NCBI GenBank assembly: GCA_041667145.1
Contig: JBAYFP010000001.1
Span: 121,056 to 185,055 of the forward strand
DNA from: Minisyncoccota bacterium
GTDB lineage: Bacteria; Patescibacteriota; Minisyncoccia; Phycocordibacterales; UBA9973
Direction: 5' to 3'
Length of the DNA: 64,000 nucleotides
The notes under the pieces were generated by a model. That model was not told where the DNA came from. It made no database searches and saw only the letters and a program-made list of their open reading frames with translations. Positions 1 through 64,000 of this stretch are shown in pieces. The position numbers were made by a program, and so were the translations under genes. Each line of letters starts with the position of its first letter. The stretch's first letter is position 1.

Positions 1-392
1 CTCTTTCTCAAAAATCAAATATCAGACAAGTGATTCCTATTTCTAAAAATAGTTTGAAGGAATTGATGGAAGAAATACACCTCTCCCCAACCCCTCTCCT
101 TAATAAGGAGAGGGGCGAAGGGGTGAGGTCTAAAATAGATTACCTGTTTGAAGGTGATCAAGAAGCATTGATAAAGTCACTTGCAGAAAAAATAACTAGA
201 ATGCAGATTTATCAAATGATTCTTGAGTCCAATGCTTCAGAACAATCTTCTCGAATGGTCGCAATGAAGAATGCTTCGGAGGCTGCAGGGGAAATGATAG
301 ATGATTTGACATTAGTATTCAATAAAGCTCGCCAAGGCAATATTACGAGAGAAATTTCGGAAATAAGTGCAGGCATGGCTTCGGTGAATTAA
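1..392 (+). CDS. atpG: F0F1 ATP synthase gamma subunit, C-terminal part (gene starts upstream of window)
   Basis: Frame is open to base 1. C-terminal motif ITREISEISAGMASV is typical of gamma, and the gene sits directly upstream of atpD and atpC. Contains an in-frame family-A palindromic insert (peptide HLSPTPLLNKERGEGVRS). Confidence 0.8.
   Translation, partial: LSQKSNIRQVIPISKNSLKELMEEIHLSPTPLLNKERGEGVRSKIDYLFEGDQEALIKSLAEKITRMQIYQMILESNASEQSSRMVAMKNASEAAGEMIDDLTLVFNKARQGNITREISEISAGMASVN
78..130. repeat. Family-A nested palindromic miniature repeat (core CCTCTCCTTAATAAGGAGAGG flanked by CACCCC/GGGGTG), in-frame inside atpG
   Basis: Read directly from sequence; near-identical copies at 2545-2598 (reverse orientation), 8901-8957 and 14366-14407. 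Confidence 0.8.
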
Positions 393-414
393 ATTTATTA
401 AAAATTATTATTAA

Positions 415-1782
<1,368 letters not shown>

Positions 1783-1785
1783 ACT

Positions 1786-2232
1786 ATGTCAAAAAAAATA
1801 TTATTAAAAATAATAACACCAGAGCGATTAATTTTAGAAGAAATGGTTGATCAAGTTAGTTTACCGACCACTCTTGGTGAAATTACTATTTTACCTGACC
1901 ATATTCCGTTAATAACAGAACTCACATCTGGAGATATCGTTGCTCTCGTAAATGGTGAGTATGTACCCATGGCTGTTGTAGGTGGGTTTATAGAAGTTAA
2001 AAAGGATGAGAATGACATAACGACAGTCGCTGTTTTAGCTGACTTTGCCGAACATATAAAAGAGCTTGGGGAGGATGTTATAGAAAAAGCAAAAACTCGT
2101 GCAGAAGAACTCAAGAAACAGATGGAGAATAAAGAGCATGTGGATTATGAACATTTTGCAACAGAACTCGAAAGATCTCTCACTCGCGTAAGAATTGCTG
2201 ATAAGTGGAGAACAAAAAAATATAGAAAATAA
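1786..2232 (+). CDS. atpC: F0F1 ATP synthase epsilon subunit
   Basis: 148 aa with an epsilon-like N-terminal beta sandwich (ITPERLILEE...LPTTLGEITILPDHIPLIT) and a C-terminal helical region; follows atpD by 4 nt. Confidence 0.85.
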   Translation: MSKKILLKIITPERLILEEMVDQVSLPTTLGEITILPDHIPLITELTSGDIVALVNGEYVPMAVVGGFIEVKKDENDITTVAVLADFAEHIKELGEDVIEKAKTRAEELKKQMENKEHVDYEHFATELERSLTRVRIADKWRTKKYRK

Positions 2233-2234
2233 AA

Positions 2235-2957
2235 ATGAGTAAATTTTATGTAGTGGCGACGCCAATAGGTAATATGGGAGATATTACTCTCCGAGCCATT
2301 GAGACTCTAAAAGAGGTGGATTTAATATTGTGTGAGGATACTAGGGAAACAAGAAAAATCTTACAGAAATATAATATTAATACACCGACCATGAGCTATC
2401 ATACTCAAAGCAAGCTTGCTAAAGTAGATAAGATTTTTGAATTATTAGAAGAGGGGAAAAATCTAGCCTTAGTTTCTGATGCTGGCACACCGACTATTTC
2501 AGATCCAGGAGCAATGCTTATTTCTAAAATAAAAGAAAAATTTGACCTCACCCCTTCGCCCCTCTCCTTATTAAGGAGAGGGGTTGGGGGAGAGGTGGAT
2601 GTTCAGGTGATTCCAATCCCAGGCGCATCTGCTGTGATTGCTGCGCTTTCAGCTTCGGGATTGCCAACTCATGAATTTACTTTTCTTGGTTTTATGCCAC
2701 ACAAGAAAGGTAGAGAAACTCTTTTTAAGGAAATTGCTGAATCAAAGCGCACAATGATATTTTATGAATCTCCACATCGAATTTTAAAAACATTAGAATC
2801 TCTTGTAAAATTTTGCCCAAATAAAAAGGTCTGTATTGCTCGCGAGCTTACTAAAATTTATGAAGAAATTAAAACTGGCTCGCCATCTGAAATTTTAGAA
2901 TATCTCACTTCGAATCCCGTAAAACAAAAAGGGGAGTTTACGGTATTAGTCAGTTGA
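2235..2957 (+). CDS. rsmI: 16S rRNA (cytidine1402-2'-O)-methyltransferase RsmI (tetrapyrrole-methylase fold)
   Basis: N-terminus FYVVATPIGNMGDITLRAIETLKEVDLILCEDTRETRKIL is characteristic of RsmI. Contains a 53-bp in-frame family-A repeat (peptide DLTPSPLSLLRRGVGGEVD). Ends with TGA. Confidence 0.85.
   Translation: MSKFYVVATPIGNMGDITLRAIETLKEVDLILCEDTRETRKILQKYNINTPTMSYHTQSKLAKVDKIFELLEEGKNLALVSDAGTPTISDPGAMLISKIKEKFDLTPSPLSLLRRGVGGEVDVQVIPIPGASAVIAALSASGLPTHEFTFLGFMPHKKGRETLFKEIAESKRTMIFYESPHRILKTLESLVKFCPNKKVCIARELTKIYEEIKTGSPSEILEYLTSNPVKQKGEFTVLVS
2545..2598. repeat. Family-A palindromic repeat, reverse-complement orientation relative to the copy at 78-130, in-frame in rsmI
   Basis: Sequence gacctcaccccttcgcccctctccttattaaggagaggggttgggggagaggtgg is approximately the reverse complement of the 78-130 copy. 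Confidence 0.8.
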
Positions 2958-3040
2958 CAAGAATATAATTTATTGTTAAGCTAATTTTAGGTTTTTTGTT
3001 CTAATAATAATTTTTCTTTTTCAAGAAAGGAGATTTACTA

Positions 3041-3277
3041 ATGAGTAAAAAAGATAAAGCTATTGATGTTCTTCGTGGCATAGTTGCTAGAGAGAGTGGT
3101 ATTCCTTTAGACGAAGTCACTAAAGAAACAATTATCGGGGACGGGAACAGAATTTCAAGCGTGATGCTTGAAAATATATTAAGATGTATTAAAACTTTTT
3201 TCAATTACCAAGTCTCGTATCCTACTGTGATGACTATAAATAAGTTAGCTAGTATTGTTCATGCTCGCGTCCACTAA
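3041..3277 (+). CDS. hypothetical small protein (78 aa)
   Basis: ORF-track ORF with a plausible RBS (aaaggagatttactaATG); no recognisable family. Confidence 0.3.
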   Translation: MSKKDKAIDVLRGIVARESGIPLDEVTKETIIGDGNRISSVMLENILRCIKTFFNYQVSYPTVMTINKLASIVHARVH

Positions 3278-3310
3278 GTCGTCGCTAGGGCTATCACTAC
3301 TCGTTTTCGA

Positions 3311-3342
3311 AAAAGCCGTATCCCTCTGGAAACGGCTTTTTA
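3311..3342. terminator. Bidirectional rho-independent terminator between convergent genes
   Basis: Hairpin aaaagccgt-atccctctggaa-acggctttt with T runs on both strands. Confidence 0.5.
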
Positions 3343-5310
3343 TAATAGATCTTCTGGATCTACAGATACCTCATAAGTTGGAGGTAAAGAAGAAAGAATA
3401 TTAAATAGGTTTTGATTTATAGACGAGCCGTGGAGAAGTTCAGGTAGTGACCATTTTAAGGGATCTAATTTTATTAGAGCATTGGTAACATATTGATTCT
3501 TATTTTTTGCCACAAATCCACCGAAAATATCTGGGTTATATTCTTTAAGGAGATTTTCTAATGCTTTCTTGGCTTTGGCCGATTCTTCTTTATCGCCTAA
3601 AAAAGTAATTTTAATAAAACGTTTGAATGGAGGATAATTCATATTTTTTCTATCTTCTAATTCTTCTCGTACAAATGGAAGTAAATTTTCTGATTTAACA
3701 GCAAGTAAAGCTTGGTCATTTATATTTTTCGTTTGGATGATTAGTTTATTTTCAGTTTTTCCAAGCATGGAAAGTAAAAGCTGAATTATTTTTTCGCTCA
3801 TTTTATAGTTTGGGATACTCCAAAGAGAGTCAAATGAAGCTATAATAGATAAGTTAATTTTTTCTTGAAGATAGAAAAAAACCATCTCTGTGCCTACTAA
3901 GATAGACCCATGGTTCTCTTCAAATTCTTCTATTATTTCATCTGCTCCTTTAGCTGTTTTCGCGGATTCTTTGTCTAGTTTAAAAATTTTAACTTTGGGG
4001 AATTTATTTTTTATTTCCTCAAAAACTGTATCTGTACCTATGCCTAGTGGTATAAGATTCCAGCTGTCACAATTTGGGCATTTAGTCTCAGGGTCCTTTT
4101 CGGTGCCACATCTATTACATATAAACATTCGTTTTTTGCCATCTCGGGATAAGTACAATACGAGAGGAGCAAGACATTTTTCACAGTTTATTGTTTCATT
4201 GCAGTCCTTGCATATGGTGTAGGTGGCCAATCCTTTTCTTAAAGAAAAGATAAAGACATTTTTTTTATTATTTAAACTATTTTCTATCTCTTCAATGCTT
4301 TTTTCTGAAAATAGTTGAAATTTAGGATTTTTTGTTTGATCTTGCGGAGGCAAAATTTCTTTTTCATTTGGATTTATTATATCCATTTTTACTTTGTCGA
4401 AATTAGTTCTAAAAGACATTGGATAGACTTCGTTTAATCCCTCAATTTCTTTTCTAGCTATAGTTTCAAAATGTAACAATGTATCACCCAATATAAATTT
4501 AGTATTGATTTTTGAGGCGTAAAGTTCAGCAAAAATCCTTAAATCAAAATGAGGTTTGGGAATCATTTTATAGACATTTGAATTTTCGTGCTCCACTACG
4601 ATGGCTCCTATATCTATCCTTGGAATAGATAAAAACTGAGCGGTACACAATATCAACACCCCATGAGGGGAGTTGATTATTTGTTCATATTTTTCAAGTA
4701 TTTTTTTAGGTCTTAATCCGTTGTGTATAGAGAAGGTAAAATTTTCAATGCCTTTCGAAAGCGATTGATAAAATATCTCTATATCATATTCTGTCGGTAA
4801 TACGATAAAAACCGATTTTTTTTGAGCGAAATATCCTCTTATCAATGTTTTATAATAAGAAATACGATCATCAAAGTTAGCTTGAAAAAGTAATTTTTCA
4901 GTTTTAATTTCAGGTGATGTGATATTAGTCGTTTCGGTTGTCACATCACTGTTAGAAAATTTTGCTATTTTGTCATATTTTTCTCTAAAGATAGATGGAA
5001 TGAGTGAAATAATTCCGCTATTTTTTTTAGAAACAAAGTATGAACTCATAAGAAGAGCAGATTCAATAAATTCATTTCTAAAAATAGAATGTTCTTTGAT
5101 TTCGATTATTTTTTTTAAATTGAAAGACATATCTTTTATGTCAGATTTTGCAGTCGAAACATCTTCACAGGAAATTACTAAACCTAATATTTTTTTGTTA
5201 CGTATAGGAGCACTCACGATGCTTCCATTTTTTATGTCTTTTGCTGTAAAATATGTCAAATCTGATTTGAAAATTCCTTTTTCTAGCGGTAATATTGTCA
5301 CAATTTTCAT
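3340..5310 (-). CDS. priA: primosomal protein N' (PriA-like replication restart helicase)
   Basis: Typical PriA Cys-rich zinc domain (CKDCNETINCEKC...CNRCG...CPNCDS) followed by GIGTDTVFEEIKNKFP, with the overall PriA domain order. The Walker A region appears degenerate (see findings). Confidence 0.75.
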   Translation of the reverse strand: MKIVTILPLEKGIFKSDLTYFTAKDIKNGSIVSAPIRNKKILGLVISCEDVSTAKSDIKDMSFNLKKIIEIKEHSIFRNEFIESALLMSSYFVSKKNSGIISLIPSIFREKYDKIAKFSNSDVTTETTNITSPEIKTEKLLFQANFDDRISYYKTLIRGYFAQKKSVFIVLPTEYDIEIFYQSLSKGIENFTFSIHNGLRPKKILEKYEQIINSPHGVLILCTAQFLSIPRIDIGAIVVEHENSNVYKMIPKPHFDLRIFAELYASKINTKFILGDTLLHFETIARKEIEGLNEVYPMSFRTNFDKVKMDIINPNEKEILPPQDQTKNPKFQLFSEKSIEEIENSLNNKKNVFIFSLRKGLATYTICKDCNETINCEKCLAPLVLYLSRDGKKRMFICNRCGTEKDPETKCPNCDSWNLIPLGIGTDTVFEEIKNKFPKVKIFKLDKESAKTAKGADEIIEEFEENHGSILVGTEMVFFYLQEKINLSIIASFDSLWSIPNYKMSEKIIQLLLSMLGKTENKLIIQTKNINDQALLAVKSENLLPFVREELEDRKNMNYPPFKRFIKITFLGDKEESAKAKKALENLLKEYNPDIFGGFVAKNKNQYVTNALIKLDPLKWSLPELLHGSSINQNLFNILSSLPPTYEVSVDPEDLL

Positions 5311-5347
5311 CTTTTCATTCTAGCATAATTTGTGATATATTTAGCCA

Positions 5348-6361
5348 ATGAGTATTTTTTCCAGAAAATTAGGGATAGATCTAGGTACAGCTAATACTTT
5401 GGTATTTTTGCCTGGCAAGGGTATCGTTTTGAATGAGCCTTCTGTGGTAGCAGTTTCAGAACAGGATAATAAGATTTTAGCTATTGGTTTTGAGGCTAAA
5501 GATATGATTGGTAAAACGCCTGATAATATTATTACTTATTGCCCAATGAAAGATGGAGTTATCGCAGATTATCGAGTGACAGAAGCGATGCTTCGTTATT
5601 TTATTAATAAGGCATTAGGGAAATTTAATCTTTTTAAACCAGATGTGATGGTTTCTGTACCGGCTGGTGTCACAAGTACAGAACGCAGGGCTGTGGTAGA
5701 AGCTGCGATACGTGCAGGCGCTAGGAATGCTTATGTAGTGAAAGAGCCGATCCTCGCAGCTATTGGTGCTGGTATACCTATTTATGAATCGAAGGGATAT
5801 ATGGTAGTTGATATTGGTGGAGGTACGACAGATGTGGCTGTGATATCTCTTGGAGGAATAGTTGCTTCAACTTCAGTAAAATGTGCCGGAAATAAAATTG
5901 ATCAAGCGATCGCTGATTATATTAAGAAAACTTTTAATTTAGCCATAGGAGATAGGACAGCAGAAGAAGTAAAAATTAAAATTGGTGCAGCTGTGGCGCT
6001 AGAAGAAGAAATTAGAGTTACAATCAAAGGACGTGATTTTATTCAAGGGTTACCTAGGTCTGCTCAAGTCGGAACCAACGAAATAGTCAAAGCCATAGAT
6101 GGGGAATTGAAGCAAATAATAAAAGCTATTAAAGACGTATTACAAGAAACTCCCCCCGAACTTGCTTCAGATATTATGGATTATGGCATTATAATGACAG
6201 GTGGCTCTTCACAATTACGTAATTTCCCAGATTTAGTTTATAGAAAGACAGGGGTCAAGGCGACACTTGCTGATGATGCTTTGTTTTGTGTAGTGAAAGG
6301 TACAGGTATAGCGCTCGAGCATTTAGATGTCTATAAAAAAACTGTCTTAAGTAAAAAATAA
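5348..6361 (+). CDS. mreB: rod shape-determining actin homolog MreB
   Basis: GIDLGTANTLV phosphate-1 motif, VDIGGGTTDVAV, 337 aa. Confidence 0.9.
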   Translation: MSIFSRKLGIDLGTANTLVFLPGKGIVLNEPSVVAVSEQDNKILAIGFEAKDMIGKTPDNIITYCPMKDGVIADYRVTEAMLRYFINKALGKFNLFKPDVMVSVPAGVTSTERRAVVEAAIRAGARNAYVVKEPILAAIGAGIPIYESKGYMVVDIGGGTTDVAVISLGGIVASTSVKCAGNKIDQAIADYIKKTFNLAIGDRTAEEVKIKIGAAVALEEEIRVTIKGRDFIQGLPRSAQVGTNEIVKAIDGELKQIIKAIKDVLQETPPELASDIMDYGIIMTGGSSQLRNFPDLVYRKTGVKATLADDALFCVVKGTGIALEHLDVYKKTVLSKK

Positions 6362-6362
6362 A

Positions 6363-7136
6363 ATGAGCATTCTAGAAAATCTAGATAAAAATAATTTGCA
6401 CCATGCATATCTGATAGAAGGGGTTCGGGAAGAGATTGTGCCAGAGATTTTAGTACTTATGAAAAATCTTGGTATAGAAACTTCTAGCAATCCAGATTTT
6501 TGTCATATATCTGTAGATTCTTTTAAGATTGAAGATGCTCGTAATTTAAAATCAGTAGAATATGAAAAAGGTTTTTCAAATGGTAAAAAAATATTTTTAA
6601 TTTCTGCTAATAATTTTTTATTAGAAGCGCAAAATACATTACTTAAAATATTTGAAGAGCCGATAGAGAATACGCATTTCTTCTTGATTGTGCCAGATAA
6701 AAATATTTTACTTAAGACTTTAGTTTCTAGATTTTATTTGATTCCTACTAAACAAAATTTAGATGAAGGACTAAAAAAAGAAGCAGAGAAATTTATCAAA
6801 ATGCCTTTAAGAGATAGAATTGATTTTATTAAAGAATTATTAACAGAAGCAGAAGAAAATACGGAGGCCTTGCCTTCGCAAGGCGAAAGCAAGGCCTCCG
6901 CCAGATCCAAAGCATTGAAATTTTTAAATGCATTGGAAGCTATGTTGAATAGCAAATTTGTAAAGAATTTTTCCGGCTTAACCCTTCCCGGAGTACCGGG
7001 CGGGACCCACACCGTTCAAAATTCTTTACAAATTTGCTATCAACATATTTTTAAAGTTCGGGAGTTTTTAAATCAACCTGGTTCTTCGGTAAAGACTTTA
7101 ATGGAATCTGTGGCTTTGACTATTCCTAGTTTTTAA
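6363..7136 (+). CDS. holB: DNA polymerase III delta'-like clamp loader subunit
   Basis: HAYLIEG, NTLLKIFEEP...FFLI, SRF motifs resemble delta' (AAA+ without full Walker A). Carries two GC-rich in-frame palindromes. Confidence 0.55.
   Translation: MSILENLDKNNLHHAYLIEGVREEIVPEILVLMKNLGIETSSNPDFCHISVDSFKIEDARNLKSVEYEKGFSNGKKIFLISANNFLLEAQNTLLKIFEEPIENTHFFLIVPDKNILLKTLVSRFYLIPTKQNLDEGLKKEAEKFIKMPLRDRIDFIKELLTEAEENTEALPSQGESKASARSKALKFLNALEAMLNSKFVKNFSGLTLPGVPGGTHTVQNSLQICYQHIFKVREFLNQPGSSVKTLMESVALTIPSF
6862..6900. repeat. GC-rich nested palindrome inserted in-frame in holB-like gene
   Basis: cggaggccttgc-cttcgcaaggcgaaag-gcaaggcctccg: a perfect 12-bp inverted repeat around an inner palindrome, in a ~30% GC background. 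Confidence 0.7.
6983..7006. repeat. Second short GC-rich palindrome in holB-like gene (cccggagtaccggg)
   Basis: Read from sequence. Confidence 0.5.
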
Positions 7137-7165
7137 CTTTTATCATTAAATGATATAATTATCAT

Positions 7166-7717
7166 ATGCAATACAACTTTTCAAATTTTAAATTAGAAAT
7201 TAACAAAATAGCCGAATATTTAGGTAAAGAATACAGCCAACTAAATATAGGCCGAGCATCACCTATGATTCTTGATGGAGTTTCTGTAGAGTCATATGGT
7301 TCATACGTTCCATTGAAAAATGTTGCTTCTGTATCTATCGAAGATCCAAAGACATTGCGTATTGTTGCTTGGGATAAAAATCAGTTAAAAGAAATTGAGA
7401 AGGCAATTATTTCTTCAAACTTAGGGCTAAGCGTCGCTGTTGATGGATCTGGAATAAGAGTTATTTTTCCTCAATTGACGACAGAAACGAGACAGACTCT
7501 TGTAAGGGTTCTAAAAGAAAAATTAGAGGAAAGTAGAATAACAGTGCGTAAGGAACGTGAAAGAATTTGGGATGAGGTTCAAAAATTAGAGAAAGAAGGC
7601 AAAATGCCTGAGGATGATAAATTTCGAGCTAAAGAAGAACTACAAAAAGTTATAGATGAGATAAATGGAAAACTGGAAAGTATTTTTGAAAAGAAGGAAA
7701 AAGAAGTTATGGGGTAA
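7166..7717 (+). CDS. frr: ribosome recycling factor
   Basis: 183 aa with a typical RRF C-terminal helical region (VRKERERIWDEVQKLEKEGKMPEDDKFRAKEELQK). Confidence 0.9.
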   Translation: MQYNFSNFKLEINKIAEYLGKEYSQLNIGRASPMILDGVSVESYGSYVPLKNVASVSIEDPKTLRIVAWDKNQLKEIEKAIISSNLGLSVAVDGSGIRVIFPQLTTETRQTLVRVLKEKLEESRITVRKERERIWDEVQKLEKEGKMPEDDKFRAKEELQKVIDEINGKLESIFEKKEKEVMG

Positions 7718-7724
7718 ATAGATT

Positions 7725-8900
7725 ATGAATATTATAATTTTTGTTGTAATTTTATTGATATTGGTTCTCGTTCATGAATGTGGGCATTTTTTTACTGCTA
7801 AGAAATTTGGTATTCGTGTAGATGAATTTGGCTTTGGTTTCCCTCCAAAATTATTTAGTTTTAAAAAAGGGGAGACAGAATATTCTATAAATGCTTTGCC
7901 TTTTGGAGGATTTGTTAAAATTTTTGGAGAAGATATGGATGAGGCAGATCTTTTAGAGGTTGGATTTTTAGATAAGAAACCTGCCCGCAATGCTGAAAGC
8001 ATAGCTTCTGCAGGCGGGGAAACTGTTGAAAAAGTTGATTTAGCTAGGAGTTTGGTAAGTAAACCTAAATATCAACAAGCAATGGTTATGTTTGCAGGTA
8101 TTTTTGCGAATTTTTTGCTAGCTTGGCTTTTATTTTCTGTGGGTTTTATCTCAGGGCTACCGACATCAGTAGGAAGTGAACCGAAAGGATATTCTGTGGC
8201 AGATGCGCATTTGGTTTTAGTTTCTGTTTTAGCTGGTTCGCCAGCAGAGATTTCAGGATTAAAGACTGGAGATAAAATAGTTTCCATAAAAAGTGGCAGT
8301 GATATTATTTCTGATATCAATCCTGATACATTAAAATCTTTTATACTCTCACATGGAGATAAGAAAATTGAATTTGGATATTTACGTGGAAAAAGTGAAA
8401 CGATAAACATCACAAATGTGACACCTATTAAAAAAACTGTTAATGAAAACCCCACTATTGGCATAGCTATGGACCAGATAGGAACCCTCAGATTGCCTAT
8501 TTTGAACGCTTTTTGGGAAGGGTTGAAGTTAGACTGGAATGTGACAAAAGGCACTGTAGTGGGCCTTTATACGCTTATATCAGGTGCTATACAAGGTAAA
8601 GGTAGCTTTTCTCAAGTTACAGGACCTGTAGGAATGGTAGGCATCGTAGGCGATGCATATCAATTTGGTTTTGTTTATCTTCTTTCTTTTATGGCATTGA
8701 TTTCAGTCAATTTAGCCATAATAAATCTTATTCCGTTTCCAGCACTCGATGGCGGAAGGATATTATTTTTACTTATTGAAAAAATAAAAGGTTCTCGCTT
8801 AAATCCTAAATTTGCAAATTATGCAAACATGATCGGTTTTGCTATTTTGATTTTATTGATGTTGGTTGTGACGTATCATGATGTAGTGAAATTGTTTTGA
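7725..8900 (+). CDS. rseP: RIP zinc metalloprotease RseP (site-2 protease family M50)
   Basis: HECGHF HExxH motif at the N-terminus, an internal PDZ domain, and C-terminal NLIPFPALDGGR; ends with TGA. Confidence 0.85.
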   Translation: MNIIIFVVILLILVLVHECGHFFTAKKFGIRVDEFGFGFPPKLFSFKKGETEYSINALPFGGFVKIFGEDMDEADLLEVGFLDKKPARNAESIASAGGETVEKVDLARSLVSKPKYQQAMVMFAGIFANFLLAWLLFSVGFISGLPTSVGSEPKGYSVADAHLVLVSVLAGSPAEISGLKTGDKIVSIKSGSDIISDINPDTLKSFILSHGDKKIEFGYLRGKSETINITNVTPIKKTVNENPTIGIAMDQIGTLRLPILNAFWEGLKLDWNVTKGTVVGLYTLISGAIQGKGSFSQVTGPVGMVGIVGDAYQFGFVYLLSFMALISVNLAIINLIPFPALDGGRILFLLIEKIKGSRLNPKFANYANMIGFAILILLMLVVTYHDVVKLF

Positions 8901-8957
8901 TCTCACCCCCAGCCCCTCTCCTTAATAAGGAGAGGGTGGCCGAAGGTCGGGTGAGGT
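8901..8957. repeat. Family-A palindromic repeat, intergenic (immediately after rseP stop)
   Basis: tctcacccccagcccctctccttaataaggagagggtggccgaaggtcgggtgagg. Confidence 0.8.
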
Positions 8958-9155
8958 GAATTTATGAAATCAGAAATCAAAACCTGTCAGAATTGCAAGA
9001 AAGACTTTACAATAGAGCCAGAAGATTTTAATTTTTATGAAAAAATAAATGTTCCTCCACCAACATTTTGCCCAGAATGCAGGATGGTGCGACGCCTTAC
9101 TTGAAGAAATGAGCGTTCTTTATTTCATGCGATATGTGATAGTTGTGGTAAAAAA

Positions 9156-10679
9156 ATGTTTTCTTCTTATTCATCAAAAAAAGATTATAAAATTTTCTGT
9201 AGAGAATGTTGGCTTTCAGATAATTTAGATCCTCTTTTATATGGACAAGACTATGATTTTTCCAAACCATTTTTTGAACAATTTAAAGAACTTTCAGAAA
9301 AAATACCCCATCTAAATCTTTTTCAGATTAATACAAAAAATTCTGATTATGCCAATGCAGTTAGAGATAGTAAAAATATCTATCTTTCATATTCTGTAGT
9401 AGATGGAGAAGACGTTTTTTATTCTAAAGACATTGATCGTTCTAGGCAAATTTATGATAGTATCACGACGACTGATTCTGAGAAATCAGCTTTTCTTGTT
9501 TATTGTGTAAATGATTACAATGTTATCTATTCAGTAATGACTATGGATTGTTTTGATTCTTCTTTTCTTTTTGATTGCCGAAATTGTTCTAATTGTTTTA
9601 TGTCTACTAATTTAAGGAACCAGCAATACGTATATAAGAATCATAAGTATAGCAAAGAAGAATATTTTTCTATAATTAATCAGATTGATACAGGTAGTCA
9701 CGAGGAGTTTAAAAAATTGGTGACAGAGTTTGAAGAAATGAAATGTAAGGCTATTCATAAGTATTCTCATGTTGGTAAATCCGTTATCAATTCTACGGGG
9801 GATGCTATAAGTAATACTAGAAATTCAAAAGAATGCTTTAACGCATATAACACAGAAAATGTGAAATGGGTTTATAGAGGTTTTGATTTAAAAGATTCCT
9901 ATGATTGCAATCATGGTGGGCTTATGTCTGAGCTAGTATATGAATTTATATCTGGAGGGAAAGAAGAATATAAGACATATTTTACTGCTTCTGCTATGAA
10001 TCCATTACGGGACACTTATTATACTGCTTGGTCTACAGGTTCAAAATTATTTGGTTGTTTTGGTATTAAAGGTGATAGTTATTGTATCTTAAATAAAAAA
10101 TATACCAAAGAAGAATATGAAGAATTAATACCAAAAGTAATTAAACATATGAATGATATGCCTTATGTGAATGATAAGGGAAGAGTGTATAGATTTGGTG
10201 AGTTCTTTCCTTTTGAACTTTCTCCTTATGCATACAATGAATCTGTCGCTCAAGAATTTTTTCCGTTATCATCTGAAGAGATAGTAAATAAAGGTTATAC
10301 ATATTATGAAAATGAAAAGAATAAATATGAAATTACTAAAAAGCCTGAAGACTTGCCAGATAATATATCTGAAGTTAATGAAGATATATTAAAAGAAGTC
10401 ATTGAATGTGAACATAAAGGAGAATGTTTGCATCAATGTACTACTGCTTTTAAAATACACCCTGAAGAGTTTTCTTTTTATCGTAATCACAAACTCCCAA
10501 TTCCACATTTATGTCCCAATTGTCGTTTTTATGAAAGATTAAAATATCGTAACCCTTGGAAACTTTGGCATAGAAAATGCATGAAGGAAGGGTGTACTAA
10601 TGAATTTGAGACTCCTTATGCTCCAGATAGACCTGAAACAATCTATTGTGAACGTTGTTATCAGCGTGAAGTATACTAG
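9156..10679 (+). CDS. Cys-rich multi-zinc-ribbon protein of unknown function (paralog of 62517..64000). Likely true start at 8964, with an in-frame TGA at 9102-9104.
   Basis: ORF-track ORF of 507 aa. Many CxxC pairs. C-terminal block HKGECLHQCT...LPIPHLCPNCRFYERLKYRNPWKLWHRKC...PDRPETIYCERCYQREV is shared with the gene at the other end of the window. Confidence 0.7.
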   Translation: MFSSYSSKKDYKIFCRECWLSDNLDPLLYGQDYDFSKPFFEQFKELSEKIPHLNLFQINTKNSDYANAVRDSKNIYLSYSVVDGEDVFYSKDIDRSRQIYDSITTTDSEKSAFLVYCVNDYNVIYSVMTMDCFDSSFLFDCRNCSNCFMSTNLRNQQYVYKNHKYSKEEYFSIINQIDTGSHEEFKKLVTEFEEMKCKAIHKYSHVGKSVINSTGDAISNTRNSKECFNAYNTENVKWVYRGFDLKDSYDCNHGGLMSELVYEFISGGKEEYKTYFTASAMNPLRDTYYTAWSTGSKLFGCFGIKGDSYCILNKKYTKEEYEELIPKVIKHMNDMPYVNDKGRVYRFGEFFPFELSPYAYNESVAQEFFPLSSEEIVNKGYTYYENEKNKYEITKKPEDLPDNISEVNEDILKEVIECEHKGECLHQCTTAFKIHPEEFSFYRNHKLPIPHLCPNCRFYERLKYRNPWKLWHRKCMKEGCTNEFETPYAPDRPETIYCERCYQREVY

Positions 10680-10762
10680 AGACGTTGGACATCTGGGAGT
10701 ACCCAGGTGTACAACGTCTGAGTTTCTTGACGTTGTACGTCTTCCTGAGACGTCCAACGTCT
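10679..10762. repeat. Family-C nested palindromic repeat (AGACGTTGGAC...GTCCAACGTCT), abutting the stop codon of the Cys-rich gene
   Basis: 84 bp; outer 11-bp inverted repeat plus inner GTACAACGTCTGAG / GACGTTGTAC palindromes; nearly identical copy in reverse orientation at 49434-49516. Confidence 0.85.
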
Positions 10763-10804
10763 AAATTAATTTTGCAAAGATATTTTATTTTATGCACATA
10801 GTCC

Positions 10805-10832
10805 TTGACTATTGTTTTTTATTTTGTAATAT
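10805..10832 (+). promoter_or_regulatory. Candidate sigma70 promoter for the ddl-alr operon (TTGACT-16nt-TAATAT)
   Basis: Hexamers read from sequence ~25 nt upstream of the ddl start; the AATTTTGCAAAG motif occurs twice (10769 and 10843). Confidence 0.35.
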
Positions 10833-10855
10833 AAGGATATACTAGAAATAATTTT

Positions 10856-13222
10856 TTGCAAAGGTATATGAAAATAGCACTTTTAACTGGTGGACCATCT
10901 TTAGAACGTGGAATATCGCTTAATTCAGCTCGCTCAGTATTAGATCATTTGGAGGATGAAAATATTGAAATTATTCCTATTTATTTCGATTATAAAAAAA
11001 GGGCCTATAAAATATCAAAAGCTCAACTTTATTCTAATAACCCTTCTGATTTTGATTTTAAATTATCTAAAAATTCTTCTGCATTAAGTCAAAAATCTTT
11101 AATAAAATTTCTAAAATCTGTAGATATAGTTTTTCCAGCGATGCATGGTCCTTTTGGTGAGGATGGACAAATCCAGGCATTTTTAGAAAAGAATAATATT
11201 CCATTTATAGGATCAGGAAGTGACACTTGCAAGATGGCCTTCGATAAGTATGAAGCTAACAAAATTCTTAAAAAGGAAGGGTTTTTTACTTTACCTTCCG
11301 CATTATTAAAGATTTACTCTAAGGATAATGCAAAAATAGTAAAAAACTTTTTTAAAACTTACAAAATAAAAAGAGCCATAGTAAAACCTGCTACAGGCGG
11401 ATCTAGCATCGGAGTATTTTCAGTAAATACATGGAAGGAGGCCATGGAGAAGGCTGACATTCTTTTCTCAAAGAGAATGGATACAAGAGTAGTGCTCGAA
11501 CCTTTTGCAAAAGGTAAAGAATTCACGGTCATAATTTTACAAAATAAACTCGATATGCCGGTGGCCTTATTGCCATCTGAGATTGAGATGACATATCACG
11601 ATGGAAGGATTTTTGATTTTCGTAAGAAATATTTGCCTACAAACCAAGTCCAATACCATTGTCCTCCAAGGTTTTCTAAAGAAGTGATAAAGAAGATACA
11701 GATAGAGGCAAAGCAAATTTTTTCTATGTTTAAAATGAATGATTTTGCTCGTTTTGATGGCTGGATTTTAGAAGATGGGAATATTTGGTTTTCAGATTTT
11801 AATACAGTATCAGGAATGGAACAAAATAGCTTTTTATTTCAACAGTCTGCTCAATTTGGTATGAGCCATAGTGATTTTCTAAATTATGTAATAAGAAATT
11901 CATGCGCTAGGCAAGGTATAGCTTTTAATGAAAATTCTAAAAAAGTTCCAAAAAGGAAACCAGTTTCAGTAATTTTTGGTGGGCATACATCTGAAAGACA
12001 AGTTTCATTAATGAGTGGGACAAATGCTTGGCTAAAATTAAAAAAGTCAAAATTATATGAGCCCAAGCCATATTTATTAGATTTTGAAAATAATGTTTGG
12101 GAGTTGCCCTATGCGTTGACGCTAAATCACACGGTAGAAGAGATCTTTGATAATGTTAAAAATGCAAAAGCACGAAGAGAAAAAGTTCTAGATTTGATTC
12201 GATCAATCAAAGACGAACTTATGTTATCACAAAACGAAACTTCTGAAGAATTCTTTATTCCTAAGAAAATGTCATTTGATAAATTCATGGATCAGTCGAA
12301 ATTTGTTTTTTTAGGTCTTCATGGGGGTGATGGAGAGAATGGTAAGATTCAAAAGATGTTGACAGAAAAGGGTATAAAATTTAATGGTTCAGGCGAAGTG
12401 ACTTCGAGTCTTTGTATGGATAAATTTGAAGCTGGGAAATTTATAAGATGTATGAAAATGGATAACATAGGTATCGCTTCACAAAGGATGATTTATTTAA
12501 AAGATATCGATTTAGAAAAAATCGGGGAACTTTGGAAAAATCTTAGTTTAAAACTTGAAACAAAAACGTTGATTGTTAAACCAAAAGATGATGGATGCTC
12601 TACAGGTGTGGCTCATTTATATAGAGAAGAAGATTTAAAAAATTATCTTAAATATACATTGGAAGGTAAGAAATCTATTCCATCTGGAGTCTTAAAGAAT
12701 CAAAATACTATTATTGAAATGCCCCACAAAAGAATCAATGAACTTCTTTTTGAAAAATTTATTGAAACTGATTCAGTAAGTATAAGAGGTAATAAATTAA
12801 AACATTTGAGAAAGACTGGCTGGATTGAAGTCACTATTGGAATTTTGGAAAAAGAAAAAAAAATGTATGCTTTCAATCCTAGTATCACCATAGCTGAAGG
12901 AGAGGTGCTTTCGTTAGAAGAAAAATTTCAAGGAGGCACAGGCATAAATATTACTCCTCCACCTGCTGAAATTGTGAAATCAGTAATATTAAAAAAGGTA
13001 AGAGAAAGAGCAGAACAATTAGCTAAAGAAATCGGTATCAAGGGATACGCTAGAATAGATGCTTTTATGAATATAAATACAGGCGCATTGCTTGTCATTG
13101 AAGTGAATACCTTGCCTGGGCTCACTCCTTCGACAGTTATTTATCATCAAGCATTAGCTGAAAATATGGCTATTTTCCCAAGAGAATTTTTGGAAAAAAT
13201 AATAAAGAACTCTGGATATTAA
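10856..13222 (+). CDS. ddl: tandem-fused D-alanine--D-alanine ligase (two complete ATP-grasp Ddl modules in one 788-aa protein)
   Basis: Each half has Ddl N-terminal (KIALLTGGPSLERGISLNSA / VSVIFGGHTSERQVSLMSG), central (HGPFGEDGQIQAFLE / HGGDGENGKIQKML) and ATP-grasp C-terminal motifs; the next gene is alr. Confidence 0.8.
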   Translation: MQRYMKIALLTGGPSLERGISLNSARSVLDHLEDENIEIIPIYFDYKKRAYKISKAQLYSNNPSDFDFKLSKNSSALSQKSLIKFLKSVDIVFPAMHGPFGEDGQIQAFLEKNNIPFIGSGSDTCKMAFDKYEANKILKKEGFFTLPSALLKIYSKDNAKIVKNFFKTYKIKRAIVKPATGGSSIGVFSVNTWKEAMEKADILFSKRMDTRVVLEPFAKGKEFTVIILQNKLDMPVALLPSEIEMTYHDGRIFDFRKKYLPTNQVQYHCPPRFSKEVIKKIQIEAKQIFSMFKMNDFARFDGWILEDGNIWFSDFNTVSGMEQNSFLFQQSAQFGMSHSDFLNYVIRNSCARQGIAFNENSKKVPKRKPVSVIFGGHTSERQVSLMSGTNAWLKLKKSKLYEPKPYLLDFENNVWELPYALTLNHTVEEIFDNVKNAKARREKVLDLIRSIKDELMLSQNETSEEFFIPKKMSFDKFMDQSKFVFLGLHGGDGENGKIQKMLTEKGIKFNGSGEVTSSLCMDKFEAGKFIRCMKMDNIGIASQRMIYLKDIDLEKIGELWKNLSLKLETKTLIVKPKDDGCSTGVAHLYREEDLKNYLKYTLEGKKSIPSGVLKNQNTIIEMPHKRINELLFEKFIETDSVSIRGNKLKHLRKTGWIEVTIGILEKEKKMYAFNPSITIAEGEVLSLEEKFQGGTGINITPPPAEIVKSVILKKVRERAEQLAKEIGIKGYARIDAFMNINTGALLVIEVNTLPGLTPSTVIYHQALAENMAIFPREFLEKIIKNSGY

Positions 13223-13223
13223 T

Positions 13224-14363
13224 ATGTCTAAAAATCTTCCTCTTTCTTATATAGAAATATCTAAGGACAATTTAATACATAATGTAAAAGTACTTAAGAA
13301 ACTCTCGGGAAGGACCAAGATGATTGGGGTGATTAAGGGTAATGCTTATGGTCATGGGCAAAATGAAGTAGCCAAGATTTTGGAGCCGTATGTTGATTGT
13401 TTTCAAGTCAACAGCATTTCAGAGTTAGAATTATTACGCAAAGTAAGTAAGAAAAAAACATTTGTTTTGGGCTATATTCAGAAAGAAGATTTAGCAGAAG
13501 CCATAAAACTCGGCTGTGTGTTATCTATTTTTTCAATAGAGCAGATGCAGAATGTCTCTATTATGGCAAAGAGTTTAGGTAAAGTGCAAGAAATACATGT
13601 ACCTATAGATGCATATCTGGGTAGGGAAGGCTTTTTACTGAATGAATTACCTAAATTTTTTAGTGAACTTAAAAAATGCAAAAATGTAAGGCTTACAGGC
13701 ATGTATGCACATTTTGCAAATATAGAAGATACAAATAATTTTACACATGCGAAAAAGCAAATTAAAAAATATAATGAAGCAATAAAATTAGCTAAGAAAT
13801 TTGGATTTAATAAATTACAAACTCATATCTCTGCCACATCAGGACTTCTGGTATATGAATCAAAAAATATTAAAAATAAAAATACTTTTGTTCGTTTGGG
13901 TATAGGACTTTATGGATTGTGGCCATCAGAGCATATTAAATATTTATATAAAAGTAAATTTATTTTAAAGCCAGTACTTTCTTTGAAAACAAAAATTACG
14001 CAAGTAAAGATTTTACCCGCAGGTCATACTGTGGGGTATGGTTTGACGTATATGACTTACGAGCCGACGAAGATAGCTGTCATACCACTCGGCTATGCTG
14101 ATGGTTTTGATAGAGATTTTTCGAATAATGGAGAAGTACTAATTGGTGGCACGAGATGTAAAATCTTAGGAAGAATTGCGATGAATATGTTTGTTGTTGA
14201 TGTGAATCATTTAACAGATGTTAAGATCGAAGACGAGGTTGTGATTATCGGATCTCAAGAAGGGGAATGTATCACAGCAGAAGAAATTGCAAAAAAAATT
14301 GATACTATAAATTATGAAGTTGTCACTCGTTTGAGTTCTTTATTACCTAGAGTGATTGTTTAA
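13224..14363 (+). CDS. alr: alanine racemase
   Basis: PLP-lysine motif VIKGNAYGHG, 379 aa, typical C-terminal beta domain. Confidence 0.9.
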   Translation: MSKNLPLSYIEISKDNLIHNVKVLKKLSGRTKMIGVIKGNAYGHGQNEVAKILEPYVDCFQVNSISELELLRKVSKKKTFVLGYIQKEDLAEAIKLGCVLSIFSIEQMQNVSIMAKSLGKVQEIHVPIDAYLGREGFLLNELPKFFSELKKCKNVRLTGMYAHFANIEDTNNFTHAKKQIKKYNEAIKLAKKFGFNKLQTHISATSGLLVYESKNIKNKNTFVRLGIGLYGLWPSEHIKYLYKSKFILKPVLSLKTKITQVKILPAGHTVGYGLTYMTYEPTKIAVIPLGYADGFDRDFSNNGEVLIGGTRCKILGRIAMNMFVVDVNHLTDVKIEDEVVIIGSQEGECITAEEIAKKIDTINYEVVTRLSSLLPRVIV

Positions 14364-14365
14364 AT

Positions 14366-14407
14366 TCACCTCACCCCGACCCTCTCCTTAACAAGGAGAG
14401 GGGGAAT
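14366..14407. repeat. Family-A palindromic repeat (shorter copy), intergenic after alr
   Basis: tcacctcaccccgaccctctccttaacaaggagagggggaatt. Confidence 0.7.
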
Positions 14408-14446
14408 TAGTTTGCTTTCTTTTATCTTTTGTATTAATATATATTT

Positions 14447-14605
14447 ATGTCACAAGAAAGACTTATAAAACTCGCCTGCACTAGTTGTAAGCGTATAAAT
14501 TACTGGTCAAGTAAAAACAAGAAACTCGTCACTAAAAAGATAGAGCTTAAAAAGTACTGTAAATGGTGTAAGAAGCAAGTTAAACATAAAGAGGCCAAAA
14601 AGTAA
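14447..14605 (+). CDS. rpmG: 50S ribosomal protein L33 (52 aa, not in ORF track because <60 aa)
   Basis: Translation MSQERLIKLACTSCKRINYWSSKNKKLVTKKIELKKYCKWCKKQVKHKEAKK: CxxC...CxxC zinc ribbon with the L33 hallmark KLELKKYCxxCxKHxxHKE. Confidence 0.8.
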   Translation: MSQERLIKLACTSCKRINYWSSKNKKLVTKKIELKKYCKWCKKQVKHKEAKK

Positions 14606-14677
14606 TTTCTATTTTTATCCCATTTCTGCTATACTAAAGAACATATATAATATAGATTATTATGTTCTTTGTTTTTA

Positions 14678-14748
14678 GGGCGATTAGTTTAGTGGTAGAA
14701 CAACGGTCTCCAAAACCGTTGGCGGGAGTTCGATTCTCTCATCGCCCG
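14678..14748 (+). tRNA. tRNA-Trp (anticodon CCA)
   Basis: Cloverleaf read by hand: acceptor GGGCGAT/ATCGCCC, anticodon stem ACGGT/ACCGT with loop CTCCAAA, T-loop TTCGATT; CCA is not encoded. Confidence 0.85.
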
Positions 14749-14853
14749 CTACTTAAATTTCATACTATTTTTGTGAACATTAATAAAGTTTGCTATAATT
14801 TATCATGTATTATTTATATTGTTTATTAATGTTTAGTAAGGTATACTAATGTT

Positions 14854-15105
14854 ATGGAAAATAAATTTATTTCAATAAAAGAAGCTGCAGAAATGCTTCA
14901 TGTGTCAAAATTAACTCTACGTAATTGGGATAGAGATGGAAAATTGTTTGCTTTGAGGCATCCTATCAATAATTACAGGGTTTATCACATAGAAGACATA
15001 AATAGAATTATTAAGCAGATTGAGTCTGGAGAAAAACCAACTAGAATGCCTCGAAAGGATAAACGCAAGAAATATATTGTACCGATAATTCATCTCAAAG
15101 ATTAA
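14854..15105 (+). CDS. MerR/excisionase(Xis)-family helix-turn-helix DNA-binding protein
   Basis: ISIKEAAEMLHVSKLTLRNWDRDGKL...YRVYHIEDINRII matches the MerR-type HTH signature; located 100 nt downstream of the tRNA. Confidence 0.6.
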   Translation: MENKFISIKEAAEMLHVSKLTLRNWDRDGKLFALRHPINNYRVYHIEDINRIIKQIESGEKPTRMPRKDKRKKYIVPIIHLKD

Positions 15106-15162
15106 CTAAAAACTATTTTTATAAAACTAAAAAATTATCCACAGTTTTAAGGGTTTTTTCAT

Positions 15163-15190
15163 TGTTTAATAGTGCTCATTTGTTTATAAT
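15163..15190 (+). promoter_or_regulatory. Candidate sigma70 promoter (TTGTTT-16nt-TATAAT) ending 6 nt before the ATG at 15197 (possible leaderless transcript)
   Basis: Read from sequence. Confidence 0.35.
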
Positions 15191-15196
15191 AATAGT

Positions 15197-18100
15197 ATGA
15201 AATTTACTGTTTTTTCTCGTAAAAAAATTCCACACAAAGTTGGAGGCTTTTCTCGTGTTATAAGACTGAAAATTAAATTAAGATTTGAAAAATTAAGAAA
15301 GAAAAAATTTGAAGAATCTATAGTGAGAATAATAAAAGAAAAAATGTTAATGAGAAAAGAAGAAATTAAGAAAATGATTAAAATAATAAAAGAAAACATA
15401 ATGCCGAAAAAAATGATAAACACAAAAAACATTTTAGTTTCTTTTTTTATTTTTTCTTTTTCTTTTTCTTTTTTATATAATCCAAATCAGGTTTTAGCTG
15501 TAGCGCCTACAGTAAATATTACATATAGTTCGAACCCAGTTAAAGCAGGGACACAGAGAATCTCAGTTACATATTCTTCTCAGCCTGCAAGTACTCCTAC
15601 CATTGGTATTAATCAACTAGGAACTACAGATATTCCAAATGGTACAGCTATGGTTCCTCCTTATAGTGATATCAATGCTCCTGGAGTCACTTGGTCAAAT
15701 CCTTTATCATCTAACATAGGATCTGCAGGTGGTTATTGGAATTCTATTGCCTATGGTAATGATATATTTGTAGCTGTTTCGAATTATGGATCAGGTAATA
15801 AAGTAGCAACATCTTCTGATTATGGTGTTACTTGGATTCCTAGGACACCTGCAGAGAGTAACAATTGGGAATCTGTTACTTTTGGCAATGGTATTTTTGT
15901 CGCAGTTTCAAGTAATGGTAATCATAGAGTTATGACCTCAGATAACGGAATTAATTGGTTTCCTCAAAATGTTACGGAAGATTATGACTGGCAATCTGTT
16001 ACTTATGATAATGATCATGGAGTTTTTGTAGCTGTTGCTGATTCTGGTACACATAGAGCAATGACTTCGTCAGATGGTATTATTTGGGAATATAAAACAA
16101 CAGGTTCATATTCTTGGAATTCTGTTGCTTATGGTAACGGAGTTTTTGTAGCTGTTGGTAATCTTGGTAAAATACAAAAATCAACAAACAGCGGTGATAC
16201 ATGGAATGATCCTCAAATAAATAGTAATTCGGCATATTTATATTCTGTTGCTTATGGTAACGGAGTATTTGTTGCAGTCGGGGCTAGTGGTACTATAAGA
16301 ACTTCTTCAGATTTTGGTGATACTTGGCAAGAGCAAACTTCAGGAACTGGTTTAACTATTTCAGATGTGACTTTTGGTAATAATACTTTTGTTGCAGTTA
16401 CTAATTCTAGTGCTAATTTGTTTTTAACTTCACCTGATGGTTTACATTGGACAAGTAGAACAGCTACAGCCGGTGCTACATCTATTGCTTATGGTACTCC
16501 TACTATCAGTGGTGTTGAGACCTCTATGTTTGTAGCAGTTGAGCGTACGAGCTCTCTTGGTACTAATTTAATTACTTCTACAAGTAGAAAATTAAGTTTT
16601 GATGCTGCTCATACATATTATTATGATTATACAGTTTGCGCTGCTGGTAATAGTGGCACTGGTGCTTGCGAGGGTAATTATGTAGATGGTACAGCGACAG
16701 TCACCTTATCAGATGTAAAAGATCTATATGGTGTTTCATATACCCCAAGTGGTACTACATTTACGATTGATACTACCGAAAGTGCTCCCGGTACTCCTGA
16801 TATGACAGCAGGGACAGATACTGGTTCCTCTAGCACAGATAATACTACTTCTGACACGACTCCTGATTTTACTATTTCTTGTGATACTGGAGCTACTGTC
16901 ACTTTATATAAGGATACAACTTCTTCAGTTGGTACGGGAACATGTTCTTCTTCAACGGTTACAATAACTTCATCAACTCTTTCAGCTGGTACTTATGCAA
17001 TGAACGCTAAACAAACTGATGCAGCGGGTAATACTTCGAGTGCATCAGGAAATCTTTCAGTTACGATTGACACAACTGCGCCTAGCGTCAGTACTGTTAC
17101 TTACTCTAGATCTAGTATAAAACAAAATGATACATTAACTATTACAGTTAATTTTAATGAAGCTTTAGCAATTACTAATCCTCCACAAATTGCGATTTCA
17201 GGAGTTAATAATCTTACAGCTACAAATATGACAGAAGGATATGAGACTTGTGATCGTCATCCATGTGCACAAGTGCTGAGTCCTTCAAGGTGGACTTATG
17301 ATTTTTCTATACAGTCAGGAAATGGTTCACCGACTGTTACTATAAGTGCAGGTCAAGATGCAGCAGGAAATATTATGACAAATGCCTCTTCTCCTACTAG
17401 TTTTTCTAGTTTTACAGTAGACAATATTGCTCCAACAAATCAAAATACTGTTTTTCCAACCTCAATTTCAAAAAAGAGTAGCGTGACAGTGACATCACCA
17501 AATATTGTTTCTGCAGGAGAAACAGGTGGTTCAATTTGGTTTGCTCCATCGGGAACAACTACATTTACAGCTGGTGCAACTATGACTACAGCAGGAGGGA
17601 CAGCCACAACTATTTTAGCTCCACTTACTGCAGGATCATATAAATTATTTGTCCGTGATGCAGCCGGAAATACATCTTTAGCCTCGACTGCGATTTTGAC
17701 TGTCGATAATACTGCACCGACTGTTGCCTTATCATATACCTCCGATCCAATTAAGGCGGGGACACAAACTATTACAGCTACATATTCTAAAGCGATTACA
17801 AGTATTCCAAACATTAGAGTTGATCAATATGGGACTGTGCCAGATGATCTTCTTTTTCATCCAATGACCAATAATGATAGTGGAGTTAATAAAGTTTGGA
17901 AATATGATTATACAGTTCATGCAGCTACTGATTCATGTCCACAAGGGGGAACTCCTCCTTGTTATGCAGATGGTACAGCTCAAGTATCTTTATCATCTAC
18001 CACAGATGTAGCGGGAAATACTTCTGGTACTCCTAGTAGTTCTACATTCATAATTGACACCGCAGCACCTACAAATTCTATCAGTGCTCCATCAGTTTCT

Positions 18101-21100
18101 TCTACTTCAATTGGTCCTGTAACATATACTGTTTCTTACTCAGGAGCAAATACTGTTTCACTTGCTAATGAGAATATAACTTTAATCAAAACAGGAACAG
18201 CTGATGGAACAGTCGCTGTTTCAGGTACTGGTATATCTTCTCGAACAGTGACTATTTCTTCTATCACTGGTACTGGCACTTTAGGAATTTCTATTGCTGC
18301 TGGTACTGCTTCTGATACTGCGGGAAATACTTCTCTAGCTATGGGAGCGTCTACTACTTTTGATGTAAGTAATGTTCCTTTAACAGTTGCAAGTATTTCT
18401 GTAGATTTAGCCTCAGGTTCATATAAATCTGGTCAAGCAATAATAACAACAGTAACTTTCTCTAAAGATGTTACATCGACTGGGAATGCAACTGTGACAT
18501 TTGATACGGGAGGGACATGTACTTTTACTATTAGTAATGCTTCATCAGGAAGTTGTACTTATACTGTCGGGGCTGGACAAAATTCTAGTGTTTTAGCTGT
18601 CTCGTCTGTTACGGGGACTATAAAAGATGCTGCCTTAAATTTATTGACTGCAACTACTCCTGTGATGAATATTTCTCCAACAAAAACAATTGTGATTGAT
18701 ACCACAGCACCAATTCTTTCCTTCACTGATGATGTAGCTGTTGGTCCTACATCTTCTGATACAATCACTGCTTCTTGGGTTGGTACTACTACTGGACAAA
18801 AAAAATGGATGTATGATACGGATAGAATTTGTTCACCTACTTCAACTGATTACACAATGACAGATAGTGATTCAATGGATCAAATTACAACCACAAACAA
18901 TACAAAATTTATTTGTTTGTATGGAGCAGATCTTGCTGGAAATTATTCAACACTAGCTTCAACAAATGATATAAATATTGATGCTAGTGGACCGACTGTC
19001 AGTATTTCTTCTCCCACTTCAAGCCCTACAAACGAAACAATAACTGTTAATGTTTTGTTTGATAAATCTGTTTCTGATTTTATTTATTCTGATATTTCAG
19101 TTACAAATGGTACAGTTTCATCTGCATCTTTTTCTGGCTCAGGAATGACTTATTCTTTTATAGTTACACCAACAGCTAATGGAGTAGTTGGTATAAGTAT
19201 TGGTTCAGGGGTGGCACATGATACAGCAGGAAATACAAACTCTGCTTCTAACTCTATATCCATAACATATAGTAATATAGGGCCGACAGTTATTTTAAGT
19301 TCCCCGTCACCTTATTATATTAATGGCTCATTCGATGTCGTTGCCACCTTTAGTGAACCTGTGACTGGGTTTACTTCAGCGGATATTACTATAAATGGTG
19401 GTATAGGTAATAGTTACGTAGACGGTTGGGCTGATGATGGTACAACGTATGAATTTTCTATTGTTCCAGATGGAGGAGGAATTGTTACTGTTGATATTAA
19501 TGGTGGAGTTGCTGTAAATGCAGCCCAAAATGGGAATATCGCTGCTACACAACTTTCTAGATTAAATGATACTGCTCCGCCTACTGCATATGATATCCCA
19601 ACAATTTGTTCTGTTGAAGGAAATTTATGTACTACCGCAGGTCAAAATGCCGATCCACAGGAAGTATATGATGTCGGTATGAGTACTATTTCTAGTACTG
19701 CCGAAGATGGTGATTCAGGAATAAGTAATGTTCAAATTTCAATTAATGATACTACTGCCAATAAATGGTATAACGGTACAATATTTACAACATCTGGTAG
19801 TGAAATATTATTAAATACAGTATTTGCATATTCAGAGAACGACGGGCAAACTCACTGGAGTTATGATTTTTCTAGCGTACCTTTAATTACTGGGGATACG
19901 TATACGATTAAAGTTACTGTTACAGATGGAGTATCTAATACAAATACTGCATCAGAATCTTTTAAATTTATAAATTCTGCACCAGAAGTTTCGAATGTAG
20001 TTCCATTGGAAGATGCGACTGGTTTAGTGACAGTGCATTATGATGTTACAGATAATGAATCTTCTCAAACTACGAATTATTTATTTTACAGTGTAGGAGG
20101 AAATGGTGTAGACGCAGGTTTAGCTAGTGACGCAACAAGTCTTAATTTATCTGACGCTACTTATTTCCCAAATTCAGGAATTATTCTTATAGATAATGAG
20201 ATGATTTCTTATACAAGTAAATCAGGAGCTACTCTTTTAGGTCTCACCAGAGGGATATTAAATACGATACCAGTTGCTCATGAAGATAGTGCTACTGTAT
20301 ATATAAAAGCAAGTTCAGCTACAGGTGGCGGAATTGGATTATCTGATGTTGGTACAAATAAGACTATAACTTGGCAAGCATCTTCTGATGCAAATGGATA
20401 TGAATATGATGTATCTTTTATTAAAGTTGTTGCAAATGATGGAGGAGTTGCCAATATGGTAGGTTCAGCAACTAACGAGGAAGGATTTATTCTTGATGCA
20501 AAAGCACCTACTGCAACAGTCACATTTGACGCTGGTGTCGGGGGAGAAACAAATAGTGGAGTAATTACTATTCCGATGCCTGAAGATATATCAGCTGTTG
20601 AGTATAAGATTACAGATGTAAATAATTTGTCAACAAATGCAGATTCTGGTGTTTGGAAATCTATAACGACTAGTACAACTTTACCTTGGACTTTTGATTC
20701 TAATATCATAGCAAGAAGTTTGAAATATCAGTTTAGAGATGCATACGGAAATATTGGATCTGAAATTACTACCTCTACCCAAGATCCGATTCCTACTAAG
20801 TTATTTACTGTCACTGATACATCGAATGTTTCATCAACACCTGCTTATCATCAAATGCATATGGATTGGCAGGCAGTGAGTTCTAGTGGGTTTTCTTCTT
20901 ATAAATTAGAATATAAAACATCTAGAAATAATATTAATTACATTGGTAATGGTTACACATCTATCTCTAGTACAGCTCTCAACAATGTTAGTACTGATAG
21001 TTATGATGATAAAAGTTTAACGCCAGATAATTTTTATAAATATCGTATAGGGATAATCGGTACTAATGGTAATGTTTCTATGAGATCAGATACTATTCTC

Positions 21101-24067
21101 GTTCGAGCAAATGGATTTCAGGATTATGATGAAGGTGGTGGAGGGACTGTTTTAAAAGCTCCAAAAGTAGAAAATGTTGTTCCGATTCAGGGATCAGATA
21201 AAAATGTGACAGTTAATTATCTTTTAACTGATACTTCATTATCAAAAAAGATTGATCTATTTTATGAAGGATATTTATTCTACAATATAGGAATTACATT
21301 ACCTGAAGATTCTTTTTCTGAATCTGAAGATACCTTAACACTTTCTGATACATCAAAATTAAAATCCTCTGGTTATATTTTAGTTAATAATGAAGTTATA
21401 AAATATACCTCTATAAGTGGAAATGTTTTAGAAGGTTTGACACGAGGTACTTGGCCTAATTTATCTACTTCTGGTAGAACGACTAGAACAAATTCTACTT
21501 TCTCTACAGGAGCTCCTGTTTGGATATTTGCAAATAATACTATCCCTATAGCTATAAATAGTAATTCCTCAATAATTTCTGGAGAAGCAGAATCAATAGT
21601 ATGGAATACAGAGGATGAAACAGGGTTAAAAGGTAATGTCTTTTCTAAAGTAGAATTCAAGGTATTAATTCATGACAATCAAACTTCTTCTCTAGGACCT
21701 ATATCCAGTCAGAATGATTCTTCCCAAGATGGAATTTTAAGTATTCTAGATCTTAGTGATACTGTTATTGAACCTACTGTCAAATCTACCAGTGCTGTTA
21801 TCACTTGGAATACTGATGATTATTCTGATTCTCTTATAGAATATGGAACGACTGAAGGTGTATATAATTTATCAAAAAGTAATTCAGATAGAGTTACGAG
21901 TCATCGTATTTATCTAAGTAATTTATTACCAAGTACGACTTATTTCTATAAAACAACTTCTACGAATGAATTGAGTGAAGCTATTACTTCTACGGGTCAA
22001 TTTACGACAAGTCCTAGTCCTGTGGTGACTAGTGTAAGTGTTCAAAGTGTGACTGATACAACTGCTGTAATAACATGGACCACAGCTGATGTTGTTTCAA
22101 GTTCTTATGTCGTATATTCGACTAATTCAGATTTAAGTGGCTCTATTACTGTCAATGATGATGAACTTGTGACAGATCACACAGTAACTTTAAGTGGACT
22201 TACACCAGAAAGGAATTATTATTTTAAAGTTTATTCTGTTGATGCTAATGAATATATTGGAGAAAAAACAGACAATCCTGATCCAGATACAAGTACTGAA
22301 GAAATATATTTTATGTTTACTACTGGATTAGATGAAACTGCTCCAATTATTTCTAATATTCAAATACCAATCATTACATATTCTGGAGTGGCAATAATAT
22401 GGACGACAAATGAGCAAGCCGATGGGCGGATAGGTTATAGTACAGAGAGCGTAGAAGATGGTGGGTCATACACTTATACTGATGTTGTCCCATTGTCTGG
22501 AGCATTAGTCACTAATCATGTCGCTACTATTGAAGATTTGAGGAAAACTACTAAATATTATTATGTAGTCGAATCTACAGATACACAGGGGAATACTGCT
22601 ACCTCTGATGAAGGGAATTTTACGACTGATAGACAACTAACAACTGGAGGGGGTAATGTTATAGGAGTTCTACAAGAGATCTATGATGCATTAATGAAAG
22701 AAAATGAAGAAAATAAGGCTAGATTAAAGAATCAGAGTTCTGATATTCCTGTTATATCAAATGTTGATATTGTAGATGTGAATGCCTTTGGAGCAACGAT
22801 CAGTTTCAATACAGATAAAGAAACTGTGGGGGGTGTCGATTATGGGAAAGATACAAAATATGGTAAAAATGAAGGTGATTTTATTTGGAGCACTACTCAT
22901 AAAATAGTTCTCAATGGTCTTACTATGGGTACTGATTATAATTTTAAGATAAAAGTTATCGATAGATATAGTAATATTGGTACTGGAGACAATCAGACTT
23001 TTAAAACGAAATTCTTAACTGAAAAACTCGCTGAACTTCAGAAGATAGAAAATATTGAGCAATTTCAAAAAGAAATAGAAGCCACAATTGAATCGATTTT
23101 GCCTTCGCTTGTGCCTCCTTTTATTGACCTACCGGCTATAACTAATATTACTGAAAATACTGCCACTATTACCTTCAAGACAAATATAAAAACATATCCA
23201 GTAGTAAATTATAGTTCCGATGCTACTTATGACATTACAAAAGAAAATCCATATGAAGGGGAAATAACGGATACAACTGAAAAAAGCTTAGACCATACGT
23301 TATCTCTTATTGGATTGAAACCTAATACAAAATATCACGTGATGGCGAAGGCGTACTCTCTTCCTCAAGTCATAGGTAAATCAGTAGATGTAACTTTTAC
23401 AACTAAACCATCGAAAATAAAAGCAACGATTACGGAACGTAAAAATGATTCGTTTACAATAGTATGGGTTACTGATGGCCCTACTTCTTCAATAGTAGAA
23501 TACAAAGATTTGAAAACAAATAAAACAGGAAGAATATCTGATGACGCAAAAAATACTTCACATTCTGTAAAAATAGAAAATCTTACCCCTGGTACCTCAT
23601 ACACGGTAGATGTTTCAGGATACAATGATATAGGCAATCTAGTAGAGGGATCTGAGACTCTAACAGTAAATACACTTACAGATACTGTTCCTCCGGTCAT
23701 CTCTAATTTTAAACTTGATAGTGCATTAGTATTAGGACGTACTGATAAGACTCAGACGATAGTATCATGGACTACAGATGAGCCATCCACCTCTATTGTT
23801 TATTATGAAGAAGGTTCTGGGTCACCTGATAAAGCACTTGCCAATAAACAAGAAAATAGCGAGCTATCAATAAACCATGTCATTATCTTGACTACATTAA
23901 GACCGGGTACAGTTTATAGATTCCAGATAGCTTCGAGAGACAATGCTAATAATATCAATACGCTTCCTATTCGAACCATCATCACACCAAGACCAAATGA
24001 ATCCATTGTTGACATAATCTTCAAGAATTTTGACGAGACGTTTAATTTCTTGAAAAATGTGCAGTAA
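15197..24067 (+). CDS. giant secreted/cell-surface protein (2956 aa): K-rich N-terminal extension plus hydrophobic signal/anchor, BNR/Asp-box beta-propeller, multiple Ig-like domains, at least six FN3-like domains
   Basis: Asp-box repeats (SSDYGVTW, TSDNGINW, SSDGIIW, STNSGDTW, SSDFGDTW, SPDGLHW) with YGNGxFVAV blades. Repeated TIDTTAPS / TVDNTAPT / IIDTAAPT / VIDTTAPI domain boundaries. FN3-like repeats (AVITWNTDDYSDSLIEYGTT..., TAVITWTTADVVSSSYVVYST..., VAIIWTTNEQADGRIGYST...). An alternative start at ATG 15401 gives a classical signal peptide. Confidence 0.8.
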   Translation: MKFTVFSRKKIPHKVGGFSRVIRLKIKLRFEKLRKKKFEESIVRIIKEKMLMRKEEIKKMIKIIKENIMPKKMINTKNILVSFFIFSFSFSFLYNPNQVLAVAPTVNITYSSNPVKAGTQRISVTYSSQPASTPTIGINQLGTTDIPNGTAMVPPYSDINAPGVTWSNPLSSNIGSAGGYWNSIAYGNDIFVAVSNYGSGNKVATSSDYGVTWIPRTPAESNNWESVTFGNGIFVAVSSNGNHRVMTSDNGINWFPQNVTEDYDWQSVTYDNDHGVFVAVADSGTHRAMTSSDGIIWEYKTTGSYSWNSVAYGNGVFVAVGNLGKIQKSTNSGDTWNDPQINSNSAYLYSVAYGNGVFVAVGASGTIRTSSDFGDTWQEQTSGTGLTISDVTFGNNTFVAVTNSSANLFLTSPDGLHWTSRTATAGATSIAYGTPTISGVETSMFVAVERTSSLGTNLITSTSRKLSFDAAHTYYYDYTVCAAGNSGTGACEGNYVDGTATVTLSDVKDLYGVSYTPSGTTFTIDTTESAPGTPDMTAGTDTGSSSTDNTTSDTTPDFTISCDTGATVTLYKDTTSSVGTGTCSSSTVTITSSTLSAGTYAMNAKQTDAAGNTSSASGNLSVTIDTTAPSVSTVTYSRSSIKQNDTLTITVNFNEALAITNPPQIAISGVNNLTATNMTEGYETCDRHPCAQVLSPSRWTYDFSIQSGNGSPTVTISAGQDAAGNIMTNASSPTSFSSFTVDNIAPTNQNTVFPTSISKKSSVTVTSPNIVSAGETGGSIWFAPSGTTTFTAGATMTTAGGTATTILAPLTAGSYKLFVRDAAGNTSLASTAILTVDNTAPTVALSYTSDPIKAGTQTITATYSKAITSIPNIRVDQYGTVPDDLLFHPMTNNDSGVNKVWKYDYTVHAATDSCPQGGTPPCYADGTAQVSLSSTTDVAGNTSGTPSSSTFIIDTAAPTNSISAPSVSSTSIGPVTYTVSYSGANTVSLANENITLIKTGTADGTVAVSGTGISSRTVTISSITGTGTLGISIAAGTASDTAGNTSLAMGASTTFDVSNVPLTVASISVDLASGSYKSGQAIITTVTFSKDVTSTGNATVTFDTGGTCTFTISNASSGSCTYTVGAGQNSSVLAVSSVTGTIKDAALNLLTATTPVMNISPTKTIVIDTTAPILSFTDDVAVGPTSSDTITASWVGTTTGQKKWMYDTDRICSPTSTDYTMTDSDSMDQITTTNNTKFICLYGADLAGNYSTLASTNDINIDASGPTVSISSPTSSPTNETITVNVLFDKSVSDFIYSDISVTNGTVSSASFSGSGMTYSFIVTPTANGVVGISIGSGVAHDTAGNTNSASNSISITYSNIGPTVILSSPSPYYINGSFDVVATFSEPVTGFTSADITINGGIGNSYVDGWADDGTTYEFSIVPDGGGIVTVDINGGVAVNAAQNGNIAATQLSRLNDTAPPTAYDIPTICSVEGNLCTTAGQNADPQEVYDVGMSTISSTAEDGDSGISNVQISINDTTANKWYNGTIFTTSGSEILLNTVFAYSENDGQTHWSYDFSSVPLITGDTYTIKVTVTDGVSNTNTASESFKFINSAPEVSNVVPLEDATGLVTVHYDVTDNESSQTTNYLFYSVGGNGVDAGLASDATSLNLSDATYFPNSGIILIDNEMISYTSKSGATLLGLTRGILNTIPVAHEDSATVYIKASSATGGGIGLSDVGTNKTITWQASSDANGYEYDVSFIKVVANDGGVANMVGSATNEEGFILDAKAPTATVTFDAGVGGETNSGVITIPMPEDISAVEYKITDVNNLSTNADSGVWKSITTSTTLPWTFDSNIIARSLKYQFRDAYGNIGSEITTSTQDPIPTKLFTVTDTSNVSSTPAYHQMHMDWQAVSSSGFSSYKLEYKTSRNNINYIGNGYTSISSTALNNVSTDSYDDKSLTPDNFYKYRIGIIGTNGNVSMRSDTILVRANGFQDYDEGGGGTVLKAPKVENVVPIQGSDKNVTVNYLLTDTSLSKKIDLFYEGYLFYNIGITLPEDSFSESEDTLTLSDTSKLKSSGYILVNNEVIKYTSISGNVLEGLTRGTWPNLSTSGRTTRTNSTFSTGAPVWIFANNTIPIAINSNSSIISGEAESIVWNTEDETGLKGNVFSKVEFKVLIHDNQTSSLGPISSQNDSSQDGILSILDLSDTVIEPTVKSTSAVITWNTDDYSDSLIEYGTTEGVYNLSKSNSDRVTSHRIYLSNLLPSTTYFYKTTSTNELSEAITSTGQFTTSPSPVVTSVSVQSVTDTTAVITWTTADVVSSSYVVYSTNSDLSGSITVNDDELVTDHTVTLSGLTPERNYYFKVYSVDANEYIGEKTDNPDPDTSTEEIYFMFTTGLDETAPIISNIQIPIITYSGVAIIWTTNEQADGRIGYSTESVEDGGSYTYTDVVPLSGALVTNHVATIEDLRKTTKYYYVVESTDTQGNTATSDEGNFTTDRQLTTGGGNVIGVLQEIYDALMKENEENKARLKNQSSDIPVISNVDIVDVNAFGATISFNTDKETVGGVDYGKDTKYGKNEGDFIWSTTHKIVLNGLTMGTDYNFKIKVIDRYSNIGTGDNQTFKTKFLTEKLAELQKIENIEQFQKEIEATIESILPSLVPPFIDLPAITNITENTATITFKTNIKTYPVVNYSSDATYDITKENPYEGEITDTTEKSLDHTLSLIGLKPNTKYHVMAKAYSLPQVIGKSVDVTFTTKPSKIKATITERKNDSFTIVWVTDGPTSSIVEYKDLKTNKTGRISDDAKNTSHSVKIENLTPGTSYTVDVSGYNDIGNLVEGSETLTVNTLTDTVPPVISNFKLDSALVLGRTDKTQTIVSWTTDEPSTSIVYYEEGSGSPDKALANKQENSELSINHVIILTTLRPGTVYRFQIASRDNANNINTLPIRTIITPRPNESIVDIIFKNFDETFNFLKNVQ

Positions 24068-24126
24068 TATCTAAAAGTCGAGATAAAACAAGATTATTAA
24101 TTAAGTTAAATATTTAAAAGGTAAAA

Positions 24127-24576
24127 ATGGAAGAAGAAAAAAAGAAAAGAAAAATATTGTTGGTGGATGATGATGAAATGATGCGTATATTTTTCCGTGA
24201 TATTTTTTGGATGCATGGAAAATGTGATGCTTATGATGTAGAGATGGCTTCTTCCTTAGAGGAGGCTGAAAAAATAATAGAAGATGAGAAAACGAGACCA
24301 GACATAATGTTTTTAGATATTTTCTTATCTTCTACAAAAAAGAAAGGGAATGTTTCTACAGAACAAGTAAATCGTTCTTTGGAATTTATCGGTAAAATAA
24401 AAGAAAGTAAAGTTTTTTCCAATATAAATATTATTATTTATTCTGGACAAAAATATCAAGCATTAGAAGAAGCAGTAATGAAACTAGGTGTAGACGGATA
24501 TTTAATAAAGGGTGAACTTATGCCTAAAGAGATAATTTCTTTTACAGATCAAATACATGGAACAACCAATCATTAA
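24127..24576 (+). CDS. stand-alone response-regulator receiver (REC) domain protein
   Basis: LLVDDDE acidic pocket, FLDIFL phospho-acceptor Asp, conserved S/T and K positions; no output domain; overlaps the next gene by 20 nt. Confidence 0.65.
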   Translation: MEEEKKKRKILLVDDDEMMRIFFRDIFWMHGKCDAYDVEMASSLEEAEKIIEDEKTRPDIMFLDIFLSSTKKKGNVSTEQVNRSLEFIGKIKESKVFSNINIIIYSGQKYQALEEAVMKLGVDGYLIKGELMPKEIISFTDQIHGTTNH

Positions 24577-25954
24577 ATTAAACAATGTAAGTCTTTGGTA
24601 TGAAAAAGGAAAAACGACTGAACTAAAAGCTTTAAAAAACATTACCATTGAAATAAAGAAAGGAGATTATGTCGCCTTTTTCGGTCCGTCTGGTTGTGGT
24701 AAAACGACCATACTTTATGCTATTTCCGGTATTGATCGTTTCCAGGAAGGATCAATTTTAATTAATGGCAGAGATATATCTCCACTTACAAACCAAGAAC
24801 TCGCCATATTTAGACAAACCGGTATAGGAATAGTCTTTCAACAGTTCAATTTAGTTCCTTCTTTAACTGTATTAAAAAATGTTGCGTTACCGATGCTTTT
24901 TGTAGGTATATCATCTGAAAAAGCTGATAAAGAAGCATTAAAATTACTAAAACGTTTGGATCTTCTCGATTTACAGGATCGTTTTCCCTCAGAGCTTTCA
25001 GGAGGACAACAACAAAGAGTAGGTATCGCTCGTGCTCTTGCGAATGATCCGCCGATAATTATTGCCGATGAGCCATTGGGTAACCTAGACTCTATAAACG
25101 CTAAAAAAGTTTTGGAATTCTTAAAGGAATTAAACGAAAAAGATGGACGAACTATCATAATGGTGACGCATGAGGCTTGGAGTCTTCGTGACGTTAAAAC
25201 TATTTACCATATGAAAGATGGTACTATTACGGAGATAGAAAAAACTACTCCAGAGACGATAGCACAATCTATCGCTAGTCGTTTGAATAAACAATTATCT
25301 TCTTCGAATGGAGAAGATAAAGGAAAAGATTCTAAAGGAGGGGATGCAAATGCAGAAAGTATTTCTGCACACTTACTTGCAAACTTTTTATTACGCGGAT
25401 ATTCACTAGATGAAATAAGTCGTTTTGAATTATTTGTAAATGAACGATTTTCTAATAAAATTGATAAGAAAGAATTTCATGAATTGATAAATAAACCATT
25501 TAAGGATGGTGGAGTAGGTTTGTGGAAAAAGAAAGCAGAACGAGTGACAGAATATTTAGAAGAAGTTATAGATAAAAAACATAGTATTAGCAGTATTTGT
25601 GAACTTATAGAAAAAACTCCTGAAGCAGCTATTTTTGATGAAATTAAAAATGTTCGACAATGGCTTATTGAAGGATATACTGGCGAATTAAATGCTTCGC
25701 AAATTTTAGCACTTGATCAAGTTATTTCCGATAGGATTAGAAATTATATTTCGAGAGAAAAAGTTGTTCAACTATTAGATCTCTCTAGTAATAAATTTGG
25801 CGTAGGACTTTCTTTTAGGGCAGCACAAATTTTAGCAGAGAAATTAGAGTTGTTATTAGAAGGCGTTCCAAATGATAAAATTAATGTTAATATAAGTGGG
25901 GAGAAAGAAATCAGTAAAGATACAGACGCAACTAATTTTCTAAAAAAATTATAA
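24557..25954 (+). CDS. ABC transporter ATP-binding protein (MacB/FtsE-like) with ~235-aa C-terminal extension of unknown function
   Basis: Walker A GPSGCGKTT, signature LSGGQQQRV, Walker B IIIADEP, H-loop; residues ~230-465 have no recognisable match. Confidence 0.85.
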   Translation: MEQPIIKLNNVSLWYEKGKTTELKALKNITIEIKKGDYVAFFGPSGCGKTTILYAISGIDRFQEGSILINGRDISPLTNQELAIFRQTGIGIVFQQFNLVPSLTVLKNVALPMLFVGISSEKADKEALKLLKRLDLLDLQDRFPSELSGGQQQRVGIARALANDPPIIIADEPLGNLDSINAKKVLEFLKELNEKDGRTIIMVTHEAWSLRDVKTIYHMKDGTITEIEKTTPETIAQSIASRLNKQLSSSNGEDKGKDSKGGDANAESISAHLLANFLLRGYSLDEISRFELFVNERFSNKIDKKEFHELINKPFKDGGVGLWKKKAERVTEYLEEVIDKKHSISSICELIEKTPEAAIFDEIKNVRQWLIEGYTGELNASQILALDQVISDRIRNYISREKVVQLLDLSSNKFGVGLSFRAAQILAEKLELLLEGVPNDKINVNISGEKEISKDTDATNFLKKL

Positions 25955-25963
25955 TTTAATAAC

Positions 25964-27172
25964 ATGTTTAATAAACAATTAAAATTTCATGAGCTAGTGA
26001 CGCTTTCTCTTAGGTCTTTCCGTACTAAACCGCAGAGAGCTTTTTTAACTATTATTGGCATGTCTATTGGTATTGCTGCAGTGTTATTGTTGGTTTCTCT
26101 CGGGTATGGACTCCAATATATATTGATTGGTAAATTAATGACGACTGAAGATTCATTGATAACAATGGAAATATCATATCCGACTGAAAGTAATATGTTA
26201 ATCAAAAAATCTGTTTTAGATAATTTAAAAACTTATCCAGATATTGCTGAAGTGAGCCCAATCGCTGAATTTCCAGGTGAAATTAGTACCCCTGGTACCT
26301 CAAGCCTTTTAATTAATACACTTATCGTTGATCCTGCTTATTTTAGACTTACTGGATTAACACCCAATATTGGAAAAACTATAGGAGAAGGTACAGGTGT
26401 GGTGGTTTCAAATCAAACGTTAACAGCGTTGGGTCTAGTAGCAGATCAGGTATCTTTAAATAAAATATTTGATCTAAAAGTTTCTTATCCTAGTGAAGAT
26501 ATAAACTTTACTGAAAAAATAATCTCCTCTATACCAGTTCCGCTTAAAGGGATTATAGTAGACGATACTATGGCTCCGACTGCCATAGTATATGCAGATG
26601 CATTTTCTGAAACACCCCCGTCTTATCGTAGGGCACTCGTTAAGGCAAAAAATGTAGATATATTAGAAAGTCTTCGTGATAAATTGATTAGTGAAGGATT
26701 TTTAGTGTCAGCACGTATTGATCTAGTTACTCAAGCTCGTAAAATTACGAATATTATTACTATGATATTAGGAGTTTTTGGTGTGACAGCACTTGTCGTT
26801 TCAGCAATTGGAATGTTCAATACTATGCTTGTAGGTTTTCTGGAACGTATTTATGAAGTTGGAATTTTGAAATCCTTAGGTGCTACAGATTATGATGTAC
26901 GTAATCTTTTCTTAGTGGAAGCTTCGTTTATGGGTTTCCTTGGTGGATTGGGTGGTATCATCATAGGTATTGGTGGAGGTAAGATTCTCAATCTTTTGCT
27001 GAGTCTTTTATCGACAAGATTTGGTGGAAATGCCATAGAACTTTTTATAATTCCTTGGTGGTTTGTTTTTCTTATTTTAGTTGTTTCAGTGATAATAGGT
27101 TTCTTTTCTGGCTGGTGGCCAGCACATCGGGCAGCGGGTCTTTCTCCTAAGGAAGCTTTTACAAAGAGATAA
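25964..27172 (+). CDS. ABC transporter permease, FtsX/MacB family
   Basis: N-terminal TM helix, large extracytoplasmic domain, C-terminal FtsX-like 3-TM bundle (ILKSLGATDYDVRNLFLVEASFMGFLGG). Confidence 0.8.
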   Translation: MFNKQLKFHELVTLSLRSFRTKPQRAFLTIIGMSIGIAAVLLLVSLGYGLQYILIGKLMTTEDSLITMEISYPTESNMLIKKSVLDNLKTYPDIAEVSPIAEFPGEISTPGTSSLLINTLIVDPAYFRLTGLTPNIGKTIGEGTGVVVSNQTLTALGLVADQVSLNKIFDLKVSYPSEDINFTEKIISSIPVPLKGIIVDDTMAPTAIVYADAFSETPPSYRRALVKAKNVDILESLRDKLISEGFLVSARIDLVTQARKITNIITMILGVFGVTALVVSAIGMFNTMLVGFLERIYEVGILKSLGATDYDVRNLFLVEASFMGFLGGLGGIIIGIGGGKILNLLLSLLSTRFGGNAIELFIIPWWFVFLILVVSVIIGFFSGWWPAHRAAGLSPKEAFTKR

Positions 27173-28019
27173 TTTTATTTAGATTAATTTTTTTGGATGC
27201 GTCAAACCATTTTATTTCTTTGTCTCGTTTAAACCAAGTCATTTGTCTTTTTGTATATTTTATAGTTTCTTTTACTACTTTTTCATAAGTAGGGGAGTCG
27301 TATTCAAAACCTAATTCTTTTAATCTTTTTTGAGATATTCCAGATTTTTTTAGTTTTTTTATTTCATTTAATAGTCCCACTTTAAACATTTCTTTAACTC
27401 TTTTTTCTATTCTATTTTTTAATTTATCTTGTGGTAGATACAAGCCAATCTTAATAAACTTATACGGAGGCGTTGCCTCCGTGGTTCGGGGAGTTTTACC
27501 TATAGATTTTGCTATTTCGATTGCTCTGATTAGTCTTACTTTATTATTTAGTTCGTTTTTTACTTTGATATCCTTTGCTCTATTTTTATCAAGTTTTTTT
27601 AATATTTTAAAAAGTTCCAGTACTGATTTTTTTTCAAGAAATTTTCTTAGTTTTTGATTTGGTAAAACTTCAGGGAAAATTATTCCTTTTGTCACAGCAT
27701 CAATATAAAATCCAGTACCTCCACAAATTATTGGAATTTTACCTCTTTTTACTATCTCAGCTATAGCGTAGATAGCTTTTTTTTGATATTTAACAACTGT
27801 AAATTTATTTTTTGGATTTTCTACATCAAGTAGATGATGAGGAATACCTTGCATTTCTTTTATTGTAATTTTACCAGTTCCTATATTTAAGCTTTTATAA
27901 ACTTGCCTAGAATCAGCAGAAATGATTTCGCCGTCAATTTTTTGGGCAATTTTAACAGCTAAATCACTCTTTCCAGTGGCTGTGGGTCCTAATATGACAA
28001 TAATCTTAGATTTTTGCAT
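27159..28019 (-). CDS. miaA: tRNA dimethylallyltransferase
   Basis: GPTATGKS P-loop, ISADSRQVYK, LDIGTGK-like motif. Confidence 0.9.
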   Translation of the reverse strand: MQKSKIIVILGPTATGKSDLAVKIAQKIDGEIISADSRQVYKSLNIGTGKITIKEMQGIPHHLLDVENPKNKFTVVKYQKKAIYAIAEIVKRGKIPIICGGTGFYIDAVTKGIIFPEVLPNQKLRKFLEKKSVLELFKILKKLDKNRAKDIKVKNELNNKVRLIRAIEIAKSIGKTPRTTEATPPYKFIKIGLYLPQDKLKNRIEKRVKEMFKVGLLNEIKKLKKSGISQKRLKELGFEYDSPTYEKVVKETIKYTKRQMTWFKRDKEIKWFDASKKINLNKIISL

Positions 28020-28026
28020 CTACTTG

Positions 28027-29358
28027 TTATTTTAGTATTTCAATATCTGCTCCAATAGAATTCAAACGCTTAGCTATCTCTTCATAACCACGATTTATCA
28101 TGTATACATTGCGTAAAATTGATGTACCTGGGGCAGCAAGCATAGAAATGAGGATTACCATAGACGGCCTGAGAGCAGGTGGGCAAACTACCTGTGCAGG
28201 TCGTAATTTAGTTCCTCCAGTTATATAGACTCTATGTGGATCTGCCAATGAAATATTTGCTCCTAGTCTGTTTAATTCAGTAAAATATATGGCGCGGTTT
28301 TCATATACCCAATCATGGATCATTGTTTGACCTTTTGCTCGAATAGCTATAGGTACAAAAAATGGAAGATTGTCTATATTTATTCCGGGATATGGGTTGG
28401 AATGTATTTTATCAGCAAGTGCTTTTAATTTACTTGGAAAAATTTCTATATCTGCAAGCTTCGTGCGTCCATTGTAGGAATAATATTTTTTGAGAATTTT
28501 AAATTTTAAATTCATTCTTTTTAGCTTTTCGAGTTCAAGTGAAAGAAAATCAATCGGGCAACGAGTTATTGTAAGTTTAGAATCTGTGATGATACATGCT
28601 GAAATAAACATCATTGATTCTATAGGGTCTTCGCTATTCCAGTATTCAACATCTTTATTTATCTCTTTTATTCCATGAACTGTTAAGGTAGAGGTGCCTA
28701 TACCATCGATTTTTACTCCTAATTTTTCAAGGAAAAAACATACTTCTTGAACCATATAGTTTGCACTGGCAAAAGATATGATAGTTTTACCTTCTATCAA
28801 AGCAGATGCAGTCAAGACATTTTCACAAGCAGTATCTCCTGATTCATACATAACTATCTCAGATGGTTTTAACTTAGGCGATTTTATTTCATAACTTGCA
28901 GTGGTTGTTTTGATTTTTACTCCAAGTTTTTCTAAGGCATAAGTATGGGCAGCGATAGTACGTTTCCCTAGGTTACATCCTTCGGCGTGCGGTAATGAAA
29001 ACGATTTTAAGAAGTGAATCATTGGCCCCATCAACATTACGATAGAACGTGTTTTAATTGCTGATTCAACATTTATATTTTTTAAATTAAATATTCTAGG
29101 TGGAGTAATGAACACGGTATTTTGATCTTTCCACTCTATTTTAGTACCAATACTTTCCATGATTTCAATAACTCTATACACTTCTTCAATACGAGCGATA
29201 CCATGTAGTGTCGTTGTGCCTTTATTAAGAAGTGAAGCACAAAGAAGACCAACAGAACCATTTTTAGAAAAGTTTGTTTTAATAGTTCCACTTAACTTTT
29301 TTCCACCATTTACCTTGAAATCAAGTACAGTATTATCAATTTTTTTGTCTTTTTTCAT
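28027..29358 (-). CDS. murA: UDP-N-acetylglucosamine 1-carboxyvinyltransferase
   Basis: 443 aa; the active-site Cys (AEGCNLGKR) and the C-terminal RGYEEIAKRLNSIGADIE pattern typical of MurA. Confidence 0.9.
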   Translation of the reverse strand: MKKDKKIDNTVLDFKVNGGKKLSGTIKTNFSKNGSVGLLCASLLNKGTTTLHGIARIEEVYRVIEIMESIGTKIEWKDQNTVFITPPRIFNLKNINVESAIKTRSIVMLMGPMIHFLKSFSLPHAEGCNLGKRTIAAHTYALEKLGVKIKTTTASYEIKSPKLKPSEIVMYESGDTACENVLTASALIEGKTIISFASANYMVQEVCFFLEKLGVKIDGIGTSTLTVHGIKEINKDVEYWNSEDPIESMMFISACIITDSKLTITRCPIDFLSLELEKLKRMNLKFKILKKYYSYNGRTKLADIEIFPSKLKALADKIHSNPYPGINIDNLPFFVPIAIRAKGQTMIHDWVYENRAIYFTELNRLGANISLADPHRVYITGGTKLRPAQVVCPPALRPSMVILISMLAAPGTSILRNVYMINRGYEEIAKRLNSIGADIEILK

Positions 29359-29369
29359 AAAATATTCTG

Positions 29370-29453
29370 TGCCCAGGGAGAGAATCGAACTCTCATGATG
29401 TTGCCATCAATAGATTTTGAGTCTATCGCGTCTACCAATTCCGCCACCTGGGC
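29370..29453 (-). tRNA. tRNA-Leu (anticodon CAA), class II with long variable arm
   Basis: Hand fold of reverse complement: acceptor GCCCAGG/CCTGGGC, anticodon stem ATAGA/TCTAT with loop CTCAAAA, long variable arm, T-loop TTCGATT. Confidence 0.8.
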
Positions 29454-29544
29454 AGTCTCTTATAAATTAGTAATTAACACATTTTACACAAAAAATGCAA
29501 TAAAATCAATTACTTAAATATTGTGTTTGTGTTAAAATAGATCC

Positions 29545-30534
29545 ATGTCCAATTTATATTCCAATTCAATTTTTTGGATTGATACAGATAAAGTAAAACC
29601 AAATCCATTTCAACCAAGACGAGATTTTGATGAAGCTCGTTTGCGAGATTTAGCTGACTCTATAAAACAATATGGAGTACTTCAGCCTCTTACCGTTTCT
29701 AGAGTAGAGGTAGAAAAAGAAGGAGGAGGTCTTAGTACAGAATATGAATTGATTGCTGGTGAACGCAGACTTCGTGCTGCAAAGATAGCAGGAGTATCTC
29801 AGGTACCAGTCATAATCCGTGAGGGAGATACTTCGATGATGAAGCTCGAACTCGCTATTATTGAAAATTTACAGCGAGAAGATTTAAACGTTGTAGATCG
29901 TGCTCGTGCCTTTTTTCGTCTTTCAAGTGAATTTAAATTTACTCACAATGAAATTGCTAAAAAAATGGGTAGAAGTAGGGAATATGTTTCAAATTCTTTA
30001 CGTATTTTATCCTTACCAGAGGAAATATTGAATGCTTTGTCAGAAGGGAAAATTACTGAAGGTCACACGAGACCGATCTTAATGCTTGTAGACCACAAGG
30101 AAGAACAAATGGTTTTATTTAAGGAGATTCTTTATAAGAAAATAACTGTACGCGAAGCAGAAGGGCTCGCAAGGAAAATAGCTTTTGACCGTGTACGTAA
30201 AAAAGAATTAATGCCGGATCCTGAGATAATGGAGCTTGAAGGAGAATTCCAAGATAAGCTTGGTACTCGTGTACATATAGATAGACATGAATTGGGCGGA
30301 CAAATTAAAATTGATTTCTTTTCGAATGAAGATTTGAGAACTATTTTAGATCTGATAAATAAAGGAAATATTGAAAAGAAACCAGGAGAAATGTTAGAGA
30401 ACTACATTGCGAAAAATACTGAACTCCCAGACGTTCCACATTTGGAAGAAGAAACTCCCTTAGATGACAGAACAAAAGAAGAGGTAAAAGAGGATGATAG
30501 TAAGCTTTACGACATCTCTAATTTTAGTGTTTAA
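29545..30534 (+). CDS. parB: ParB/Spo0J-family partition protein (no parA adjacent)
   Basis: ParB box GERRLRAAKIAG and a KMGRSREYVSNSLRIL HTH motif. Confidence 0.8.
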   Translation: MSNLYSNSIFWIDTDKVKPNPFQPRRDFDEARLRDLADSIKQYGVLQPLTVSRVEVEKEGGGLSTEYELIAGERRLRAAKIAGVSQVPVIIREGDTSMMKLELAIIENLQREDLNVVDRARAFFRLSSEFKFTHNEIAKKMGRSREYVSNSLRILSLPEEILNALSEGKITEGHTRPILMLVDHKEEQMVLFKEILYKKITVREAEGLARKIAFDRVRKKELMPDPEIMELEGEFQDKLGTRVHIDRHELGGQIKIDFFSNEDLRTILDLINKGNIEKKPGEMLENYIAKNTELPDVPHLEEETPLDDRTKEEVKEDDSKLYDISNFSV

Positions 30535-32003
30535 TTACGACCAAAGGATTTAAGTTTAGAAAGTAAACTATTCTTTTCTAAATAGGATCTTATATTTTTT
30601 CTTGCAGAATTTGTTTTAGCAAATTCAAGCCATTTAGAAGATGGATGAGAATCTTTTTTAGTAATTATTTCTATGATATCTCCATTCTTTAACTTTGAAA
30701 GGATTGGAGCAATTTTACCATTAACTTTTGCGCCAAAAATATGATTGCCTATATCGGAATGTATCGAATAGGCAAAATCTATTGGACTAGAATCTTCAGG
30801 TAAGTCGACAACGTCGCCCATTGGTGTGAAAATAAAAATACGGTCATTAAAGAAATCAGTCTTTAGATGTTCCAAATAATTTTTTGGGTCGTCTAATTCG
30901 TAATTAAAATTTTTCAATTCTTCAATCCATTTAAACTGTTCATTTTCCTGACGTTTATCTTCTTTACCCATGCCTTCTTTGTAAGTGAAATGTGCAGCTA
31001 TACCATAAGCTGCTTCAGCATGCATTTGTTTTGTTCGTATTTGAATCTCTGCTACTCCTCCTGAACCAGTAAAGATCGATGTGTGGATTGAACGATATCC
31101 GTTAGGCTTAGGCACTGCTATATAGTCTTTGATTCGTCCTGGTAATGGTTTCCAAATGGAATGAATTATTCCAAGGACTCTATAACATTCTTCGACATTT
31201 TCTACGACGACACGAAGTGCTACTATGTCATGTATTTTATCTATTTCCATCCCATGTTTTACTAACTTTTTCCAAAGACTATATTTATGCTTAAGTCTAT
31301 AATTTATTTCAGAAACTTTTATTTTATTTTTAGACAATTCTTTTTGAAGTTCTTTTGATACTTCTTCTAAATATTCTTCATATCGTCCTTGTTTTTGTTT
31401 TAGAATTTCTTCTACTTGTGCATATTCTTTGGGATAAGCATAAGGAAAAGCAGCATCTTCTATTTCACCTTTAAGTTTTCCCATTCCAAGACGATTGGCA
31501 AGAGGAGCATAGACTTCAATGGATTCTACCGCTATTCTTTCTCTTTTATCTTCTCTTATATGTTCTAATGTATGAAGATTGTGCAATCTATCAGCAAATT
31601 TGATGATAACTACACGTAGGTCATTCGTCATTGCTACGAAAAATTTTCTTAAACTTTCTATATGTCTTTCGTGTCCACGATATTTTAGAGTTCCGAGCTT
31701 TGTGACCCCATTTACTAAAAAAACTATTTCTTCTCCAAATTCTTTTTTTAGTTCTTCTTCTGTTATTTTTGTATCTTCTAAAACATCGTGCAACAGCCCA
31801 GCAACTATAGTTTCTGTATCCATTCTGAGTTTGGCCAATGTCTTAGCAGTTTCAAAAACATGAATAAAATATGGGTCTCCACTCATTCTTTTCTGTCCTT
31901 CATGCGCACGCTTTGCAAACTTATAAGCCTTTCTTATTAGCTCTTCATCTTTTTTACTGAGTTTTTCTACTATTAGATTAAATATTTCTTGCAAGTCTGC
32001 CAT
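30531..32003 (-). CDS. rel: bifunctional (p)ppGpp synthetase/hydrolase (RelA/SpoT homolog), compact form
   Basis: HD hydrolase motif HDVLEDT, synthetase motif PKPNGYRSIHT, TGS-like C-terminus. Confidence 0.85.
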   Translation of the reverse strand: MADLQEIFNLIVEKLSKKDEELIRKAYKFAKRAHEGQKRMSGDPYFIHVFETAKTLAKLRMDTETIVAGLLHDVLEDTKITEEELKKEFGEEIVFLVNGVTKLGTLKYRGHERHIESLRKFFVAMTNDLRVVIIKFADRLHNLHTLEHIREDKRERIAVESIEVYAPLANRLGMGKLKGEIEDAAFPYAYPKEYAQVEEILKQKQGRYEEYLEEVSKELQKELSKNKIKVSEINYRLKHKYSLWKKLVKHGMEIDKIHDIVALRVVVENVEECYRVLGIIHSIWKPLPGRIKDYIAVPKPNGYRSIHTSIFTGSGGVAEIQIRTKQMHAEAAYGIAAHFTYKEGMGKEDKRQENEQFKWIEELKNFNYELDDPKNYLEHLKTDFFNDRIFIFTPMGDVVDLPEDSSPIDFAYSIHSDIGNHIFGAKVNGKIAPILSKLKNGDIIEIITKKDSHPSSKWLEFAKTNSARKNIRSYLEKNSLLSKLKSFGRN

Positions 32004-32023
32004 AATAATATTATAGCACCTTT

Positions 32024-34324
32024 TTATTTTATTTTATTTAGTTTGTCAGGACGATTATTGGGACATTTATTATTACTACATCTTTCAGGAATTGTTTTTG
32101 TACCTTCCATCATCAAGGAACCACATTTATCACAAATTTTACCTGTAGGTTTTGCTTTGATAGCAAATTTACAATCAGGATAATTTGAGCAGGAATAAAA
32201 TATGCCAAATCTTCCACGTCTTTCAGAGATATCTCCTTTTTTACATAGAGGACAAATCACACCAGTTCTTTTTCTCGCTTCTTCTGCCTCATCTTTCTTT
32301 ATGAATTTACACTTCGGATAACGTGAACAGGAGATAAAAGTACCTGTACCGTCACGTCTTTGTTTGATTATAAGTTTTCCACCACCAGATTTTCCCTTTT
32401 TTTCTCCACATTCTGGACACATTTCGCCAGTTTCCTTTGGGCCTTCAAGTTCTGTGCCGTCTAATCTTAATGCTCCATCGCAATCAGGATATTTAGAACA
32501 GGAATAAAATTTACCTCCACGGGAAAGCTTGATGATCATACTACTACCACATTTAGGACATTTAATATTTTCTGGTGCGTCACCTAAATTTGTTGCTTTT
32601 TCTAATTTTTCTTTTATTTTTACTTCTTTTGAAAAAGGACCATAAAAATCTTTAAGAGTTTTTTCATATTCACGTTCTCCTCTAGAAATTTGATCAAGTT
32701 CATCTTCCATCTCTGCGGTAAAAGTATCAGAAATATAATTTGCAAAGTTTTTTTCCAAGAAATCAGATACGACTTCACCGACGTCGGTGGGAAAGAGAGT
32801 CTTATTTTCCTTTCTTACATATTCTCTATCCTCCAAGGTTTTCATTATAGATGCGTAGGTGGAAGGTCGGCCTATGTCTCTTGATTCAAGTTCTTTAATC
32901 AATCCAGCTTCACTATATCTATTTGGTGGTTCAGTAAATTTTTCTTCTTTAATAAGATTTAATAATTTTAATTTTTCTCCTTCTTTTACTTCGGGTAATT
33001 CGATATCTTCTCCAACACTATCTTTATCTACTAGAAGCCAACCAGTAAATAAAATTCTTGAGCCAGTAGCAGAGAAATCAGGGAATTTGAACTCCTGAGA
33101 CGTTGGACGTCTGGATTCTGTATCGGCTTCCAGACGTCCAACGTCTGGGGTTATGTTTGCACTTATTTTCGTCTTTAATAATTTTGCATCAGACATTTGT
33201 GAAGATACTGTACGTTCCCAAATTAATCTATAAAGTCTTTGCTGCTCCTCTGTCCCAGCTTGAAGATTTTCTATATGGGTAGGACGAATAGCCTCATGTG
33301 CCTCCTGAGCATTTTTTGATTTAGTTTTATAAATTCTAGCTTGTGCATACTTACTACCATATTTTTTTTCTACAAGAGAAACTATTTGAGCTTGAGCGAC
33401 AGCAGATAAATTTGTACTATCTGTTCGCATATATGTGATGTGTCCTGCTTCGTATAGTTTCTGCGCTATTTGCATAGTTCTTGAAGGGGAGTAGCCAAGT
33501 CGTGAGCTTGCTGTTTGTTGTAATGTAGAAGTAGTGAAAGGTGCACGAGGAACTCTTTTTTGTTCTGATTCTTTTACTTCTTTCACTATCCAATCTTCTT
33601 TTTTACCCAATTCGAGAATTTTTTCAACTAATTTTTCATCTCTTGGTTCTTCTACACAAACAAGAGTAATTTTTTCCCCTCCTGCCTGAGGAGGGGTGCC
33701 TTTTAAGGCGGGGTGGTGGGAGGTTTCAAAAAGTCCTAAAAGTTTCCAATATTTTTCAGGAATAAATGCACGAATTTCTCGTTCACGTTCCATTATGATA
33801 CGAAGCGCAGGGGATTGAACTCTTCCAGCTGAAAGTCCATAACGTACTTTTTTCCAAATAAGACCTGAAAGATCATATCCTACGAGTCTATCGAGTACTC
33901 GTCTTGCTTCTTGGGCTTTTCTTAGGTTTGTATCTATATCACGAGGGTGCTTTAAAGCTTCTTCCACAGCGTCTTTAGTAATTTCATAAAAAACTACCCT
34001 TTTTATAGGGGCTTTTATTCTTTTGCTTTTCTTTAATAATTCTTCAATATGCCAAGCGATAGCTTCTCCTTCACGATCAGGGTCTGTTGCTAAAAGTATT
34101 TCATTTGCTTTTTCTCCGAGAGATTGAAGTTCATGGACAACTTTTTCTTTACCTTTAGAAATTTCGTAATGTGGTATAAATCCACCTTCTATATCGATAG
34201 CTATTTTATTTGATTTTGGTAAATCACGAATATGTCCAATAGAAGCACGTACTGTGTACGCACCTTCTAAATATTTTTCAATAGTCTTTGCTTTTGATGG
34301 TGATTCTACAATTAAAAGTTTCAT
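32024..34324 (-). CDS. topA: DNA topoisomerase I with C-terminal zinc ribbons
   Basis: TOPRIM N-terminus LLIVESPSKAKTI, active-site region, 3-4 C4 zinc ribbons. Contains two in-frame GC-rich palindromic insertions. Confidence 0.9.
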   Translation of the reverse strand: MKLLIVESPSKAKTIEKYLEGAYTVRASIGHIRDLPKSNKIAIDIEGGFIPHYEISKGKEKVVHELQSLGEKANEILLATDPDREGEAIAWHIEELLKKSKRIKAPIKRVVFYEITKDAVEEALKHPRDIDTNLRKAQEARRVLDRLVGYDLSGLIWKKVRYGLSAGRVQSPALRIIMEREREIRAFIPEKYWKLLGLFETSHHPALKGTPPQAGGEKITLVCVEEPRDEKLVEKILELGKKEDWIVKEVKESEQKRVPRAPFTTSTLQQTASSRLGYSPSRTMQIAQKLYEAGHITYMRTDSTNLSAVAQAQIVSLVEKKYGSKYAQARIYKTKSKNAQEAHEAIRPTHIENLQAGTEEQQRLYRLIWERTVSSQMSDAKLLKTKISANITPDVGRLEADTESRRPTSQEFKFPDFSATGSRILFTGWLLVDKDSVGEDIELPEVKEGEKLKLLNLIKEEKFTEPPNRYSEAGLIKELESRDIGRPSTYASIMKTLEDREYVRKENKTLFPTDVGEVVSDFLEKNFANYISDTFTAEMEDELDQISRGEREYEKTLKDFYGPFSKEVKIKEKLEKATNLGDAPENIKCPKCGSSMIIKLSRGGKFYSCSKYPDCDGALRLDGTELEGPKETGEMCPECGEKKGKSGGGKLIIKQRRDGTGTFISCSRYPKCKFIKKDEAEEARKRTGVICPLCKKGDISERRGRFGIFYSCSNYPDCKFAIKAKPTGKICDKCGSLMMEGTKTIPERCSNNKCPNNRPDKLNKIK
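33096..33148. repeat. Family-C palindromic repeat inserted in-frame in topA (encodes DVGRLEADTESRRPTSQ)
   Basis: cctgagacgttggacgtctgg-attctgtatcggctt-ccagacgtccaacgtctgg: 17-bp perfect inverted repeat. Confidence 0.85.
33681..33703. repeat. Short GC-rich palindrome cccctcctgcctgaggagggg in-frame in topA (encodes ...TPPQAGGE...)
   Basis: Read from sequence. Confidence 0.6.
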
Positions 34325-34363
34325 ATTTCCTAAGTATTACACGAAACATATTTTTTTTGCAAA

Positions 34364-35233
34364 CTAAGTTAATTTTATCTCACCCATTTCTTCTTTAATT
34401 AATTCTTTTATTTCCATCACTGAGAGTATAGCATTTGCATTGGCTGTAGGCATTTTCATTGCTCGAATCAGGTCATCACGCGGTACGGGTTCTCTAAGAA
34501 GACCCACTACTTTCTTTTCTTCCATTGATAGTTCATCAAACAGAGAAGCTTGTTTATTTTCATCTTTTTTCTTTTCAAACCCCAAGGCCTCTAATACATC
34601 CTCGGCACAGGTCACAGGTGTAGCCCCTTGATGAATTAATTTATTTGTGCCTTTTGAAGATGAAGAAAAAATTGATCCCGGTACGACGAGTACGTCTCTA
34701 TTATATTCGGTAGCAAGTCTGGCAGTGATAAGTGTCCCGGATCTCTCTTCAGCCTCTATAATGAGCACAGATTTAGAAATACCTGCCATAAGACGATTGC
34801 GCATAGGAAAGCTCCATTGAGTGGCTTTAAAATCAGGTTCAAATTCTGAAATTAAACATCCACCATTGTCTACAATTTCTTTCATTATTTTAACGTTAGT
34901 TTTTGGGTACATTGCTTCGGGAGAAAGCCCTGATCCGGGGAATACAAGAGTTCGAAGACCGATTTGCATCGCTTTTTTATGAGCTATTGTATCAATACCG
35001 ATAGCAAAACCAGAAACTATAGCTATCGGATAGCCTTTAAGTCCTGCAATTATTTTTTCGCAGGCATCCTTCCCATAAGAAGTAAATTTACGTGAGCCAA
35101 CTACACATAAATAAATAAGATCTTCTTCAGGAAGATCACCTATAATCCAGAGGTCTTCTGGTGGTTGTGGTATTTCTAAAAGTTGTTTAGGAAATTCATT
35201 TTTTGGTAATTTTTTTATTTCCACGCTTTTCAT
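34364..35233 (-). CDS. dprA: DNA processing protein DprA/Smf
   Basis: VVGSRKFTSYG, AIVSGFAIGIDTIAH, Rossmann-like DprA core. The start was reassigned to internal Met MKSVEIKK (35231-35233) because the track ORF N-terminus overlaps serS and is low-complexity. Confidence 0.75.
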   Translation of the reverse strand: MKSVEIKKLPKNEFPKQLLEIPQPPEDLWIIGDLPEEDLIYLCVVGSRKFTSYGKDACEKIIAGLKGYPIAIVSGFAIGIDTIAHKKAMQIGLRTLVFPGSGLSPEAMYPKTNVKIMKEIVDNGGCLISEFEPDFKATQWSFPMRNRLMAGISKSVLIIEAEERSGTLITARLATEYNRDVLVVPGSIFSSSSKGTNKLIHQGATPVTCAEDVLEALGFEKKKDENKQASLFDELSMEEKKVVGLLREPVPRDDLIRAMKMPTANANAILSVMEIKELIKEEMGEIKLT

Positions 35234-35243
35234 TATACCAGCT

Positions 35244-36527
35244 TTGGTATATAATAAAAATATGTTAGATATAAAATTCATTCGTGAAAATAAAGACATT
35301 GTGCAAAAAGGCGCGAAAAAGAAACGCATAGAGATTGATATTGATAAACTCATTACGCTTGATGATGAACGATTAAAACAACTCAAAGAAGTCGAAGACT
35401 TAAGAGGGGAAGTTAATAAAGTTTCAAATGACATAGCTACTGAAAAAGATTCAACCAAAAGAATGCAGCTCATTGAAGAAATGCGTTCCGTAAAAGAAGA
35501 TATTAAATCTAAAGAAGAAAAACTAAAAGCAACCATAGAAGAGTGGCAGAAAGTGATGCTCCAAGTTCCAAATGTTCCAGATATTTCTGTTCCAGATGGA
35601 AAAAGTGATGAAGAAAACCTCGAAGTAAAATCTTGGGGAGAAAAACCCGTGTTTAATTTTACCCCAAAAGATCATATTGCTATTGTTGAAAGTCTTGATC
35701 TAGCTGATTTTGAGAGAGGCGCTAAAGTTTCAGGCTTTCGTGGATATTTTATGAAAAATGATGGAGCATTATTATTCTTTGCACTTTGGCAGTATTTTTT
35801 AGATTATTTTGTGAATCAAGGATACACTCCAATGATAGTGCCATCACTTGTAAGAAAGGAAACATTAATGGGTACAGGATATATACCTGGTGGCGAAGAT
35901 GATTTATATAAAACCCAAGATGGTGAATACCTTGCTGGTACAGCTGAAGTCGCAATGATGTCTTATTATTCAGGTGAAGTCTTGCCAAAAGAATCATTGC
36001 CGAAAAAATTTATTGCCTTTTCTCCATGTTTTAGACGTGAAGCTGGAGCACATGGTAAAGATGTAAAAGGTTTAATAAGAGTGCATGAATTTTTTAAGCT
36101 TGAACAGGTTTTGTTATGTGAGGCTTCTCATGAAGAATCAGCAAAATTACACGAAGAGATAACCTCTCATGTTGAGCATTTAATGCAAGAATTAGGTATT
36201 CCTTATCGTATTGTTGTTAATTGTGGGGGTGATCTAGGCTTAGGTCAAGTAAAGAAATATGATATAGAAGCTTGGATGCCTTCTCAGAATAAATACCGGG
36301 AAACGCATTCTTCTTCATATTTTCATGATTTTCAAACACGCAGATTAAATATTAAATATAAAGATCAAGATGGAAAATCAAAATATATTCATTCACTAAA
36401 CAATACTGCCTGTGCTACATCTAGACTCCCAGCTGCTATTTTAGAGAACTATCAACAAGCTGATGGTTCAATCAAAATTCCTGAAGTACTAAGGAAATAT
36501 ATGGGTGGAAAAGAATTTATAAAATAG
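35244..36527 (+). CDS. serS: seryl-tRNA synthetase
   Basis: N-terminal coiled coil, class II motifs (FRREAGAHGKDVKGLIRVHEF, motif 3 near the C-terminus). Confidence 0.9.
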   Translation: MVYNKNMLDIKFIRENKDIVQKGAKKKRIEIDIDKLITLDDERLKQLKEVEDLRGEVNKVSNDIATEKDSTKRMQLIEEMRSVKEDIKSKEEKLKATIEEWQKVMLQVPNVPDISVPDGKSDEENLEVKSWGEKPVFNFTPKDHIAIVESLDLADFERGAKVSGFRGYFMKNDGALLFFALWQYFLDYFVNQGYTPMIVPSLVRKETLMGTGYIPGGEDDLYKTQDGEYLAGTAEVAMMSYYSGEVLPKESLPKKFIAFSPCFRREAGAHGKDVKGLIRVHEFFKLEQVLLCEASHEESAKLHEEITSHVEHLMQELGIPYRIVVNCGGDLGLGQVKKYDIEAWMPSQNKYRETHSSSYFHDFQTRRLNIKYKDQDGKSKYIHSLNNTACATSRLPAAILENYQQADGSIKIPEVLRKYMGGKEFIK

Positions 36528-36539
36528 CCAATAAATAGA

Positions 36540-37379
36540 ATGCAAAAAAGCGTTTTAGATTCTCCACGTCTTCATGAATTAAAAAAGAAAAGGCAACAAG
36601 TTTTATTAAAAAAAATATTGTCTTTAATATTAATATTCATTTTAATCTTGGTTGGTTTATCTTTTCTTTCCAAATGGCAAAAAATAAATATTAATAATAT
36701 CCAAATATCGGGAAATAAAGTTGTGGAAACTAAAGCGATAGAAGATTTAGTAAAGCAAAAGATCTCTGGAAATTATCTTTGGATTTTTCCAAAATCAAAT
36801 TTTTTACTTTATCCTGTAGGAGAGGTAAAGAGGGAACTAGCAAATAATTTTAAAAGATTGAAAAATATTTCTTTAAGTGTTCAAAACTTTCAAACATTAA
36901 ATATTTCCTTAGATGAAAGAACAGCATTATATACATATTGTGGTATTGCTCCTGCTGAATTAGATAGTAGTAATCAAAAGTGTTATTTTATGGACCAAGA
37001 TGGTTATATCTTTGATGAAGCTCCATATTTTTCAGGTGAAGTTTATCTAAAGTTTTATGGAAAAGCTGATTCTTATTTTTTTGAACCAAATTTTTCAAAA
37101 TTAATTTCTTTAAAAGAAACACTTCAAAAAATGGGCATAAAACCCGCCGTATTTTTTGTGGATGATACTGGTGATATAAAAATATTTCTTTCTTCCACAA
37201 CAACCCAGCTAGGTCCATTTATTGCTTTAAAAGCTGATGCTGATTTTACACAAATAGCAGAAAACCTACAATCAGTACTTACCACTGAACCACTGCAAAC
37301 TGATTTTAAAAATAAATATTCCTCACTTCTATACATTGACCTTCGGTTCGGGAATAAGGTATATTACAAATTCAGATAA
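36540..37379 (+). CDS. FtsQ/DivIB-like cell division protein (single TM helix plus POTRA-like domain)
   Basis: N-terminal TM helix and the INNIQISGNKVVETKAIEDLV POTRA-like start; weak similarity only. Confidence 0.45.
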   Translation: MQKSVLDSPRLHELKKKRQQVLLKKILSLILIFILILVGLSFLSKWQKININNIQISGNKVVETKAIEDLVKQKISGNYLWIFPKSNFLLYPVGEVKRELANNFKRLKNISLSVQNFQTLNISLDERTALYTYCGIAPAELDSSNQKCYFMDQDGYIFDEAPYFSGEVYLKFYGKADSYFFEPNFSKLISLKETLQKMGIKPAVFFVDDTGDIKIFLSSTTTQLGPFIALKADADFTQIAENLQSVLTTEPLQTDFKNKYSSLLYIDLRFGNKVYYKFR

Positions 37380-38371
37380 TGAACTTCTGGGAAAAACTCG
37401 AAAAACCATTTTTCTGCCTTGCGCCAATGTCAGATGTCACTGATATAGCTTTTCGTCGCATATTAGCTAAGTATAGCAAGAATAGAGAAAACAAAAACAA
37501 AGTCGTTTTTTGGACTGAATTTGTGGCAGCTGATGGATTATGTAATAAACTCGCTAAAAAAAAGCTATCTCACATATTAAAATTTTCAGAATCTGAAAGA
37601 CCAATCGTAGCTCAAGTTTTTGGTGCTAATCCTGAAAATATGGAAAAAGCTTGTAGTTATATTGCAAGTCTTGGTTTTGATGGAATAGATATAAATATGG
37701 GTTGCCCAGATAAGTCAGTCGTAGCTCAGGGGGCCGGAGGAGCTTTAATAAAGACTCCGAAACTTGCTAGAGAAATCATACAAGCAGCTCAAAGAGGCAT
37801 AAGGTCTTCTGGAGCACATATTCCTTTATCAGTTAAAACAAGAATCGGTTTTAATAAAGAAGAAATAGATAATTGGATAGGGGAATTATTAAAAGAAGAT
37901 ATTTCTGCCCTAACTATCCACTTACGTACTGTTAAAGAATTATCACTTGTCGAAGCTCATTGGGATTTAATGAAAAGAATAGTTCAATTACGAAATAAAA
38001 TAAACCCAGAGATTTTAATAATTGGTAATGGAGATATCACAGATTTAAACGATGCAGAAAGTAAAGCATCACAATATAGTTGCGATGGGGTAATGATCGG
38101 TCGTGGAGTTTTTGGTAATCCGTGGTTTTTCACTAAACGCAGTTCTCCTAGTTTAGTTAGAGAAAAGTTAGAAATTTTAATAGAGCACACCCAAATTTTT
38201 GAAAAAGAACTTTTAAAACCTAAACATAAAAATTTTGCAGTTATGAAAAAACATTTCAAAGCGTATGTGAATGGTTTCGAGGGAGCAAAAGAATTACGCA
38301 CAAAACTAATGGAAACTCAAAATGCTAAAGAAGTGGAAAAAATTATAAATGATTTTTTAAAAACTATATAG
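37379..38371 (+). CDS. dus: tRNA-dihydrouridine synthase
   Basis: LAPMSDVTDIAFR, DINMGCP, TIM-barrel Dus motifs. Confidence 0.85.
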   Translation: MNFWEKLEKPFFCLAPMSDVTDIAFRRILAKYSKNRENKNKVVFWTEFVAADGLCNKLAKKKLSHILKFSESERPIVAQVFGANPENMEKACSYIASLGFDGIDINMGCPDKSVVAQGAGGALIKTPKLAREIIQAAQRGIRSSGAHIPLSVKTRIGFNKEEIDNWIGELLKEDISALTIHLRTVKELSLVEAHWDLMKRIVQLRNKINPEILIIGNGDITDLNDAESKASQYSCDGVMIGRGVFGNPWFFTKRSSPSLVREKLEILIEHTQIFEKELLKPKHKNFAVMKKHFKAYVNGFEGAKELRTKLMETQNAKEVEKIINDFLKTI

Positions 38372-38383
38372 TATAATCATACT

Positions 38384-39436
38384 ATGCACGATTTGGCATT
38401 GTATCGTAAATATAGGCCTCAGAGCTTCAAGGAAGTCATTGGTCAGGATCATATAGTGAATGTATTAGAAAGCTCTGTAGAAACAAACAAAGTTTCGCAC
38501 GCTTATCTTTTTGTCGGTTCACGCGGTACTGGGAAAACTTCTGTCGCTAGAATTTTCGCTAAAGAAATAGGCGTATCCGTTAATGATCTTTATGAAATAG
38601 ATGCTGCTTCAAATAGAGGGATAGAAGATATCAGAGAGCTTCGTGATGGAGCTCGTGTCCTTCCTTTTGACTCAAAATACAAGGTTTACATCATAGATGA
38701 GGTTCATATGCTCTCAAAAGACGCCTGGGGGGCATTATTAAAAACTTTAGAGGAGCCACCAAAGCATGTCATCTTCATTTTGGCTACGACTGAAGTCCAT
38801 AAAGTACCAGAAACCATCATTTCTCGTTGTCAGGTATTTACATTTAGAAAAGCATCAGACATTGCTTCTAAAAAAATGGTTACAGATGTCGCAAAAAAGG
38901 AAGGTTATGAATTAGAAAGTGGAACAGCTGAGCTTATTGCGATTTTGGGAGACGGATCATTCCGTGATGCCTTAGGGACTTTGCAAAAAGTTTTAAATTT
39001 CTCTGTTGACTTAAAGGGCAAAAAAATAAATAAAATAAAAAGGGAAGATGTAGAGAAAATCACTGGCGCACCGAAGACAATATTAGTAAATGATTTTATC
39101 TCCGCTATAGCCGAGAAGAATTTAGAAAATGGAATCTTAACAGTAAGAAAAGCTGCAGCTGAAAATTTAGATATGAAGCTTTATGCAAAACTTATTATTG
39201 AAAAATTTCGCATGGCTGTGATTTTAAAATACGCACCTAAATTAGAAAAAGAAATGGCAGGGGATTTAGGGGAAGAGGATTTGGAATTCTTAAAAGGCCT
39301 AGTTAAAAGCGACAAAGAGGGCATTCTTCGCTCCACAGCTCTTTCTATCCTTCTAGAAGCTTATAACGACATAGATAGGGCATTCGTCTCAGAATTGCCC
39401 CTCGAACTTGCACTTGTGAGGATTCTCTCTAAATGA
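38384..39436 (+). CDS. dnaX: DNA polymerase III gamma subunit (short form, no tau C-terminal domains)
   Basis: YRPQSF...IGQDHI, Walker A GSRGTGKTS, SRC motif ISRCQVF; 350 aa. Confidence 0.9.
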   Translation: MHDLALYRKYRPQSFKEVIGQDHIVNVLESSVETNKVSHAYLFVGSRGTGKTSVARIFAKEIGVSVNDLYEIDAASNRGIEDIRELRDGARVLPFDSKYKVYIIDEVHMLSKDAWGALLKTLEEPPKHVIFILATTEVHKVPETIISRCQVFTFRKASDIASKKMVTDVAKKEGYELESGTAELIAILGDGSFRDALGTLQKVLNFSVDLKGKKINKIKREDVEKITGAPKTILVNDFISAIAEKNLENGILTVRKAAAENLDMKLYAKLIIEKFRMAVILKYAPKLEKEMAGDLGEEDLEFLKGLVKSDKEGILRSTALSILLEAYNDIDRAFVSELPLELALVRILSK

Positions 39437-39647
39437 GATTGGTCCAAATTGTTATTCCTTACGGAACTTTACACCCAAAAAGTAAGGCCAGATAAATAAT
39501 GCTAGAACGCCTTTCCAAAACGATAGTCTCAAAAAGCCTATCGAAAAAAGCCATCCTATGCACCACAATGTACTAAACAACTCTTGGTTATTAATAATTA
39601 CTTTTTCCATAAATATATTATAACAAATTTAATTAAAATCATCATCA

Positions 39648-40199
39648 TTAAAAACCCATCTTTATAAGTTCTTTTTCTATATCTATTTCAGATAAGCCCA
39701 ATCTTCTTAATGTGCTTCTTGTAAGGTCTTTTTGTTTCTTTACCTCGTTAGGATTTTCCCATCCTGGTACGGGTTTTTCTTCTCCTTCTTTATATGAAAA
39801 AACATTTTGTACAGCATGAGCAAGTTCGATTCCTTTTTTACCAGTCAAGAACTGTTTTTTAATTTCAGATATTATTTCCTCAAGATTATTTACATTAACT
39901 TTTTCAAGTGGGATAGCACCAGCCTTAGAAGATTCAACCTGAACATCGTAAGTGATTTTTATTATACCGTGATTGTCTCCTGGATTATTTGAAACAAGAA
40001 AAATTGGAGTTCCTTCTTGAGTTCTCTTTTTTATAATATTATTTAAACGTTCAGGAGAAGTACCTGTCGCAAAAACAAGAAAGACGATTGCATCCTGACC
40101 TTCCGTAAGAAGATCAAATTGTTCTGGTGTAATAATTGGAGTAGCAGTCACTAACAAAACTTTTGCTTCTGGTAATTTTTCAATTTTTATTTCTTCCAT
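39648..40199 (-). CDS. hypothetical protein (183 aa), unknown function
   Basis: ORF-track ORF with a predicted alpha/beta N-terminal half (VLLVTATPIITPEQFDLL...AIVFLVFATG); no motif recognised. Confidence 0.4.
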   Translation of the reverse strand: MEEIKIEKLPEAKVLLVTATPIITPEQFDLLTEGQDAIVFLVFATGTSPERLNNIIKKRTQEGTPIFLVSNNPGDNHGIIKITYDVQVESSKAGAIPLEKVNVNNLEEIISEIKKQFLTGKKGIELAHAVQNVFSYKEGEEKPVPGWENPNEVKKQKDLTRSTLRRLGLSEIDIEKELIKMGF

Positions 40200-40235
40200 A
40201 AATTTATTATATCAAAATATGGTTAAAAGCGTTAG

Positions 40236-40306
40236 CTGGGAGACTTGGAATCGAACCAAGATTCACGGCTTCAAAGGCCGCTGTCCTACCGTTAGACGAT
40301 CTCCCA
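40236..40306 (-). tRNA. tRNA-Gln (anticodon TTG)
   Basis: Hand fold of reverse complement: acceptor TGGGAGA/TCTCCCA, anticodon loop CTTTGAA, T-loop TTCGATT. Confidence 0.75.
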
Positions 40307-40384
40307 ATATGAACATACATATATAAAGTACACCAAAATAGGTAAAAAAACAACGTTAATTTTAACTTATGATATAATATTTAT

Positions 40385-40774
40385 ATGAAAAAGTTGGAGA
40401 AAGAATCAAAGAATTTTTTAACAGAAAGGGGATGGCATAAGTTAAAACCATCAGATTTAGCTAAATCTATAAGTATTGAATCAGCAGAACTCCTTGAGCT
40501 TTTCCAATGGACTAATCCTAGTTTAGAAGATGTCAAAAAAGATAAAGAAAAAATTTCTGAGATTAAAAAAGAACTTGCTGATGTATTTTTATATAGTATT
40601 TACATGAGTGTTCTCCTTGGATTTGATACTAAAAAAATAATACTCGATAAACTTGAATATGCTCGTAAAAAATTCCCTCCATCTATAGTAAAAAATAAAG
40701 GAGACAAAGAACCCGGAACAGAAGATTTTTATCATAAAATTAAAAAATCATATAGAAGAAAGGGGTTAAGTTAA
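40385..40774 (+). CDS. MazG-like nucleoside triphosphate pyrophosphohydrolase
   Basis: ESAELLELFQW ... ELADVFLY all-alpha NTP-PPase signature. Confidence 0.6.
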   Translation: MKKLEKESKNFLTERGWHKLKPSDLAKSISIESAELLELFQWTNPSLEDVKKDKEKISEIKKELADVFLYSIYMSVLLGFDTKKIILDKLEYARKKFPPSIVKNKGDKEPGTEDFYHKIKKSYRRKGLS

Positions 40775-40791
40775 AATAATTATAATTATTT

Positions 40792-41412
40792 ATGGAACAA
40801 AATAAGTTTAATAATATAAAAAAACCTGATAATAATTTAGAAAAACGAAGAAATGATGAGGTTATTGTCATTGGTGGAAAAACTGAAGAGGAATTAATTG
40901 ATCTAGCAAGAATAATTTTTGATAAATTAGATAATAATGGTCATCCTGTTTCCTATGAATACTGCAAAGATGGATTATCAAAAGGTGGTGAATTAAGGCC
41001 AAATGGGTTTGCAATTTATTTAATGAAAGGGCAATTGTATATTGATAGTAGGAGTCATAATACTGATAAGGAAATGAAAGCTTTCTTAGAACAAGTAGTG
41101 TTAGAATCACTTGAGGAAGATATAAAAAATGAAAAAATAAATGTAAATCGAAATTTAAAAGAAGAATATATTTCCAATGCAGATTCTGAAGGATATATAT
41201 ATGTAAGAGATTTCGCTATTCCTGAATTAGATAGACAGACAAAAAATATAGCAAGTTTACTTGATGGAGAAGAGGGAACAATGCCTGAATATAATTTAGG
41301 TATAGGATTAAGACATAAAGGATCTGCAGGAAATTATTCTGAAATGAAAATTCATATAGATGATCTTCAAGAATTTATTTGGCGAGTTAAAGCACATTAT
41401 GGGGAAAAATAA
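40792..41412 (+). CDS. hypothetical protein (206 aa)
   Basis: ORF-track ORF with good coding statistics; no motif recognised. Confidence 0.4.
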   Translation: MEQNKFNNIKKPDNNLEKRRNDEVIVIGGKTEEELIDLARIIFDKLDNNGHPVSYEYCKDGLSKGGELRPNGFAIYLMKGQLYIDSRSHNTDKEMKAFLEQVVLESLEEDIKNEKINVNRNLKEEYISNADSEGYIYVRDFAIPELDRQTKNIASLLDGEEGTMPEYNLGIGLRHKGSAGNYSEMKIHIDDLQEFIWRVKAHYGEK

Positions 41413-41445
41413 AAAATATTTATTATTAACTTAACAAAAAATTTT

Positions 41446-41748
41446 ATGAAGGAATTTATAAATTTTATCAGAGAACAAGGAGTTATCGGTTTAGCAATTG
41501 GTTTTATTTTAGGAGGAGCTGTGTCTAAAGTAGTGAGTGCTTTTGTGACTGACATTATCAATCCATTATTAAGTATGATTTTAGGAGCTACAGATGGTTT
41601 AAAAACTGCCTCATTTGGCATAGGTTCTTCCCAAATACTCTACGGTGACCTTATCAGTGTTATTATTGATTTTCTTATTATTGCCCTTGTGGTTTATTTT
41701 GGATTTAAAGCATTAGGGATAGAAAAACTCGATAAACCAAAAGTATAA
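41446..41748 (+). CDS. mscL: large-conductance mechanosensitive channel
   Basis: MKEFINFIREQGVIGLAIGFILGGAVSKVVSAFVTDIINP matches the MscL TM1 consensus. Confidence 0.85.
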   Translation: MKEFINFIREQGVIGLAIGFILGGAVSKVVSAFVTDIINPLLSMILGATDGLKTASFGIGSSQILYGDLISVIIDFLIIALVVYFGFKALGIEKLDKPKV

Positions 41749-41760
41749 ATTAAATATTTT

Positions 41761-42339
41761 ATGGAAATCCAAAGACCAAAATCAAAACAACCTATTCCAG
41801 ACAATGCTAAGAAGGTTTTCGAAGGTAAAGTTTTTGATGTATATCAATGGGAACAAGAATTATACGACGGAACAAAAACAATATTTGAAAAGTTAAAACG
41901 TCCTGACACTGTAAGCTGTTTTCCTATACTAGATGACGGTAAAATTTTGTTATTAGAACAAGAACAACCTCAAAAAAAATCTTTTATTAGTACTGCTGGT
42001 GGTAGAGTAGATGAAGAAGAAGATATACTTTCTGCAGCAAAAAGAGAACTTCTTGAAGAAACAGGTTATGAAGCCGAAGAATTTATCCTATGGGACGCCC
42101 AACAACCTGTAAGTAAAGTAGAGTGGGCAATATATACCTTTATTGCAAAAGGATTAAAAAAAGTTAAAGAACCGACTCCTGATGCAGGAGAGAAAATAAA
42201 ATTACTACCAGTAACTTTGGATGAACTAATTGATATAGCCATAGATAAGCGTTTTTCTGAAAGAGAAGTAACTTTTAAATTTTTTGAGGCAAAATATGAT
42301 CAAAAGAAAAAAGAAGAATTAAAAGAATTATTTAAATAA
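41761..42339 (+). CDS. NUDIX hydrolase
   Basis: Nudix box GGRVDEEEDILSAAKRELLEETG. Confidence 0.8.
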   Translation: MEIQRPKSKQPIPDNAKKVFEGKVFDVYQWEQELYDGTKTIFEKLKRPDTVSCFPILDDGKILLLEQEQPQKKSFISTAGGRVDEEEDILSAAKRELLEETGYEAEEFILWDAQQPVSKVEWAIYTFIAKGLKKVKEPTPDAGEKIKLLPVTLDELIDIAIDKRFSEREVTFKFFEAKYDQKKKEELKELFK

Positions 42340-42343
42340 ACAA

Positions 42344-42829
42344 ATGGAATCCACACAAGATAAACTCAACAAATTTAAACAACTTACAATAAAAAATTGT
42401 GAAAATGTTGATTTTCCATACAGAGAATGGTTTGTAAATGACCATTTAAATATTGTTGAGAAAATAGCGATAGAACTTTGTGATATATACAAAGAAGCTG
42501 ATAGAGATATAGTTTTTGCTTTAGTCTGGTTCCATGATTTTGGACAAGCTTTAGATTTAAAAAACATATATGAAGTGACAAAAGAAAAAGGAGTAGAGGC
42601 TATGAAAAGTGTAGGGCTACCTCAGGATTTTATAGATAAAGTTGTAAAACTTTGGGAAAGAATAGAAATGAAAAACGAAATAAATATATCAAAGGAACCA
42701 ATCGAAGTACAGATAGTGAGTACCGCCGACGGTGCTTCACATTTTACAGGGAAGTTTTATTCAACATATTTTGAGGATCTACAGAAAGAAGGAGTAAAAT
42801 CTATAGAAGAAGAGCTCAAAAAAAAATAA
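42344..42829 (+). CDS. putative HD-domain phosphohydrolase (weak)
   Basis: H...HD-like motif ALVWFHDFGQ; ends immediately after an A9 homopolymer. Confidence 0.4.
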   Translation: MESTQDKLNKFKQLTIKNCENVDFPYREWFVNDHLNIVEKIAIELCDIYKEADRDIVFALVWFHDFGQALDLKNIYEVTKEKGVEAMKSVGLPQDFIDKVVKLWERIEMKNEINISKEPIEVQIVSTADGASHFTGKFYSTYFEDLQKEGVKSIEEELKKK

Positions 42830-42944
42830 AAGTCGATTGGGAAAGAAAAATTGTATTGCCTGAAGTCAAAAAAGCATTTAAAGATAGATATCCAAAAGCA
42901 TTAGAAATAACAGGAGAATATCCAGAAAAATTTATATAAATTTT

Positions 42945-43514
42945 ATGAAATTAGAATCATTTACAAATCTATTTTTGACAGAACAAGAAAAAACTAGACA
43001 AGAAAAACAGAAAGAATGGAATAAATTGGAACATCAAATTGAAGAATATGGAGGGTTTGATGAAAAAATAAAATTACTTGTCATTGCTCTTTGGGCTAAT
43101 AAATTTCCTACTTATGAATCTTGTGAAGGTCATTTTGACCCTAATCAATGTCAATATAATTGTCCAACAATTCATATTGGCTATTACCCAGATCGTATTG
43201 ATGACCTACAACTTTATAGCGATTATGATCACGTTGTAAGTGAAAAAGAAAGAGAAGAAAGATTACCTCAAATTATAAAAGAAAATGAAATACTTAAAAT
43301 TCATATAGAGTTTCTTCTAGATGAATTCAATAAGAAAAGAAAAAGCGAACAAAAATATAAATTAAATATTAAAGAAACCCATTATAATACTTTTGCTTTG
43401 AGTACAGAATCAATAGTCAATAAGGCAGATCCATATATTGCACTTCAAGATCAACAAAAACTTATGAGTGAATTCGGCATTTTCTTAAAAGAAAAATATT
43501 TTGATTCAAAATGA
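42945..43514 (+). CDS. hypothetical protein (189 aa)
   Basis: ORF-track ORF; CEGHFDPNQCQYNCP cysteine cluster; no family recognised. Confidence 0.35.
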   Translation: MKLESFTNLFLTEQEKTRQEKQKEWNKLEHQIEEYGGFDEKIKLLVIALWANKFPTYESCEGHFDPNQCQYNCPTIHIGYYPDRIDDLQLYSDYDHVVSEKEREERLPQIIKENEILKIHIEFLLDEFNKKRKSEQKYKLNIKETHYNTFALSTESIVNKADPYIALQDQQKLMSEFGIFLKEKYFDSK

Positions 43515-44026
43515 ATAACATCCCCGAATTTGGAATAAAAAGAGAAAATGAAGAAAGGAGAGATGGCGGATGCGCTGTTGTTTTTGATCCTGAAAATCAG
43601 AAATATGCAGTTTATAGAAATTTAAAAAATCAAATGTTGGGACTTTATGGTGGAGGATTTGATGAGGGAGAAGATGAAGAAGAAGGTGCATTAAGAGAGT
43701 TAACAGAAGAAAGTGGATTATACGATTTTTTATACATTGAAAAAGTAGAAAAAGTATTAACGCACTATTTTAATTTTAATAAAAAGAAAAATAGAGTAGC
43801 ACTTGCCACATGTTTTCTAGTGATATTAAAAAGTACAAAATTAAAACAAACTAAACTCGAAGAACATGAAAAATTTGAATTAGAATGGGTGAACCCTGAA
43901 GAATTATTCTCTATTTGGAAGTCTCATAGTGAGAATAAAAATTATGATCATTGGATATACTTTTTAGAAAAAGCTGTCAATCGTGCTATAGAGCTCGGCT
44001 ACGACAAAACAAGCTCAAAAATATAA
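43511..44026 (+). CDS. NUDIX hydrolase (second copy)
   Basis: Nudix box GGGFDEGEDEEEGALRELTEESG. Confidence 0.65.
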   Translation: MNNIPEFGIKRENEERRDGGCAVVFDPENQKYAVYRNLKNQMLGLYGGGFDEGEDEEEGALRELTEESGLYDFLYIEKVEKVLTHYFNFNKKKNRVALATCFLVILKSTKLKQTKLEEHEKFELEWVNPEELFSIWKSHSENKNYDHWIYFLEKAVNRAIELGYDKTSSKI

Positions 44027-44065
44027 ATAAAGCTTAATTTTATCTTCAGCATTAATTATGTTATA

Positions 44066-45625
44066 ATGTCCCTTACTATGCAAAAAATCAAAGGAATATG
44101 GGGGAAAATAATGGTTTTATCGCTCACTAAAAAGATAATTTATGGGGTTATCCTGATTATCGTTATTTTAGTAGCTTATATGATCTTTAAACCTACTAAT
44201 AATAGCGCAAATATCACTACAGACACTGTAAAACTCATGGATTTAAAGCAGACTGTCTTGGCTACTGGTCAAGTGACATCAAATACTGATTTAAATTTAT
44301 CATTCTTTAGTAGTGGAATAGTTCGTTCTGTAAAAGTGAATGTAGGAGACACAGTAAAAGCTGGACAAATTCTAGCTACCCTTGATCAAGGCAATGAACT
44401 TGCCGCACTCACACAAGCACGTGGAGCTGTCGCAGGAGCTCAGGCTAAATACCAAAGTCTTTTAGATGGTGCGTCAAGTGATGAAATAAATTTATCTCAA
44501 ATTGCCCTCGATAATGCAAAACGAGATTTTGACAGATTAAAATTACAACAGGAATTACTCGTAAATAATGCCTACAGAAATTTATTAAATTCTACACTTG
44601 AAGTAGAGAAAGAGGCAGATTCAAGCGACTACACTGCACCTACAGTTAGTGGAAATTATAATTTAGATAAGGAAGGTTTTATAAGAATCAGTGTCAGTAT
44701 GAATGGTACTCATTATACAGCCATGGGGCTTACTGTTGGAGATGGGGTAGTAAATAGTATTGTGCCACAACCGATAGGAAATTCAGGACTTTATATAATT
44801 TTCCCAACAAACGAAACGTTAAATTATACAGATTGGATAATAACCATTCCAAACAAAAAAGCACCAAATTATATCTCAAACAATAATGCATACGAAGCAG
44901 CTCTAAAAACAGAAGATTCTGTCCTTGGTTCTGCACAAGCTTTAGTAGATCAACGCACGGCAGAACTTACATTAAAAAAAGCAGGGGCTCGTTCTGCTGA
45001 TATAGATCTCGCAAAAGCAAATATTCTTACAGCGCAAGGTCAATTGGAATCAGCTAGTGCAAATTATGAACATACTATTCTCCGCGCTCCCGCAGGTGGA
45101 ACTATCACAAGAGTGGATGTAAAAGTGGGTGAACTTACTCAAGCATTGAAAGATGTGATGACTGTCCAAGATGTAAACAATGTATACTTAGAAGCAAATA
45201 TAAATGAAGCTAATATTACAAGCATTAAAGTTGGAGCTCCCATAGATATTACTTTTGATGCTTTTAGCACAGATCAAATATTTAAAGGAAATATTGTAAA
45301 AATTGATCCCGCTTCCACTATTATTTCTGGAGTTGTAAATTATAAAATCACTGCAAACATTTTAAATGGCCCTGCACTTCGTCCAGGAATGACGGCCAAT
45401 ATGACTATCCTTGTCGGAGAAAAAAATAGCATTTTGACTATTCCTTCACGCGCAATAATTAAAGATAAAACTGGTAAAAAGACGGTCCGCGTTGTGACAG
45501 ATACAAAAACTAAAACATACACAGAAGTAGGAGTAACAACGGGCATGGAAGGAGATGGCGGACTCACAGAAATCACTAGTGGTCTTACAGAAGGAGAAGA
45601 AATTGTCGTATTAATTAAAAAATAA
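44066..45625 (+). CDS. HlyD/MacA-type membrane fusion (periplasmic adaptor) protein with an unusual large insert
   Basis: N-terminal TM helix, biotinyl/lipoyl-like VKAGQILATLD, coiled-coil hairpin, and a C-terminal beta-barrel (ILRAPAGGTITRVDVKVGE). Confidence 0.7.
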   Translation: MSLTMQKIKGIWGKIMVLSLTKKIIYGVILIIVILVAYMIFKPTNNSANITTDTVKLMDLKQTVLATGQVTSNTDLNLSFFSSGIVRSVKVNVGDTVKAGQILATLDQGNELAALTQARGAVAGAQAKYQSLLDGASSDEINLSQIALDNAKRDFDRLKLQQELLVNNAYRNLLNSTLEVEKEADSSDYTAPTVSGNYNLDKEGFIRISVSMNGTHYTAMGLTVGDGVVNSIVPQPIGNSGLYIIFPTNETLNYTDWIITIPNKKAPNYISNNNAYEAALKTEDSVLGSAQALVDQRTAELTLKKAGARSADIDLAKANILTAQGQLESASANYEHTILRAPAGGTITRVDVKVGELTQALKDVMTVQDVNNVYLEANINEANITSIKVGAPIDITFDAFSTDQIFKGNIVKIDPASTIISGVVNYKITANILNGPALRPGMTANMTILVGEKNSILTIPSRAIIKDKTGKKTVRVVTDTKTKTYTEVGVTTGMEGDGGLTEITSGLTEGEEIVVLIKK

Positions 45626-45628
45626 TTC

Positions 45629-46345
45629 ATGTTAATACAACTAAAAAATATCACAAAAGAATACGACAACAGTGGTGTCATTACTAAAGTTCTCCGAGGA
45701 GTAAGTCTAGATGTAGAGGAAGGAGAATTTTTAGCTATAATGGGCCCATCTGGTTCTGGTAAATCGACCCTAATGCATATAATAGGTTTTCTTGATCGTG
45801 CAACGAATGGTACATATCTCTTTGATAATGAAGACATAAAGAATTTTAATGATAATGAACTTGCTTATATTCGTAATGATAGAATCGGTTTCGTTTTTCA
45901 ATCATTCAATCTTCTTGCACGTACTTCTGTACTAGACAATGTGATCCTTCCACTTACTTATAGTAAAAAGAAAAATCATGTGGAATTAGCTACTGAAGCA
46001 TTAAGGGCAGTAGGACTGGAAAATAGATTAAATTTTCTTTCAAATCAGATATCTGGAGGTCAAAAGCAACGTGTAGCCATAGCTCGTGCCCTCGTCTGTG
46101 ATCCGAAAGTTATTTTTGCAGATGAACCGACAGGAAACCTCGATTCAAAAAGTGGTGCGACAGTCATGAGTATTTTGGGGCGTCTAAATAACGAAGGTCG
46201 CACTATTATCCTCGTCACTCATGATAGGACAGTCGCCGAACATGCTAATCGTATCATCACCATCAGAGATGGATCTATAGTTTCGGACGAAAAAAATGCT
46301 AATCCAAGAAGAAGCAAAATTGAAACTGTAGAAGAAGATATATAA
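45629..46345 (+). CDS. ABC transporter ATP-binding protein, MacB/LolD type
   Basis: [35 protein letters not shown]. Confidence 0.9.
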
Positions 46346-46346
46346 T

Positions 46347-47612
46347 ATGTCGCATTTTTTAAAAAGTATAAAAACTGTAATTAAAAACCTTCTATCACGT
46401 AAAGCTAGAAGTTTTTTGACTGTCTTAGGGATTGTCATCGGCGTAGCTGGAGTAATTATTATTATTTCCATTGGAGCAGGTGCTCAAGCATTAGTCTTAG
46501 GGCAAATCACAAAACTTGGTACAAATATTATAGGAGTTCTCCCAGGTAAAAGTAATGAAAACGGACCACCCGCTTCAGTCTTCGGAGTTCAAATAAAAAC
46601 ATTAATAGACAATGACGTTTCCGCTATAGAAGATAAAGGAAGAGTTCCACACGCAGAAGAGGTGGCAGCTTTTGTTCGAGGTAATGTGACAGTTATAGCT
46701 GGCAGTGAATCAGCAGATACGACTTTCACTGCGACAGACGGTAGTTATCCGCGTGTCCAAAATGTGACAATGGCTCAAGGTACATTTTTTTCTGACGAAG
46801 AAGGAAGAGCAGGAGCAAATGTGATAGTGTTAGGATCCGATGTTGCTGAACAATTATTTCCGAATGGAGGGGAACTCGGTTCAATCGTAAAAATACAAAA
46901 TAGTGGAAACACTTTTGGTAGCATTCCATTTAGAGTAATAGGAGTCCAGGAAAAACTCGGCACAGTAGCCTTTCAAAACCAAGATGATCAAGTATTTATT
47001 CCTTTTACAATAGGGCAAAGGCAAATTTTAGGTATTGATTATATTCAATTTATCAGAATTAAAGTAGATACCTCTCTAAATGTAAAAAATACTATAGCAG
47101 ACGTAGAACAAGTACTTCGAGAAGAACATCGTATAAAAAATCCCGCGGATGATGATTTTTCAGTAAGAGATTTAGCTGATGCTATAAAAATACTTACAAG
47201 TATTACGGATGGTCTACGAATGTTCCTAGGCCTTATGGCAGGAATATCACTCATCGTAGGAGGTATCGGCATTATGAATATTATGCTTGTCACAGTTTCT
47301 GAGCGTACTCGAGAAATAGGTTTACGAAAAGCTTTAGGCGCGACAACTCATCAGATCCGTAATCAATTTTTGATTGAAGCTGTCATGCTTACTGGAGTAG
47401 GAGGAATAATGGGTATCATCGTCGGTATTATTATATCCTACCTTATAGCCTTAGGAGCGCGTTATGCTGGATATGATTGGGCTTTCGTCATCTCACCGGC
47501 AGCTATTCTTTTGGCCGTCTTTGTATCAACCTTGACCGGTATAGTTTTCGGGCTTTTTCCAGCATTCAAAGCTGCTAAACTTGACCCAATAGACGCATTA
47601 AGATACGAGTAG
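46347..47612 (+). CDS. ABC transporter permease, MacB/FtsX family (copy 1)
   Basis: N-terminal TM helix, periplasmic domain, C-terminal 3-TM FtsX bundle. Confidence 0.85.
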   Translation: MSHFLKSIKTVIKNLLSRKARSFLTVLGIVIGVAGVIIIISIGAGAQALVLGQITKLGTNIIGVLPGKSNENGPPASVFGVQIKTLIDNDVSAIEDKGRVPHAEEVAAFVRGNVTVIAGSESADTTFTATDGSYPRVQNVTMAQGTFFSDEEGRAGANVIVLGSDVAEQLFPNGGELGSIVKIQNSGNTFGSIPFRVIGVQEKLGTVAFQNQDDQVFIPFTIGQRQILGIDYIQFIRIKVDTSLNVKNTIADVEQVLREEHRIKNPADDDFSVRDLADAIKILTSITDGLRMFLGLMAGISLIVGGIGIMNIMLVTVSERTREIGLRKALGATTHQIRNQFLIEAVMLTGVGGIMGIIVGIIISYLIALGARYAGYDWAFVISPAAILLAVFVSTLTGIVFGLFPAFKAAKLDPIDALRYE

Positions 47613-47650
47613 TTATAAAGTAGAAAGTTGTAAAGTTTATAAAGAAAAAA

Positions 47651-48910
47651 ATGAAATCATATTTTTTACAAGCAATAAGAGGAATCACACATAACAAAAG
47701 TCGCACTTTTTTGACGACTCTTGGCATTATGATAGGCATAGGTACAGTCGTACTCGTGCTTTCTGCTGGAGAAGGTTTTAAAAGTTATATCAATGCTCAG
47801 GTAGAAATGTTTGGTTCAAATACACTTTCTATAGAAACAGCAGTTCCGCCTTCAACAAAAACTCGTAATGCAAATGCAAAAAATAATGACTTACAAAATA
47901 GTTCTGCAAACAATGCTGTTCCTATTACCACTTTAAAAAATAAAGATATCCAGGATATAAAAAATATACCGAATGTAAAAAATGCCTATGGTGCTAGTGT
48001 CGCACAAGAAGTAGTGACATATGGTAGTGTTTCAAAAAATGTTTTTATCTTTGGTGCAGATGCTTCTCGTTTTGATATTGATAAAGGAGTAATAGCTTCT
48101 GGGCGTCCATACACAGAAGAAGAAAATAAAAGTCTAGCTCAAGTGGCCATATTGGGTAGCACTATTGCCACAGATTTATTTGGAGAAAATGATCCCTTAG
48201 GCAAGCTCATTCGAGTAGGGAATTACAATTTAGAAGTAATAGGTGTATATGAACCTCGCGGAAGTCTAGGATCTACTGATGATGAACAAGTTTTTATACC
48301 TATCACGACATTACAAAAAAAGTTCTTAGGGATAGATTATCTTTTTTATGGAATTGTAGAGCTTGCTGATGGAAATAAAGCTGACGCTACTGCTCTCGAT
48401 GTGAGTGACATGATTCGTCGAAATCATTCGATTACAGACCCAGCAAAAGATGACTTCGTTGTAAAAACACAAGCTCAAAACCTAGAAACATTTAATACTA
48501 TTTTAAATGCTGTGACATTTCTCCTTATTGCTATCGCGCTCATCTCGCTCGTCGTCGGAGGAGTGGGAGTCATGAATATTATGTACGTCGTCGTTACGGA
48601 AAGAATAGGGGAGATAGGATTGAAAAAAGCATTAGGTGCTCGTAATAAAGATATTTTATTTGAATTTCTTATTGAGGCTGTACTTTTGACTCTTCTAGGT
48701 GGAGTAATTGGAATTCTAGGAGGTGCAGCACTTTCTTATGCAGTAGCAAAAATCGCCCAAAGCTTTAATTTTGCTTGGAGTTTTATCGTTCCGCTTTATG
48801 GCATTATTTTATCTGTTTCAATGTCTATGATAATAGGAATCATTTTCGGTGTCTTCCCAGCACGTAGTGCCTCACTCCTAAACCCAATCGAGGCCTTGAA
48901 TAAAGAATAG
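47651..48910 (+). CDS. ABC transporter permease, MacB/FtsX family (copy 2)
   Basis: Same architecture as the preceding gene; paralogous. Confidence 0.85.
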   Translation: MKSYFLQAIRGITHNKSRTFLTTLGIMIGIGTVVLVLSAGEGFKSYINAQVEMFGSNTLSIETAVPPSTKTRNANAKNNDLQNSSANNAVPITTLKNKDIQDIKNIPNVKNAYGASVAQEVVTYGSVSKNVFIFGADASRFDIDKGVIASGRPYTEEENKSLAQVAILGSTIATDLFGENDPLGKLIRVGNYNLEVIGVYEPRGSLGSTDDEQVFIPITTLQKKFLGIDYLFYGIVELADGNKADATALDVSDMIRRNHSITDPAKDDFVVKTQAQNLETFNTILNAVTFLLIAIALISLVVGGVGVMNIMYVVVTERIGEIGLKKALGARNKDILFEFLIEAVLLTLLGGVIGILGGAALSYAVAKIAQSFNFAWSFIVPLYGIILSVSMSMIIGIIFGVFPARSASLLNPIEALNKE

Positions 48911-48976
48911 AATTATAGTATAATTTATTCATATAATTATTGTAAATTGAAAAATTCATATTACTAGTATAGGAGA

Positions 48977-49366
48977 ATGGTTATGAAACTCTCGGAACTG
49001 TTATCAATGTTTGGCATAATTTGTGGTGTAAATATAATAATTAGTTTAGAAAAAATATTTTCCTCAAACTCAATTCAACAAGCGTATAATGAGTTGGCAT
49101 TGGCTATTGTCTTCTCATTAATATTCATTGCATTTCTTTCTGTAAGTGGCATTGTTGTACACCTGGGAAAGGATCTAAAAATATTAAAAATAAAAAGGAG
49201 TACAAGGTTGTTAACTTGTGGGATTTTTTCTCTCATAGGAATAGTAATTGTTCCTTATTTCTATATATACTCCTCACCGTTTCTCATTATAAATATAACA
49301 ATACTCACAATAATAAGTGCAGACAACTTTTCTAAGGCAAAAAAAGAATTAGATGTCTCATCGTAA
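48977..49366 (+). CDS. hypothetical membrane protein
   Basis: Four predicted hydrophobic helices. Confidence 0.35.
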   Translation: MVMKLSELLSMFGIICGVNIIISLEKIFSSNSIQQAYNELALAIVFSLIFIAFLSVSGIVVHLGKDLKILKIKRSTRLLTCGIFSLIGIVIVPYFYIYSSPFLIINITILTIISADNFSKAKKELDVSS

Positions 49367-49374
49367 ATCGACGT

Positions 49375-49427
49375 AAATCCGCTTCGGTAAGAGTAGAAAG
49401 ATCTACTCATATACTGAGCGGATTTTT
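49375..49427 (+). terminator. Rho-independent terminator-like hairpin (stem AAATCCGCT/AGCGGATTT plus T5) with an internal second stem
   Basis: Read from sequence; the same stem sequence is reused at 50025-50078. Confidence 0.4.
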
Positions 49428-49433
49428 CTATTT

Positions 49434-49516
49434 AGACGTTGGACGTCTCAGGAAGACGTACAACGTCAAGAAACTCAGACGTTGTACACCTGGGTACTCC
49501 CTGATGTCCAACGTCT
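49434..49516. repeat. Family-C nested palindromic repeat, intergenic; near-identical reverse complement of 10679-10762
   Basis: agacgttggacgtctcaggaagacgtacaacgtcaagaaactcagacgttgtacacctgggtactccctgatgtccaacgtct. Confidence 0.85.
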
Positions 49517-49639
49517 GTAAATCCTTATTTTATAAGCTTTATTCAATTTTTACTTGACATACAACTTCATATATGCTATACTCTATGTAGTTTTGTACCA
49601 TAAAAATAATATATTTATTCATTCACAATAGGAGTTTTT

Positions 49640-50011
49640 ATGAAGAAATTAGCAATATTTTCATCCCCCATTTTTACCTATATCTCAGTGGGGCTCAACA
49701 TAATCTTCTTACTTGTCTTAATTGCGGGGATAAGTAGTGGTTACTTTCCACTTCCCCCTAAGTTACAACAGGTGGGAGAATTAGCGGTTAAAAATGAAGA
49801 GGGGATTTTCGTTGCAAAAATAACGAAGGAATGTGGTCCCCCCCCTCACATCGGAGATAGAGTTACTATTGGGAGAGATGGGAGAGAGAAAAAGAACCCT
49901 CTATATTACTTTATAAGTGACTCCGTTTTTTCTACGCACAAAGTGACTCCGGATAGTCTTATAAAGTTCGGTCTTGAATTCAAGAAAGGAACTGTCATTG
50001 CGATGCAATGA
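49640..50011 (+). CDS. hypothetical protein with N-terminal TM anchor
   Basis: ORF-track ORF with good RBS (ataggagtttttATG). Confidence 0.4.
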   Translation: MKKLAIFSSPIFTYISVGLNIIFLLVLIAGISSGYFPLPPKLQQVGELAVKNEEGIFVAKITKECGPPPHIGDRVTIGRDGREKKNPLYYFISDSVFSTHKVTPDSLIKFGLEFKKGTVIAMQ

Positions 50012-50024
50012 CCAGGTACCTAAT

Positions 50025-50078
50025 CAATCCGCCCACAGCGGGAAACGAAAAATCCGTTCCTAGTGAGCGGATTTTTTC
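50025..50078 (+). terminator. Rho-independent terminator (stem AATCCGC/GCGGATT plus T6)
   Basis: Read from sequence. Confidence 0.45.
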
Positions 50079-50100
50079 TTTTATGTGGTAAAATAATAGT

Positions 50101-50910
50101 ATGTATCTTAAAAAGTTTGGCTTAGTTTTATTTTTAATATTTTCACTATTTCCTATACAAAAGATACACGCACAGACTACTAATACTGGTTTTGTGTCAG
50201 GTAATATCTGGTATTCAAAAGATCCATTTGAAGAAGGAGATAAAATAAAAATATATACTTTTATATTTAATCCTGATAGCAGGGAATTGTCTGGTACTGT
50301 CATTTTCTTTGATAAAACCACGTTATTAGGTAAAAAAAGCTTCGTTATTCCCGGCAAAGGTGCTGATGATATATCTATAGATTGGACAGTGACGACTGGA
50401 GATCATACGATTTTTGGTAAAATAGAAAATGCTAAATTTTTAATTTCTAAAGATAAATATGAAGAAGTATATTTGGCAGAAAACGAGACAGAAAAAAGTT
50501 CTCGAACAGTTTCTAAAAAAATAATTCCTAAAACAAATGATAATAGTATAAATTCCATCACTTCGTCAGTTTCTGACATAGCCAAAACTATTGGAGAAAA
50601 AACTCCAGCTTTCATAACTGAGCCAGTAATTTCTAGTACTAATAAATTAGATGAAATTAGGTTGGATTTAAAAAATTCGTCAGAAGCTAAAAAGGTGGAA
50701 ATACAAAACGACATAAAAAAACTTGAAAATACTAAAGTTGCATTAGAACCTAAATCAGCTACGAGCACACTTGTAAAACCATTCAAATACGCAGAAGTAT
50801 TTTTTCTTACTATCTTTTCTTATTTACTAAGCAATAAAATATTATTTTATGGAATATTGATTCTAATCATATTTTTCATTCTGCGCTATATTTGGAAAAA
50901 AATCTTTTAG
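50101..50910 (+). CDS. hypothetical secreted / C-terminally anchored protein
   Basis: N-terminal signal peptide (LFLIFSLFPIQKIHAQ) and a C-terminal TM helix. Confidence 0.45.
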   Translation: MYLKKFGLVLFLIFSLFPIQKIHAQTTNTGFVSGNIWYSKDPFEEGDKIKIYTFIFNPDSRELSGTVIFFDKTTLLGKKSFVIPGKGADDISIDWTVTTGDHTIFGKIENAKFLISKDKYEEVYLAENETEKSSRTVSKKIIPKTNDNSINSITSSVSDIAKTIGEKTPAFITEPVISSTNKLDEIRLDLKNSSEAKKVEIQNDIKKLENTKVALEPKSATSTLVKPFKYAEVFFLTIFSYLLSNKILFYGILILIIFFILRYIWKKIF

Positions 50911-50926
50911 CATGTAGAATGTAGTT

Positions 50927-51196
50927 ATGACACTTAGAATTTTAGCTGTTTTTGTGTTATTAATATCTATACTTTATATGCCTTTTTGGGTGTCTGCCAT
51001 ATTAGCCTTAGCGGGAATGATTTATTTCTCATTATTCTGGGAGAGTGCTATTTTGTTCTTACTTTCAGATCTACTCTTTGGAGTAAAAGAAGCTAGATTT
51101 TTAGATATAACATTCATTTCTTTTATTGTGTCTATTTTGATATTATTGATAATAGAATTCCTAAAAAAGAAAATTAGAATTTCGAAGGAAATATAA
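50927..51196 (+). CDS. hypothetical small membrane protein
   Basis: Three hydrophobic helices. Confidence 0.35.
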   Translation: MTLRILAVFVLLISILYMPFWVSAILALAGMIYFSLFWESAILFLLSDLLFGVKEARFLDITFISFIVSILILLIIEFLKKKIRISKEI

Positions 51197-51268
51197 AATT
51201 TATCCCGTACTAAATTTTTGATTACGGGATATAAAGATAAAAATTATTATTAAAATTTTAGTACTGGG

Positions 51269-52963
51269 ATGATAAGAAAAATATTAAGCAAAAAGAAAAT
51301 AAAAAACGCCAACTTCTTTGTAGAACCAGATGAGATATTTCTTGATTCAAAGAATTTACAAAATTTTGACCGTCAACAGTTTGAAGGCCGAATAGAAAAA
51401 CCAATTTCAAAAAAAACCATCTTATTCATCGGCATTTTTTTCCTATTCTTTTTAGGCACTTTTTCAACTAGACTTGGATATCTTCAAATACAAAAAGGAG
51501 AAGCATATTTGGATAGAAGCAATAATAATGTTTTAGAAAAACAAATCATTTTTAGTGACAGGGGAATCATTTATGATAGAAATAAAGTAGAACTCGCATG
51601 GAATAAAAAAGTAGCTGATCTTCCTACTACTATCCGTACATATTTATCACCAGGATTTTCTCATACACTAGGCTATGTCAGTTATCCGACCCAAGATAAA
51701 TCAGGCAATTATTGGCAAAGTGAGTTTATAGGTAAGGATGGGCTAGAAAAACAATACAATGATGCGCTTAAGGGAACAAATGGCTCAAAAATAGTTGAAA
51801 TAGATGCAAAAAAAATTGTGCACTCAGAAAATATTGTAAACCCTCCCTTGCGTGGAGCTGACCTAGTGACCACACTCGATTCACGTATTCAAAAAGAACT
51901 CTATACTCTAATAAAGAATTTATCACAAAGTAATTCTTTCTCAGGTGGTGCAGGAGTCTTAATGAATATCAATAATGGAGAGATATTAACCTCCGCAAGT
52001 TTCCCAGAATATAATTCAGAAATTCTTTCACTCGGCAAAGATACAAAAACAATAAATAGCTATTTTACTGACAAAAGAAAAGTATTCTTAGATAGAACAA
52101 TCTCCGGTCTTTATACTCCCGGTTCTATTGTAAAACCATTTTTTGCTATTGGAGCATTGACGGAAGGAGTGATAGATCCATATAAAAAAATATTATCTAC
52201 TGGCTCGATCTCGATTCCGAATCCTTATTTCCCAGATCAAAAAACTGTATTTAAAGATTGGAAAGCGCACGGCTGGGTAGACATGAGGCAAGCTTTAGCT
52301 GTTTCAAGTGACGTTTATTTTTATGAAATAGGTGGCGGATTTGAAGGACAAAAAGGCTTGGGTATAGCAAATATTGAGAAATATGCTCGACTTTTTGGTA
52401 TTGGACAAGCGACAGGTATAGACCTACCTGATGAAAAAGGTGGTGTGATCCCTAGTCCATTGTGGAAAGCAAAAAATTTCAAAAATGAAGCATGGCGTGT
52501 AGGAGATACGTATCATACGGTCATCGGACAATATGGTTTCCAAGTGACACCAATGGAAATGACTCGTGCAGTATCAGTCCTTGCAAATTATGGAACACTT
52601 GTTACCCCTCATTATATTTTAAATGATACTAAAAAAGAAAACCAAACATCGAAAATTGAATTACCTAAAGAGTATTATGATGTCATACATGAAGGAATGA
52701 GACAAAGTGTCTTAACAGGAACTTCCACACCAATCAACGTACCGTATGTAAAAATCGCCTCTAAAACAGGTACAGCACAGCTCGGTGTAGCAAAAAATAA
52801 AGTCAACTCATGGATTATGGGATTTTTCCCCTATGACAATCCAAAATATGCATTTACTATTATGATGGAAGCTGGCCCTTCTTCAAATAGTGTAGGGGCT
52901 TCTTCCATAATGCGCCAACTTTTAGACTGGATGTCTATCAACACCCCAGAATACTTCAAATAG
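51269..52963 (+). CDS. penicillin-binding protein 2 family transpeptidase (class B PBP)
   Basis: SxxK (GSIVKPF), SSD (SSDVYF) and KTG (KTGTAQ) active-site motifs; N-terminal TM anchor. Confidence 0.85.
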   Translation: MIRKILSKKKIKNANFFVEPDEIFLDSKNLQNFDRQQFEGRIEKPISKKTILFIGIFFLFFLGTFSTRLGYLQIQKGEAYLDRSNNNVLEKQIIFSDRGIIYDRNKVELAWNKKVADLPTTIRTYLSPGFSHTLGYVSYPTQDKSGNYWQSEFIGKDGLEKQYNDALKGTNGSKIVEIDAKKIVHSENIVNPPLRGADLVTTLDSRIQKELYTLIKNLSQSNSFSGGAGVLMNINNGEILTSASFPEYNSEILSLGKDTKTINSYFTDKRKVFLDRTISGLYTPGSIVKPFFAIGALTEGVIDPYKKILSTGSISIPNPYFPDQKTVFKDWKAHGWVDMRQALAVSSDVYFYEIGGGFEGQKGLGIANIEKYARLFGIGQATGIDLPDEKGGVIPSPLWKAKNFKNEAWRVGDTYHTVIGQYGFQVTPMEMTRAVSVLANYGTLVTPHYILNDTKKENQTSKIELPKEYYDVIHEGMRQSVLTGTSTPINVPYVKIASKTGTAQLGVAKNKVNSWIMGFFPYDNPKYAFTIMMEAGPSSNSVGASSIMRQLLDWMSINTPEYFK

Positions 52964-52977
52964 ACAAAAATACCCAC

Positions 52978-53229
52978 TTGCACTATAATAGACAGATGAG
53001 TAAAGAAAAAATAATAATTATTTTGGGTGTTTGGACAGCAATATTGCCATATTTAGGGTTTCCTCTTTCATTAAAAAATATTTTACTTTCTATCACAGGA
53101 TTGGGGCTTGTTTATCTAGGATATATATCATTAAGAAGTTCAAAAGCAGGGGAGACAGAAGAAAAAACATTTGAGAATTTCTCAGAAAATCATAACTTCA
53201 CTGAAACACACGAGGGAAAAGGGATTTAA
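52978..53229 (+). CDS. hypothetical small membrane protein
   Basis: Two hydrophobic helices; weak. Confidence 0.3.
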   Translation: MHYNRQMSKEKIIIILGVWTAILPYLGFPLSLKNILLSITGLGLVYLGYISLRSSKAGETEEKTFENFSENHNFTETHEGKGI

Positions 53230-53253
53230 TAATTTAAAAAGACTTAAAACATT

Positions 53254-54504
53254 ATGTTAGAATATTTCAAAACAAGGCGTGCTTCTGCCACTATTCTACT
53301 TGTAGTCATTTTTTTTGGGCTAGGCATTTATATAGGATTTAATAATAGACCAGAGATTGATAAAGTTGTCAATATTACTGGTAAAGAAACTGCCGTAAAA
53401 ACAGACGCTGATTTTTCTCCTTTTTGGAAAGTTTGGAATGATATTAATGAAAAATATCCTAGTGCAAGTAAAATAACTGATCAAGAAAAAATCTACGGCG
53501 CTATTTCAGGGCTTGTAAGCTCATTAAATGACCCATATAGCGTATTTTTCAATCCAGATGACACAAAGACGTTTGAGAGTGATATACAAGGAAGTTTTGG
53601 TGGAATAGGCATGGAAGTCGGAATGAAAGATAAAGTACTTACTGTCATAGCTCCACTAAAAGATACTCCAGCCTATAAAGCTAATATAAAATCAGGTGAT
53701 AAAATTCTTAAGATCAATGACACATTGACCTCAAATCTAACAGTCGAGAAAGCAATAAAATTAATTAGAGGAGATGTAGGTACTACGGTTAGACTCACAA
53801 TTTTTCGTGATGGAGACAAAGAACCAAAAGAAATTAAAATCATAAGAGATACCATCAATGTTCCGACCCTCGACACTGAAATGAGAAAAGATGGGATTTT
53901 TGTAATCAAACTATATAGTTTCTCTGCGAACTCTGCTTCACTTTTCCGCAACGCTCTAAAAGAATTTTCCGATTCAAATACTGATAAATTGTTGCTAGAT
54001 TTAAGAGGAAATCCAGGGGGATACTTAGACTCAGCTGTCAGCATGGCAAGCTGGTTTTTAGATGGGGGTAAGACTGTTGTCACAGAAGATTATGGTAATA
54101 ATATTAAACCAAAGGCATACAGAAGTCTTGGTTATAATATTTTTACAGATAAATTAAAATTCGTTATCTTGATAGATAGTGGTTCTGCTTCAGCCTCTGA
54201 GATATTAGCAGGTGCGATGCAAGATTATAAAAAAGCCAAACTCGTCGGAGAAAAAAGTTTCGGCAAAGGTTCTGTTCAAGAAGTGGTAAAAGTGACGGGA
54301 GACACCATTTTAAAGATTACAGTGGCTAAATGGCTTACTCCAAATGGTAATTCTATCTCCGAAAAAGGTTTAACGCCTGACTATGAGGTACCTATAAAAG
54401 CAAAGGACATTGAAAACAAAAATCCTGCCCACAATGCTTCTAGCATAGCTGGGACAGGCGGGGATCCTCAATTAAACAAAGCTATAGAGTTATTATTAAA
54501 ATAA
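53254..54504 (+). CDS. ctpA: carboxyl-terminal processing protease (S41 family, PDZ-containing)
   Basis: PDZ segment GDKILKIND, catalytic region LDLRGNPGG...S41 motifs. Confidence 0.85.
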   Translation: MLEYFKTRRASATILLVVIFFGLGIYIGFNNRPEIDKVVNITGKETAVKTDADFSPFWKVWNDINEKYPSASKITDQEKIYGAISGLVSSLNDPYSVFFNPDDTKTFESDIQGSFGGIGMEVGMKDKVLTVIAPLKDTPAYKANIKSGDKILKINDTLTSNLTVEKAIKLIRGDVGTTVRLTIFRDGDKEPKEIKIIRDTINVPTLDTEMRKDGIFVIKLYSFSANSASLFRNALKEFSDSNTDKLLLDLRGNPGGYLDSAVSMASWFLDGGKTVVTEDYGNNIKPKAYRSLGYNIFTDKLKFVILIDSGSASASEILAGAMQDYKKAKLVGEKSFGKGSVQEVVKVTGDTILKITVAKWLTPNGNSISEKGLTPDYEVPIKAKDIENKNPAHNASSIAGTGGDPQLNKAIELLLK

Positions 54505-54519
54505 TAATTTTAAAACAAA

Positions 54520-54963
54520 ATGAAAGTAATTTTTCTACAAGATGTACCTCGAGTAGGTAAAAAATATGACATTAAAGAAATCAGCGACGGCTACGCTATC
54601 AATTTTTTACTCCCTAGAAGACTAGCAGTAATGGCGACTCCAAAAGCTGTAGTAGAAATAGAAAAACAAAAAAAAGAAATCACAATTAAGAGGGAAGTGC
54701 AGGAAGATCTTTTAGTAAAGAATTTAGAAGAGATAAAAGGTAAAACTATCACTATCTCTGCCAAAGCAGATGAAAAAGGTCATCTTTTTTCTGCAATACA
54801 TGAAAAAACTATTTCAGAATTAATGAATAAAGAATATCATGCACATATAGATGAAAAATTTATTGTCTTAGAAAAACAAATAAAAGAAATAGGGGAGTTT
54901 GAAATCCCCATTCTCATAAAAAATAAGAAATCTTCTTTTAAGCTTATAGTTAAGAGAGTATAA
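54520..54963 (+). CDS. rplI: 50S ribosomal protein L9
   Basis: MKVIFLQDVPRVGKKYDIKEISDGYAINFLLPRRLA is the canonical L9 N-terminal domain. Confidence 0.9.
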   Translation: MKVIFLQDVPRVGKKYDIKEISDGYAINFLLPRRLAVMATPKAVVEIEKQKKEITIKREVQEDLLVKNLEEIKGKTITISAKADEKGHLFSAIHEKTISELMNKEYHAHIDEKFIVLEKQIKEIGEFEIPILIKNKKSSFKLIVKRV

Positions 54964-55060
54964 AAAGCAAAAACATACTTTTTCACAGCTCGCACTCGAA
55001 CCTGAATATGGTTAACGAATTTAATATTGCGTATGCTGAAAAAAGTATGTATTTAGCTTT

Positions 55061-55333
55061 TTATATAATATTTACTGTCTTTTTTACGACAGTTTTTCCA
55101 TTAAAGGAAACCTTACGTTTTGAGCCAAATTTGACAGTTCCAGGTTTAAGAGCAAAAAGGGTGTGATCTTTACCTATAGATACGTTATTACCAGCCATAA
55201 TGACTGTACCACGCTGTCTGATGATTATAGAGCCAGATTGAGCCTTTTGACCGTCGGCAAGCTTTGTACCTAGGTACTTTGGGTTTGAATCTCTTAAGTT
55301 TTTCGCGGTTCCGCCAGCCTTTCTATGTGCCAT
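55061..55333 (-). CDS. rpmA: 50S ribosomal protein L27
   Basis: [22 protein letters not shown]...[10 protein letters not shown] canonical L27. Confidence 0.9.
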
Positions 55334-55346
55334 ATGATTATATTTT

Positions 55347-55430
55347 CTTGAGCAAAGCGATTAGAAAATTTTCACCCTGTTAAATAAAGAAGAATTTAAC
55401 AGGGTATTAAAAATATACTTGCTTTGCTCG
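55347..55430 (-). promoter_or_regulatory. Nested stem-loop structure in the 5' leader of rpmA (possible ribosomal-protein autoregulatory leader or attenuator)
   Basis: Outer stem GAGCAAAGC/GCTTTGCTC enclosing inner stem CCCTGTTAAA/TTTAACAGGG, ending 14 nt before the rpmA start. Confidence 0.3.
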
Positions 55431-55464
55431 TTATTTTTATATAAAATCAAGTATAAACAATTAA

Positions 55465-55848
55465 ATGGAAAAAATCAAGCTCACAATAATGAATTTTATA
55501 GAAAGCGATAAGGGTAAGGACATAATGGTAGTAATTATCATAATTTTGGTAGGTTTAGGCTCATTTGGACTAGGTAGACTATCAAAAGATAGCTCAAATG
55601 AAGGCATAAAAATCGATTATGGAAATCAAGAGGCTAATGCTATAAGTTCACTAAATCAAAATACAAATACTTCACAAAATACTCAGAAATCAATTTCAGG
55701 AAATTTCTTTGCCTCAAGCAAGGGAAGTAAATATTATTCTACTAGCTGTAACGCAGGAAAAACTATTAAACAAGAAAACAGAGTCTACTTTGATACATCA
55801 GAAGAGGCAGAAAGTGCAGGATTTGAGCTTTCTAGTTCATGCCGATAA
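55465..55848 (+). CDS. membrane-anchored protein with a C-terminal Ada-like zinc-binding domain
   Basis: C-terminus KYYSTSCNAGKTIKQENRVYFDTSEEAESAGFELSSSC resembles the Ada N-terminal metal-binding motif (YH.C......N...F.S..EA..AGF.PC..C); N-terminal TM helix. Confidence 0.45.
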   Translation: MEKIKLTIMNFIESDKGKDIMVVIIIILVGLGSFGLGRLSKDSSNEGIKIDYGNQEANAISSLNQNTNTSQNTQKSISGNFFASSKGSKYYSTSCNAGKTIKQENRVYFDTSEEAESAGFELSSSCR

Positions 55849-55927
55849 TTCAATACGTGGTATTGCCTAAAAGGTATATTGTGCGACGTGGCATTAGTTT
55901 TAGAATATAGCTTAAAAGGCTATTCCC

Positions 55928-56287
55928 CTATCTATTGAAGGTGGGAGCGGCAGATTCATAGTCTGTGGGTTTGCCATCTCTGATACGCTCCATATTATTT
56001 ATAAAAGATTTCCAAAAAATATTTACAAAAACATCGTTCCATAAATAAGATGCGGGTTTTTGTAGATAATCATTCCAAAGATTTCTAGTCCCTCCCCCGA
56101 CATAGGTTATATTGTCTTGTGCTTCAGGGCTTTCTACGACAGACCTTACACTTATTTTAAAATAACTGAGAACAAAAATAAGAACTACACCTAAAAGTAA
56201 AATACCTATAATGCTTATGCCTTTCTTCTTATCGCATGATATAAATTTTTTCATATTACTTTTTAGATTTAATCTAAGCTGTAACAT
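55928..56287 (-). CDS. hypothetical membrane-anchored protein
   Basis: N-terminal TM helix; ORF-track ORF. Confidence 0.35.
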   Translation of the reverse strand: MLQLRLNLKSNMKKFISCDKKKGISIIGILLLGVVLIFVLSYFKISVRSVVESPEAQDNITYVGGGTRNLWNDYLQKPASYLWNDVFVNIFWKSFINNMERIRDGKPTDYESAAPTFNR

Positions 56288-56462
56288 TATTAAATAATGC
56301 CTTAATCCAATCTATCACATCAGAAAATGAAACATTAAAATAATTTAACAAAAACAAAGCAACTATTATAAAAATAATTAATTTTAAAAAACCGCCTTGT
56401 TGTTTTTCTATATTATTAATCATACTTTATTTTACCATTTCTAGTATTATTGTGGCAAGACA

Positions 56463-57734
56463 TTATATTTTAGATAGATAATACATTGGATTAAGATAAG
56501 AATTTACTGGTGCGATAGGTTGAGTAAGTACTTTACCTAGGCATGATTTACTAGGTATAGTCTTTACGTCTACAGCATCTTTCGCATAAACCGAGATATG
56601 TAAATGTGGGCCAGTAGAATAACCTGTATTGCCACTATATCCGACTATTTGCCCTCGGACTACTTTATCCCCTGTAGTTACCTTTATGAGAGACAAATGA
56701 CCAAAAGTACTAGCTAAGCCATTATTGTATTTAATTAAAATAAAACGTCCAAAAGATACCCCTGCACACTGAGTATCAGTATTACCAACGCCTGCTATCA
56801 CACCATCAGCCATCGCTTTGACTGGTGTACCTAGGGATGCACGAAGGTCTATCCCTCGATGAAATCCATCTGACCGCATGCCATATTGAGAAGTTATATA
56901 TATACGATCAAGTGGCCAGCTCAACACTCCACTATTCGGGAGTTTAGATGGATCGAGAATGTATTTGAGCTGAGATTCATAATCATCAAGTTCTTTTTCA
57001 AATGCTACCTTTTTTGCTAATCTATCTTTTAATAATTTTTGGTAACTACTTTCACTGTTTTTTGTCTGTGCTAAAAGTTTCTTTTTCTCTGCTGTATTTT
57101 GATCAACTATTTTCTTTTGGTCAGCAAGTTTGTTTTTAAGCACAACAAGTTCATTTTTTGCATCTGTTGTTTCTTTCCTTGTATCTTCTAGATCACCTTT
57201 AATTATCCTCAATCCAATTGTCGTCTCCCTTATCGTGTCACCTATCGATATCATATTATCCACATCATTCCACATAGTAGTAAAATCACTATCAGATAAC
57301 ATAGTAGCTAAAACATCATTCTGCTCAAATTCATTAATTTTTCTAATATTTAAAGCTAAAACATCTGTATTATTTGCTATCACTCCCTGTTTATCATTTA
57401 TTTCTAGACTTAATTCTTTTATCCTAAGATTTGTTTTATCAATTTTACTTTGAGTAACAGCGATATCAGCAACTAATTTTTTTCTAGATAAATCAAGTTG
57501 TTTAATAGATCCATTTAATGAATCTTTTTGCTTCCCAAGATCATCAAGCTCAGACTGGTATTGTGCTATTTCCTGCTCCAATTTAGCAATATCATTATTT
57601 TTTTGATTTATTTTATCATTCAACTCCCCCACCGTCTGTGCATAAGAAAAAACTATAGGACATAACACCAAGATTCCTAGAATAATTAAGCTAAATATTT
57701 TCGATAGCTTTTTGTAGTCGTGATAAAGTTTCAT
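56463..57734 (-). CDS. M23-family peptidoglycan endopeptidase with N-terminal coiled coil (EnvC-like)
   Basis: HRGIDLRASLGTPVKAMADGVI and GNTGYSTGPHLHISVY zinc-binding motifs. Confidence 0.85.
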   Translation of the reverse strand: MKLYHDYKKLSKIFSLIILGILVLCPIVFSYAQTVGELNDKINQKNNDIAKLEQEIAQYQSELDDLGKQKDSLNGSIKQLDLSRKKLVADIAVTQSKIDKTNLRIKELSLEINDKQGVIANNTDVLALNIRKINEFEQNDVLATMLSDSDFTTMWNDVDNMISIGDTIRETTIGLRIIKGDLEDTRKETTDAKNELVVLKNKLADQKKIVDQNTAEKKKLLAQTKNSESSYQKLLKDRLAKKVAFEKELDDYESQLKYILDPSKLPNSGVLSWPLDRIYITSQYGMRSDGFHRGIDLRASLGTPVKAMADGVIAGVGNTDTQCAGVSFGRFILIKYNNGLASTFGHLSLIKVTTGDKVVRGQIVGYSGNTGYSTGPHLHISVYAKDAVDVKTIPSKSCLGKVLTQPIAPVNSYLNPMYYLSKI

Positions 57735-59118
57735 TTTTACCTAAAATCTCTGCAATAACAAAGGGATCTGGTGATTTATCAAGTCCTGAAAGAGCAAAGC
57801 GTACTGGGTGAAGTATTTCTCCCCTATTTTCGAGAGCATTAGCTATTTGCATTAAAGCATTTTTTACATTTTCCATGGAAAAATTCTTTTCATCAATTTT
57901 TTTTAATTCACTCATGGCTTTAAACAAATTTTCAGAAATTTTTTCTAACCCAGTATTTTTATATATCAATTTTTCTTTTTCATACTTTGGCTGTTTATAA
58001 AAAAAGTCTAATTCCCTTCTTTCAAGCATTTCTTTTATATCACCCCACTTAGAAATCCTTTCTGAAATTATTGGAATAATTTTATCTATTTTTAATTCTT
58101 TTGGTAAATATTCAAAAATTTTATTTTTTAATTCATTTTCAGAAAGTTTTTTAATATGTTCTTTATTTATCCAATCCAATTTCTCGTCATTCATCTGCGC
58201 ACCAGAATGCCCTATTCGAGAAATATCAAAAGCATCTATCAATTCCCCCATAGTAAAAATCTCTCTATCATCACCAGGATTCCACCCTAAAAGAGCCAAG
58301 AAATTCACCATAGCTTCTGCTAAATATCCTTCATTTCTATATTCCAAAACATCTTTTGCTCCATCCCTTTTACCTAGTTTTTTCTTTCCATCAGGCCCCA
58401 TGATTGGTGGCAAAGTAGCATAAAGAGGAGGTTTAATGCCTAAAGCATCATATAACGACAGGAATTTGGGAACGGAAGAAATGAATTCTTGCCCACGCAT
58501 CACATGAGTGACACTCATTTCAATATCATCTACGATATGCGCGAAATTATAAGTCGGATATCCATCACTCTTTATTAAAATAAAATCATCGAGTGCCTCA
58601 GGGCCTGCTGATAGATCACCATAGACGAGATCATTCCATTTATAACTTTTTATTTCTGGCGTTTTAAAACGAAGAGGTTTTGTGAAGTCCCATATTCCAA
58701 AAGTTTCCGGCCTATGTTCTCGATATAAGAATGGTTTTTTTTCTAATTCAGCTCTATCACGAAAAACTCCAACTTCTTCTTCAGTGTATGGATCAGGATA
58801 TGCAAATCCTTTATCAATAAGAATTTGTGCATATTTTTTATATAAATCCAATCTTTCAGACTGTAAATACGGAGTATGTGACCCTCCAATGTTTGGCCCT
58901 TCATCCCAATTTATTCCGAGCCATTTTAACGACTCAATTATATGATTTATTGAACCTTCGACTTCCCTTTCCTTATCTGTGTCTTCAATTCTTAATATAA
59001 AAGTACCTTTATTTTTCTTAGCCCAAAGATATGCGTACAAAGCAGTACGAACACCCCCGACGTGCATAAAACCCGTCGGACTAGGCGCAAATCTTGTGAC
59101 AACCTTTTTCTCTTCCAT
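57691..59118 (-). CDS. gltX: glutamyl-tRNA synthetase
   Basis: RFAPSPTGFMHVGGVRTAL (HIGH region) and a KMSKS-like KLGKRDG. Confidence 0.9.
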   Translation of the reverse strand: MEEKKVVTRFAPSPTGFMHVGGVRTALYAYLWAKKNKGTFILRIEDTDKEREVEGSINHIIESLKWLGINWDEGPNIGGSHTPYLQSERLDLYKKYAQILIDKGFAYPDPYTEEEVGVFRDRAELEKKPFLYREHRPETFGIWDFTKPLRFKTPEIKSYKWNDLVYGDLSAGPEALDDFILIKSDGYPTYNFAHIVDDIEMSVTHVMRGQEFISSVPKFLSLYDALGIKPPLYATLPPIMGPDGKKKLGKRDGAKDVLEYRNEGYLAEAMVNFLALLGWNPGDDREIFTMGELIDAFDISRIGHSGAQMNDEKLDWINKEHIKKLSENELKNKIFEYLPKELKIDKIIPIISERISKWGDIKEMLERRELDFFYKQPKYEKEKLIYKNTGLEKISENLFKAMSELKKIDEKNFSMENVKNALMQIANALENRGEILHPVRFALSGLDKSPDPFVIAEILGKNETLSRLQKAIENI

Positions 59119-59134
59119 TCTCCTATTTTAGCAT

Positions 59135-60265
59135 CTATTTCTCATGACTCAAAGCTATGTCTACTAACTCGCGAGCTACTTTGTAGGCAGCATCGGGTTT
59201 ATTAAAGGCTTTTGCATTTTTTGCCATTTCATCCCAGACTTCTTTATTGTCGACTATTCTTTCTATTTCTGAACATAAAATATTAGCAGTCATATTTGCC
59301 TCTTCTATGACATTACAAGCCCCAAAATGTGCATAACCAAAAGCATTCTTCCTTTGATGATCACCATTGCTCGTCGTTATAGGAATAATAATAGAAGGAA
59401 TCCCCCATGATGCTATTTCAAATATACTTGATCCAGCTCGAGAAACGATGATAGTCGCTGCTCCAGCAGACATCTTTTGTTGAAGAGGATTTAAATAATC
59501 AAAAGGCATGTATCTATTTTTTTCAGGAATAGAAGCGAGTACGACTTCCGCCCTATTAAAAACATTTTTAAAATTATTTACACCAGTCTGATGTATAACT
59601 TGAAAATTCTTCACAAGTCTTGGCAAGGCATCGAGTATCGTATTATTAATAATCTCTGCACCCTGTGAACCTCCTAAAATCAAAACAACTGGTAAATTAC
59701 TTTCTAATTTAAAATATTGAAGTGCTTCGTTGCGTGGAGCAGAGTGTTCTATCTCAGCGCGCAGTGGTAAGCCAGTCCATGCAGTATTATTTTTAGGAAA
59801 ATAATCTACAGATTCTTTAAAGGCGACAGCTATCCTTTTAGCAAAATGTCCTGCCCATTTGTTTACTCTACCGGGAACAGAATCAGATTCGTGGATTACT
59901 ATGGGAATCCGTAAAATCCTCGCAGCTAAAATTGTCGGAAATGATGCATATCCACCTTTACCAAAAACAACATCAGGATAAATAGAAAATACTTTATATA
60001 TCGCATTGATAACACCAAAAAACATTTTGAAAAGATCAGTGAAATTTTTAAAAGAAAAATATGTACGCATTTTCCCAGTTTTTACCTCTTCATACAAAAG
60101 TCCATTTTCAAAAAGCATTTCTTTATCGTAAGGAGAATCAGAAATATAATAGAGTTTAGCTCCTAATATTTTTTCTTCATCTATTATCTTGTTGACCTTT
60201 TGAGCAACAGCGATGATTGGACAAAAATGTCCTCCCGTCCCTCCTCCTGTAAATATAATTTTCAT
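59135..60265 (-). CDS. murG: UDP-N-acetylglucosamine--N-acetylmuramyl-(pentapeptide) pyrophosphoryl-undecaprenol GlcNAc transferase
   Basis: KIIFTGGGTGGHFCP G-loop, GT-B fold motifs; directly downstream of ftsW. Confidence 0.9.
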   Translation of the reverse strand: MKIIFTGGGTGGHFCPIIAVAQKVNKIIDEEKILGAKLYYISDSPYDKEMLFENGLLYEEVKTGKMRTYFSFKNFTDLFKMFFGVINAIYKVFSIYPDVVFGKGGYASFPTILAARILRIPIVIHESDSVPGRVNKWAGHFAKRIAVAFKESVDYFPKNNTAWTGLPLRAEIEHSAPRNEALQYFKLESNLPVVLILGGSQGAEIINNTILDALPRLVKNFQVIHQTGVNNFKNVFNRAEVVLASIPEKNRYMPFDYLNPLQQKMSAGAATIIVSRAGSSIFEIASWGIPSIIIPITTSNGDHQRKNAFGYAHFGACNVIEEANMTANILCSEIERIVDNKEVWDEMAKNAKAFNKPDAAYKVARELVDIALSHEK

Positions 60266-60268
60266 AAA

Positions 60269-61372
60269 TTAATTATTTTTATGCTGATATTTTGATATTT
60301 GAAAAACTATTCCTACTGCAATAAGCTCTATCATGAGTGAAGTCCCTCCATGGCTTATAAAAGGAAGTGGCACACCAGTCAAAGGAAAAACTCCAGTAGT
60401 AGACGCAATATTCATAAATGATTGCGCTGCTATCAGTATAACAATTCCGGAAACTAAAAGTCTACTAAACAAATCTGGAGAATTATTGGCAATACGAAGC
60501 CCTCGCAGAACAAATAACAAAAATAAAATTATTATAGCTACACTACCCACAAAACCAAGCTCTTCCCCTATCACAGCAAAGATAGAGTCTCCTTGTGGCT
60601 CTGGTAAATAACTAAATTTCTGAATACTTTGACCATATCCTCTACCGAAAACCCCACCCGAGCCTATAGCTATGAGTGATTGTTGAATTTGATAAGAAGA
60701 TCCCTGTGGGTCTTGAGATGGATCAATAAAAGTCTTTATTCGACTCTGAAGGTACGGAGTAAAAAAGACAAGAGACCCAAGAACAACTATCGAGCCTACG
60801 CCTATCAAAGAAATCCATTTCATGGATACACCAGAAATAAAAAGCATACAAATTCCTGTCACCGCTATCAAAATGAAACTTTTTGTATCTGGCTGATTAA
60901 ATAATATAAAAGCAATAATAGCGAGTAATATTCCAAGAGGAAGAATACCAAATTTAAAATCTTGAACTCTATTTTTTGCCCAAGAAAGCCATGCAGCAAA
61001 ATAAATTATGAATCCAAATTTTAGAAATTCCACTGGTTGAAATCGTAGTGGTCCGATCTGGAGCCATCTCTCTGCCCCTAAGTGAGTCCACCCGAGACTA
61101 GGAATAAACACCGCAGCGGTTAAAAGTATTGAACCTAAAAAAATATAAAATGAATAATTGCGCCAAAACTTGTAATCAATTTTTAATGCTAAATATAACC
61201 CTATAAAACCACACCCAAAACCAAGAACAAGCTGGCTAAATAAAACTGAATAAAATGTCCCAGCACTTTTAGCTAAGATACCTAAAGATGCCGAAATAAA
61301 CATAGCTACTCCAATAAAAATTAAAAGAAAAACTATTATTAGAAAAAATCTATCAATTTTTTTATCTCGCAT
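60269..61372 (-). CDS. ftsW: SEDS-family peptidoglycan glycosyltransferase (FtsW/RodA)
   Basis: 10-TM SEDS topology, conserved PEPQGDSIFA region; sits between mraY and murG. Confidence 0.8.
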   Translation of the reverse strand: MRDKKIDRFFLIIVFLLIFIGVAMFISASLGILAKSAGTFYSVLFSQLVLGFGCGFIGLYLALKIDYKFWRNYSFYIFLGSILLTAAVFIPSLGWTHLGAERWLQIGPLRFQPVEFLKFGFIIYFAAWLSWAKNRVQDFKFGILPLGILLAIIAFILFNQPDTKSFILIAVTGICMLFISGVSMKWISLIGVGSIVVLGSLVFFTPYLQSRIKTFIDPSQDPQGSSYQIQQSLIAIGSGGVFGRGYGQSIQKFSYLPEPQGDSIFAVIGEELGFVGSVAIIILFLLFVLRGLRIANNSPDLFSRLLVSGIVILIAAQSFMNIASTTGVFPLTGVPLPFISHGGTSLMIELIAVGIVFQISKYQHKNN

Positions 61373-61378
61373 AATATT

Positions 61379-62431
61379 CTAACGACTAATGATAGCTAAA
61401 ATTATTCCTATAATAGAAAAAGCTACAGAAAAAATCCAAAAACGCATCGTCACTTTATAAGACGGCCAACCAAGTGCTTCGAAATGATGATGAATAGGAG
61501 AAAGCTTAAATATTTTCTTTCCACCTCTAAACTTTTTTGAAAACATTTGCAAAATAACAGAACCAGAGGAAACAACGAGAGGCATAGCAACAATGGGTAA
61601 AATCAAAACAGTGTCAGTCAAGAATGCGAGAGTTGCTAGTGTAATAGTGAGCCCTATTATCCCCGTCTCCCCCATATAAAATCTTGCCGGCGGAATATTA
61701 AACCATAAGAACGCTAAAATAGCTCCTGTGGTAACTGCTGAAAATGTAGCTATGTCTATTTGATTATTAGTAAACGCAATCACAGAATATGCAGCAAAAA
61801 TAGAAGCCAATACTCCTCCAGAAAGCCCATCGATTCCATCTATTACTCCTCCTGAAAAAGTTGCAAGTGCTACTATAATAAAAAATGGAATAATTAAGAT
61901 ACCTAAATATAATTCTCCATTAAATGGTATATGAATAGCCACCATCCCAAGTTTATAATAAAACCAAAGTCCGATTAAAAATGAAATAATAATTACCAGT
62001 AATGCTTTCCACATACGCCAAGATTTATCATCATAAGCTATTTTCCCTTTTCCATATATTTGTACTAAATCATCCCAAAGCCCAAGGAATGATCCAAAAA
62101 GTAAAACTAGAAGCGGAATCAAGGTCTGATTTTTACTTAAGAAATTTATCTTCTCAGTCACTTCTCCAGGGAAAAATATTGATATTAAATAAAAAATTAA
62201 GGTAGAAAGAATTATAGATACCCATATAATAATCCCTCCAACACGAGGAGTTCTCAATTCTTCTTCCCCATTGTGAATTTTTTGAAAATCTTTACAAGTA
62301 ACTTCACTACGCGAAGATTTCCTCCACATCTTATATTTATAGAAAAAATGTGTTGCAAGTGGTGTAATAAAAAGCCCTATAAGCAGAGCCGTCATCATCG
62401 GTAGAAAAATCTTAACCATATTCAAAAGCAT
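61379..62431 (-). CDS. mraY: phospho-N-acetylmuramoyl-pentapeptide transferase
   Basis: GLWDDL and IDGIDGLSGG MraY motifs; 10 TM helices. Confidence 0.85.
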   Translation of the reverse strand: MLLNMVKIFLPMMTALLIGLFITPLATHFFYKYKMWRKSSRSEVTCKDFQKIHNGEEELRTPRVGGIIIWVSIILSTLIFYLISIFFPGEVTEKINFLSKNQTLIPLLVLLFGSFLGLWDDLVQIYGKGKIAYDDKSWRMWKALLVIIISFLIGLWFYYKLGMVAIHIPFNGELYLGILIIPFFIIVALATFSGGVIDGIDGLSGGVLASIFAAYSVIAFTNNQIDIATFSAVTTGAILAFLWFNIPPARFYMGETGIIGLTITLATLAFLTDTVLILPIVAMPLVVSSGSVILQMFSKKFRGGKKIFKLSPIHHHFEALGWPSYKVTMRFWIFSVAFSIIGIILAIISR

Positions 62432-62472
62432 ATGTAGATTATATCAAATATAATGGATTTTTCCCAGACCTA

Positions 62473-62513
62473 CCTAGACGTTGTACGTCTTCCTGAGACG
62501 TCCAACGTCTAGG
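62473..62513. repeat. Family-C palindromic repeat (short copy), abutting the 3' end of the second Cys-rich paralog
   Basis: cctagacgttgtacgtcttcctgagacgtccaacgtctagg matches the 3' half of the 10679-10762 copy. Confidence 0.8.
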
Positions 62514-62516
62514 TAT

Positions 62517-64000
62517 CTATGATACTTCTGCTTGATAACACTCTTTACAATAAATAATTTCTGGTCTATCTGGGGAATACGAGGTCTTAAATTCAACAGC
62601 ACATTCACCATTACCATGGGAATGAACTGCTGTATTTTCATACAACCCATTTCTTGATTTGTTACCAATACAATCACATTTACGACTCCATAACTGCACC
62701 GGATTACGTTCTTCTAATCTTATATGATAACGACAATTAGGACAAAATCTTGGAAGTGGTAAATTCATTTGTTTATAAAATTGAATTTCTTTAGGAATTA
62801 TTCTGAATACTTCAGTACATTGATGATTACATTCTCCTTTATGCCCACATTCAATAACATCCTCAGTTATAGTTTCTTCTACCTCATTAATATGATCAGG
62901 CAAATCCGCTGTATATTTTGTGATTTTATAATTTCTTGTTTCAGAGTCTTTCCAAGAATAACCTTTTTTTACAGCATCTTCTTTGTGAAGTGGAAAATGA
63001 TCCTGAGCTATACTTTCATTATAAGCAAAAGGAGAAATTTCGGGTGGAAAAAATTCACCATATTTATAAATACGTCCCTTTTTATCTTTAAACGGTAATG
63101 CATCCATCTGTTCAATAATCTTAGATTTCAAAATCTCATATTCTTCTTTTGAGTAACTCTTGTTTAAAATGCAATATTTTTTATCCTTTAAACAAACTGA
63201 CCCAAAAATATCTGAAGAAGATACACATAAATCCGAATAAGTGACATTATTTGTATACCAACAGGTAGTAGAAAAAAGTTTAAGAAAATTTTGTTCAATA
63301 TTTGCACTTTCATATATCAGTTCAGCATTATCAGCAAAATTAAAATCGTGACTATCCTTTACGTTCGAACAAAAATATGCATATTTTAGATTCTCCGAAT
63401 TTCTTACATAAAAACTATTATGGCAATTCCTTGTTTCAAACAACTCGTTACCGTCTGAATTTATACAAAGGACATTGTTGGCAAAACGATGTGGTACTCT
63501 AGTGTATAGATCTAAGAAATTTTCCTTGAGTTTTTTTAATTCAGGATAAGAACCAATTTTTTCTTTAAGAGAAACAAATTCTTCTTTAGATATTTTTTTA
63601 TTAAGCAAAAAATTACTTTTATTAAAAAGATTAATACATCCTAAACATTCTAATACATTTTTACAATTTTTTATGTATACACTATCTATCGAATTCATAG
63701 AGTTATCAGCAAAACCAACCCTATAATTTTTTGTACCTTGATTGGTTTCATAACAAAATTCTGAATCAACTACTCCAAAACAATCAAAAGACTCTTTAGT
63801 ACGAAAAGTGCGATCACAATATGCACAATTTTCACAGGTATCTGAACAATTGACTAAATAACAATTCTTATGATTAGCAGAATAATTCACATAAGGTGAA
63901 TTTACATTATTATTACCTATTAATGCTGGCCTAGGGACTGTTTCTAAAAGTTTTTTAAATTGTGAAAAAAATGGTACAGAAAAATCAAAATCTAAACCAT
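62517..64000 (-). CDS. Cys-rich multi-zinc-ribbon protein, paralog of 9156..10679; 5' end runs off the window
   Basis: Upstream of the track start (GTG at 63888-63890) the frame stays open to base 64000, and its translation (...LDFDFSVPFFSQFKKLLETVP...) aligns with QDYDFSKPFFEQFKELSEKIP of the first paralog. C-terminal PDRPEIIYCKECYQAEV matches PDRPETIYCERCYQREV. Confidence 0.7.
   Translation of the reverse strand, partial: GLDFDFSVPFFSQFKKLLETVPRPALIGNNNVNSPYVNYSANHKNCYLVNCSDTCENCAYCDRTFRTKESFDCFGVVDSEFCYETNQGTKNYRVGFADNSMNSIDSVYIKNCKNVLECLGCINLFNKSNFLLNKKISKEEFVSLKEKIGSYPELKKLKENFLDLYTRVPHRFANNVLCINSDGNELFETRNCHNSFYVRNSENLKYAYFCSNVKDSHDFNFADNAELIYESANIEQNFLKLFSTTCWYTNNVTYSDLCVSSSDIFGSVCLKDKKYCILNKSYSKEEYEILKSKIIEQMDALPFKDKKGRIYKYGEFFPPEISPFAYNESIAQDHFPLHKEDAVKKGYSWKDSETRNYKITKYTADLPDHINEVEETITEDVIECGHKGECNHQCTEVFRIIPKEIQFYKQMNLPLPRFCPNCRYHIRLEERNPVQLWSRKCDCIGNKSRNGLYENTAVHSHGNGECAVEFKTSYSPDRPEIIYCKECYQAEVS

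Follow-up and report, generated by a model that had tools for sequence, protein, structure and literature searches.

[quoted passage not shown] The first-pass annotation described two complete Ddl modules in one polypeptide followed by alr. This description holds: the reading frame 10856..13222 (plus strand, TTG start, 788 aa) is present just as given, is uninterrupted, and contains each of the Pfam domains Dala_Dala_lig_N and Dala_Dala_lig_C twice. The TTG at 10856 falls within the ribosome-binding site, and AAAGG sits 4–5 nt 5' of the ATG at 10868. The latter is probably the true start, yielding 784 aa, and the NCBI-annotated protein P0001 (784 aa) is 100% identical to the product from this ATG.

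The tandem gene, its product and its surroundings

Scanned alone against PF01820/PF07478, the N-half (aa 1–365) scores 93.4/104 bits and the C-half (aa 366–788) 68.6/61.4 bits, both above the gathering cut-offs of 34.6/24, and the two halves align end to end with 25% identity (E = 6e-20). Two large insertions distinguish the C-half. Against the curated Ddl model TIGR01205 (cut-off 245.65), the whole protein reaches 340.2 bits, exceeding the cut-off only through the two modules summed; the N-half alone scores 212.3 bits and the C-half alone 134 bits, and neither half by itself attains any curated NCBIfam Ddl cut-off. Mean column identity is 0.83 in the N-module and 0.74 in the C-module, as compared with 0.56 in the linker between them (Table 1).

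The AF2 model of the 784 residues has a pLDDT of 91.6 and a pTM of 0.90, with weaker confidence confined to the linker and to the omega loops of the two modules, both of which are retained; in the N-module, pLDDT is mostly above 90. From this model, the tandem protein is predicted to fold as a single rigid two-module body. A Foldseek search against the PDB matched solved chains of Ddl, VanA, VanG and LmDdl2 (1EHI) with a probability of 1.00 and TMt of 0.76–0.89. None of the PDB chains is a tandem Ddl, and query coverage peaked at a TMq of ~0.4.

The racemase encoded immediately downstream scores 301 bits with the alr model (cut-off 168) and 264 bits with the VanT model (cut-off 460), and alr and the Ddl-Ddl gene probably belong to one operon. 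The promoter-like site in front of the tandem gene is no more than a pattern match; hits of this kind are not more frequent in this DNA than in shuffled sequence. An Rfam scan of the window returned three tRNAs only, and the hairpins 5' of the Ddl-Ddl gene fit no family. That this organism makes a wall is shown by further genes in the window, those for MreB, MurA, MraY, FtsW, MurG and a class B PBP; the 64 kb hold no second ddl, no murF and no van-like gene. In many related loci alr and/or murF adjoin the Ddl-Ddl gene, MurF-Alr genes do so in Actinomycetota, and natural Ddl-Ddl-MurF and Ddl-Ddl-MurF-Alr fusions exist; these neighbouring or fused genes tie the Ddl-Ddl family to the D-Ala branch of wall synthesis. 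In Dactylosporangium, the Ddl-Ddl gene lies in an accessory-looking locus, and certain lineages may therefore use it for a specialised task and not for housekeeping.

Table 1 Features of the Ddl-Ddl locus, in window coordinates
Feature	Position	Strand	Remarks
Promoter-like site, TTGACT-16 nt-TAATAT, 5' of the Ddl-Ddl gene	10805..10832	+	consensus scan, 9/12 matches
Tandem Ddl-Ddl gene	10868..13222	+	784 aa plus stop; mechanical ORF from TTG 10856
N-module: Ddl N, central and ATP-grasp domains, Tyr216 type	10868..11905	+	ORF residues 5–350; Pfam 93/104 bits
N-module Ser183, equivalent of DdlB S150	11402..11404	+	triad residue kept
N-module Lys258-Tyr259, equivalent of DdlB K215-Y216; omega loop, dipeptide-ligase type	11627..11632	+	Tyr in 97/97 N-halves
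N-module Asp314, equivalent of DdlB E270; Mg ligand, Glu to Asp	11795..11797	+	Asp in 96/97 N-halves
Inter-module linker, poorly conserved	11906..11962	+	residues 351–369; pLDDT dips to 76
C-module: divergent Ddl, two family-specific insertions, Phe216 type	11963..13219	+	residues 370–788; Pfam 69/61 bits
C-module Cys581, equivalent of DdlB S150; Ser to Cys	12596..12598	+	Cys in 95/98 C-halves
C-module Lys690-Phe691, equivalent of DdlB K215-Y216; Tyr to Phe	12923..12928	+	Phe in 97/98 C-halves; plants likewise
C-module Thr760, equivalent of DdlB S281	13133..13135	+	Thr in 96/98 C-halves and in 47/47 of the tree set
alr, alanine racemase	13224..14363	+	begins 1 nt past the Ddl-Ddl stop codon; TIGR00492 301 bits, cut-off 168

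Active-site residues and the probable tasks of the two modules

The active sites were compared among 97 N-halves, 98 C-halves and 21 ordinary Ddls, with residues 15–281 numbered as in E. coli DdlB. Twenty positions are invariant across all three groups, including E15, H63, K97, K144, E187, K215, R255, D257 and N272. The only positions that discriminate between the groups are 150, 216 and 281, which set the C-half apart, and 270, which sets the N-half apart. The N-module carries the signature S150/Y216/D270/S281, with the E15–S150–Y216 triad and S281 intact in 97/97 N-halves, and the residue at position 270 is Glu in 21/21 ordinary Ddls. The C-module carries C150/F216/E270/T281 and the hydrogen-bond triad is absent from it. 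Among the ATP and Mg ligands K97, K144, E187, D257, E270 and N272, the C-module keeps all and the N-module all but E270 (Asp in 96/97); the C-module also keeps the substrate-carboxylate ligand R255 and the phosphate ligand K215. Judged by their residues, both modules should be capable of binding ATP, Mg and substrate, though neither is canonical. The suspicion in the first-pass annotation that the fused sites might be asymmetric or diverged is borne out by Cys150/Phe216/Thr281 in the C-half and Asp270 in the N-half, and this pattern recurs in both modules across ~100 family members.

Our preferred reading, which we consider probable, is that the protein is a single-chain pair of plant-DDL-family Ddl modules, co-transcribed with alr and supplying dipeptide to wall synthesis. 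The tandem Ddl of this Paceibacteria-type bacterium, expressed together with the alanine racemase, would most likely provide the D-Ala-D-Ala (or D-Ala-D-X) that MurF adds to the wall precursor. The two modules probably stem from one ancient duplication or fusion, and as one rigid body they are probably a covalent version of the homodimer that Ddl usually forms. They are unequal: the N-module retains the Glu-Ser-Tyr triad that gives dipeptide ligases their specificity but has Asp as one Mg ligand, and the C-module retains all Mg ligands but has Cys/Phe for the Ser/Tyr of the triad and Thr for Ser281. We infer that both sites are catalytic, the N-module making D-Ala-D-Ala and the C-module being a second site with an altered lid or nucleophile. 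The E270D change hits a Mg ligand, so catalysis in the N-module could be impaired; with this change on one side and a C-module devoid of the triad on the other, D-Ala-D-Ala may be made at either site, or by neither alone.

It is possible, if somewhat doubtful, that the protein is an obligate asymmetric two-site enzyme whose C-module has a task other than canonical D-Ala-D-Ala synthesis, be it depsipeptide or D-Ala-D-X ligation or the sensing of nucleotide or dipeptide. A true bifunctional enzyme, in which the N-module makes D-Ala-D-Ala and the C-module acts as a depsipeptide or alternative D-Ala-D-X ligase (e.g., for D-Ala-D-lactate), could let the cell build precursors with a different terminus and gain, for example, intrinsic glycopeptide tolerance; this we regard as unlikely. 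Its basis is the C-module itself, with Phe216 in 97/98 members, Cys at 150, and R255 and K215 kept. In E. coli DdlB, the Y216F substitution breaks the Y216–E15–S150 triad and confers depsipeptide ligase activity. D-Ala-D-Lac is the product of those Leuconostoc and Lactobacillus Ddls that carry Phe by nature, and the F258Y substitution in L. reuteri Ddl brings the vancomycin MIC down from >256 to 1.5 ug/ml (PMC3378904). Phe216 being thus tied experimentally to D-Ala-D-Lac synthesis, the D-Lac specificity suggested in the first-pass annotation is a legitimate lead for the C-module. The Phe-type Ddls of lactic acid bacteria keep Ser150, however, and the C150/F216 pair is thus a different solution from theirs. 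Moreover, moss and other plant DDLs bear the same signature as the window protein, yet the precursors reported from moss are the usual pentapeptides and do not differ from the Gram-negative ones (PMC9434261). VanH/D-lactate dehydrogenase, VanX, VanT and other van-like genes are likewise absent among the Pfam-scanned ORFs of the window. The C-half scores only 69 bits with the D_ala_D_lac model NF000206 (whole protein 175, N-half 111) and 97 bits with the VanG model (whole protein 252, N-half 163), and none of the curated NCBIfam cut-offs for the D-Ala-D-Lac ligases VanA/B/D and the D-Ala-D-Ser ligases VanC/E/G, which range from 495 to 775 bits, is reached.

That the C-module (or the N-module) is a non-catalytic, structural or regulatory pseudo-subunit, there to stabilise the dimer or to sense ATP, D-Ala or D-Ala-D-Ala while catalysis is left to the other site, appears quite improbable. 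In each half an active-site residue does differ from that of the 21 ordinary Ddls, the C-half combines its insertions with low curated-Ddl scores, and the fusion is obligate (see below); in addition, the dimers of ordinary Ddls are sometimes only weakly associated in solution (PMC6899670), and covalent linkage to a partner could make for stability. By contrast, the residues that bind phosphate, carboxylate, ATP and Mg, apart from the Mg ligand at position 270 of the N-half, are invariant in both halves from bacteria to plants and down to 28% identity, which is not expected of a purely structural domain. Both omega loops are kept, and the C-half is conserved at least as well as the N-half and evolves no faster, with mean distances of 1.06 among C-halves and 1.14 among N-halves; judged from these distances, the two halves are under equal constraint. 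The nine residues listed above, all of them invariant in both halves, and the pace of evolution of the C-half lend no support to the earlier option of one inactive half.

Distribution of the fusion and its relation to plant DDL

The fusion is conserved in related genomes, a point that the first-pass annotation had marked for checking: more than 120 full-length relatives (~785 aa) with 59–100% identity occur in Patescibacteria. Among representatives of 50%-identity clusters, at least 287 were found at E < 1e-30, mostly of 700–870 aa, and 118 of the best 150 are 700 aa or longer. The same fusion is encoded in Parachlamydiaceae, Bdellovibrionota, Dependentiae, Actinomycetota, Clostridia, Planctomycetota, green algae and land plants, as a single ORF in at least eight phyla, and 23 genome loci from other phyla, complete genomes included, contain neither a stop nor a frameshift between the halves. 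The complete genomes CP129486.1 (Bdellovibrionota), OY970310.1 (Babeliales) and NZ_CP192032.1 (Dactylosporangium) carry the fusion. An origin of the gene by an assembly or sequencing frameshift that merged two adjacent ddl genes, or by recent tandem duplication, has nothing but the unusual length in its favour and is refuted by the identical single-ORF layout in the >120 close relatives and the 23 loci, by the 25% identity of the halves, and by an N–C distance of 2.22 as compared with 1.77 and 1.91 to ordinary Ddls, which leaves the halves closer to ordinary Ddls than to each other. Far from being unusual, as first supposed, the fusion is what members of this large family, plant DDL among them, normally look like.

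We also considered naturally split forms. About 20 short representatives, examined as possible split or stand-alone C-half genes, proved to lie on contigs of 1.3–2 kb, to be marked partial or to be a pair of ORFs on the same contig. The 90%-identity clusters to which they belong include intact proteins of ~800 aa, and they give no sign of a natural split form. The seeming stand-alone C-halves are thus fragments or frameshift-split ORFs, and the fusion is obligate. An independent origin of the shorter Dependentiae-type and the longer 900-aa fused forms was likewise rejected because they carry the identical signature.

BLASTP comparison with proteins of Zea, Citrus, Lactuca, Chlorokybus, Diphasiastrum and Picocystis gave a collinear match, with 38–46% identity between N-halves and 36–41% between C-halves, and the plants and algae carry the same signatures, S150/Y216/D270/S281 in the N-module and C150/F216/E270/T281 in the C-module. 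In a neighbour-joining tree, the N-halves are monophyletic with 79% bootstrap support and the C-halves with 100%, and the eukaryotes form a clade nested inside the bacterial fused clade. By these sequence relationships, the window protein belongs to a large and ancient family that includes the plant chloroplast DDL, and the window gene is an ordinary bacterial member of it, the two-module DDL being already known from plants. The literature describes plant DDL as two putative DDL enzymes fused into one protein, which is needed for D-Ala dimerisation, moss ddl knockouts being unable to dimerise D-Ala for peptidoglycan (PMC9954125), and plant DDL is listed elsewhere as functionally characterised (PMC7432710).

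The plant-type tandem DDL is a large bacterial family in which the plants are nested, a finding of relevance to how plastid wall genes came from a non-cyanobacterial source. In Arabidopsis ddl T-DNA knockout lines, the C-terminal half of AtDDL is reportedly still expressed; this half, which may or may not act as a D-Ala-D-Ala ligase, corresponds to the Phe216/Cys150 module. If the C-module has a non-canonical task, what these lines still express would be the non-canonical module, and the division of labour would have been fixed before the family spread over bacterial phyla and into the green-plant ancestor. Ddl is the target of D-cycloserine, and position 216 governs glycopeptide susceptibility in other bacteria, so the specificity of the C-module could matter for intrinsic resistance. 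As the modules differ at exactly four conserved active-site positions, the question of why there are two Ddls per chain is reducible to a few point mutants. Different conserved active-site changes in the two modules are not reported in the literature searched, nor is a tandem Ddl in bacteria or CPR; the search was partial and does not in itself prove novelty.

Comparison with known ligases and fusions

Our comparison reveals that the window protein shares with canonical Ddl (E. coli DdlB, PDB 2DLN/1IOV) the three-domain ATP-grasp fold (TMt up to 0.89), the 20 invariant positions and the same pathway neighbours. Canonical Ddl, however, is a homodimer of ~306–370-aa chains with S150/Y216/E270/S281 in each subunit, whereas the window protein joins two unlike modules in one chain, neither of which is fully canonical. 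With the Phe-type D-Ala-D-Lac ligases (F261 in Leuconostoc LmDdl2, F258 in L. reuteri Ddl) and with the DdlB Y216F variant, the C-module has in common the Phe at position 216. In contrast to the single-module, Ser150-bearing enzymes of lactic acid bacteria, it has Cys150, Thr281 and large insertions, and is always fused to a Tyr-type module.

Covalent joining of consecutive or related steps in the D-Ala branch is also known from the chlamydial MurC-Ddl (NF011171) and from MurF-Alr (NF008897). These proteins join different enzymes, while Ddl-Ddl joins two paralogous copies of one enzyme type; with the MurC-Ddl model (cut-off 1015), the window protein scores 151.6 bits, over the Ddl part only. 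The closest counterpart is the chloroplast DDL of plants and green algae (Physcomitrium PpDDL, Arabidopsis AtDDL), in which two Ddl modules likewise lie in one chain, collinear with the window protein. The plant proteins differ in having N-terminal extensions, presumably for targeting (~800–890 aa in total), and in being encoded by a nuclear gene with no adjoining alr, whereas the window gene is bacterial and stands in a probable operon with alr.

Gene structure and module boundaries

The tandem ddl gene probably encodes a Paceibacteria member of the plant-type tandem DDL family, a single-chain pseudo-dimer with two competent but non-equivalent sites that would supply D-Ala-D-Ala to MurF and be co-expressed with Alr. 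Its reading frame is uninterrupted and spans 788 aa when counted from a TTG that overlaps an AAAGG ribosome-binding site. The true start is almost certainly the downstream ATG at 10868, because an identical protein of 784 aa is annotated at NCBI (P0001, 'MAG: hypothetical protein, Candidatus Paceibacterota bacterium'). The first-pass annotation had described two Ddl modules in one polypeptide followed by alr, and both points are borne out. Both Ddl domains occur twice in the product, and each half scanned separately exceeds the Pfam gathering cut-offs (93/104 bits for the N-half and 69/61 bits for the C-half). Aligned to one another, the halves are 25% identical along their full extent (E = 6e-20). 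Against TIGR01205 (cut-off 245.65), the N-half alone scores 212 bits, the C-half alone 134 bits and the summed whole protein 340 bits; by domain content, fold and context, the tandem protein belongs to the Ddl family, and it would work as a Ddl does.

The Cys-rich open reading frame (ORF) directly upstream gave no Pfam or NCBIfam match. Between it and a promoter-like site of ddl lie two adjacent hairpins, variants of one GACGTYGNAC-like motif without an Rfam match, and a scan placed terminator-like sites inside or overlapping them. Further downstream is a Thr/Ser/Gly-rich ORF of 2956 aa with many internal repeats, and giant ORFs of this kind are typical of Patescibacteria giant surface proteins.

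Features of the window and positions of the discriminating active-site residues
Feature	Position	Strand	Remark
MreB	5348-6361		
Cys-rich ORF	9156-10679	+	507 aa
Hairpin pair	10680-10762		
First hairpin	10680-10719		18-nt arms
Terminator-like site	10704-10720		
Second hairpin	10729-10761		14-nt arms
Terminator-like site	10748-10762		
Tandem ddl	10856-13222	+	counted from TTG
N-module S183	11402-11404		DdlB S150
N-module Y259	11630-11632		DdlB Y216
N-module D314	11795-11797		DdlB E270
C-module C581	12596-12598		DdlB S150
C-module F691	12926-12928		DdlB Y216
C-module T760	13133-13135		DdlB S281
alr	13224-14363		starts 1 nt past tandem ddl stop codon; TIGR00492, 301 bits
Repeat-rich ORF	15197-24067	+	2956 aa
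MurA	28027-29358		
Class B PBP	51269-52963		
MraY-FtsW-MurG	59135-62431		dcw fragment
ORF upstream of mraY	62517-63890	-	456 aa

Active sites of the two modules

The first-pass annotation had also raised the possibility of diverged active sites. About 97 N-halves and 98 C-halves were aligned with E. coli DdlB (NC_000913.3), whose numbering is used here, and VanA. The core residues E15, S19, H63, E68, K97, K144, S151, E187, K215, R255, D257 and N272 are invariant in both halves, and the halves differ at positions 150 (Ser in 97/97 N-halves, Cys in 95/98 C-halves), 216 (Tyr in 97/97, Phe in 97/98), 270 (Asp in 96/97, Glu in 97/98) and 281 (Ser in 97/97, Thr in 96/98). S150, Y216 and E270 are found in all 21 ordinary single-module Ddls sampled, and S281 in 19 (one Ala, one gap). 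A systematic column scan found 20 conserved columns common to N-halves, C-halves and ordinary Ddls, and among columns with at least 90% conservation in each half, only these four differ from ordinary Ddls. The divergence between modules at strictly conserved positions is thus limited to the active site; each module departs in one part from the canonical definition, and neither is fully canonical. N-module E270D falls on one of the three Mg ligands, acidic or amide, that are established for ATP-grasp enzymes, and the C-module carries Thr281 and two insertions.

The four-position pattern is kept in distant subfamilies, 900-aa forms, MurF/Alr mega-fusions, plants and algae. The exceptions are a C-half Ser150 in two Clostridia MAGs (L028, L046) and an Acidimicrobiales MAG (L048), and a C-half Val216 in the alga Tetraselmis, with no others beyond these. 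In representatives of about 900 aa (P0229, P0238, P0246 and similar), the N-module too has large insertions and spans about 445 aa, and the S150/Y216/D270 versus C150/F216/T281 signature is retained.

In E. coli DdlB, a hydrogen-bonded triad of Y216, E15 and S150 is linked to specificity, and Y216F loses the hydrogen bond and gains depsipeptide (D-Ala-D-Lac) ligase activity; Phe is the natural residue at the equivalent position of Leuconostoc and Lactobacillus Ddls, and the F258Y change in L. reuteri Ddl brings the vancomycin MIC down from >256 to 1.5 ug/ml (PMC3378904). Because Phe216 replaces the triad Tyr, the C-module no longer has the defining mark of a strict dipeptide ligase. Phe216 accordingly speaks for a C-module that ligates depsipeptides or uses another alternative nucleophile, a reading we consider unlikely, since VanH-, VanX- and D-lactate-dehydrogenase-like genes are absent from the 64-kb window, the C-module scores far under every curated Van or D-Ala-D-Lac model, and the signature is shared by plants with ordinary pentapeptide precursors reported. 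Moreover, the lactic-acid-bacterium Ddls keep Ser150, whereas the C-module pairs Phe216 with Cys150 and so is not simply the same enzyme type; Cys150 and Phe216 may together be a hydrophobic stand-in for the hydrogen bond. The reading in which one module does no catalysis and is a structural or regulatory partner of the other is somewhat more doubtful still, as the ATP, Mg and substrate ligands are invariant in both halves and the halves are under equal evolutionary constraint (N-N distance 1.14, C-C distance 1.06).

Conservation and pathway context

When 5.8 billion proteins were searched by word index, at least 120 relatives stood among the matches listed, nearly all of about 785 aa and at 59-100% identity; those named among the matches listed mostly bear the labels Paceibacterota, Patescibacteria, Nomura-, Kaiser- or Taylorbacteria. 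The C-half alone, used in an exhaustive HMMER search, matched 5140 cluster representatives at E < 1e-3, of which 287 reached E < 1e-30. Among the best 150, 118 are at least 700 aa long, and in those the C-half matches the second half of the protein. Full-length fused genes were found by a scan of GTDB species genomes in Patescibacteria lineages, a Verrucomicrobium, Parachlamydiaceae, Bdellovibrionota, Micavibrio, Alpha- and Gammaproteobacteria MAGs, Actinomycetota (including the complete genome of a cultured Dactylosporangium), Clostridia, Planctomycetota and Dependentiae/Babeliales, the MAG names being record labels that are unreliable and to be read with caution. Going by these labels, many carriers (L004-L057, P0278-P0300) belong to host-dependent or predatory lineages: Patescibacteria, Parachlamydiaceae, Dependentiae/Babeliales, Bdellovibrionota and Micavibrio.

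Candidate stand-alone C-half genes were short matches on 1.3-2 kb contigs, flagged partial, or two ORFs per contig, and their 90%-identity clusters contain intact proteins of about 800 aa; hence no natural unfused form was found among the C-half search matches. With at least 120 relatives, nearly all of about 785 aa, and all 23 translated loci in a single frame with zero stops, an artefact is hardly conceivable; the fusion, correctly described at first pass, is real and kept in related genomes, and is neither recent nor rare.

By its gene content the window is part of a wall-building genome, and it also encodes an M23 peptidase. Neither a second ddl nor murF was found in the 64 kb. In its dcw fragment the order is mraY-ftsW-murG, with murD absent between mraY and ftsW. 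The site just upstream of mraY, normally occupied by murF, holds a 456-aa ORF with no Pfam or NCBIfam match and no similarity to MurF. Among related loci, alr adjoins the fused gene in L004, L008-L011 and L056, and murF in L020, L027 and L029, while both alr and murF or a murF-like gene lie beside it in seven Actinomycetota loci (L022, L024-L026, L030, L048, L057). The murF-like neighbour in Actinomycetota is often a MurF-Alr fusion, which in L057 directly follows the fused gene. In Dactylosporangium sp. CS-033363 (L022, NZ_CP192032.1, 5998-13141), a MurF-like-Alr fusion with a weak Mur-ligase part (49 bits) is convergent to the tandem gene, and the flanks encode a LuxR regulator, a pectate lyase and an aminotransferase; this locus looks like an accessory D-Ala-branch cassette, not a housekeeping dcw cluster.

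Furthermore, P0160 (1262 aa) is a natural Ddl-Ddl-MurF polypeptide, and P0186 (L084:5521-10437, 1638 aa) joins four D-Ala-branch enzymes as Ddl-Ddl-MurF-Alr. These 'Rosetta stone' fusions link the two modules as one unit to the Alr/Ddl/MurF branch of the pathway. The N/C signature residues are kept in the three larger fusions checked (P0160, P0186, P0174). Together with P0174 and P0230, the larger fusions cover MurF, MurF-Alr, GNAT (GNAT-Ddl-Ddl) and C-terminal PASTA forms.

Predicted structure and comparison with plant DDL

An AlphaFold2 model of the 784-residue chain, built from a 68-sequence family alignment, has a mean pLDDT of 91.6 and a pTM of 0.90, with no segment below 50 and dips at the linker and both omega-loop regions. 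This pTM implies that the two modules of about 390 residues would hold a confidently fixed mutual orientation as one compact body. Foldseek matched single Ddl, VanA, VanG and LmDdl2 chains (TMt 0.76-0.89, TMq only about 0.35-0.41) and found no tandem Ddl structure in the PDB. Among ordinary Ddls the same dimer arrangement recurs, and in solution it can be weak (PMC6899670), which makes a covalent pseudo-dimer plausible.

Tandem DDL is already published for plants, and bacterial relatives are in databases as 'D-alanine--D-alanine ligase' (JGI) or 'hypothetical protein' (NCBI). A partial literature search found no description of the family's bacterial breadth, obligate fusion or four-position asymmetry, which may nonetheless be published. 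The fusion is ordinary in kind; the active-site asymmetry is crisp, unexplained and directly testable.

A query with the C-half of P0225, a representative from the green alga Tetraselmis, retrieved the DDLs of Zea, Citrus, Lactuca, Diphasiastrum (a lycophyte), Chlorokybus and Picocystis, with bacterial fused proteins ranking directly after them. The plant enzyme is listed in a review as functionally characterised (PMC7432710). In a bootstrapped neighbour-joining tree, a rough method, of 47 N-halves, 47 C-halves and 22 single-module Ddls, the C-halves are monophyletic in 100% and the N-halves in 79% of replicates, and the two jointly split from ordinary Ddls in 67%. Eukaryotes form one clade inside the bacterial fused proteins in N- and C-half trees alike. 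Together with the shared residue signatures, this tree indicates that the window gene and plant DDL are probably members of a single ancient fusion family. It further suggests, as a neighbour-joining tree with unreliable MAG labels, that the gene may have reached plants already fused, through horizontal transfer, with a donor outside the cyanobacteria. Plant DDLs and the window protein are collinear, sharing 38-46% identity in the N-half and 36-41% in the C-half, and the window protein has every tested feature of the plant-type tandem DDL family.

Follow-up and report, generated by a model that had tools for sequence, protein, structure and literature searches.

The 64,000-nt stretch analysed here (the window) carries, between ddl/alr and murA, a block of five genes (14854–27172) that poses two questions: whether it is a foreign island or a native system of its host, an ultra-small member of the Paceibacteria (CPR), and what its products might do together. 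All five ORFs called in an earlier note on this DNA were confirmed at the same coordinates; they encode a small HTH protein, a giant surface protein, a single-domain response regulator (REC), an ABC ATPase and a permease. The same gene set is kept in dozens of related species, and we therefore regard the block as a native, apparently undescribed cell-surface machine and not as a foreign island. What the data show is which genes the block contains, which domains they encode, how conservation is distributed over them, that they are inherited together and that their composition is native.

The giant gene (15197–24067, forward strand, as are all genes of the block) encodes a protein of 2956 aa. 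Its N-terminus (15197–15502) has an MKxxxxKKIPxxVGGFS motif, a Lys-rich stretch of ~60 aa and a signal peptide/anchor at aa 76–102, in which a single hydrophobic segment (aa 76–94) is followed by VLA/VAP. No further TM segment, LPxTG/sortase signal or lipobox was found in its sequence, which leaves it with no membrane anchor. The giant is, by its predicted signal peptide, a Sec-exported protein, in line with the secretion proposed previously. The N-terminal motif is kept, in an open frame, in the window and in three relatives (L007, L009 and L025); the giants of other relatives start with short classical signal peptides. A beta-propeller head (aa ~165–470; 15689–16606) contains six Asp-box-like S/TxDxGxxW motifs at a spacing of ~41 aa (aa 206–418) and a seventh, degenerate blade, with a period of 120–129 nt in the DNA. 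The motifs bear out the six-blade Asp-box propeller of the earlier note, but the family name does not hold: Pfam BNR has no match on the giant and only EPTP and PSII_BNR match, weakly, so that "BNR" is a motif-pattern call and not a family assignment. The head has no sequence match in the PDB.

Behind the head lies a variable stalk (16634–21766) of Ig-like domains (two Big_13 and two Big_12) with a semi-conserved middle (aa 1500–2190), in which two NE(M/V)I(S/K)YT..SG..L.GLTRG units occur at aa 1667 and 2065. The protein ends in an FN3 base (21764–24067) of six FN3/Pur_ac_phosph_N-like domains with the tail ESIVDIIFKNFDETFNF and two helical linkers, one of which is the nearly invariant EQFQxEIExTIESILPSLxPPF (aa ~2620–2650). 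The Ig-like and FN3 domains read earlier were confirmed by Pfam matches above the gathering score (Big_13, Big_12, fn3 and six FN3-like Pur_ac_phosph_N stretches). Conservation climbs from head to base: aa 1–1500 are common to only 1–5 of 17 full-length homologues, aa 1500–2250 to 8–11 of them, and the FN3 base to 15 of 17, with a mean column identity of 67% in the base and invariant columns mostly in its last ~450 aa. The head (propeller/Ig) thus varies rapidly and the FN3 base is strongly conserved.

REC (24127–24576, 149 aa) contains Pfam Response_reg as its sole domain and its gene overlaps that of the ATPase, both as the earlier note had described; the overlap is 20 nt in the window and 4–38 nt in nearly all loci, and REC is translationally coupled to the ATPase. 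Its phospho-acceptor set (DD, D, S/T, K) is kept in nearly all of 28 homologues, with the acceptor Asp substituted in L028, and the homologues share a conserved insertion after beta3. The ATPase gene (24557–25954, 465 aa) has ABC_tran at aa 26–174, and its nucleotide-binding domain (NBD, 24557–25246) has an intact Walker A, Q-loop, signature, Walker B and H-loop. This NBD belongs to the MacB/LolD/BceA/YtrE group, with MJ0796, BceA, LolD, MacB and YtrE as closest matches and Spr0694 also close. The long extension reported previously is a tail of 235 aa (aa ~231–465), with no Pfam family on aa ~230–465; ~170 aa of it form a novel helical domain (25355–25864) of two tandem repeats of ~80 aa, both carrying an invariant GxG (GGVGL/FGVGL). 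This extension is lineage-specific and tandem-duplicated, and no homologue of it with a solved structure was found. A canonical HlyD–ABC–2× permease (MacB) system elsewhere in the window (44066–48910) has a plain ATPase of 238 aa, which makes the extension a specific mark of the giant-linked module. It is also present in six loci that lack REC (L010, L016, L018, L049, L099 and L101), so docking of REC cannot be its only role.

The permease (25964–27172) matches Pfam FtsX and MacB_PCD above the gathering score, and its four TM segments (26–44, 264–282, ~316–349 and 360–378) enclose an extracytoplasmic MacB_PCD domain of ~220 aa. Its best PDB match is YtrF (9o9x_C, 8e-23); MacB matches over the full length (1e-19) and FtsX reaches only 2e-4. 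Alignments with LolC, LolE and LolF likewise span the whole permease, and YtrF, MacB and LolE are its closest relatives. The ABC/permease module falls below every FtsE, FtsX, LolCDE and MacB equivalog cut-off (FtsX, 36.8 against 255; FtsE, 195.9 against 264.85). Of the FtsX-type, "FtsEX-like" assignment made earlier, the Pfam domain stands, but the protein is a MacB/LolC/YtrF-like type VII permease and not an FtsX in the strict sense.

To determine whether these genes travel together, relatives were collected from three independent anchors (the giant C-terminus, the ATPase extension and REC), which between them yielded some 80 loci in Paceibacteria-type CPR genomes. The order giant, REC, ABC ATPase, permease is kept while the flanking genes change. 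The giant C-terminus retrieved 28 GTDB species-level CPR loci, in which the permease follows in all 25 testable cases, an ABC ATPase with the extension is found in 24/25 and REC in 24/28; this linkage holds at giant C-terminus identities as low as 33–43%. With the extension as anchor in metagenomes, the permease lies downstream in 39 of 40 loci, REC immediately upstream in 32 of 39 and the giant C-terminal module upstream in 17 of 23, and two of the six exceptions to the last count carry a divergent secreted giant with a propeller and FN3 domains. REC as anchor lies immediately 5' of a 435–447-aa ABC ATPase in all three loci. Permuted orders occur in L049 (ABC, permease, Kelch propeller protein, FN3 protein) and in L105 and L108 (ABC, permease, REC). 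Partial sets are REC–ABC–permease with no giant within 10 kb (L088 and L097), REC–ABC without permease or giant (L112) and giant–permease without ABC (L029). The ABC and REC genes are absent beside FN3 matches outside CPR. This strongly supports a dedicated, functionally linked neighbourhood, as had been proposed, and our literature search likewise returned no description of this operon type.

The earlier note also suggested that the block was acquired horizontally at tRNA-Trp with the help of a Xis-like excisionase. The block does start right after this tRNA (14678–14749, preceded by rpmG at 14447–14605), and its first gene (14854–15105, 83 aa) matches MerR, HTH_17 and MerR_1 above the Pfam gathering score, as the note had read it, a superfamily that takes in excisionases. 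Furthermore, a 26-nt inverted repeat flanks this HTH cassette: its left arm (14754–14779) directly follows the tRNA 3' end and is complementary at 23 of 26 positions to 15181–15206, with a 16-nt perfect core (a perfect core of at least 16 nt was seen in 1 of 300 dinucleotide shuffles). However, the break from the housekeeping context, although real, leaves no compositional signal: GC3 (0.17–0.25 in the block, 0.13–0.31 window-wide) and codon-usage distance (0.074–0.147, against 0.072–0.171 across the window) cannot be told apart from those of the flanks. In the window, neither an integrase, recombinase or transposase nor any att or tRNA-derived direct repeat was found. The block occurs lineage-wide in varied housekeeping contexts, and neither tRNA-Trp nor any other flanking gene of the window lies beside it in any relative examined; the tRNA adjacency is unique to this genome. 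The HTH protein lacks an effector domain, scores below the cut-off of the excisionase model TIGR01764 (24.5 against 28.8) and has a conserved position beside the giant gene, upstream of it in 7 of 11 testable loci (divergent in relatives, co-directional in the window). Its promoter/operator (TTGTTT-17 nt-TATACT-6 nt-ATG, 14819–14853) is nearly invariant across eight loci and leaderless-like in geometry. The HTH protein is thus likely a conserved regulator of local genes and not an excisionase, and the horizontal reading, largely refuted, keeps a next to negligible probability. The block is an envelope module that Paceibacteria-type CPR bacteria inherit vertically.

The operator motif occurs once in the window and is absent there from the giant's own promoter. 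Read from the sequence, a putative giant promoter (TTGTTT-17 nt-TATAAT-6 nt-ATG 15197; 15162–15206) overlaps the right arm of the inverted repeat and appears to have the same geometry as that of the HTH gene.

Type VII ABC systems work on extracytoplasmic partners through mechanotransmission (PMC7668044, PMC8333309, PMC12646458). The reading that we favour, tentatively and at somewhat less than an even chance, is that the block encodes a type VII ABC mechanotransducer gated by the receiver, with the giant held, deployed or actuated by way of its conserved base. It draws on the co-inheritance of the genes, which survives rearranged orders, the overlap of the REC and ABC genes, the rise in conservation towards the base of the giant, the giant's Sec signal without another anchor, the closest relatives of ATPase and permease, the module-specific extension, the acceptor residues kept in REC and the native composition. 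After signal-peptide cleavage, the base would keep the giant on the cell by docking to the extracytoplasmic domain of the permease, with possible help, in some relatives, from an additional membrane protein of the CarboxypepD_reg type. ATP binding and hydrolysis would be relayed through the membrane, as in FtsEX–EnvC, LolCDE and YbbAP–TesA, and the transmitted cycle would mount, reshape or release the giant. The phosphorylation state of REC would gate the ATPase, probably via the helical extension, while the MerR-type HTH protein may autoregulate from its conserved operator as a local transcription regulator. Binding to a host or partner surface, or to a glycan, is the presumed task of the variable head, and a role in episymbiont attachment is plausible. 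What we infer here is which parts touch, in which direction control runs and that the giant is an adhesin.

MacB-family pumps often serve efflux or peptide resistance, which counts against this mechanotransducer reading. So do the partial gene sets, the extension in loci without REC, the absence of the operator motif from the giant's own promoter and the lack of a histidine kinase in the window. REC, ABC and permease might form an independent exporter or resistance pump for a small molecule, lipid or antimicrobial peptide, as do MacB, YknYZ, BceAB and YbbAP, with the giant placed beside them just because of common envelope regulation or a gene order particular to the lineage, and without physical coupling. 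We consider this unlikely but a serious contender. The best matches of NBD and permease are efflux or extractor relatives (MacB, BceA, Spr0694/5 and YtrEF), two loci retain REC–ABC–permease without the giant, and L051 has uvrC upstream of ABC. The permease resembles MacB of MacAB–TolC most closely in full-length structural-sequence similarity and in its MacB_PCD and FtsX domains, and the NBD resembles Spr0694 of the Gram-positive YknXYZ/Spr0693–0695 systems, but unlike these the block has no HlyD-type adaptor (membrane-fusion protein), its NBD is not fused to the permease and there is no outer membrane duct; a canonical HlyD–MacB system is already present in the organism. The link between REC and ABC is reminiscent of BceAB–BceRS, in which a MacB-family ABC is likewise tied genetically and functionally to phospho-signalling and in which BceA provides one of the best PDB matches to the NBD. 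In contrast, BceB has 10 TM segments to the four of the permease, and Bce systems use a histidine kinase and a DNA-binding regulator where the block has REC only, with no histidine kinase within the window. The missing adaptor, kinase and DNA-binding regulator and the HlyD–MacB system already present argue against the pump, as does the giant-type neighbour, which stays adjacent even where identity is low, gene order permuted or orientation divergent while every other neighbour changes.

LolCDE and YbbAP are extractors that remove hydrophobic moieties from the outer leaflet (PMC8333309, PMC12646458). A Lol-like machine might similarly pull the giant's N-terminal signal-anchor from the membrane or pass the giant to a wall or surface layer, with the extension or REC recognising the cytoplasmic KKIPxxVGGFS/Lys-rich tail and the ABC working once, in biogenesis, instead of as a permanent dock. 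The conserved motif and long basic tail before the hydrophobic segment in a subset of giants, including this one, fit such a role, as do the full-length LolC/E/F matches. This reading is rather improbable, since the giants of many relatives that have the same ABC start with short, classical signal peptides (AxA sites) and carry no tail, since it is the C-terminal base of the giant, and not its N-terminus, that is conserved along with the ABC, and since the giant lacks a lipobox. The block shares with LolCDE and YbbAP–TesA a dedicated extracytoplasmic partner encoded nearby, but this partner is neither a carrier nor a lipase, and the LolCE and LolD models score below cut-off. Very improbable is the proposal that the module serves this lineage as its FtsEX cell-division system, with the giant as an unrelated neighbour. 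The Pfam FtsX match, the location between ddl/alr and murA and that directly upstream of mraZ–rsmH–PBP–murE in three loci (L091, L111 and L113) would suit it, and the block shares with FtsEX and its partners (EnvC, PcsB, CwlO, RipC) a separate ATPase, a 4-TM FtsX-domain permease with an extracytoplasmic domain and, likely, conformational control of a secreted partner with helical segments. However, FtsX and FtsE equivalog scores are far too low, the extracytoplasmic domain is MacB_PCD and not FtsX_ECD, and in L049 a distinct FtsX carrying FtsX_ECD is encoded immediately next to the module. The ~3000-aa propeller/Ig/FN3 partner has no hydrolase or LytM domain, the block encodes neither a hydrolase nor an EnvC-like partner (an EnvC-like M23 protein is encoded elsewhere in the window), and FtsEX has no counterpart to the tailed ATPase with its coupled REC.

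Two further systems resemble the block in part. In Bacillus subtilis YtrEF, YtrF is the best permease match, YtrE matches the NBD and an adaptor protein is absent, as in the block. The YtrE chain in PDB 9o9x has only 251 residues, and YtrE therefore lacks the extension; the records returned by our literature search mention no giant partner, REC or ATPase extension for YtrEF, which is linked to cell-wall properties (PMC8060467). LapA/LapBCE/LapDG differs in its type I secretion ABC, adaptor, outer membrane protein, C-terminal RTX signal and c-di-GMP/protease control, where the block has a giant with a Sec signal and no RTX, a MacB-type ABC and a receiver-domain signal, but it is alike in concept, in that a neighbouring ABC system and a cytoplasmic signal control how a giant, repetitive adhesin is displayed on the surface.

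The five ORFs of the block, all on the forward strand, were recovered with coordinates identical to those in the earlier note: an HTH gene (14854-15105), the giant gene (15197-24067), a gene for a receiver-only protein (REC, 24127-24576), an ABC ATPase gene (24557-25954), and a permease gene (25964-27172). The domain description given there was borne out with one correction, the type of the permease. Deposited entries for the block proteins (MFA6585678-82) come from a "Candidatus Paceibacterota bacterium" MAG (203-kb contig) and carry only generic PGAP names. The window has a GC content of ~33% and densely packed housekeeping genes, including those for ATP synthase subunits, MreB, RRF, an M50 protease, a double D-Ala-D-Ala ligase, alanine racemase, L33, MiaA, a MurA-like enzyme, ParB, RelA, TopA, DprA, SerRS, PBP2, FtsW, MurG, and MraY.

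Co-inheritance of the block genes was assessed from three independent anchors: the C-terminus of the giant protein (alignment A1), the C-terminal helical extension of the ATPase (alignment A6), and REC. The A1 scan, covering one genome per GTDB species, yielded 28 CPR loci labelled Paceibacterota, Paceibacteria, Nomurabacteria, and Adlerbacteria, a few of them in evidently mislabelled bins; taxon labels of some bins are unreliable, and N-gaps in metagenome scaffolds break some gene calls. The permease gene lies downstream in all 25 loci with enough downstream sequence and an extension-bearing ABC gene in 24 of these 25, while REC is present in 24 of the 28. This linkage is kept even at 33-43% identity in the giant C-terminus. 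Weak FN3 matches in Acidobacteriota, Nitrospirota, Omnitrophota, and Planctomycetes occur without any of the block neighbours, and distant FN3 proteins (27-29%; loci L047 and L048) lack linkage to an ABC gene. Anchored on the extension (JGI metagenomes, duplicates removed), the permease follows in 39 of 40 loci, REC directly precedes the ABC gene in 32 of 39, with two more loci having it at another place, and the giant C-terminal module is found upstream in 17 of the 23 loci that extend 2.5 kb or more in that direction. Two of the six exceptions (L091 and L099) have a secreted protein in divergent orientation whose start is like that of other giants; the L099 protein (complete, at least 1510 aa) has NHL/lactonase-type propellers and FN3 domains. 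All three members of the REC family examined lie directly 5' of an ABC gene encoding 435-447 aa.

The linkage survives rearrangement. Locus L049 has the order ABC, permease, Kelch propeller protein (1486 aa), FN3 protein (667 aa), the last being 40% identical to the conserved C-terminal FN3 part (base) of the window's giant, and the order in L105 and L108 is ABC, permease, REC. The set recurs under all three anchors while the flanks change (DnaK and T4SS genes, LepA/DivIC/enolase, fmt/def/hisS, rplQ/rpsI, ftsA/ftsZ, murJ, or mraZ-dcw), which upholds the description of a dedicated neighbourhood. There are exceptions: REC is absent from L010, L016, L018, and L049, both ABC and REC from L029, no giant is found near L088 or L097, and L112 has neither permease nor giant. 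The set is therefore modular rather than obligate. We regard a functional linkage of the block genes as highly probable. In a subclade (L091, L111, L113/L114) REC-ABC-permease is located directly 5' of mraZ-rsmH-(ftsL)-PBP-murE, and in the window the block sits between ddl/alr and a murA-like gene.

The giant protein (2956 aa) contains Big_13, Big_12, fn3, and six FN3-like Pur_ac_phosph_N stretches. The proposed BNR Asp-box propeller is visible as six S/TxDxGxxW motifs spaced by ~41 aa plus a seventh, degenerate blade, but it has no Pfam BNR match, PSII_BNR (E 0.005) falls under its cut-off, EPTP is weak, and no sequence relative was found in the PDB. A single N-terminal hydrophobic segment is accompanied by an AxA-type site, and all homologues carry an N-terminal signal peptide. 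Sequence scans found no further TM segment, LPxTG motif, or lipobox, and Pfam found no hydrolase, LytM, CHAP, or RTX domain. The giant is least conserved in the head and most in the base: of 17 full-length homologues, only 1-5 share aa 1-1500 (propeller and Ig), 8-11 share aa 1500-2250, and 15 share aa 2400-2956. Heads are exchanged between lineages (Asp-box-like, Kelch, NHL/lactonase, Calx-beta, and other Ig arrays). The base contains FN3 domains and two helical linkers, with one linker …EQFQxEIExTIESILPSLxPPF… and a C-terminal tail ESIVDIIFKNFDETFNF that are nearly invariant. As the giant is Sec-exported, has no covalent or membrane anchor and has a conserved cell-proximal base, it would need a receptor on the cell, for which the ectodomain of the always-adjacent permease is the obvious candidate.

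The giant ORF starts (15197-15421) with a conserved (M)K..KKIPxxVGGFS motif and a ~60-aa Lys-rich stretch ahead of the signal peptide. L007, L009, and L025 share the motif and the open frame, and other relatives have short classical signal peptides; this N-terminal part may serve as a longer signal peptide or as a tail recognised in the cytoplasm. An unassigned unit, ...IL(I/V)(D/N)NE(M/V)I(S/K)YT..SG..L.GLTRG..., occurs twice in the middle region, where Pfam has no match (giant aa 1667 and 2065, window 20195 and 21389), and is conserved in L002, L003, L006, and L036. Eight relatives (L002, L007, L019, L021, L023, L026, L035, and L036) carry an extra gene of ~610 aa between giant and REC (for example L036 11790-13628), which is absent from the window. 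Suspected of encoding a kinase, it instead encodes a CarboxypepD_reg membrane protein, which also has a signal anchor, several TM segments, and a domain in which GW(I/V)NF motifs recur.

The permease matches both PF02687 (FtsX; 66.9 bits, cut-off 25.5) and PF12704 (MacB_PCD; 42.2 bits, cut-off 27), with four hydrophobic segments and an extracytoplasmic loop of ~220 aa (residues 45-263) between TM1 and TM2. The FtsX-type label of the earlier note holds for the C-terminal Pfam domain, but the protein as a whole is MacB/LolC/YtrF-like (PDB matches: YtrF 8e-23; MacB 1e-19, 5gko, full length; FtsX 2e-4), and, against the FtsEX-like reading of the pair, the equivalog models for FtsX (TIGR00439, 36.8 vs 255; NF038347, 29.8 vs 225) and FtsE (TIGR02673, 195.9 vs 264.85) score far under their cut-offs. 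Scores for LolC/E (TIGR02212, 53.8 vs 362.45) and LolD (TIGR02211, 200.3 vs 307.75) are likewise far under theirs, as are those for the MacB equivalogs. By every domain test the predicted module is a member of the MacB/type VII ABC superfamily, and by analogy it may work through mechanotransmission and not through transport across the membrane. The window also encodes a second, canonical MacB-type system at 44066-48910, with an HlyD adaptor (44066-45625), a 238-aa ABC ATPase that has no extension, and two MacB_PCD/FtsX permeases.

The 465-aa ATPase has ABC_tran on aa 26-174 (121.7 bits) with catalytic motifs that read as intact, and no Pfam family on aa ~230-465. Its best PDB matches are MJ0796, Spr0694, BceA, LolD, MacB, and YtrE. 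The extension is confidently predicted to form eight helices (pLDDT 83.7, pTM 0.75) and is internally duplicated (hhalign 94%, E 1e-7), each half having an invariant GxG; an HhH-like reading of these motifs is tentative. Across 1.84 billion representatives, an exhaustive HMMER search recovered just 175 clusters with the extension, which in those of full-length size (~415-505 aa) occupies residues ~255-435, the same post-NBD position as in the window ATPase. The tandem helical extension appears to be a defined sequence family with no solved homologue. In a model of the full-length ATPase the NBD was poor, a consequence of the shallow alignment in that part, and a fold search with this model returned ABC NBDs only. 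A role of the extension as HPt or DHp is unlikely because it has no conserved His. Split ABC gene calls in L002, L003, and L006 are not biological but assembly artefacts, arising from N-gaps and misjoins in the scaffolds. The affected stretches of the ENA scaffolds, which carry N-gaps, are at 8900-10000 in L003, ~9700-9950 in L002, and ~5400 and ~9950 in L006; in L003, Ig-repeat sequence of the giant gene has been joined into the ABC gene.

REC (149 aa) contains Response_reg only (PF00072, 40.2 vs 30.2) and belongs to a tight subfamily of ~145-150-aa proteins; it has a conserved insertion after beta3. Of 28 homologues, nearly all keep the acidic pair, acceptor Asp, Ser/Thr, and Lys; L028 has another residue in place of the acceptor Asp. 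By these features it is a CheY-like single-domain response regulator with no predicted output domain. Nearly every locus has a 4-38-nt overlap of the REC and ABC frames (20 nt in the window), which fits translational coupling. Neither the 64-kb window nor the related loci examined yielded a histidine kinase or other phosphodonor.

The HTH protein (83 aa) scores above the cut-offs of MerR (PF00376, 37 vs 28.2), HTH_17 (PF12728, 33 vs 27), and MerR_1 (PF13411, 31.1 vs 21.6), confirming a MerR-type HTH gene, although it lacks the canonical MerR C-terminal coiled-coil/effector domain. The suggestion that it is Xis-like did not hold: the excisionase model TIGR01764 scores 24.5 against a cut-off of 28.8, and Pfam searches of nearly all window ORFs showed no partner integrase or recombinase. 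The gene adjoins the giant gene in seven of 11 loci where the giant 5' end is visible. Its promoter/operator, TTG[CT]TTA[GT]TAATGTTTA[GT]TAA[TG]GTATA[CA]T followed after ~6 nt by ATG, is almost invariant in eight loci and occurs once in the 64-kb window; the near-invariance of the spacer is consistent with an operator. Relatives have an inverted copy, AAACATTACTAAA, 35-45 nt further upstream (alignment A7). The gene looks like a conserved local regulator rather than an excisionase, and is probably autoregulated. The HTH (14819-14853) and giant (15162-15196) promoters share one geometry (TTGTTT, 17 nt, TATA(C/A)T, 6 nt, ATG), which suggests that both transcripts are leaderless.

A 26-nt inverted repeat surrounds the HTH cassette in the window (14754-14779 and 15181-15206; 23/26 complementary, 16-nt perfect core). 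A core this long was obtained in one of 300 dinucleotide shuffles, and the right arm overlaps the -10 element and ATG of the giant gene. In the window the HTH gene points the same way as the giant gene, but in seven relatives it is divergent, and none of these has inverted repeats flanking it. This indicates a past inversion of the cassette or, speculatively, an invertible switch; no recombinase for the repeat was found in the window.

The type VII ABC systems FtsEX-EnvC, LolCDE, MacAB, and YbbAP-TesA are the basis for the mechanism that we propose. The ATPase-permease pair would be a mechanotransducer whose extracytoplasmic domain engages the conserved base of the giant, with ATP cycles mounting, reshaping, or releasing it. 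The phosphorylation state of REC would gate the ATPase by protein-protein contact, plausibly via the helical extension, the HTH protein would set transcription, and the variable head would bind an external target. We put this specific mechanism at somewhat under even odds. The likeness to FtsEX-EnvC and YbbAP-TesA is that of an ABC mechanotransducer with a dedicated extracytoplasmic partner, and that to LapA-LapD is conceptual, the display of a giant adhesin under cytoplasmic control. BceAB-RS has a 10-TM permease, an intramembrane-sensing kinase, and an OmpR-type regulator, whereas the block has four TM segments, a REC-only protein, and no kinase in the window. Likewise, T1SS/LapA systems use a C-terminal RTX signal and a T1SS ABC with adaptor and outer membrane protein, whereas the block giant has a Sec signal and no RTX, and the ABC is MacB-type. 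That the pair is an efflux or resistance pump independent of the giant agrees with its MacB matches and is a real if unlikely alternative; unlike in MacAB/YknXYZ, there is no adjacent HlyD adaptor in the block, nor is one found in the related loci examined, and the permease follows the giant in all A1 loci with enough downstream sequence. Less probable again is a Lol-like extraction or release step on the precursor N-terminus; the permease matches LolC, LolE, and LolF over its full length and the Lys-rich stretch precedes the signal peptide, but the giant has no lipobox Cys and the Lol models score under their cut-offs. True FtsEX is very improbable despite the shared FtsX domain: the permease has MacB_PCD in place of FtsX_ECD, the giant has no hydrolase, and the equivalogs are far under their cut-offs. 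A separate FtsX with FtsX_ECD is present in L049, and the window encodes an EnvC-like protein far from the block (56463-57734, reverse strand; coiled-coil region and Peptidase_M23), the usual kind of FtsEX partner.

The least credible reading, which we give almost no weight, is a genomic island. Horizontal acquisition had been suggested by the adjacent tRNA-Trp and the Xis-like gene, with compositional deviation and synteny proposed as checks. Per-gene GC, GC3, and codon usage place the block within the range of the rest of the window (GC3 0.17-0.25 for the five genes, window 0.13-0.31; codon-usage distance to the rest of the window 0.074-0.147, window 0.072-0.171), and a mild GC bump at 16-19 kb is due to second codon positions of a Thr/Ser/Gly-rich protein. 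Pfam searches of nearly all window ORFs found no integrase, recombinase, or transposase in the 64 kb, and a repeat search found no tRNA-derived direct repeat or att site. Among 13 related loci checked for tRNAs, tRNA-Trp never lies beside the block, and no related locus shares any of the flank genes alr, ddl, rpmG, miaA, or murA. A tRNA-integrated island thus fails on composition, integrase, att repeats, and patchy distribution, and is not supported.

Full-text literature searches gave no description of the module, in agreement with the claim that it is not a described operon type. The giant propeller/Ig/FN3 partner, the translationally coupled receiver-only regulator, the tandem helical ATPase extension, and the restriction to Paceibacteria-type CPR appear to be new. 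Known type VII ABC partners are amidase activators, lipoprotein carriers, efflux ducts, and a lipase, a repertoire that a giant adhesin-like protein would widen. The prevailing view is that CPR/Patescibacteria live attached to other cells; to our knowledge, the means and regulation of attachment are largely undescribed, and very few signalling proteins are kept in their tiny genomes. Here, a giant head-variable surface protein would be hard-wired to an ATP-driven mechanotransducer and a signalling protein, making the module a candidate for regulated host or partner attachment, or surface remodelling, in many Paceibacteria species. A bolder version, which we consider doubtful, is an inside-out adhesion switch, in which a cytoplasmic phospho-signal on REC would gate the ATPase via the extension, and ATP-driven motion of the MacB-type extracytoplasmic domain would mechanically extend, retract, or release a ~3000-aa host-binding giant docked by its FN3 base; the HTH cassette with its inverted repeats might add a phase-variable layer. 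If true, ultra-small episymbionts would attach to and detach from partner cells by an integrin-like logic. The extension family and the distinctive REC subfamily offer markers for detecting and annotating the system.

Rfam identified tRNAs only, and a promoter/terminator scan showed no enrichment over shuffles. Four sizeable ORFs in the window have no Pfam family at the thresholds used: 9156-10679 (507 aa), 36540-37379 (279 aa), 50101-50910 (269 aa), and 62517-63890 (457 aa). The double D-Ala-D-Ala ligase is a tandem Ddl fusion (10856-13222), a 788-aa ORF with a TTG start and two complete ligase units, located directly 5' of the alanine racemase gene.

What the first reader, a model, noticed from the sequence alone, without database searches (positions are those of the whole stretch)
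62473..64000. Two paralogous Cys-rich multi-zinc-ribbon genes at opposite ends of the window, each followed by a family-C repeat
The 507-aa ORF at 9156-10679 and the gene at 62517-64000 (minus strand, runs off the window) are clear paralogs. Examples are EEYEELIPKVIKHMNDMPYVNDKGRVYRFGEFFPFELSPYAYNESVAQEFFPL versus EEYEILKSKIIEQMDALPFKDKKGRIYKYGEFFPPEISPFAYNESIAQDHFPL, and the C-terminal CPNCR...RNP..LW.RKC...PDRPE.IYC..CYQ.EV block. They contain more than 10 CxxC pairs and match no family I can name. In both cases a family-C repeat starts within 0-4 nt of the stop codon. The gene-plus-repeat unit may therefore be a duplicated or mobile module, or the repeat may serve as their shared terminator or regulatory element.
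Basis: seen in the sequence. Interest (0 to 1): 0.6.

Follow-up and report, generated by a model that had tools for sequence, protein, structure and literature searches.

The report
Ancient paralogs beside mobile hairpin repeats
Two old, strongly diverged copies of a large, unstudied zinc-binding protein family of ultra-small (Patescibacteria) bacteria each happen to be followed by a short mobile hairpin repeat, but the repeat also lands elsewhere, even in frame inside essential genes, so gene and repeat are not one unit.

Summary
The genes at 8964-10679 (+) and 62517-64000 (-) are paralogs (40% identity, E 1e-120), and each stop codon is followed within 0-5 nt by the same GC-rich palindrome. 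They are not a duplicated or mobile gene-plus-repeat module.

- **The paralogs are old.** Each has 78-79% orthologs in other Paceibacteria, and those orthologs lack the repeat.
- **The family is large and uncharacterised.** It has about 5,300 clusters at 50% identity, is seen almost only in Patescibacteria and has no Pfam, NCBIfam or PDB assignment. It often forms tandem arrays of up to 7 copies.
- **Architecture:** double zinc module, two homologous predicted beta-solenoid halves, a conserved middle domain, then a second double zinc module.
- **Recurrent neighbour:** a soluble VirD4/TraG-like ATPase in 24 of 80 loci.
- **The repeat is independent of the gene.** It lies in opposite orientation relative to the two genes. 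It also occurs after an unrelated ORF and in frame inside topA.
- **The repeat is mobile.** The same palindrome type occurs in many low-GC, Patescibacteria-like metagenome contigs, at gene 3' ends or in frame in housekeeping genes as DVGR...RPTS. This resembles Rickettsia palindromic elements.

Protein function remains inferred. Paralog 1 carries an in-frame TGA at a conserved Trp codon.

The parts
62517..64000 (-). Paralog 2, cut by the window edge. It covers residues 92-584 of the 584-aa protein P0121 (NCBI WCS86_00995). Stop codon at 62517-62519.
   Evidence: Translation; 100% match to P0121; tblastn.
62471..62515 (.). Single family-C palindrome (arms 62471-62490/62496-62515, 95% complementary, 5-nt loop). 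It lies between the stop of paralog 2 and the mraY start at 62431.
   Evidence: RNA fold -35.3 kcal/mol for 62440-62530, z -6.25; no U-tract.
8964..10679 (+). Paralog 1 at full extent: 571 codons including an in-frame TGA at codon 47. NCBI annotates only 9156-10679 (P0001, WCS86_00740, 507 aa).
   Evidence: P0002 (78% identical) aligns over residues 1-570 with 8964-10676.
9102..9104 (+). In-frame TGA at the position of a conserved Trp (RRxxW-RNER) of the N-terminal zinc module.
   Evidence: The genome uses TGA as a stop in 4 of 37 long ORFs, and its tRNA-Trp has anticodon CCA.
10680..10763 (.). 84-nt double family-C element (hairpin C1 10680-10719, spacer, hairpin C2 10728-10762). It starts directly after the stop codon of paralog 1.
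   Evidence: fold -47.2 kcal/mol, z -7.2.
49434..49516 (.). Second copy of the 84-nt double element, in inverted orientation and differing at 1 nt. It lies 66 nt after an unrelated 129-aa membrane-like ORF (48977-49366).
33098..33146 (-). Family-C palindrome (18-bp perfect arms) lying in frame inside topA (32024-34324, minus strand). It encodes DVGRLEADTESRRPTS, which is an insertion relative to E. coli TopA.
8907..8936. Other copies start at 85, 2553 and 14373.
61379..62431 (-). mraY, the gene downstream of paralog 2, followed by ftsW, murG and gltX on the same strand. Neighbourhood only, not part of a conserved unit.
   Evidence: Pfam. This context is not conserved in orthologues.

Best explanation
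Two separate things lie next to each other here.

(1) The genes. They are anciently diverged paralogs of a very large, uncharacterised family seen almost only in Patescibacteria, mainly Paceibacteria/Parcubacteria-type genomes. The proteins are soluble, cytoplasmic and about 570-600 aa long.
- Architecture: an N-terminal double zinc module (a treble-clef-like CxxC...CPxCR with a basic helix, then a second CxxC...CxxC ribbon), two homologous predicted beta-solenoid halves, a highly conserved middle domain (GEFFPxExSPFxYNE[ST]xAQ), and a C-terminal copy of the double zinc module.
- Genomes usually hold several copies, often in tandem arrays, and their positions change quickly between relatives.
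- Paralog 1 has a TGG-to-TGA change in its first zinc module. It is therefore truncated, split or read through.

(2) The 'family-C repeat'. It is a short (35-50 nt) GC-rich palindromic element with core GACGTTGKAC...GTMCAACGTC, of the REP/RPE kind, and it spreads independently of these genes.
- It lands at gene 3' ends. There the stable stem-loop most plausibly acts as a transcript-end or stability hairpin between transcription units.
- It also lands in frame inside coding sequence, where it is tolerated as a DVGR-x(4-8)-RPTS loop.
- Its presence after both paralogs reflects this 3'-end habit, not co-duplication.

Inferred function of the proteins (low confidence, about 0.25): zinc-stabilised binding or adaptor proteins. 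Their variable solenoid surfaces would give paralog-specific targets, and they would work with the orphan VirD4/TraG-like ATPases that neighbour them in about 30% of loci.

Shown: paralogy, family size and distribution, architecture, tandem arrays, the ATPase neighbourhood, and the repeat's independence and mobility. Inferred: zinc binding, the hairpin's RNA role, and the ATPase partnership.
For: Genes:
- The two proteins are 40% identical. Closer orthologues exist elsewhere: 78%, 77% and 73% for paralog 1, and 79% and 66% for paralog 2.
- 5,290 clusters at 50% identity reach E<=1e-3, and 2,260 reach E<=1e-30.
- Nearly all of the 80 loci kept from GTDB species are labelled Patescibacteria, Paceibacteria or CPR candidate phyla; a few MAGs carry Gammaproteobacteria, Burkholderiales or Bacteroidales labels.
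- Those 80 loci hold 173 family genes; 48 loci have at least 2 copies and one has 7. Tandem arrays are also seen in L001-L003, L214 and L215.
- hhalign: N module against C module E 3e-18; solenoid half 1 against half 2 E 1e-35.
- Weak zf_Tbcl matches occur in 28 of 66 members and zf_Tbcl_2 in 12 of 66.
- No hydrophobic segment is present.
- The VirD4/TraG/DUF87-like ATPase is in 24 of 80 loci, and about 16 of its 30 copies are directly adjacent and co-directional. PMC12102498 reports 5,713 VirD4-like homologues in Patescibacteria, of which only 148 lie near virB4.

Repeat:
- It has 4 loci in the window.
- Its orientation is opposite relative to the two genes, and the 84-nt unit is duplicated at 49.4 kb with 1 mismatch.
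- It is inserted in frame in topA.
- The same palindrome type is found at 60 sites in low-GC metagenome contigs. 23 lie inside long ORFs and 15 lie within 40 nt after a stop.
- 14 of the 16 intragenic copies checked read DVGR...; hosts include TopA, PurH, GatB, PBP2, a Mur ligase, DnaG, PurL and an ATP synthase subunit.
- Among 120 close TopA orthologues, 41 have the shortest, insert-free form of the site, as in L213; others carry family-C or other palindromes. DNA-level checks confirm this.
Against: - Within the window, 2 of the 3 intergenic family-C loci abut the only two family genes. If 3' ends were hit uniformly among about 55 genes, the chance would be about 0.002 (my estimate, post hoc).
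- One metagenome contig (L022) also has this hairpin 8-11 nt after a family gene's stop. A weak preference or functional link is therefore not excluded.
- The rest of the 203-kb contig could not be retrieved, so genome-wide copy numbers of gene and repeat are unknown.
- No transposase for the element was identified.
- The solenoid parts of the model have only pLDDT 55-63.
- The family's own zinc-module HMMs do not significantly detect the zinc finger of the ATPase.
- No biochemical function is demonstrated.
Confidence: 0.8

Rival explanations
1. Gene plus repeat is one duplicated or mobile module. The hairpin travels with the gene, or marks the end of a transposed cassette.
For: Both paralogs are followed within 0-5 nt by the same repeat family. 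Family genes do change position often between relatives.
Against: - The proteins are 40% identical with no DNA-level repeat, while the hairpins are 97-99% identical.
- The hairpin orientation relative to the gene is opposite in the two cases, and it is double in one and single in the other.
- 73-79% orthologues lack it.
- The motif is in only 1 of 80 family loci and is not adjacent there.
- The repeat also occurs away from family genes.
Confidence: 0.03
2. The hairpin is a cis-regulatory element specific to this gene family, for example a terminator/attenuator or an RNA/DNA site bound by the zinc-finger proteins themselves (autoregulation).
For: Two of the three intergenic copies in the window abut the two paralogs. 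L022 shows the same arrangement in another organism. The proteins carry basic zinc modules that could bind nucleic acid.
Against: - The motif is absent from 79 of 80 family loci.
- Family genes have no excess of 3' hairpins: 13.5% against 16.8% of controls at MFE <= -20.
- The hairpin is common inside unrelated housekeeping ORFs and after unrelated genes.
- It has no U-tract.
Confidence: 0.07
3. The proteins are cell-envelope enzymes, such as left-handed beta-helix acyltransferase-like proteins, tied to peptidoglycan synthesis. This would explain their positions next to ddl/alr and mraY-ftsW-murG.
Against: - The neighbourhood is not conserved. Orthologues sit next to macB, smc, ribosomal genes, grpE/dnaK, alaS or other family copies.
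- No hexapeptide-repeat or any enzyme Pfam match was found in 66 members.
- The best fold match is a non-enzymatic solenoid (CsgA), and this region of the model has low confidence.
Confidence: 0.05

Closest known systems
zf_Tbcl / zf_Tbcl_2 (Pfam PF13451, PF23477) and TIGR04272 'CxxC-x17-CxxC' probable treble-clef zinc fingers
   Same: The terminal modules have a CxxC knuckle, a spacer of about 24 residues carrying F-I-x3-[DE]-x2-FY, then CPxCR opening a basic helix. 28 of 66 and 12 of 66 family members give weak hits to these models, and one source names a member this way.
   Different: Both window proteins stay below every cutoff. The known models describe a domain of about 37 aa with no known function. 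They do not cover the 580-aa architecture with duplicated solenoid halves and the conserved middle domain.
Beta-solenoid proteins (curli CsgA 8c50, phi29 gp12 3gq7, ice-binding proteins, LpxA/LpxD/GlmU left-handed beta-helices)
   Different: Sequence identity is only 2-9%, there are no hexapeptide or curlin repeat signatures, pLDDT in this part is only 55-63, and zinc modules cap both ends.
Rickettsia palindromic elements (RPE; in-frame selfish palindromes in protein-coding genes; background knowledge, and mentioned in PMC10969869 found)
   Same: Both are multi-copy palindromic elements found in intergenic DNA and in frame inside essential genes. Presence or absence is polymorphic at the same site among close relatives.
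   Different: The element here is much shorter (35-50 nt, against roughly 100-150 bp for RPEs). It occurs in a different phylum and has a fixed reading as DVGR...RPTS. Several unrelated palindromes share one TopA site.
REP / BIME / REPIN elements of Proteobacteria (PMC3116915, PMC3337134 listed)
   Same: Both are short GC-rich imperfect palindromes at gene 3' ends, occurring singly or as composite pairs. Their likely roles are mRNA 3'-end stabilisation or termination.
   Different: No RAYT transposase was identified here. The composite at 10680-10763 is two different hairpins in tandem rather than an inverted REP pair. Intragenic in-frame copies are common.
Orphan VirD4-like T4CP ATPases of Patescibacteria (PMC12102498)
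   Same: The recurrent neighbour of the family matches TrwB_AAD_bind, T4SS-DNA_transf, TraG-D_C and DUF87. Like the published orphan homologues, it is not next to virB4.
   Different: This is the neighbour, not the family itself. None lies in this window. A physical or functional link is inferred from gene adjacency only.

Membership tests
zf_Tbcl / CxxC-x17-CxxC zinc-finger domain | Two CxxC pairs separated by about 17-25 residues | tested here: met
   P0121 has C6/C9 and C34/C37, and C56/C59 and C77/C80. The C module has C510/C513 and C575/C578.
zf_Tbcl / CxxC-x17-CxxC zinc-finger domain | Score above the curated Pfam/NCBIfam threshold | tested here: not met
   Neither window protein gives a Pfam hit. 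TIGR04272 scores 9.4 bits against a cutoff of 36. Among relatives there are only weak hits, with best E 1e-4 to 1e-5.
Intrinsic (Rho-independent) terminator | GC-rich stem-loop | tested here: met
   Stems are 16-20 bp. MFE is -35 to -47 kcal/mol for the regions, with z <= -6.
Intrinsic (Rho-independent) terminator | U-tract directly after the stem | tested here: not met
   The scan finds no terminator-like site at 62471-62515. At 10704-10762 it finds only partial matches on sub-stems, with tails AGTTTCTTGA and AAATTAATTT.
REP/REPIN-type extragenic palindromes | Short imperfect palindrome, multi-copy, in intergenic DNA at gene ends | tested here: met
   6 hairpins at 4 loci in 64 kb, and 3 of the loci lie just 3' of ORFs. 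15 metagenome copies lie within 40 nt after a stop.
REP/REPIN-type extragenic palindromes | Cognate RAYT (Y1 transposase) in the genome | not tested
   Only 64 kb of the genome was available. No transposase appeared among the roughly 30 window ORFs scanned. The rest of the contig could not be fetched.
RPE-like in-frame palindromic insertions | Element lies in frame within an otherwise intact conserved gene | tested here: met
   In topA, codons 394-409 are an insertion relative to E. coli TopA. 23 metagenome copies lie inside long ORFs, and 14 of the 16 checked read DVGR....
RPE-like in-frame palindromic insertions | Presence or absence is polymorphic at the same site among close relatives | tested here: met
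   41 of 120 TopA orthologues (78-87% identical) have the shortest, insert-free form of the site, 5 carry DVGR..RPTS, and others carry different palindromes. DNA checks in L211, L212 and L213 confirm this.
Duplicated/mobile gene-plus-repeat cassette | Gene copies similar at DNA level, with the repeat in fixed orientation and spacing | tested here: not met
   40% protein identity and no DNA repeat between the genes. The orientation is opposite, and the element is double in one case and single in the other.
Duplicated/mobile gene-plus-repeat cassette | Other copies and orthologues carry the repeat | tested here: not met
   L004 has a different hairpin and L006 has none. The motif is in 1 of 80 loci and is not adjacent there. 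There is no 3' hairpin enrichment. L022 is the single exception.
Left-handed beta-helix acyltransferases | Hexapeptide repeat signature and catalytic context | tested here: not met

The most novel reading that the evidence does not exclude
The Cys-rich solenoid family is the client, adaptor or effector repertoire of the orphan VirD4-like coupling ATPases of Paceibacteria. The conserved zinc modules and middle domain would dock to the ATPase. The fast-evolving solenoid surfaces of the tandem paralogs would recognise different targets, possibly host-cell or foreign nucleic-acid/protein targets of these episymbionts. If so, this would be a lineage-specific system with no described counterpart, and one of the largest unannotated gene families of the phylum would gain a role.
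Probability: 0.15. Interest if true: 0.75.

Novelty: new variant of a known kind. Interest (0 to 1): 0.5.

Why it matters
- The protein family is abundant (thousands of clusters, several copies per roughly 1-Mb genome, arrays of up to seven) yet has no name, fold assignment or literature. Its architecture and its recurrent VirD4-like ATPase neighbour give a concrete, testable lead for Patescibacteria biology.
- The repeat shows that small, streamlined Patescibacteria genomes carry mobile palindromic elements. These elements write short peptides into essential proteins such as TopA, GatB, PurH and DnaG, as RPEs do in Rickettsia. I found no description of this in the searched literature.
- This matters for gene annotation, for interpreting 'CPR-specific insertions' in proteins, and for understanding genome dynamics in reduced genomes.
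- For the scan itself, the lesson is that finding a repeat next to both paralogs did not mean they form a module.

Tried and rejected
- **Family libraries.** Pfam, NCBIfam, PADLOC, PHROGs and PDB sequence searches on the proteins gave nothing significant.
- **Fetching the source contig.** Looking up P0001 and P0121 found nothing on record, so no genome-wide census was possible.
- **Rfam.** Only three tRNAs matched in the window, and no family matched the hairpins.
- **Viral contig scan for the hairpin.** It gave 5 matches, which I did not examine further.
- **Recoding.** I considered code 4/25 or a UGA-reading tRNA to explain the in-frame TGA. I rejected this because TGA ends 4 of 37 long ORFs and tRNA-Trp has anticodon CCA.
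- **Inversion or excision between hairpin copies.** I considered recombination between the two 84-nt double hairpins as the route that moved paralog 1 from the macB-PBP locus, where its 73% orthologue sits in L004. The orientations do not fit a simple model, and other orthologues have yet other contexts.
- **Shared zinc domain with the ATPase.** The family's N/C-module HMMs do not significantly hit the ATPase's zf_Tbcl_2 domain.
- **Literature.** Searches found no description of this family or of palindromic elements in CPR.
Full report
**Observation**

The ORF at 9156-10679 (+) and the reading frame 62517-63998 (-) are clear paralogs. BLASTP gives 351 bits, 40% identity over 497 residues and E 1e-120. 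tblastn finds no third copy in the window.

Each stop codon is followed almost at once by the same GC-rich palindrome.
- After paralog 1 (stop 10677-10679) there is an 84-nt unit of two hairpins at 10680-10763.
- After paralog 2 (stop 62517-62519) there is a single hairpin with arms 62471-62490/62496-62515.

The core AGACGTTGKAC occurs 13 times in the window against 0.72 expected. The hairpin regions fold far better than shuffles, with z between -6 and -9.

Two corrections apply.
- **Gene start.** Paralog 1 starts at ATG 8964. An in-frame TGA at 9102-9104 sits exactly where homologues have a conserved Trp, and this made the ORF look like 507 aa.
- **CxxC count.** The full proteins have 8 and 9 CxxC motifs, not more than 10.

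The genome uses the standard code. TGA ends 4 of 37 long ORFs, and tRNA-Trp has anticodon CCA. The TGA is therefore a nonsense change, a readthrough site or an assembly variant.

**Source and family**

Both proteins are 100% matches to 'hypothetical proteins' of a Candidatus Paceibacterota MAG: WCS86_00740 and WCS86_00995, the latter 584 aa in full.
- Each paralog has much closer relatives in other organisms than it has in its partner: 78%, 77% and 73% for paralog 1, and 79% and 66% for paralog 2. The duplication is therefore old.
- A profile of 66 members finds 5,290 clusters at 50% identity with E<=1e-3, and 2,260 with E<=1e-30, among 1.84 billion proteins.
- A scan of one genome per GTDB species found more than 557 encoding stretches. 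Nearly all of the 80 loci kept are labelled Patescibacteria, Paceibacteria or Parcubacteria-type candidate phyla. A few MAGs are labelled Gammaproteobacteria, Burkholderiales or Bacteroidales.
- In those 80 loci (match plus or minus 6 kb) there are 173 family genes. 48 loci hold at least 2 copies and one holds 7. Tandem arrays also appear in L001-L003, L214 and L215.
- No library names the family. Pfam, NCBIfam, PADLOC, PHROGs and PDB sequence searches give nothing for the window proteins. Across 66 members, only weak zf_Tbcl (28 of 66) and zf_Tbcl_2 (12 of 66) hits appear.

**Architecture**

An AlphaFold2 model of the full paralog 2 protein has pLDDT 82 and pTM 0.84. It shows these parts:

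| Residues | Part | Notes |
|---|---|---|
| 1-95 | N-terminal double zinc module | |
| about 100-225 and 260-370 | Two beta-strand-rich solenoid halves | Separated by a helical hairpin; partly pLDDT 55-63 |
| 375-470 | Middle domain | Confidently modelled; the most conserved part |
| 475-584 | C-terminal double zinc module | |

- Profile-profile comparison shows both internal duplications. N module against C module gives E 3e-18, and solenoid half 1 against half 2 gives E 1e-35.
- No member has a hydrophobic segment. The proteins are therefore soluble and presumably cytoplasmic, which suits zinc sites.

**Gene neighbourhood**

In the window, paralog 1 lies between rseP and a ddl-ddl fusion plus alr. 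Paralog 2 lies upstream of mraY-ftsW-murG. This peptidoglycan context is not conserved. Orthologues sit after macB (L004), before smc (L006), in arrays next to truB, rplI or grpE/dnaK, or before alaS.

I clustered all ORFs of the 80 species loci. One recurrent neighbour stands out: a soluble P-loop ATPase matching TrwB_AAD_bind, T4SS-DNA_transf, TraG-D_C and DUF87, sometimes with a zf_Tbcl_2 finger.
- It is present in 24 of 80 loci.
- It is directly adjacent and co-directional for about 16 of its 30 copies.
- With roughly two such genes per genome, chance would give only a few percent of loci (my estimate).
- A published survey found 5,713 VirD4-like homologues in 2,918 Patescibacteria genomes, of which only 148 lie near virB4 (PMC12102498). 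The neighbour belongs to this 'orphan' class.
- DnaK and DnaJ recur in 8 loci each.
- No such ATPase lies in this window.

**The repeat is not tied to the gene**

- The window has four family-C loci. Besides the two after the paralogs, a near-identical (1 mismatch) inverted copy of the 84-nt double unit lies at 49434-49516, 66 nt after an unrelated 129-aa membrane-like ORF. A single hairpin lies inside topA at 33098-33146.
- Relative to gene direction, the shared hairpin is in opposite orientation after paralog 1 and after paralog 2.
- The 73% orthologue of paralog 1 is followed by a different hairpin. The 79% orthologue of paralog 2 has none, and its next gene starts 20 nt later.
- Only 1 of the 80 species loci contains the motif, and it is not adjacent to the gene there.
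- The 70 nt after 170 family genes fold no better than those after 734 other ORFs in the same loci. MFE <= -20 kcal/mol is reached by 13.5% against 16.8%.
- Neither hairpin has a U-tract.

**What the repeat is**

Even so, 60 sites on low-GC contigs share the extended palindrome GACGTTGGACGTCYG...CRGACGTCCAACGTC.
- 23 of them lie inside long ORFs, and 15 lie within 40 nt after a stop.
- 14 of the 16 intragenic copies checked are read in the same frame, as DVGR-x(4-8)-RPTS. The host genes are housekeeping genes: topA (at the same site as in the window), purH twice, gatB twice (same site), a PBP2 gene, a Mur ligase gene, dnaG, purL and an ATP synthase subunit gene.
- In the window's TopA, the element adds 14 residues relative to E. 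coli TopA.
- Among 120 TopA orthologues that are 78-87% identical, 41 have the shortest, insert-free form of that loop, as in L213. Five carry DVGR..RPTS, and many carry other inserts.
- At DNA level those other inserts are different perfect palindromes (L211, L212; empty site in L213). Some translate like the window's other repeat family (PLLNKEG...).

These are therefore mobile palindromic elements of the REP/RPE kind. They settle at gene 3' ends and, in frame, in tolerant loops of essential proteins. Literature searches found no description of this in CPR bacteria.

**Residual doubt**

In this window, two of the three intergenic family-C loci abut the only two family genes. That has roughly a 0.002 chance under uniform placement at 3' ends (my post hoc estimate). 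One metagenome contig (L022) repeats the arrangement. A mild insertion preference or a local functional link cannot be excluded without the rest of the genome, which could not be fetched.

A second coincidence also remains unexplained. The inverted sister copy of the 84-nt unit lies at the syntenic macB-PBP2 spot, where a relative (L004) carries the orthologue of paralog 1. Simple inversion or excision models do not fit the orientations.

**Mechanism and verdict**

The best-supported reading is this.
- The genes are old paralogs of a large, unnamed Patescibacteria family of zinc-module-capped beta-solenoid proteins.
- The hairpins are independent mobile palindromes. At 3' ends they most plausibly act as generic RNA-end or stability stem-loops between transcription units.
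- The function of the proteins is inferred only. The basic zinc modules, the variable solenoid, the tandem diversification and the VirD4-like neighbour together suggest binding or adaptor proteins working with that ATPase.
- The 'mobile gene-plus-repeat module' idea is not supported.

The proteins and the element are each a new variant of a known kind: zinc-finger/solenoid proteins, and REP/RPE-type elements. The in-frame palindromes and the ATPase link are the most interesting leads.

Noticed in passing
window 9102-9104: In-frame TGA in paralog 1 at the codon where homologues have a conserved Trp. NCBI therefore annotates a 507-aa ORF starting at 9156. The rest of the gene is intact and 78% identical to P0002. 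The genome uses the standard code and its tRNA-Trp has anticodon CCA.
   Followed up: partly
window 33098-33146 (inside topA, 32024-34324, minus strand): A family-C palindrome lies in frame inside topA and encodes DVGRLEADTESRRPTS. Among 120 close TopA orthologues this site has the shortest, insert-free form in 41. In others it is occupied by family-C or by other, unrelated perfect palindromes. It looks like an insertion hot spot.
   Followed up: yes
loci L016, L019, L041, L075, L078, L081, L100, L104, L107, L116 (metagenome contigs): The same palindrome type sits in frame, read as DVGR-x(4-8)-RPTS, in housekeeping genes of many low-GC (Patescibacteria-like) contigs. Hosts are TopA, PurH, GatB, PBP2, a Mur ligase, DnaG, PurL and an ATP synthase subunit. 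This is RPE-like behaviour, and I found no description of it for this phylum.
   Followed up: partly
window 6862-6900 (inside ORF 6363-7136, a DNA pol III delta'-like protein): Another GC-rich near-perfect palindrome (CGGAGGCCTTGCCTTCGC/GCGAAAGCAAGGCCTCCG) lies inside a coding region. It resembles the palindrome found at the TopA site of L211.
   Followed up: no
window 85-114, 2553-2582, 8907-8936, 14373-14402: A separate palindromic repeat family (CCCC..CCCTCTCCTTAATAAGGAGAGGG) with four copies; the two checked (8907, 14373) lie just after gene ends. One copy sits between rseP and paralog 1. Some TopA orthologues carry an in-frame insert that translates like this repeat (PLLNKEG...).
   Followed up: partly
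window 49434-49516 and locus L004: The inverted, near-identical copy of the 84-nt double hairpin lies between macB and the PBP2/CtpB block. In a Nomurabacteria relative (L004) that same spot holds the 73% orthologue of paralog 1. The relation between this and the present position of paralog 1 is unexplained.
   Followed up: partly
loci L126-L205 (e.g. L176 4514-5983, L187 4156-5994, L166 3895-5898): A soluble VirD4/TraG/DUF87-like ATPase, sometimes with a zf_Tbcl_2 finger, neighbours the Cys-rich family in 24 of 80 species loci and is often directly adjacent and co-directional. dnaK and dnaJ recur in 8 loci each.
   Followed up: partly
window 62438-62446 (minus strand), upstream of mraY (start 62431): An extended -10-like TGATATAAT lies only 6 nt before the mraY ATG, right after the hairpin. 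This suggests a separate, possibly leaderless, mraY transcript.
   Followed up: no
window 15197-24067: A 2,956-aa ORF contains direct repeats spaced mostly 120-129 nt apart (repeat finder families D1, D2, D4, D9).
   Followed up: no
window 10856-13222: A 788-aa ORF has two D-Ala-D-Ala ligase units fused in tandem. It is followed by alanine racemase (13224-14363).
   Followed up: no
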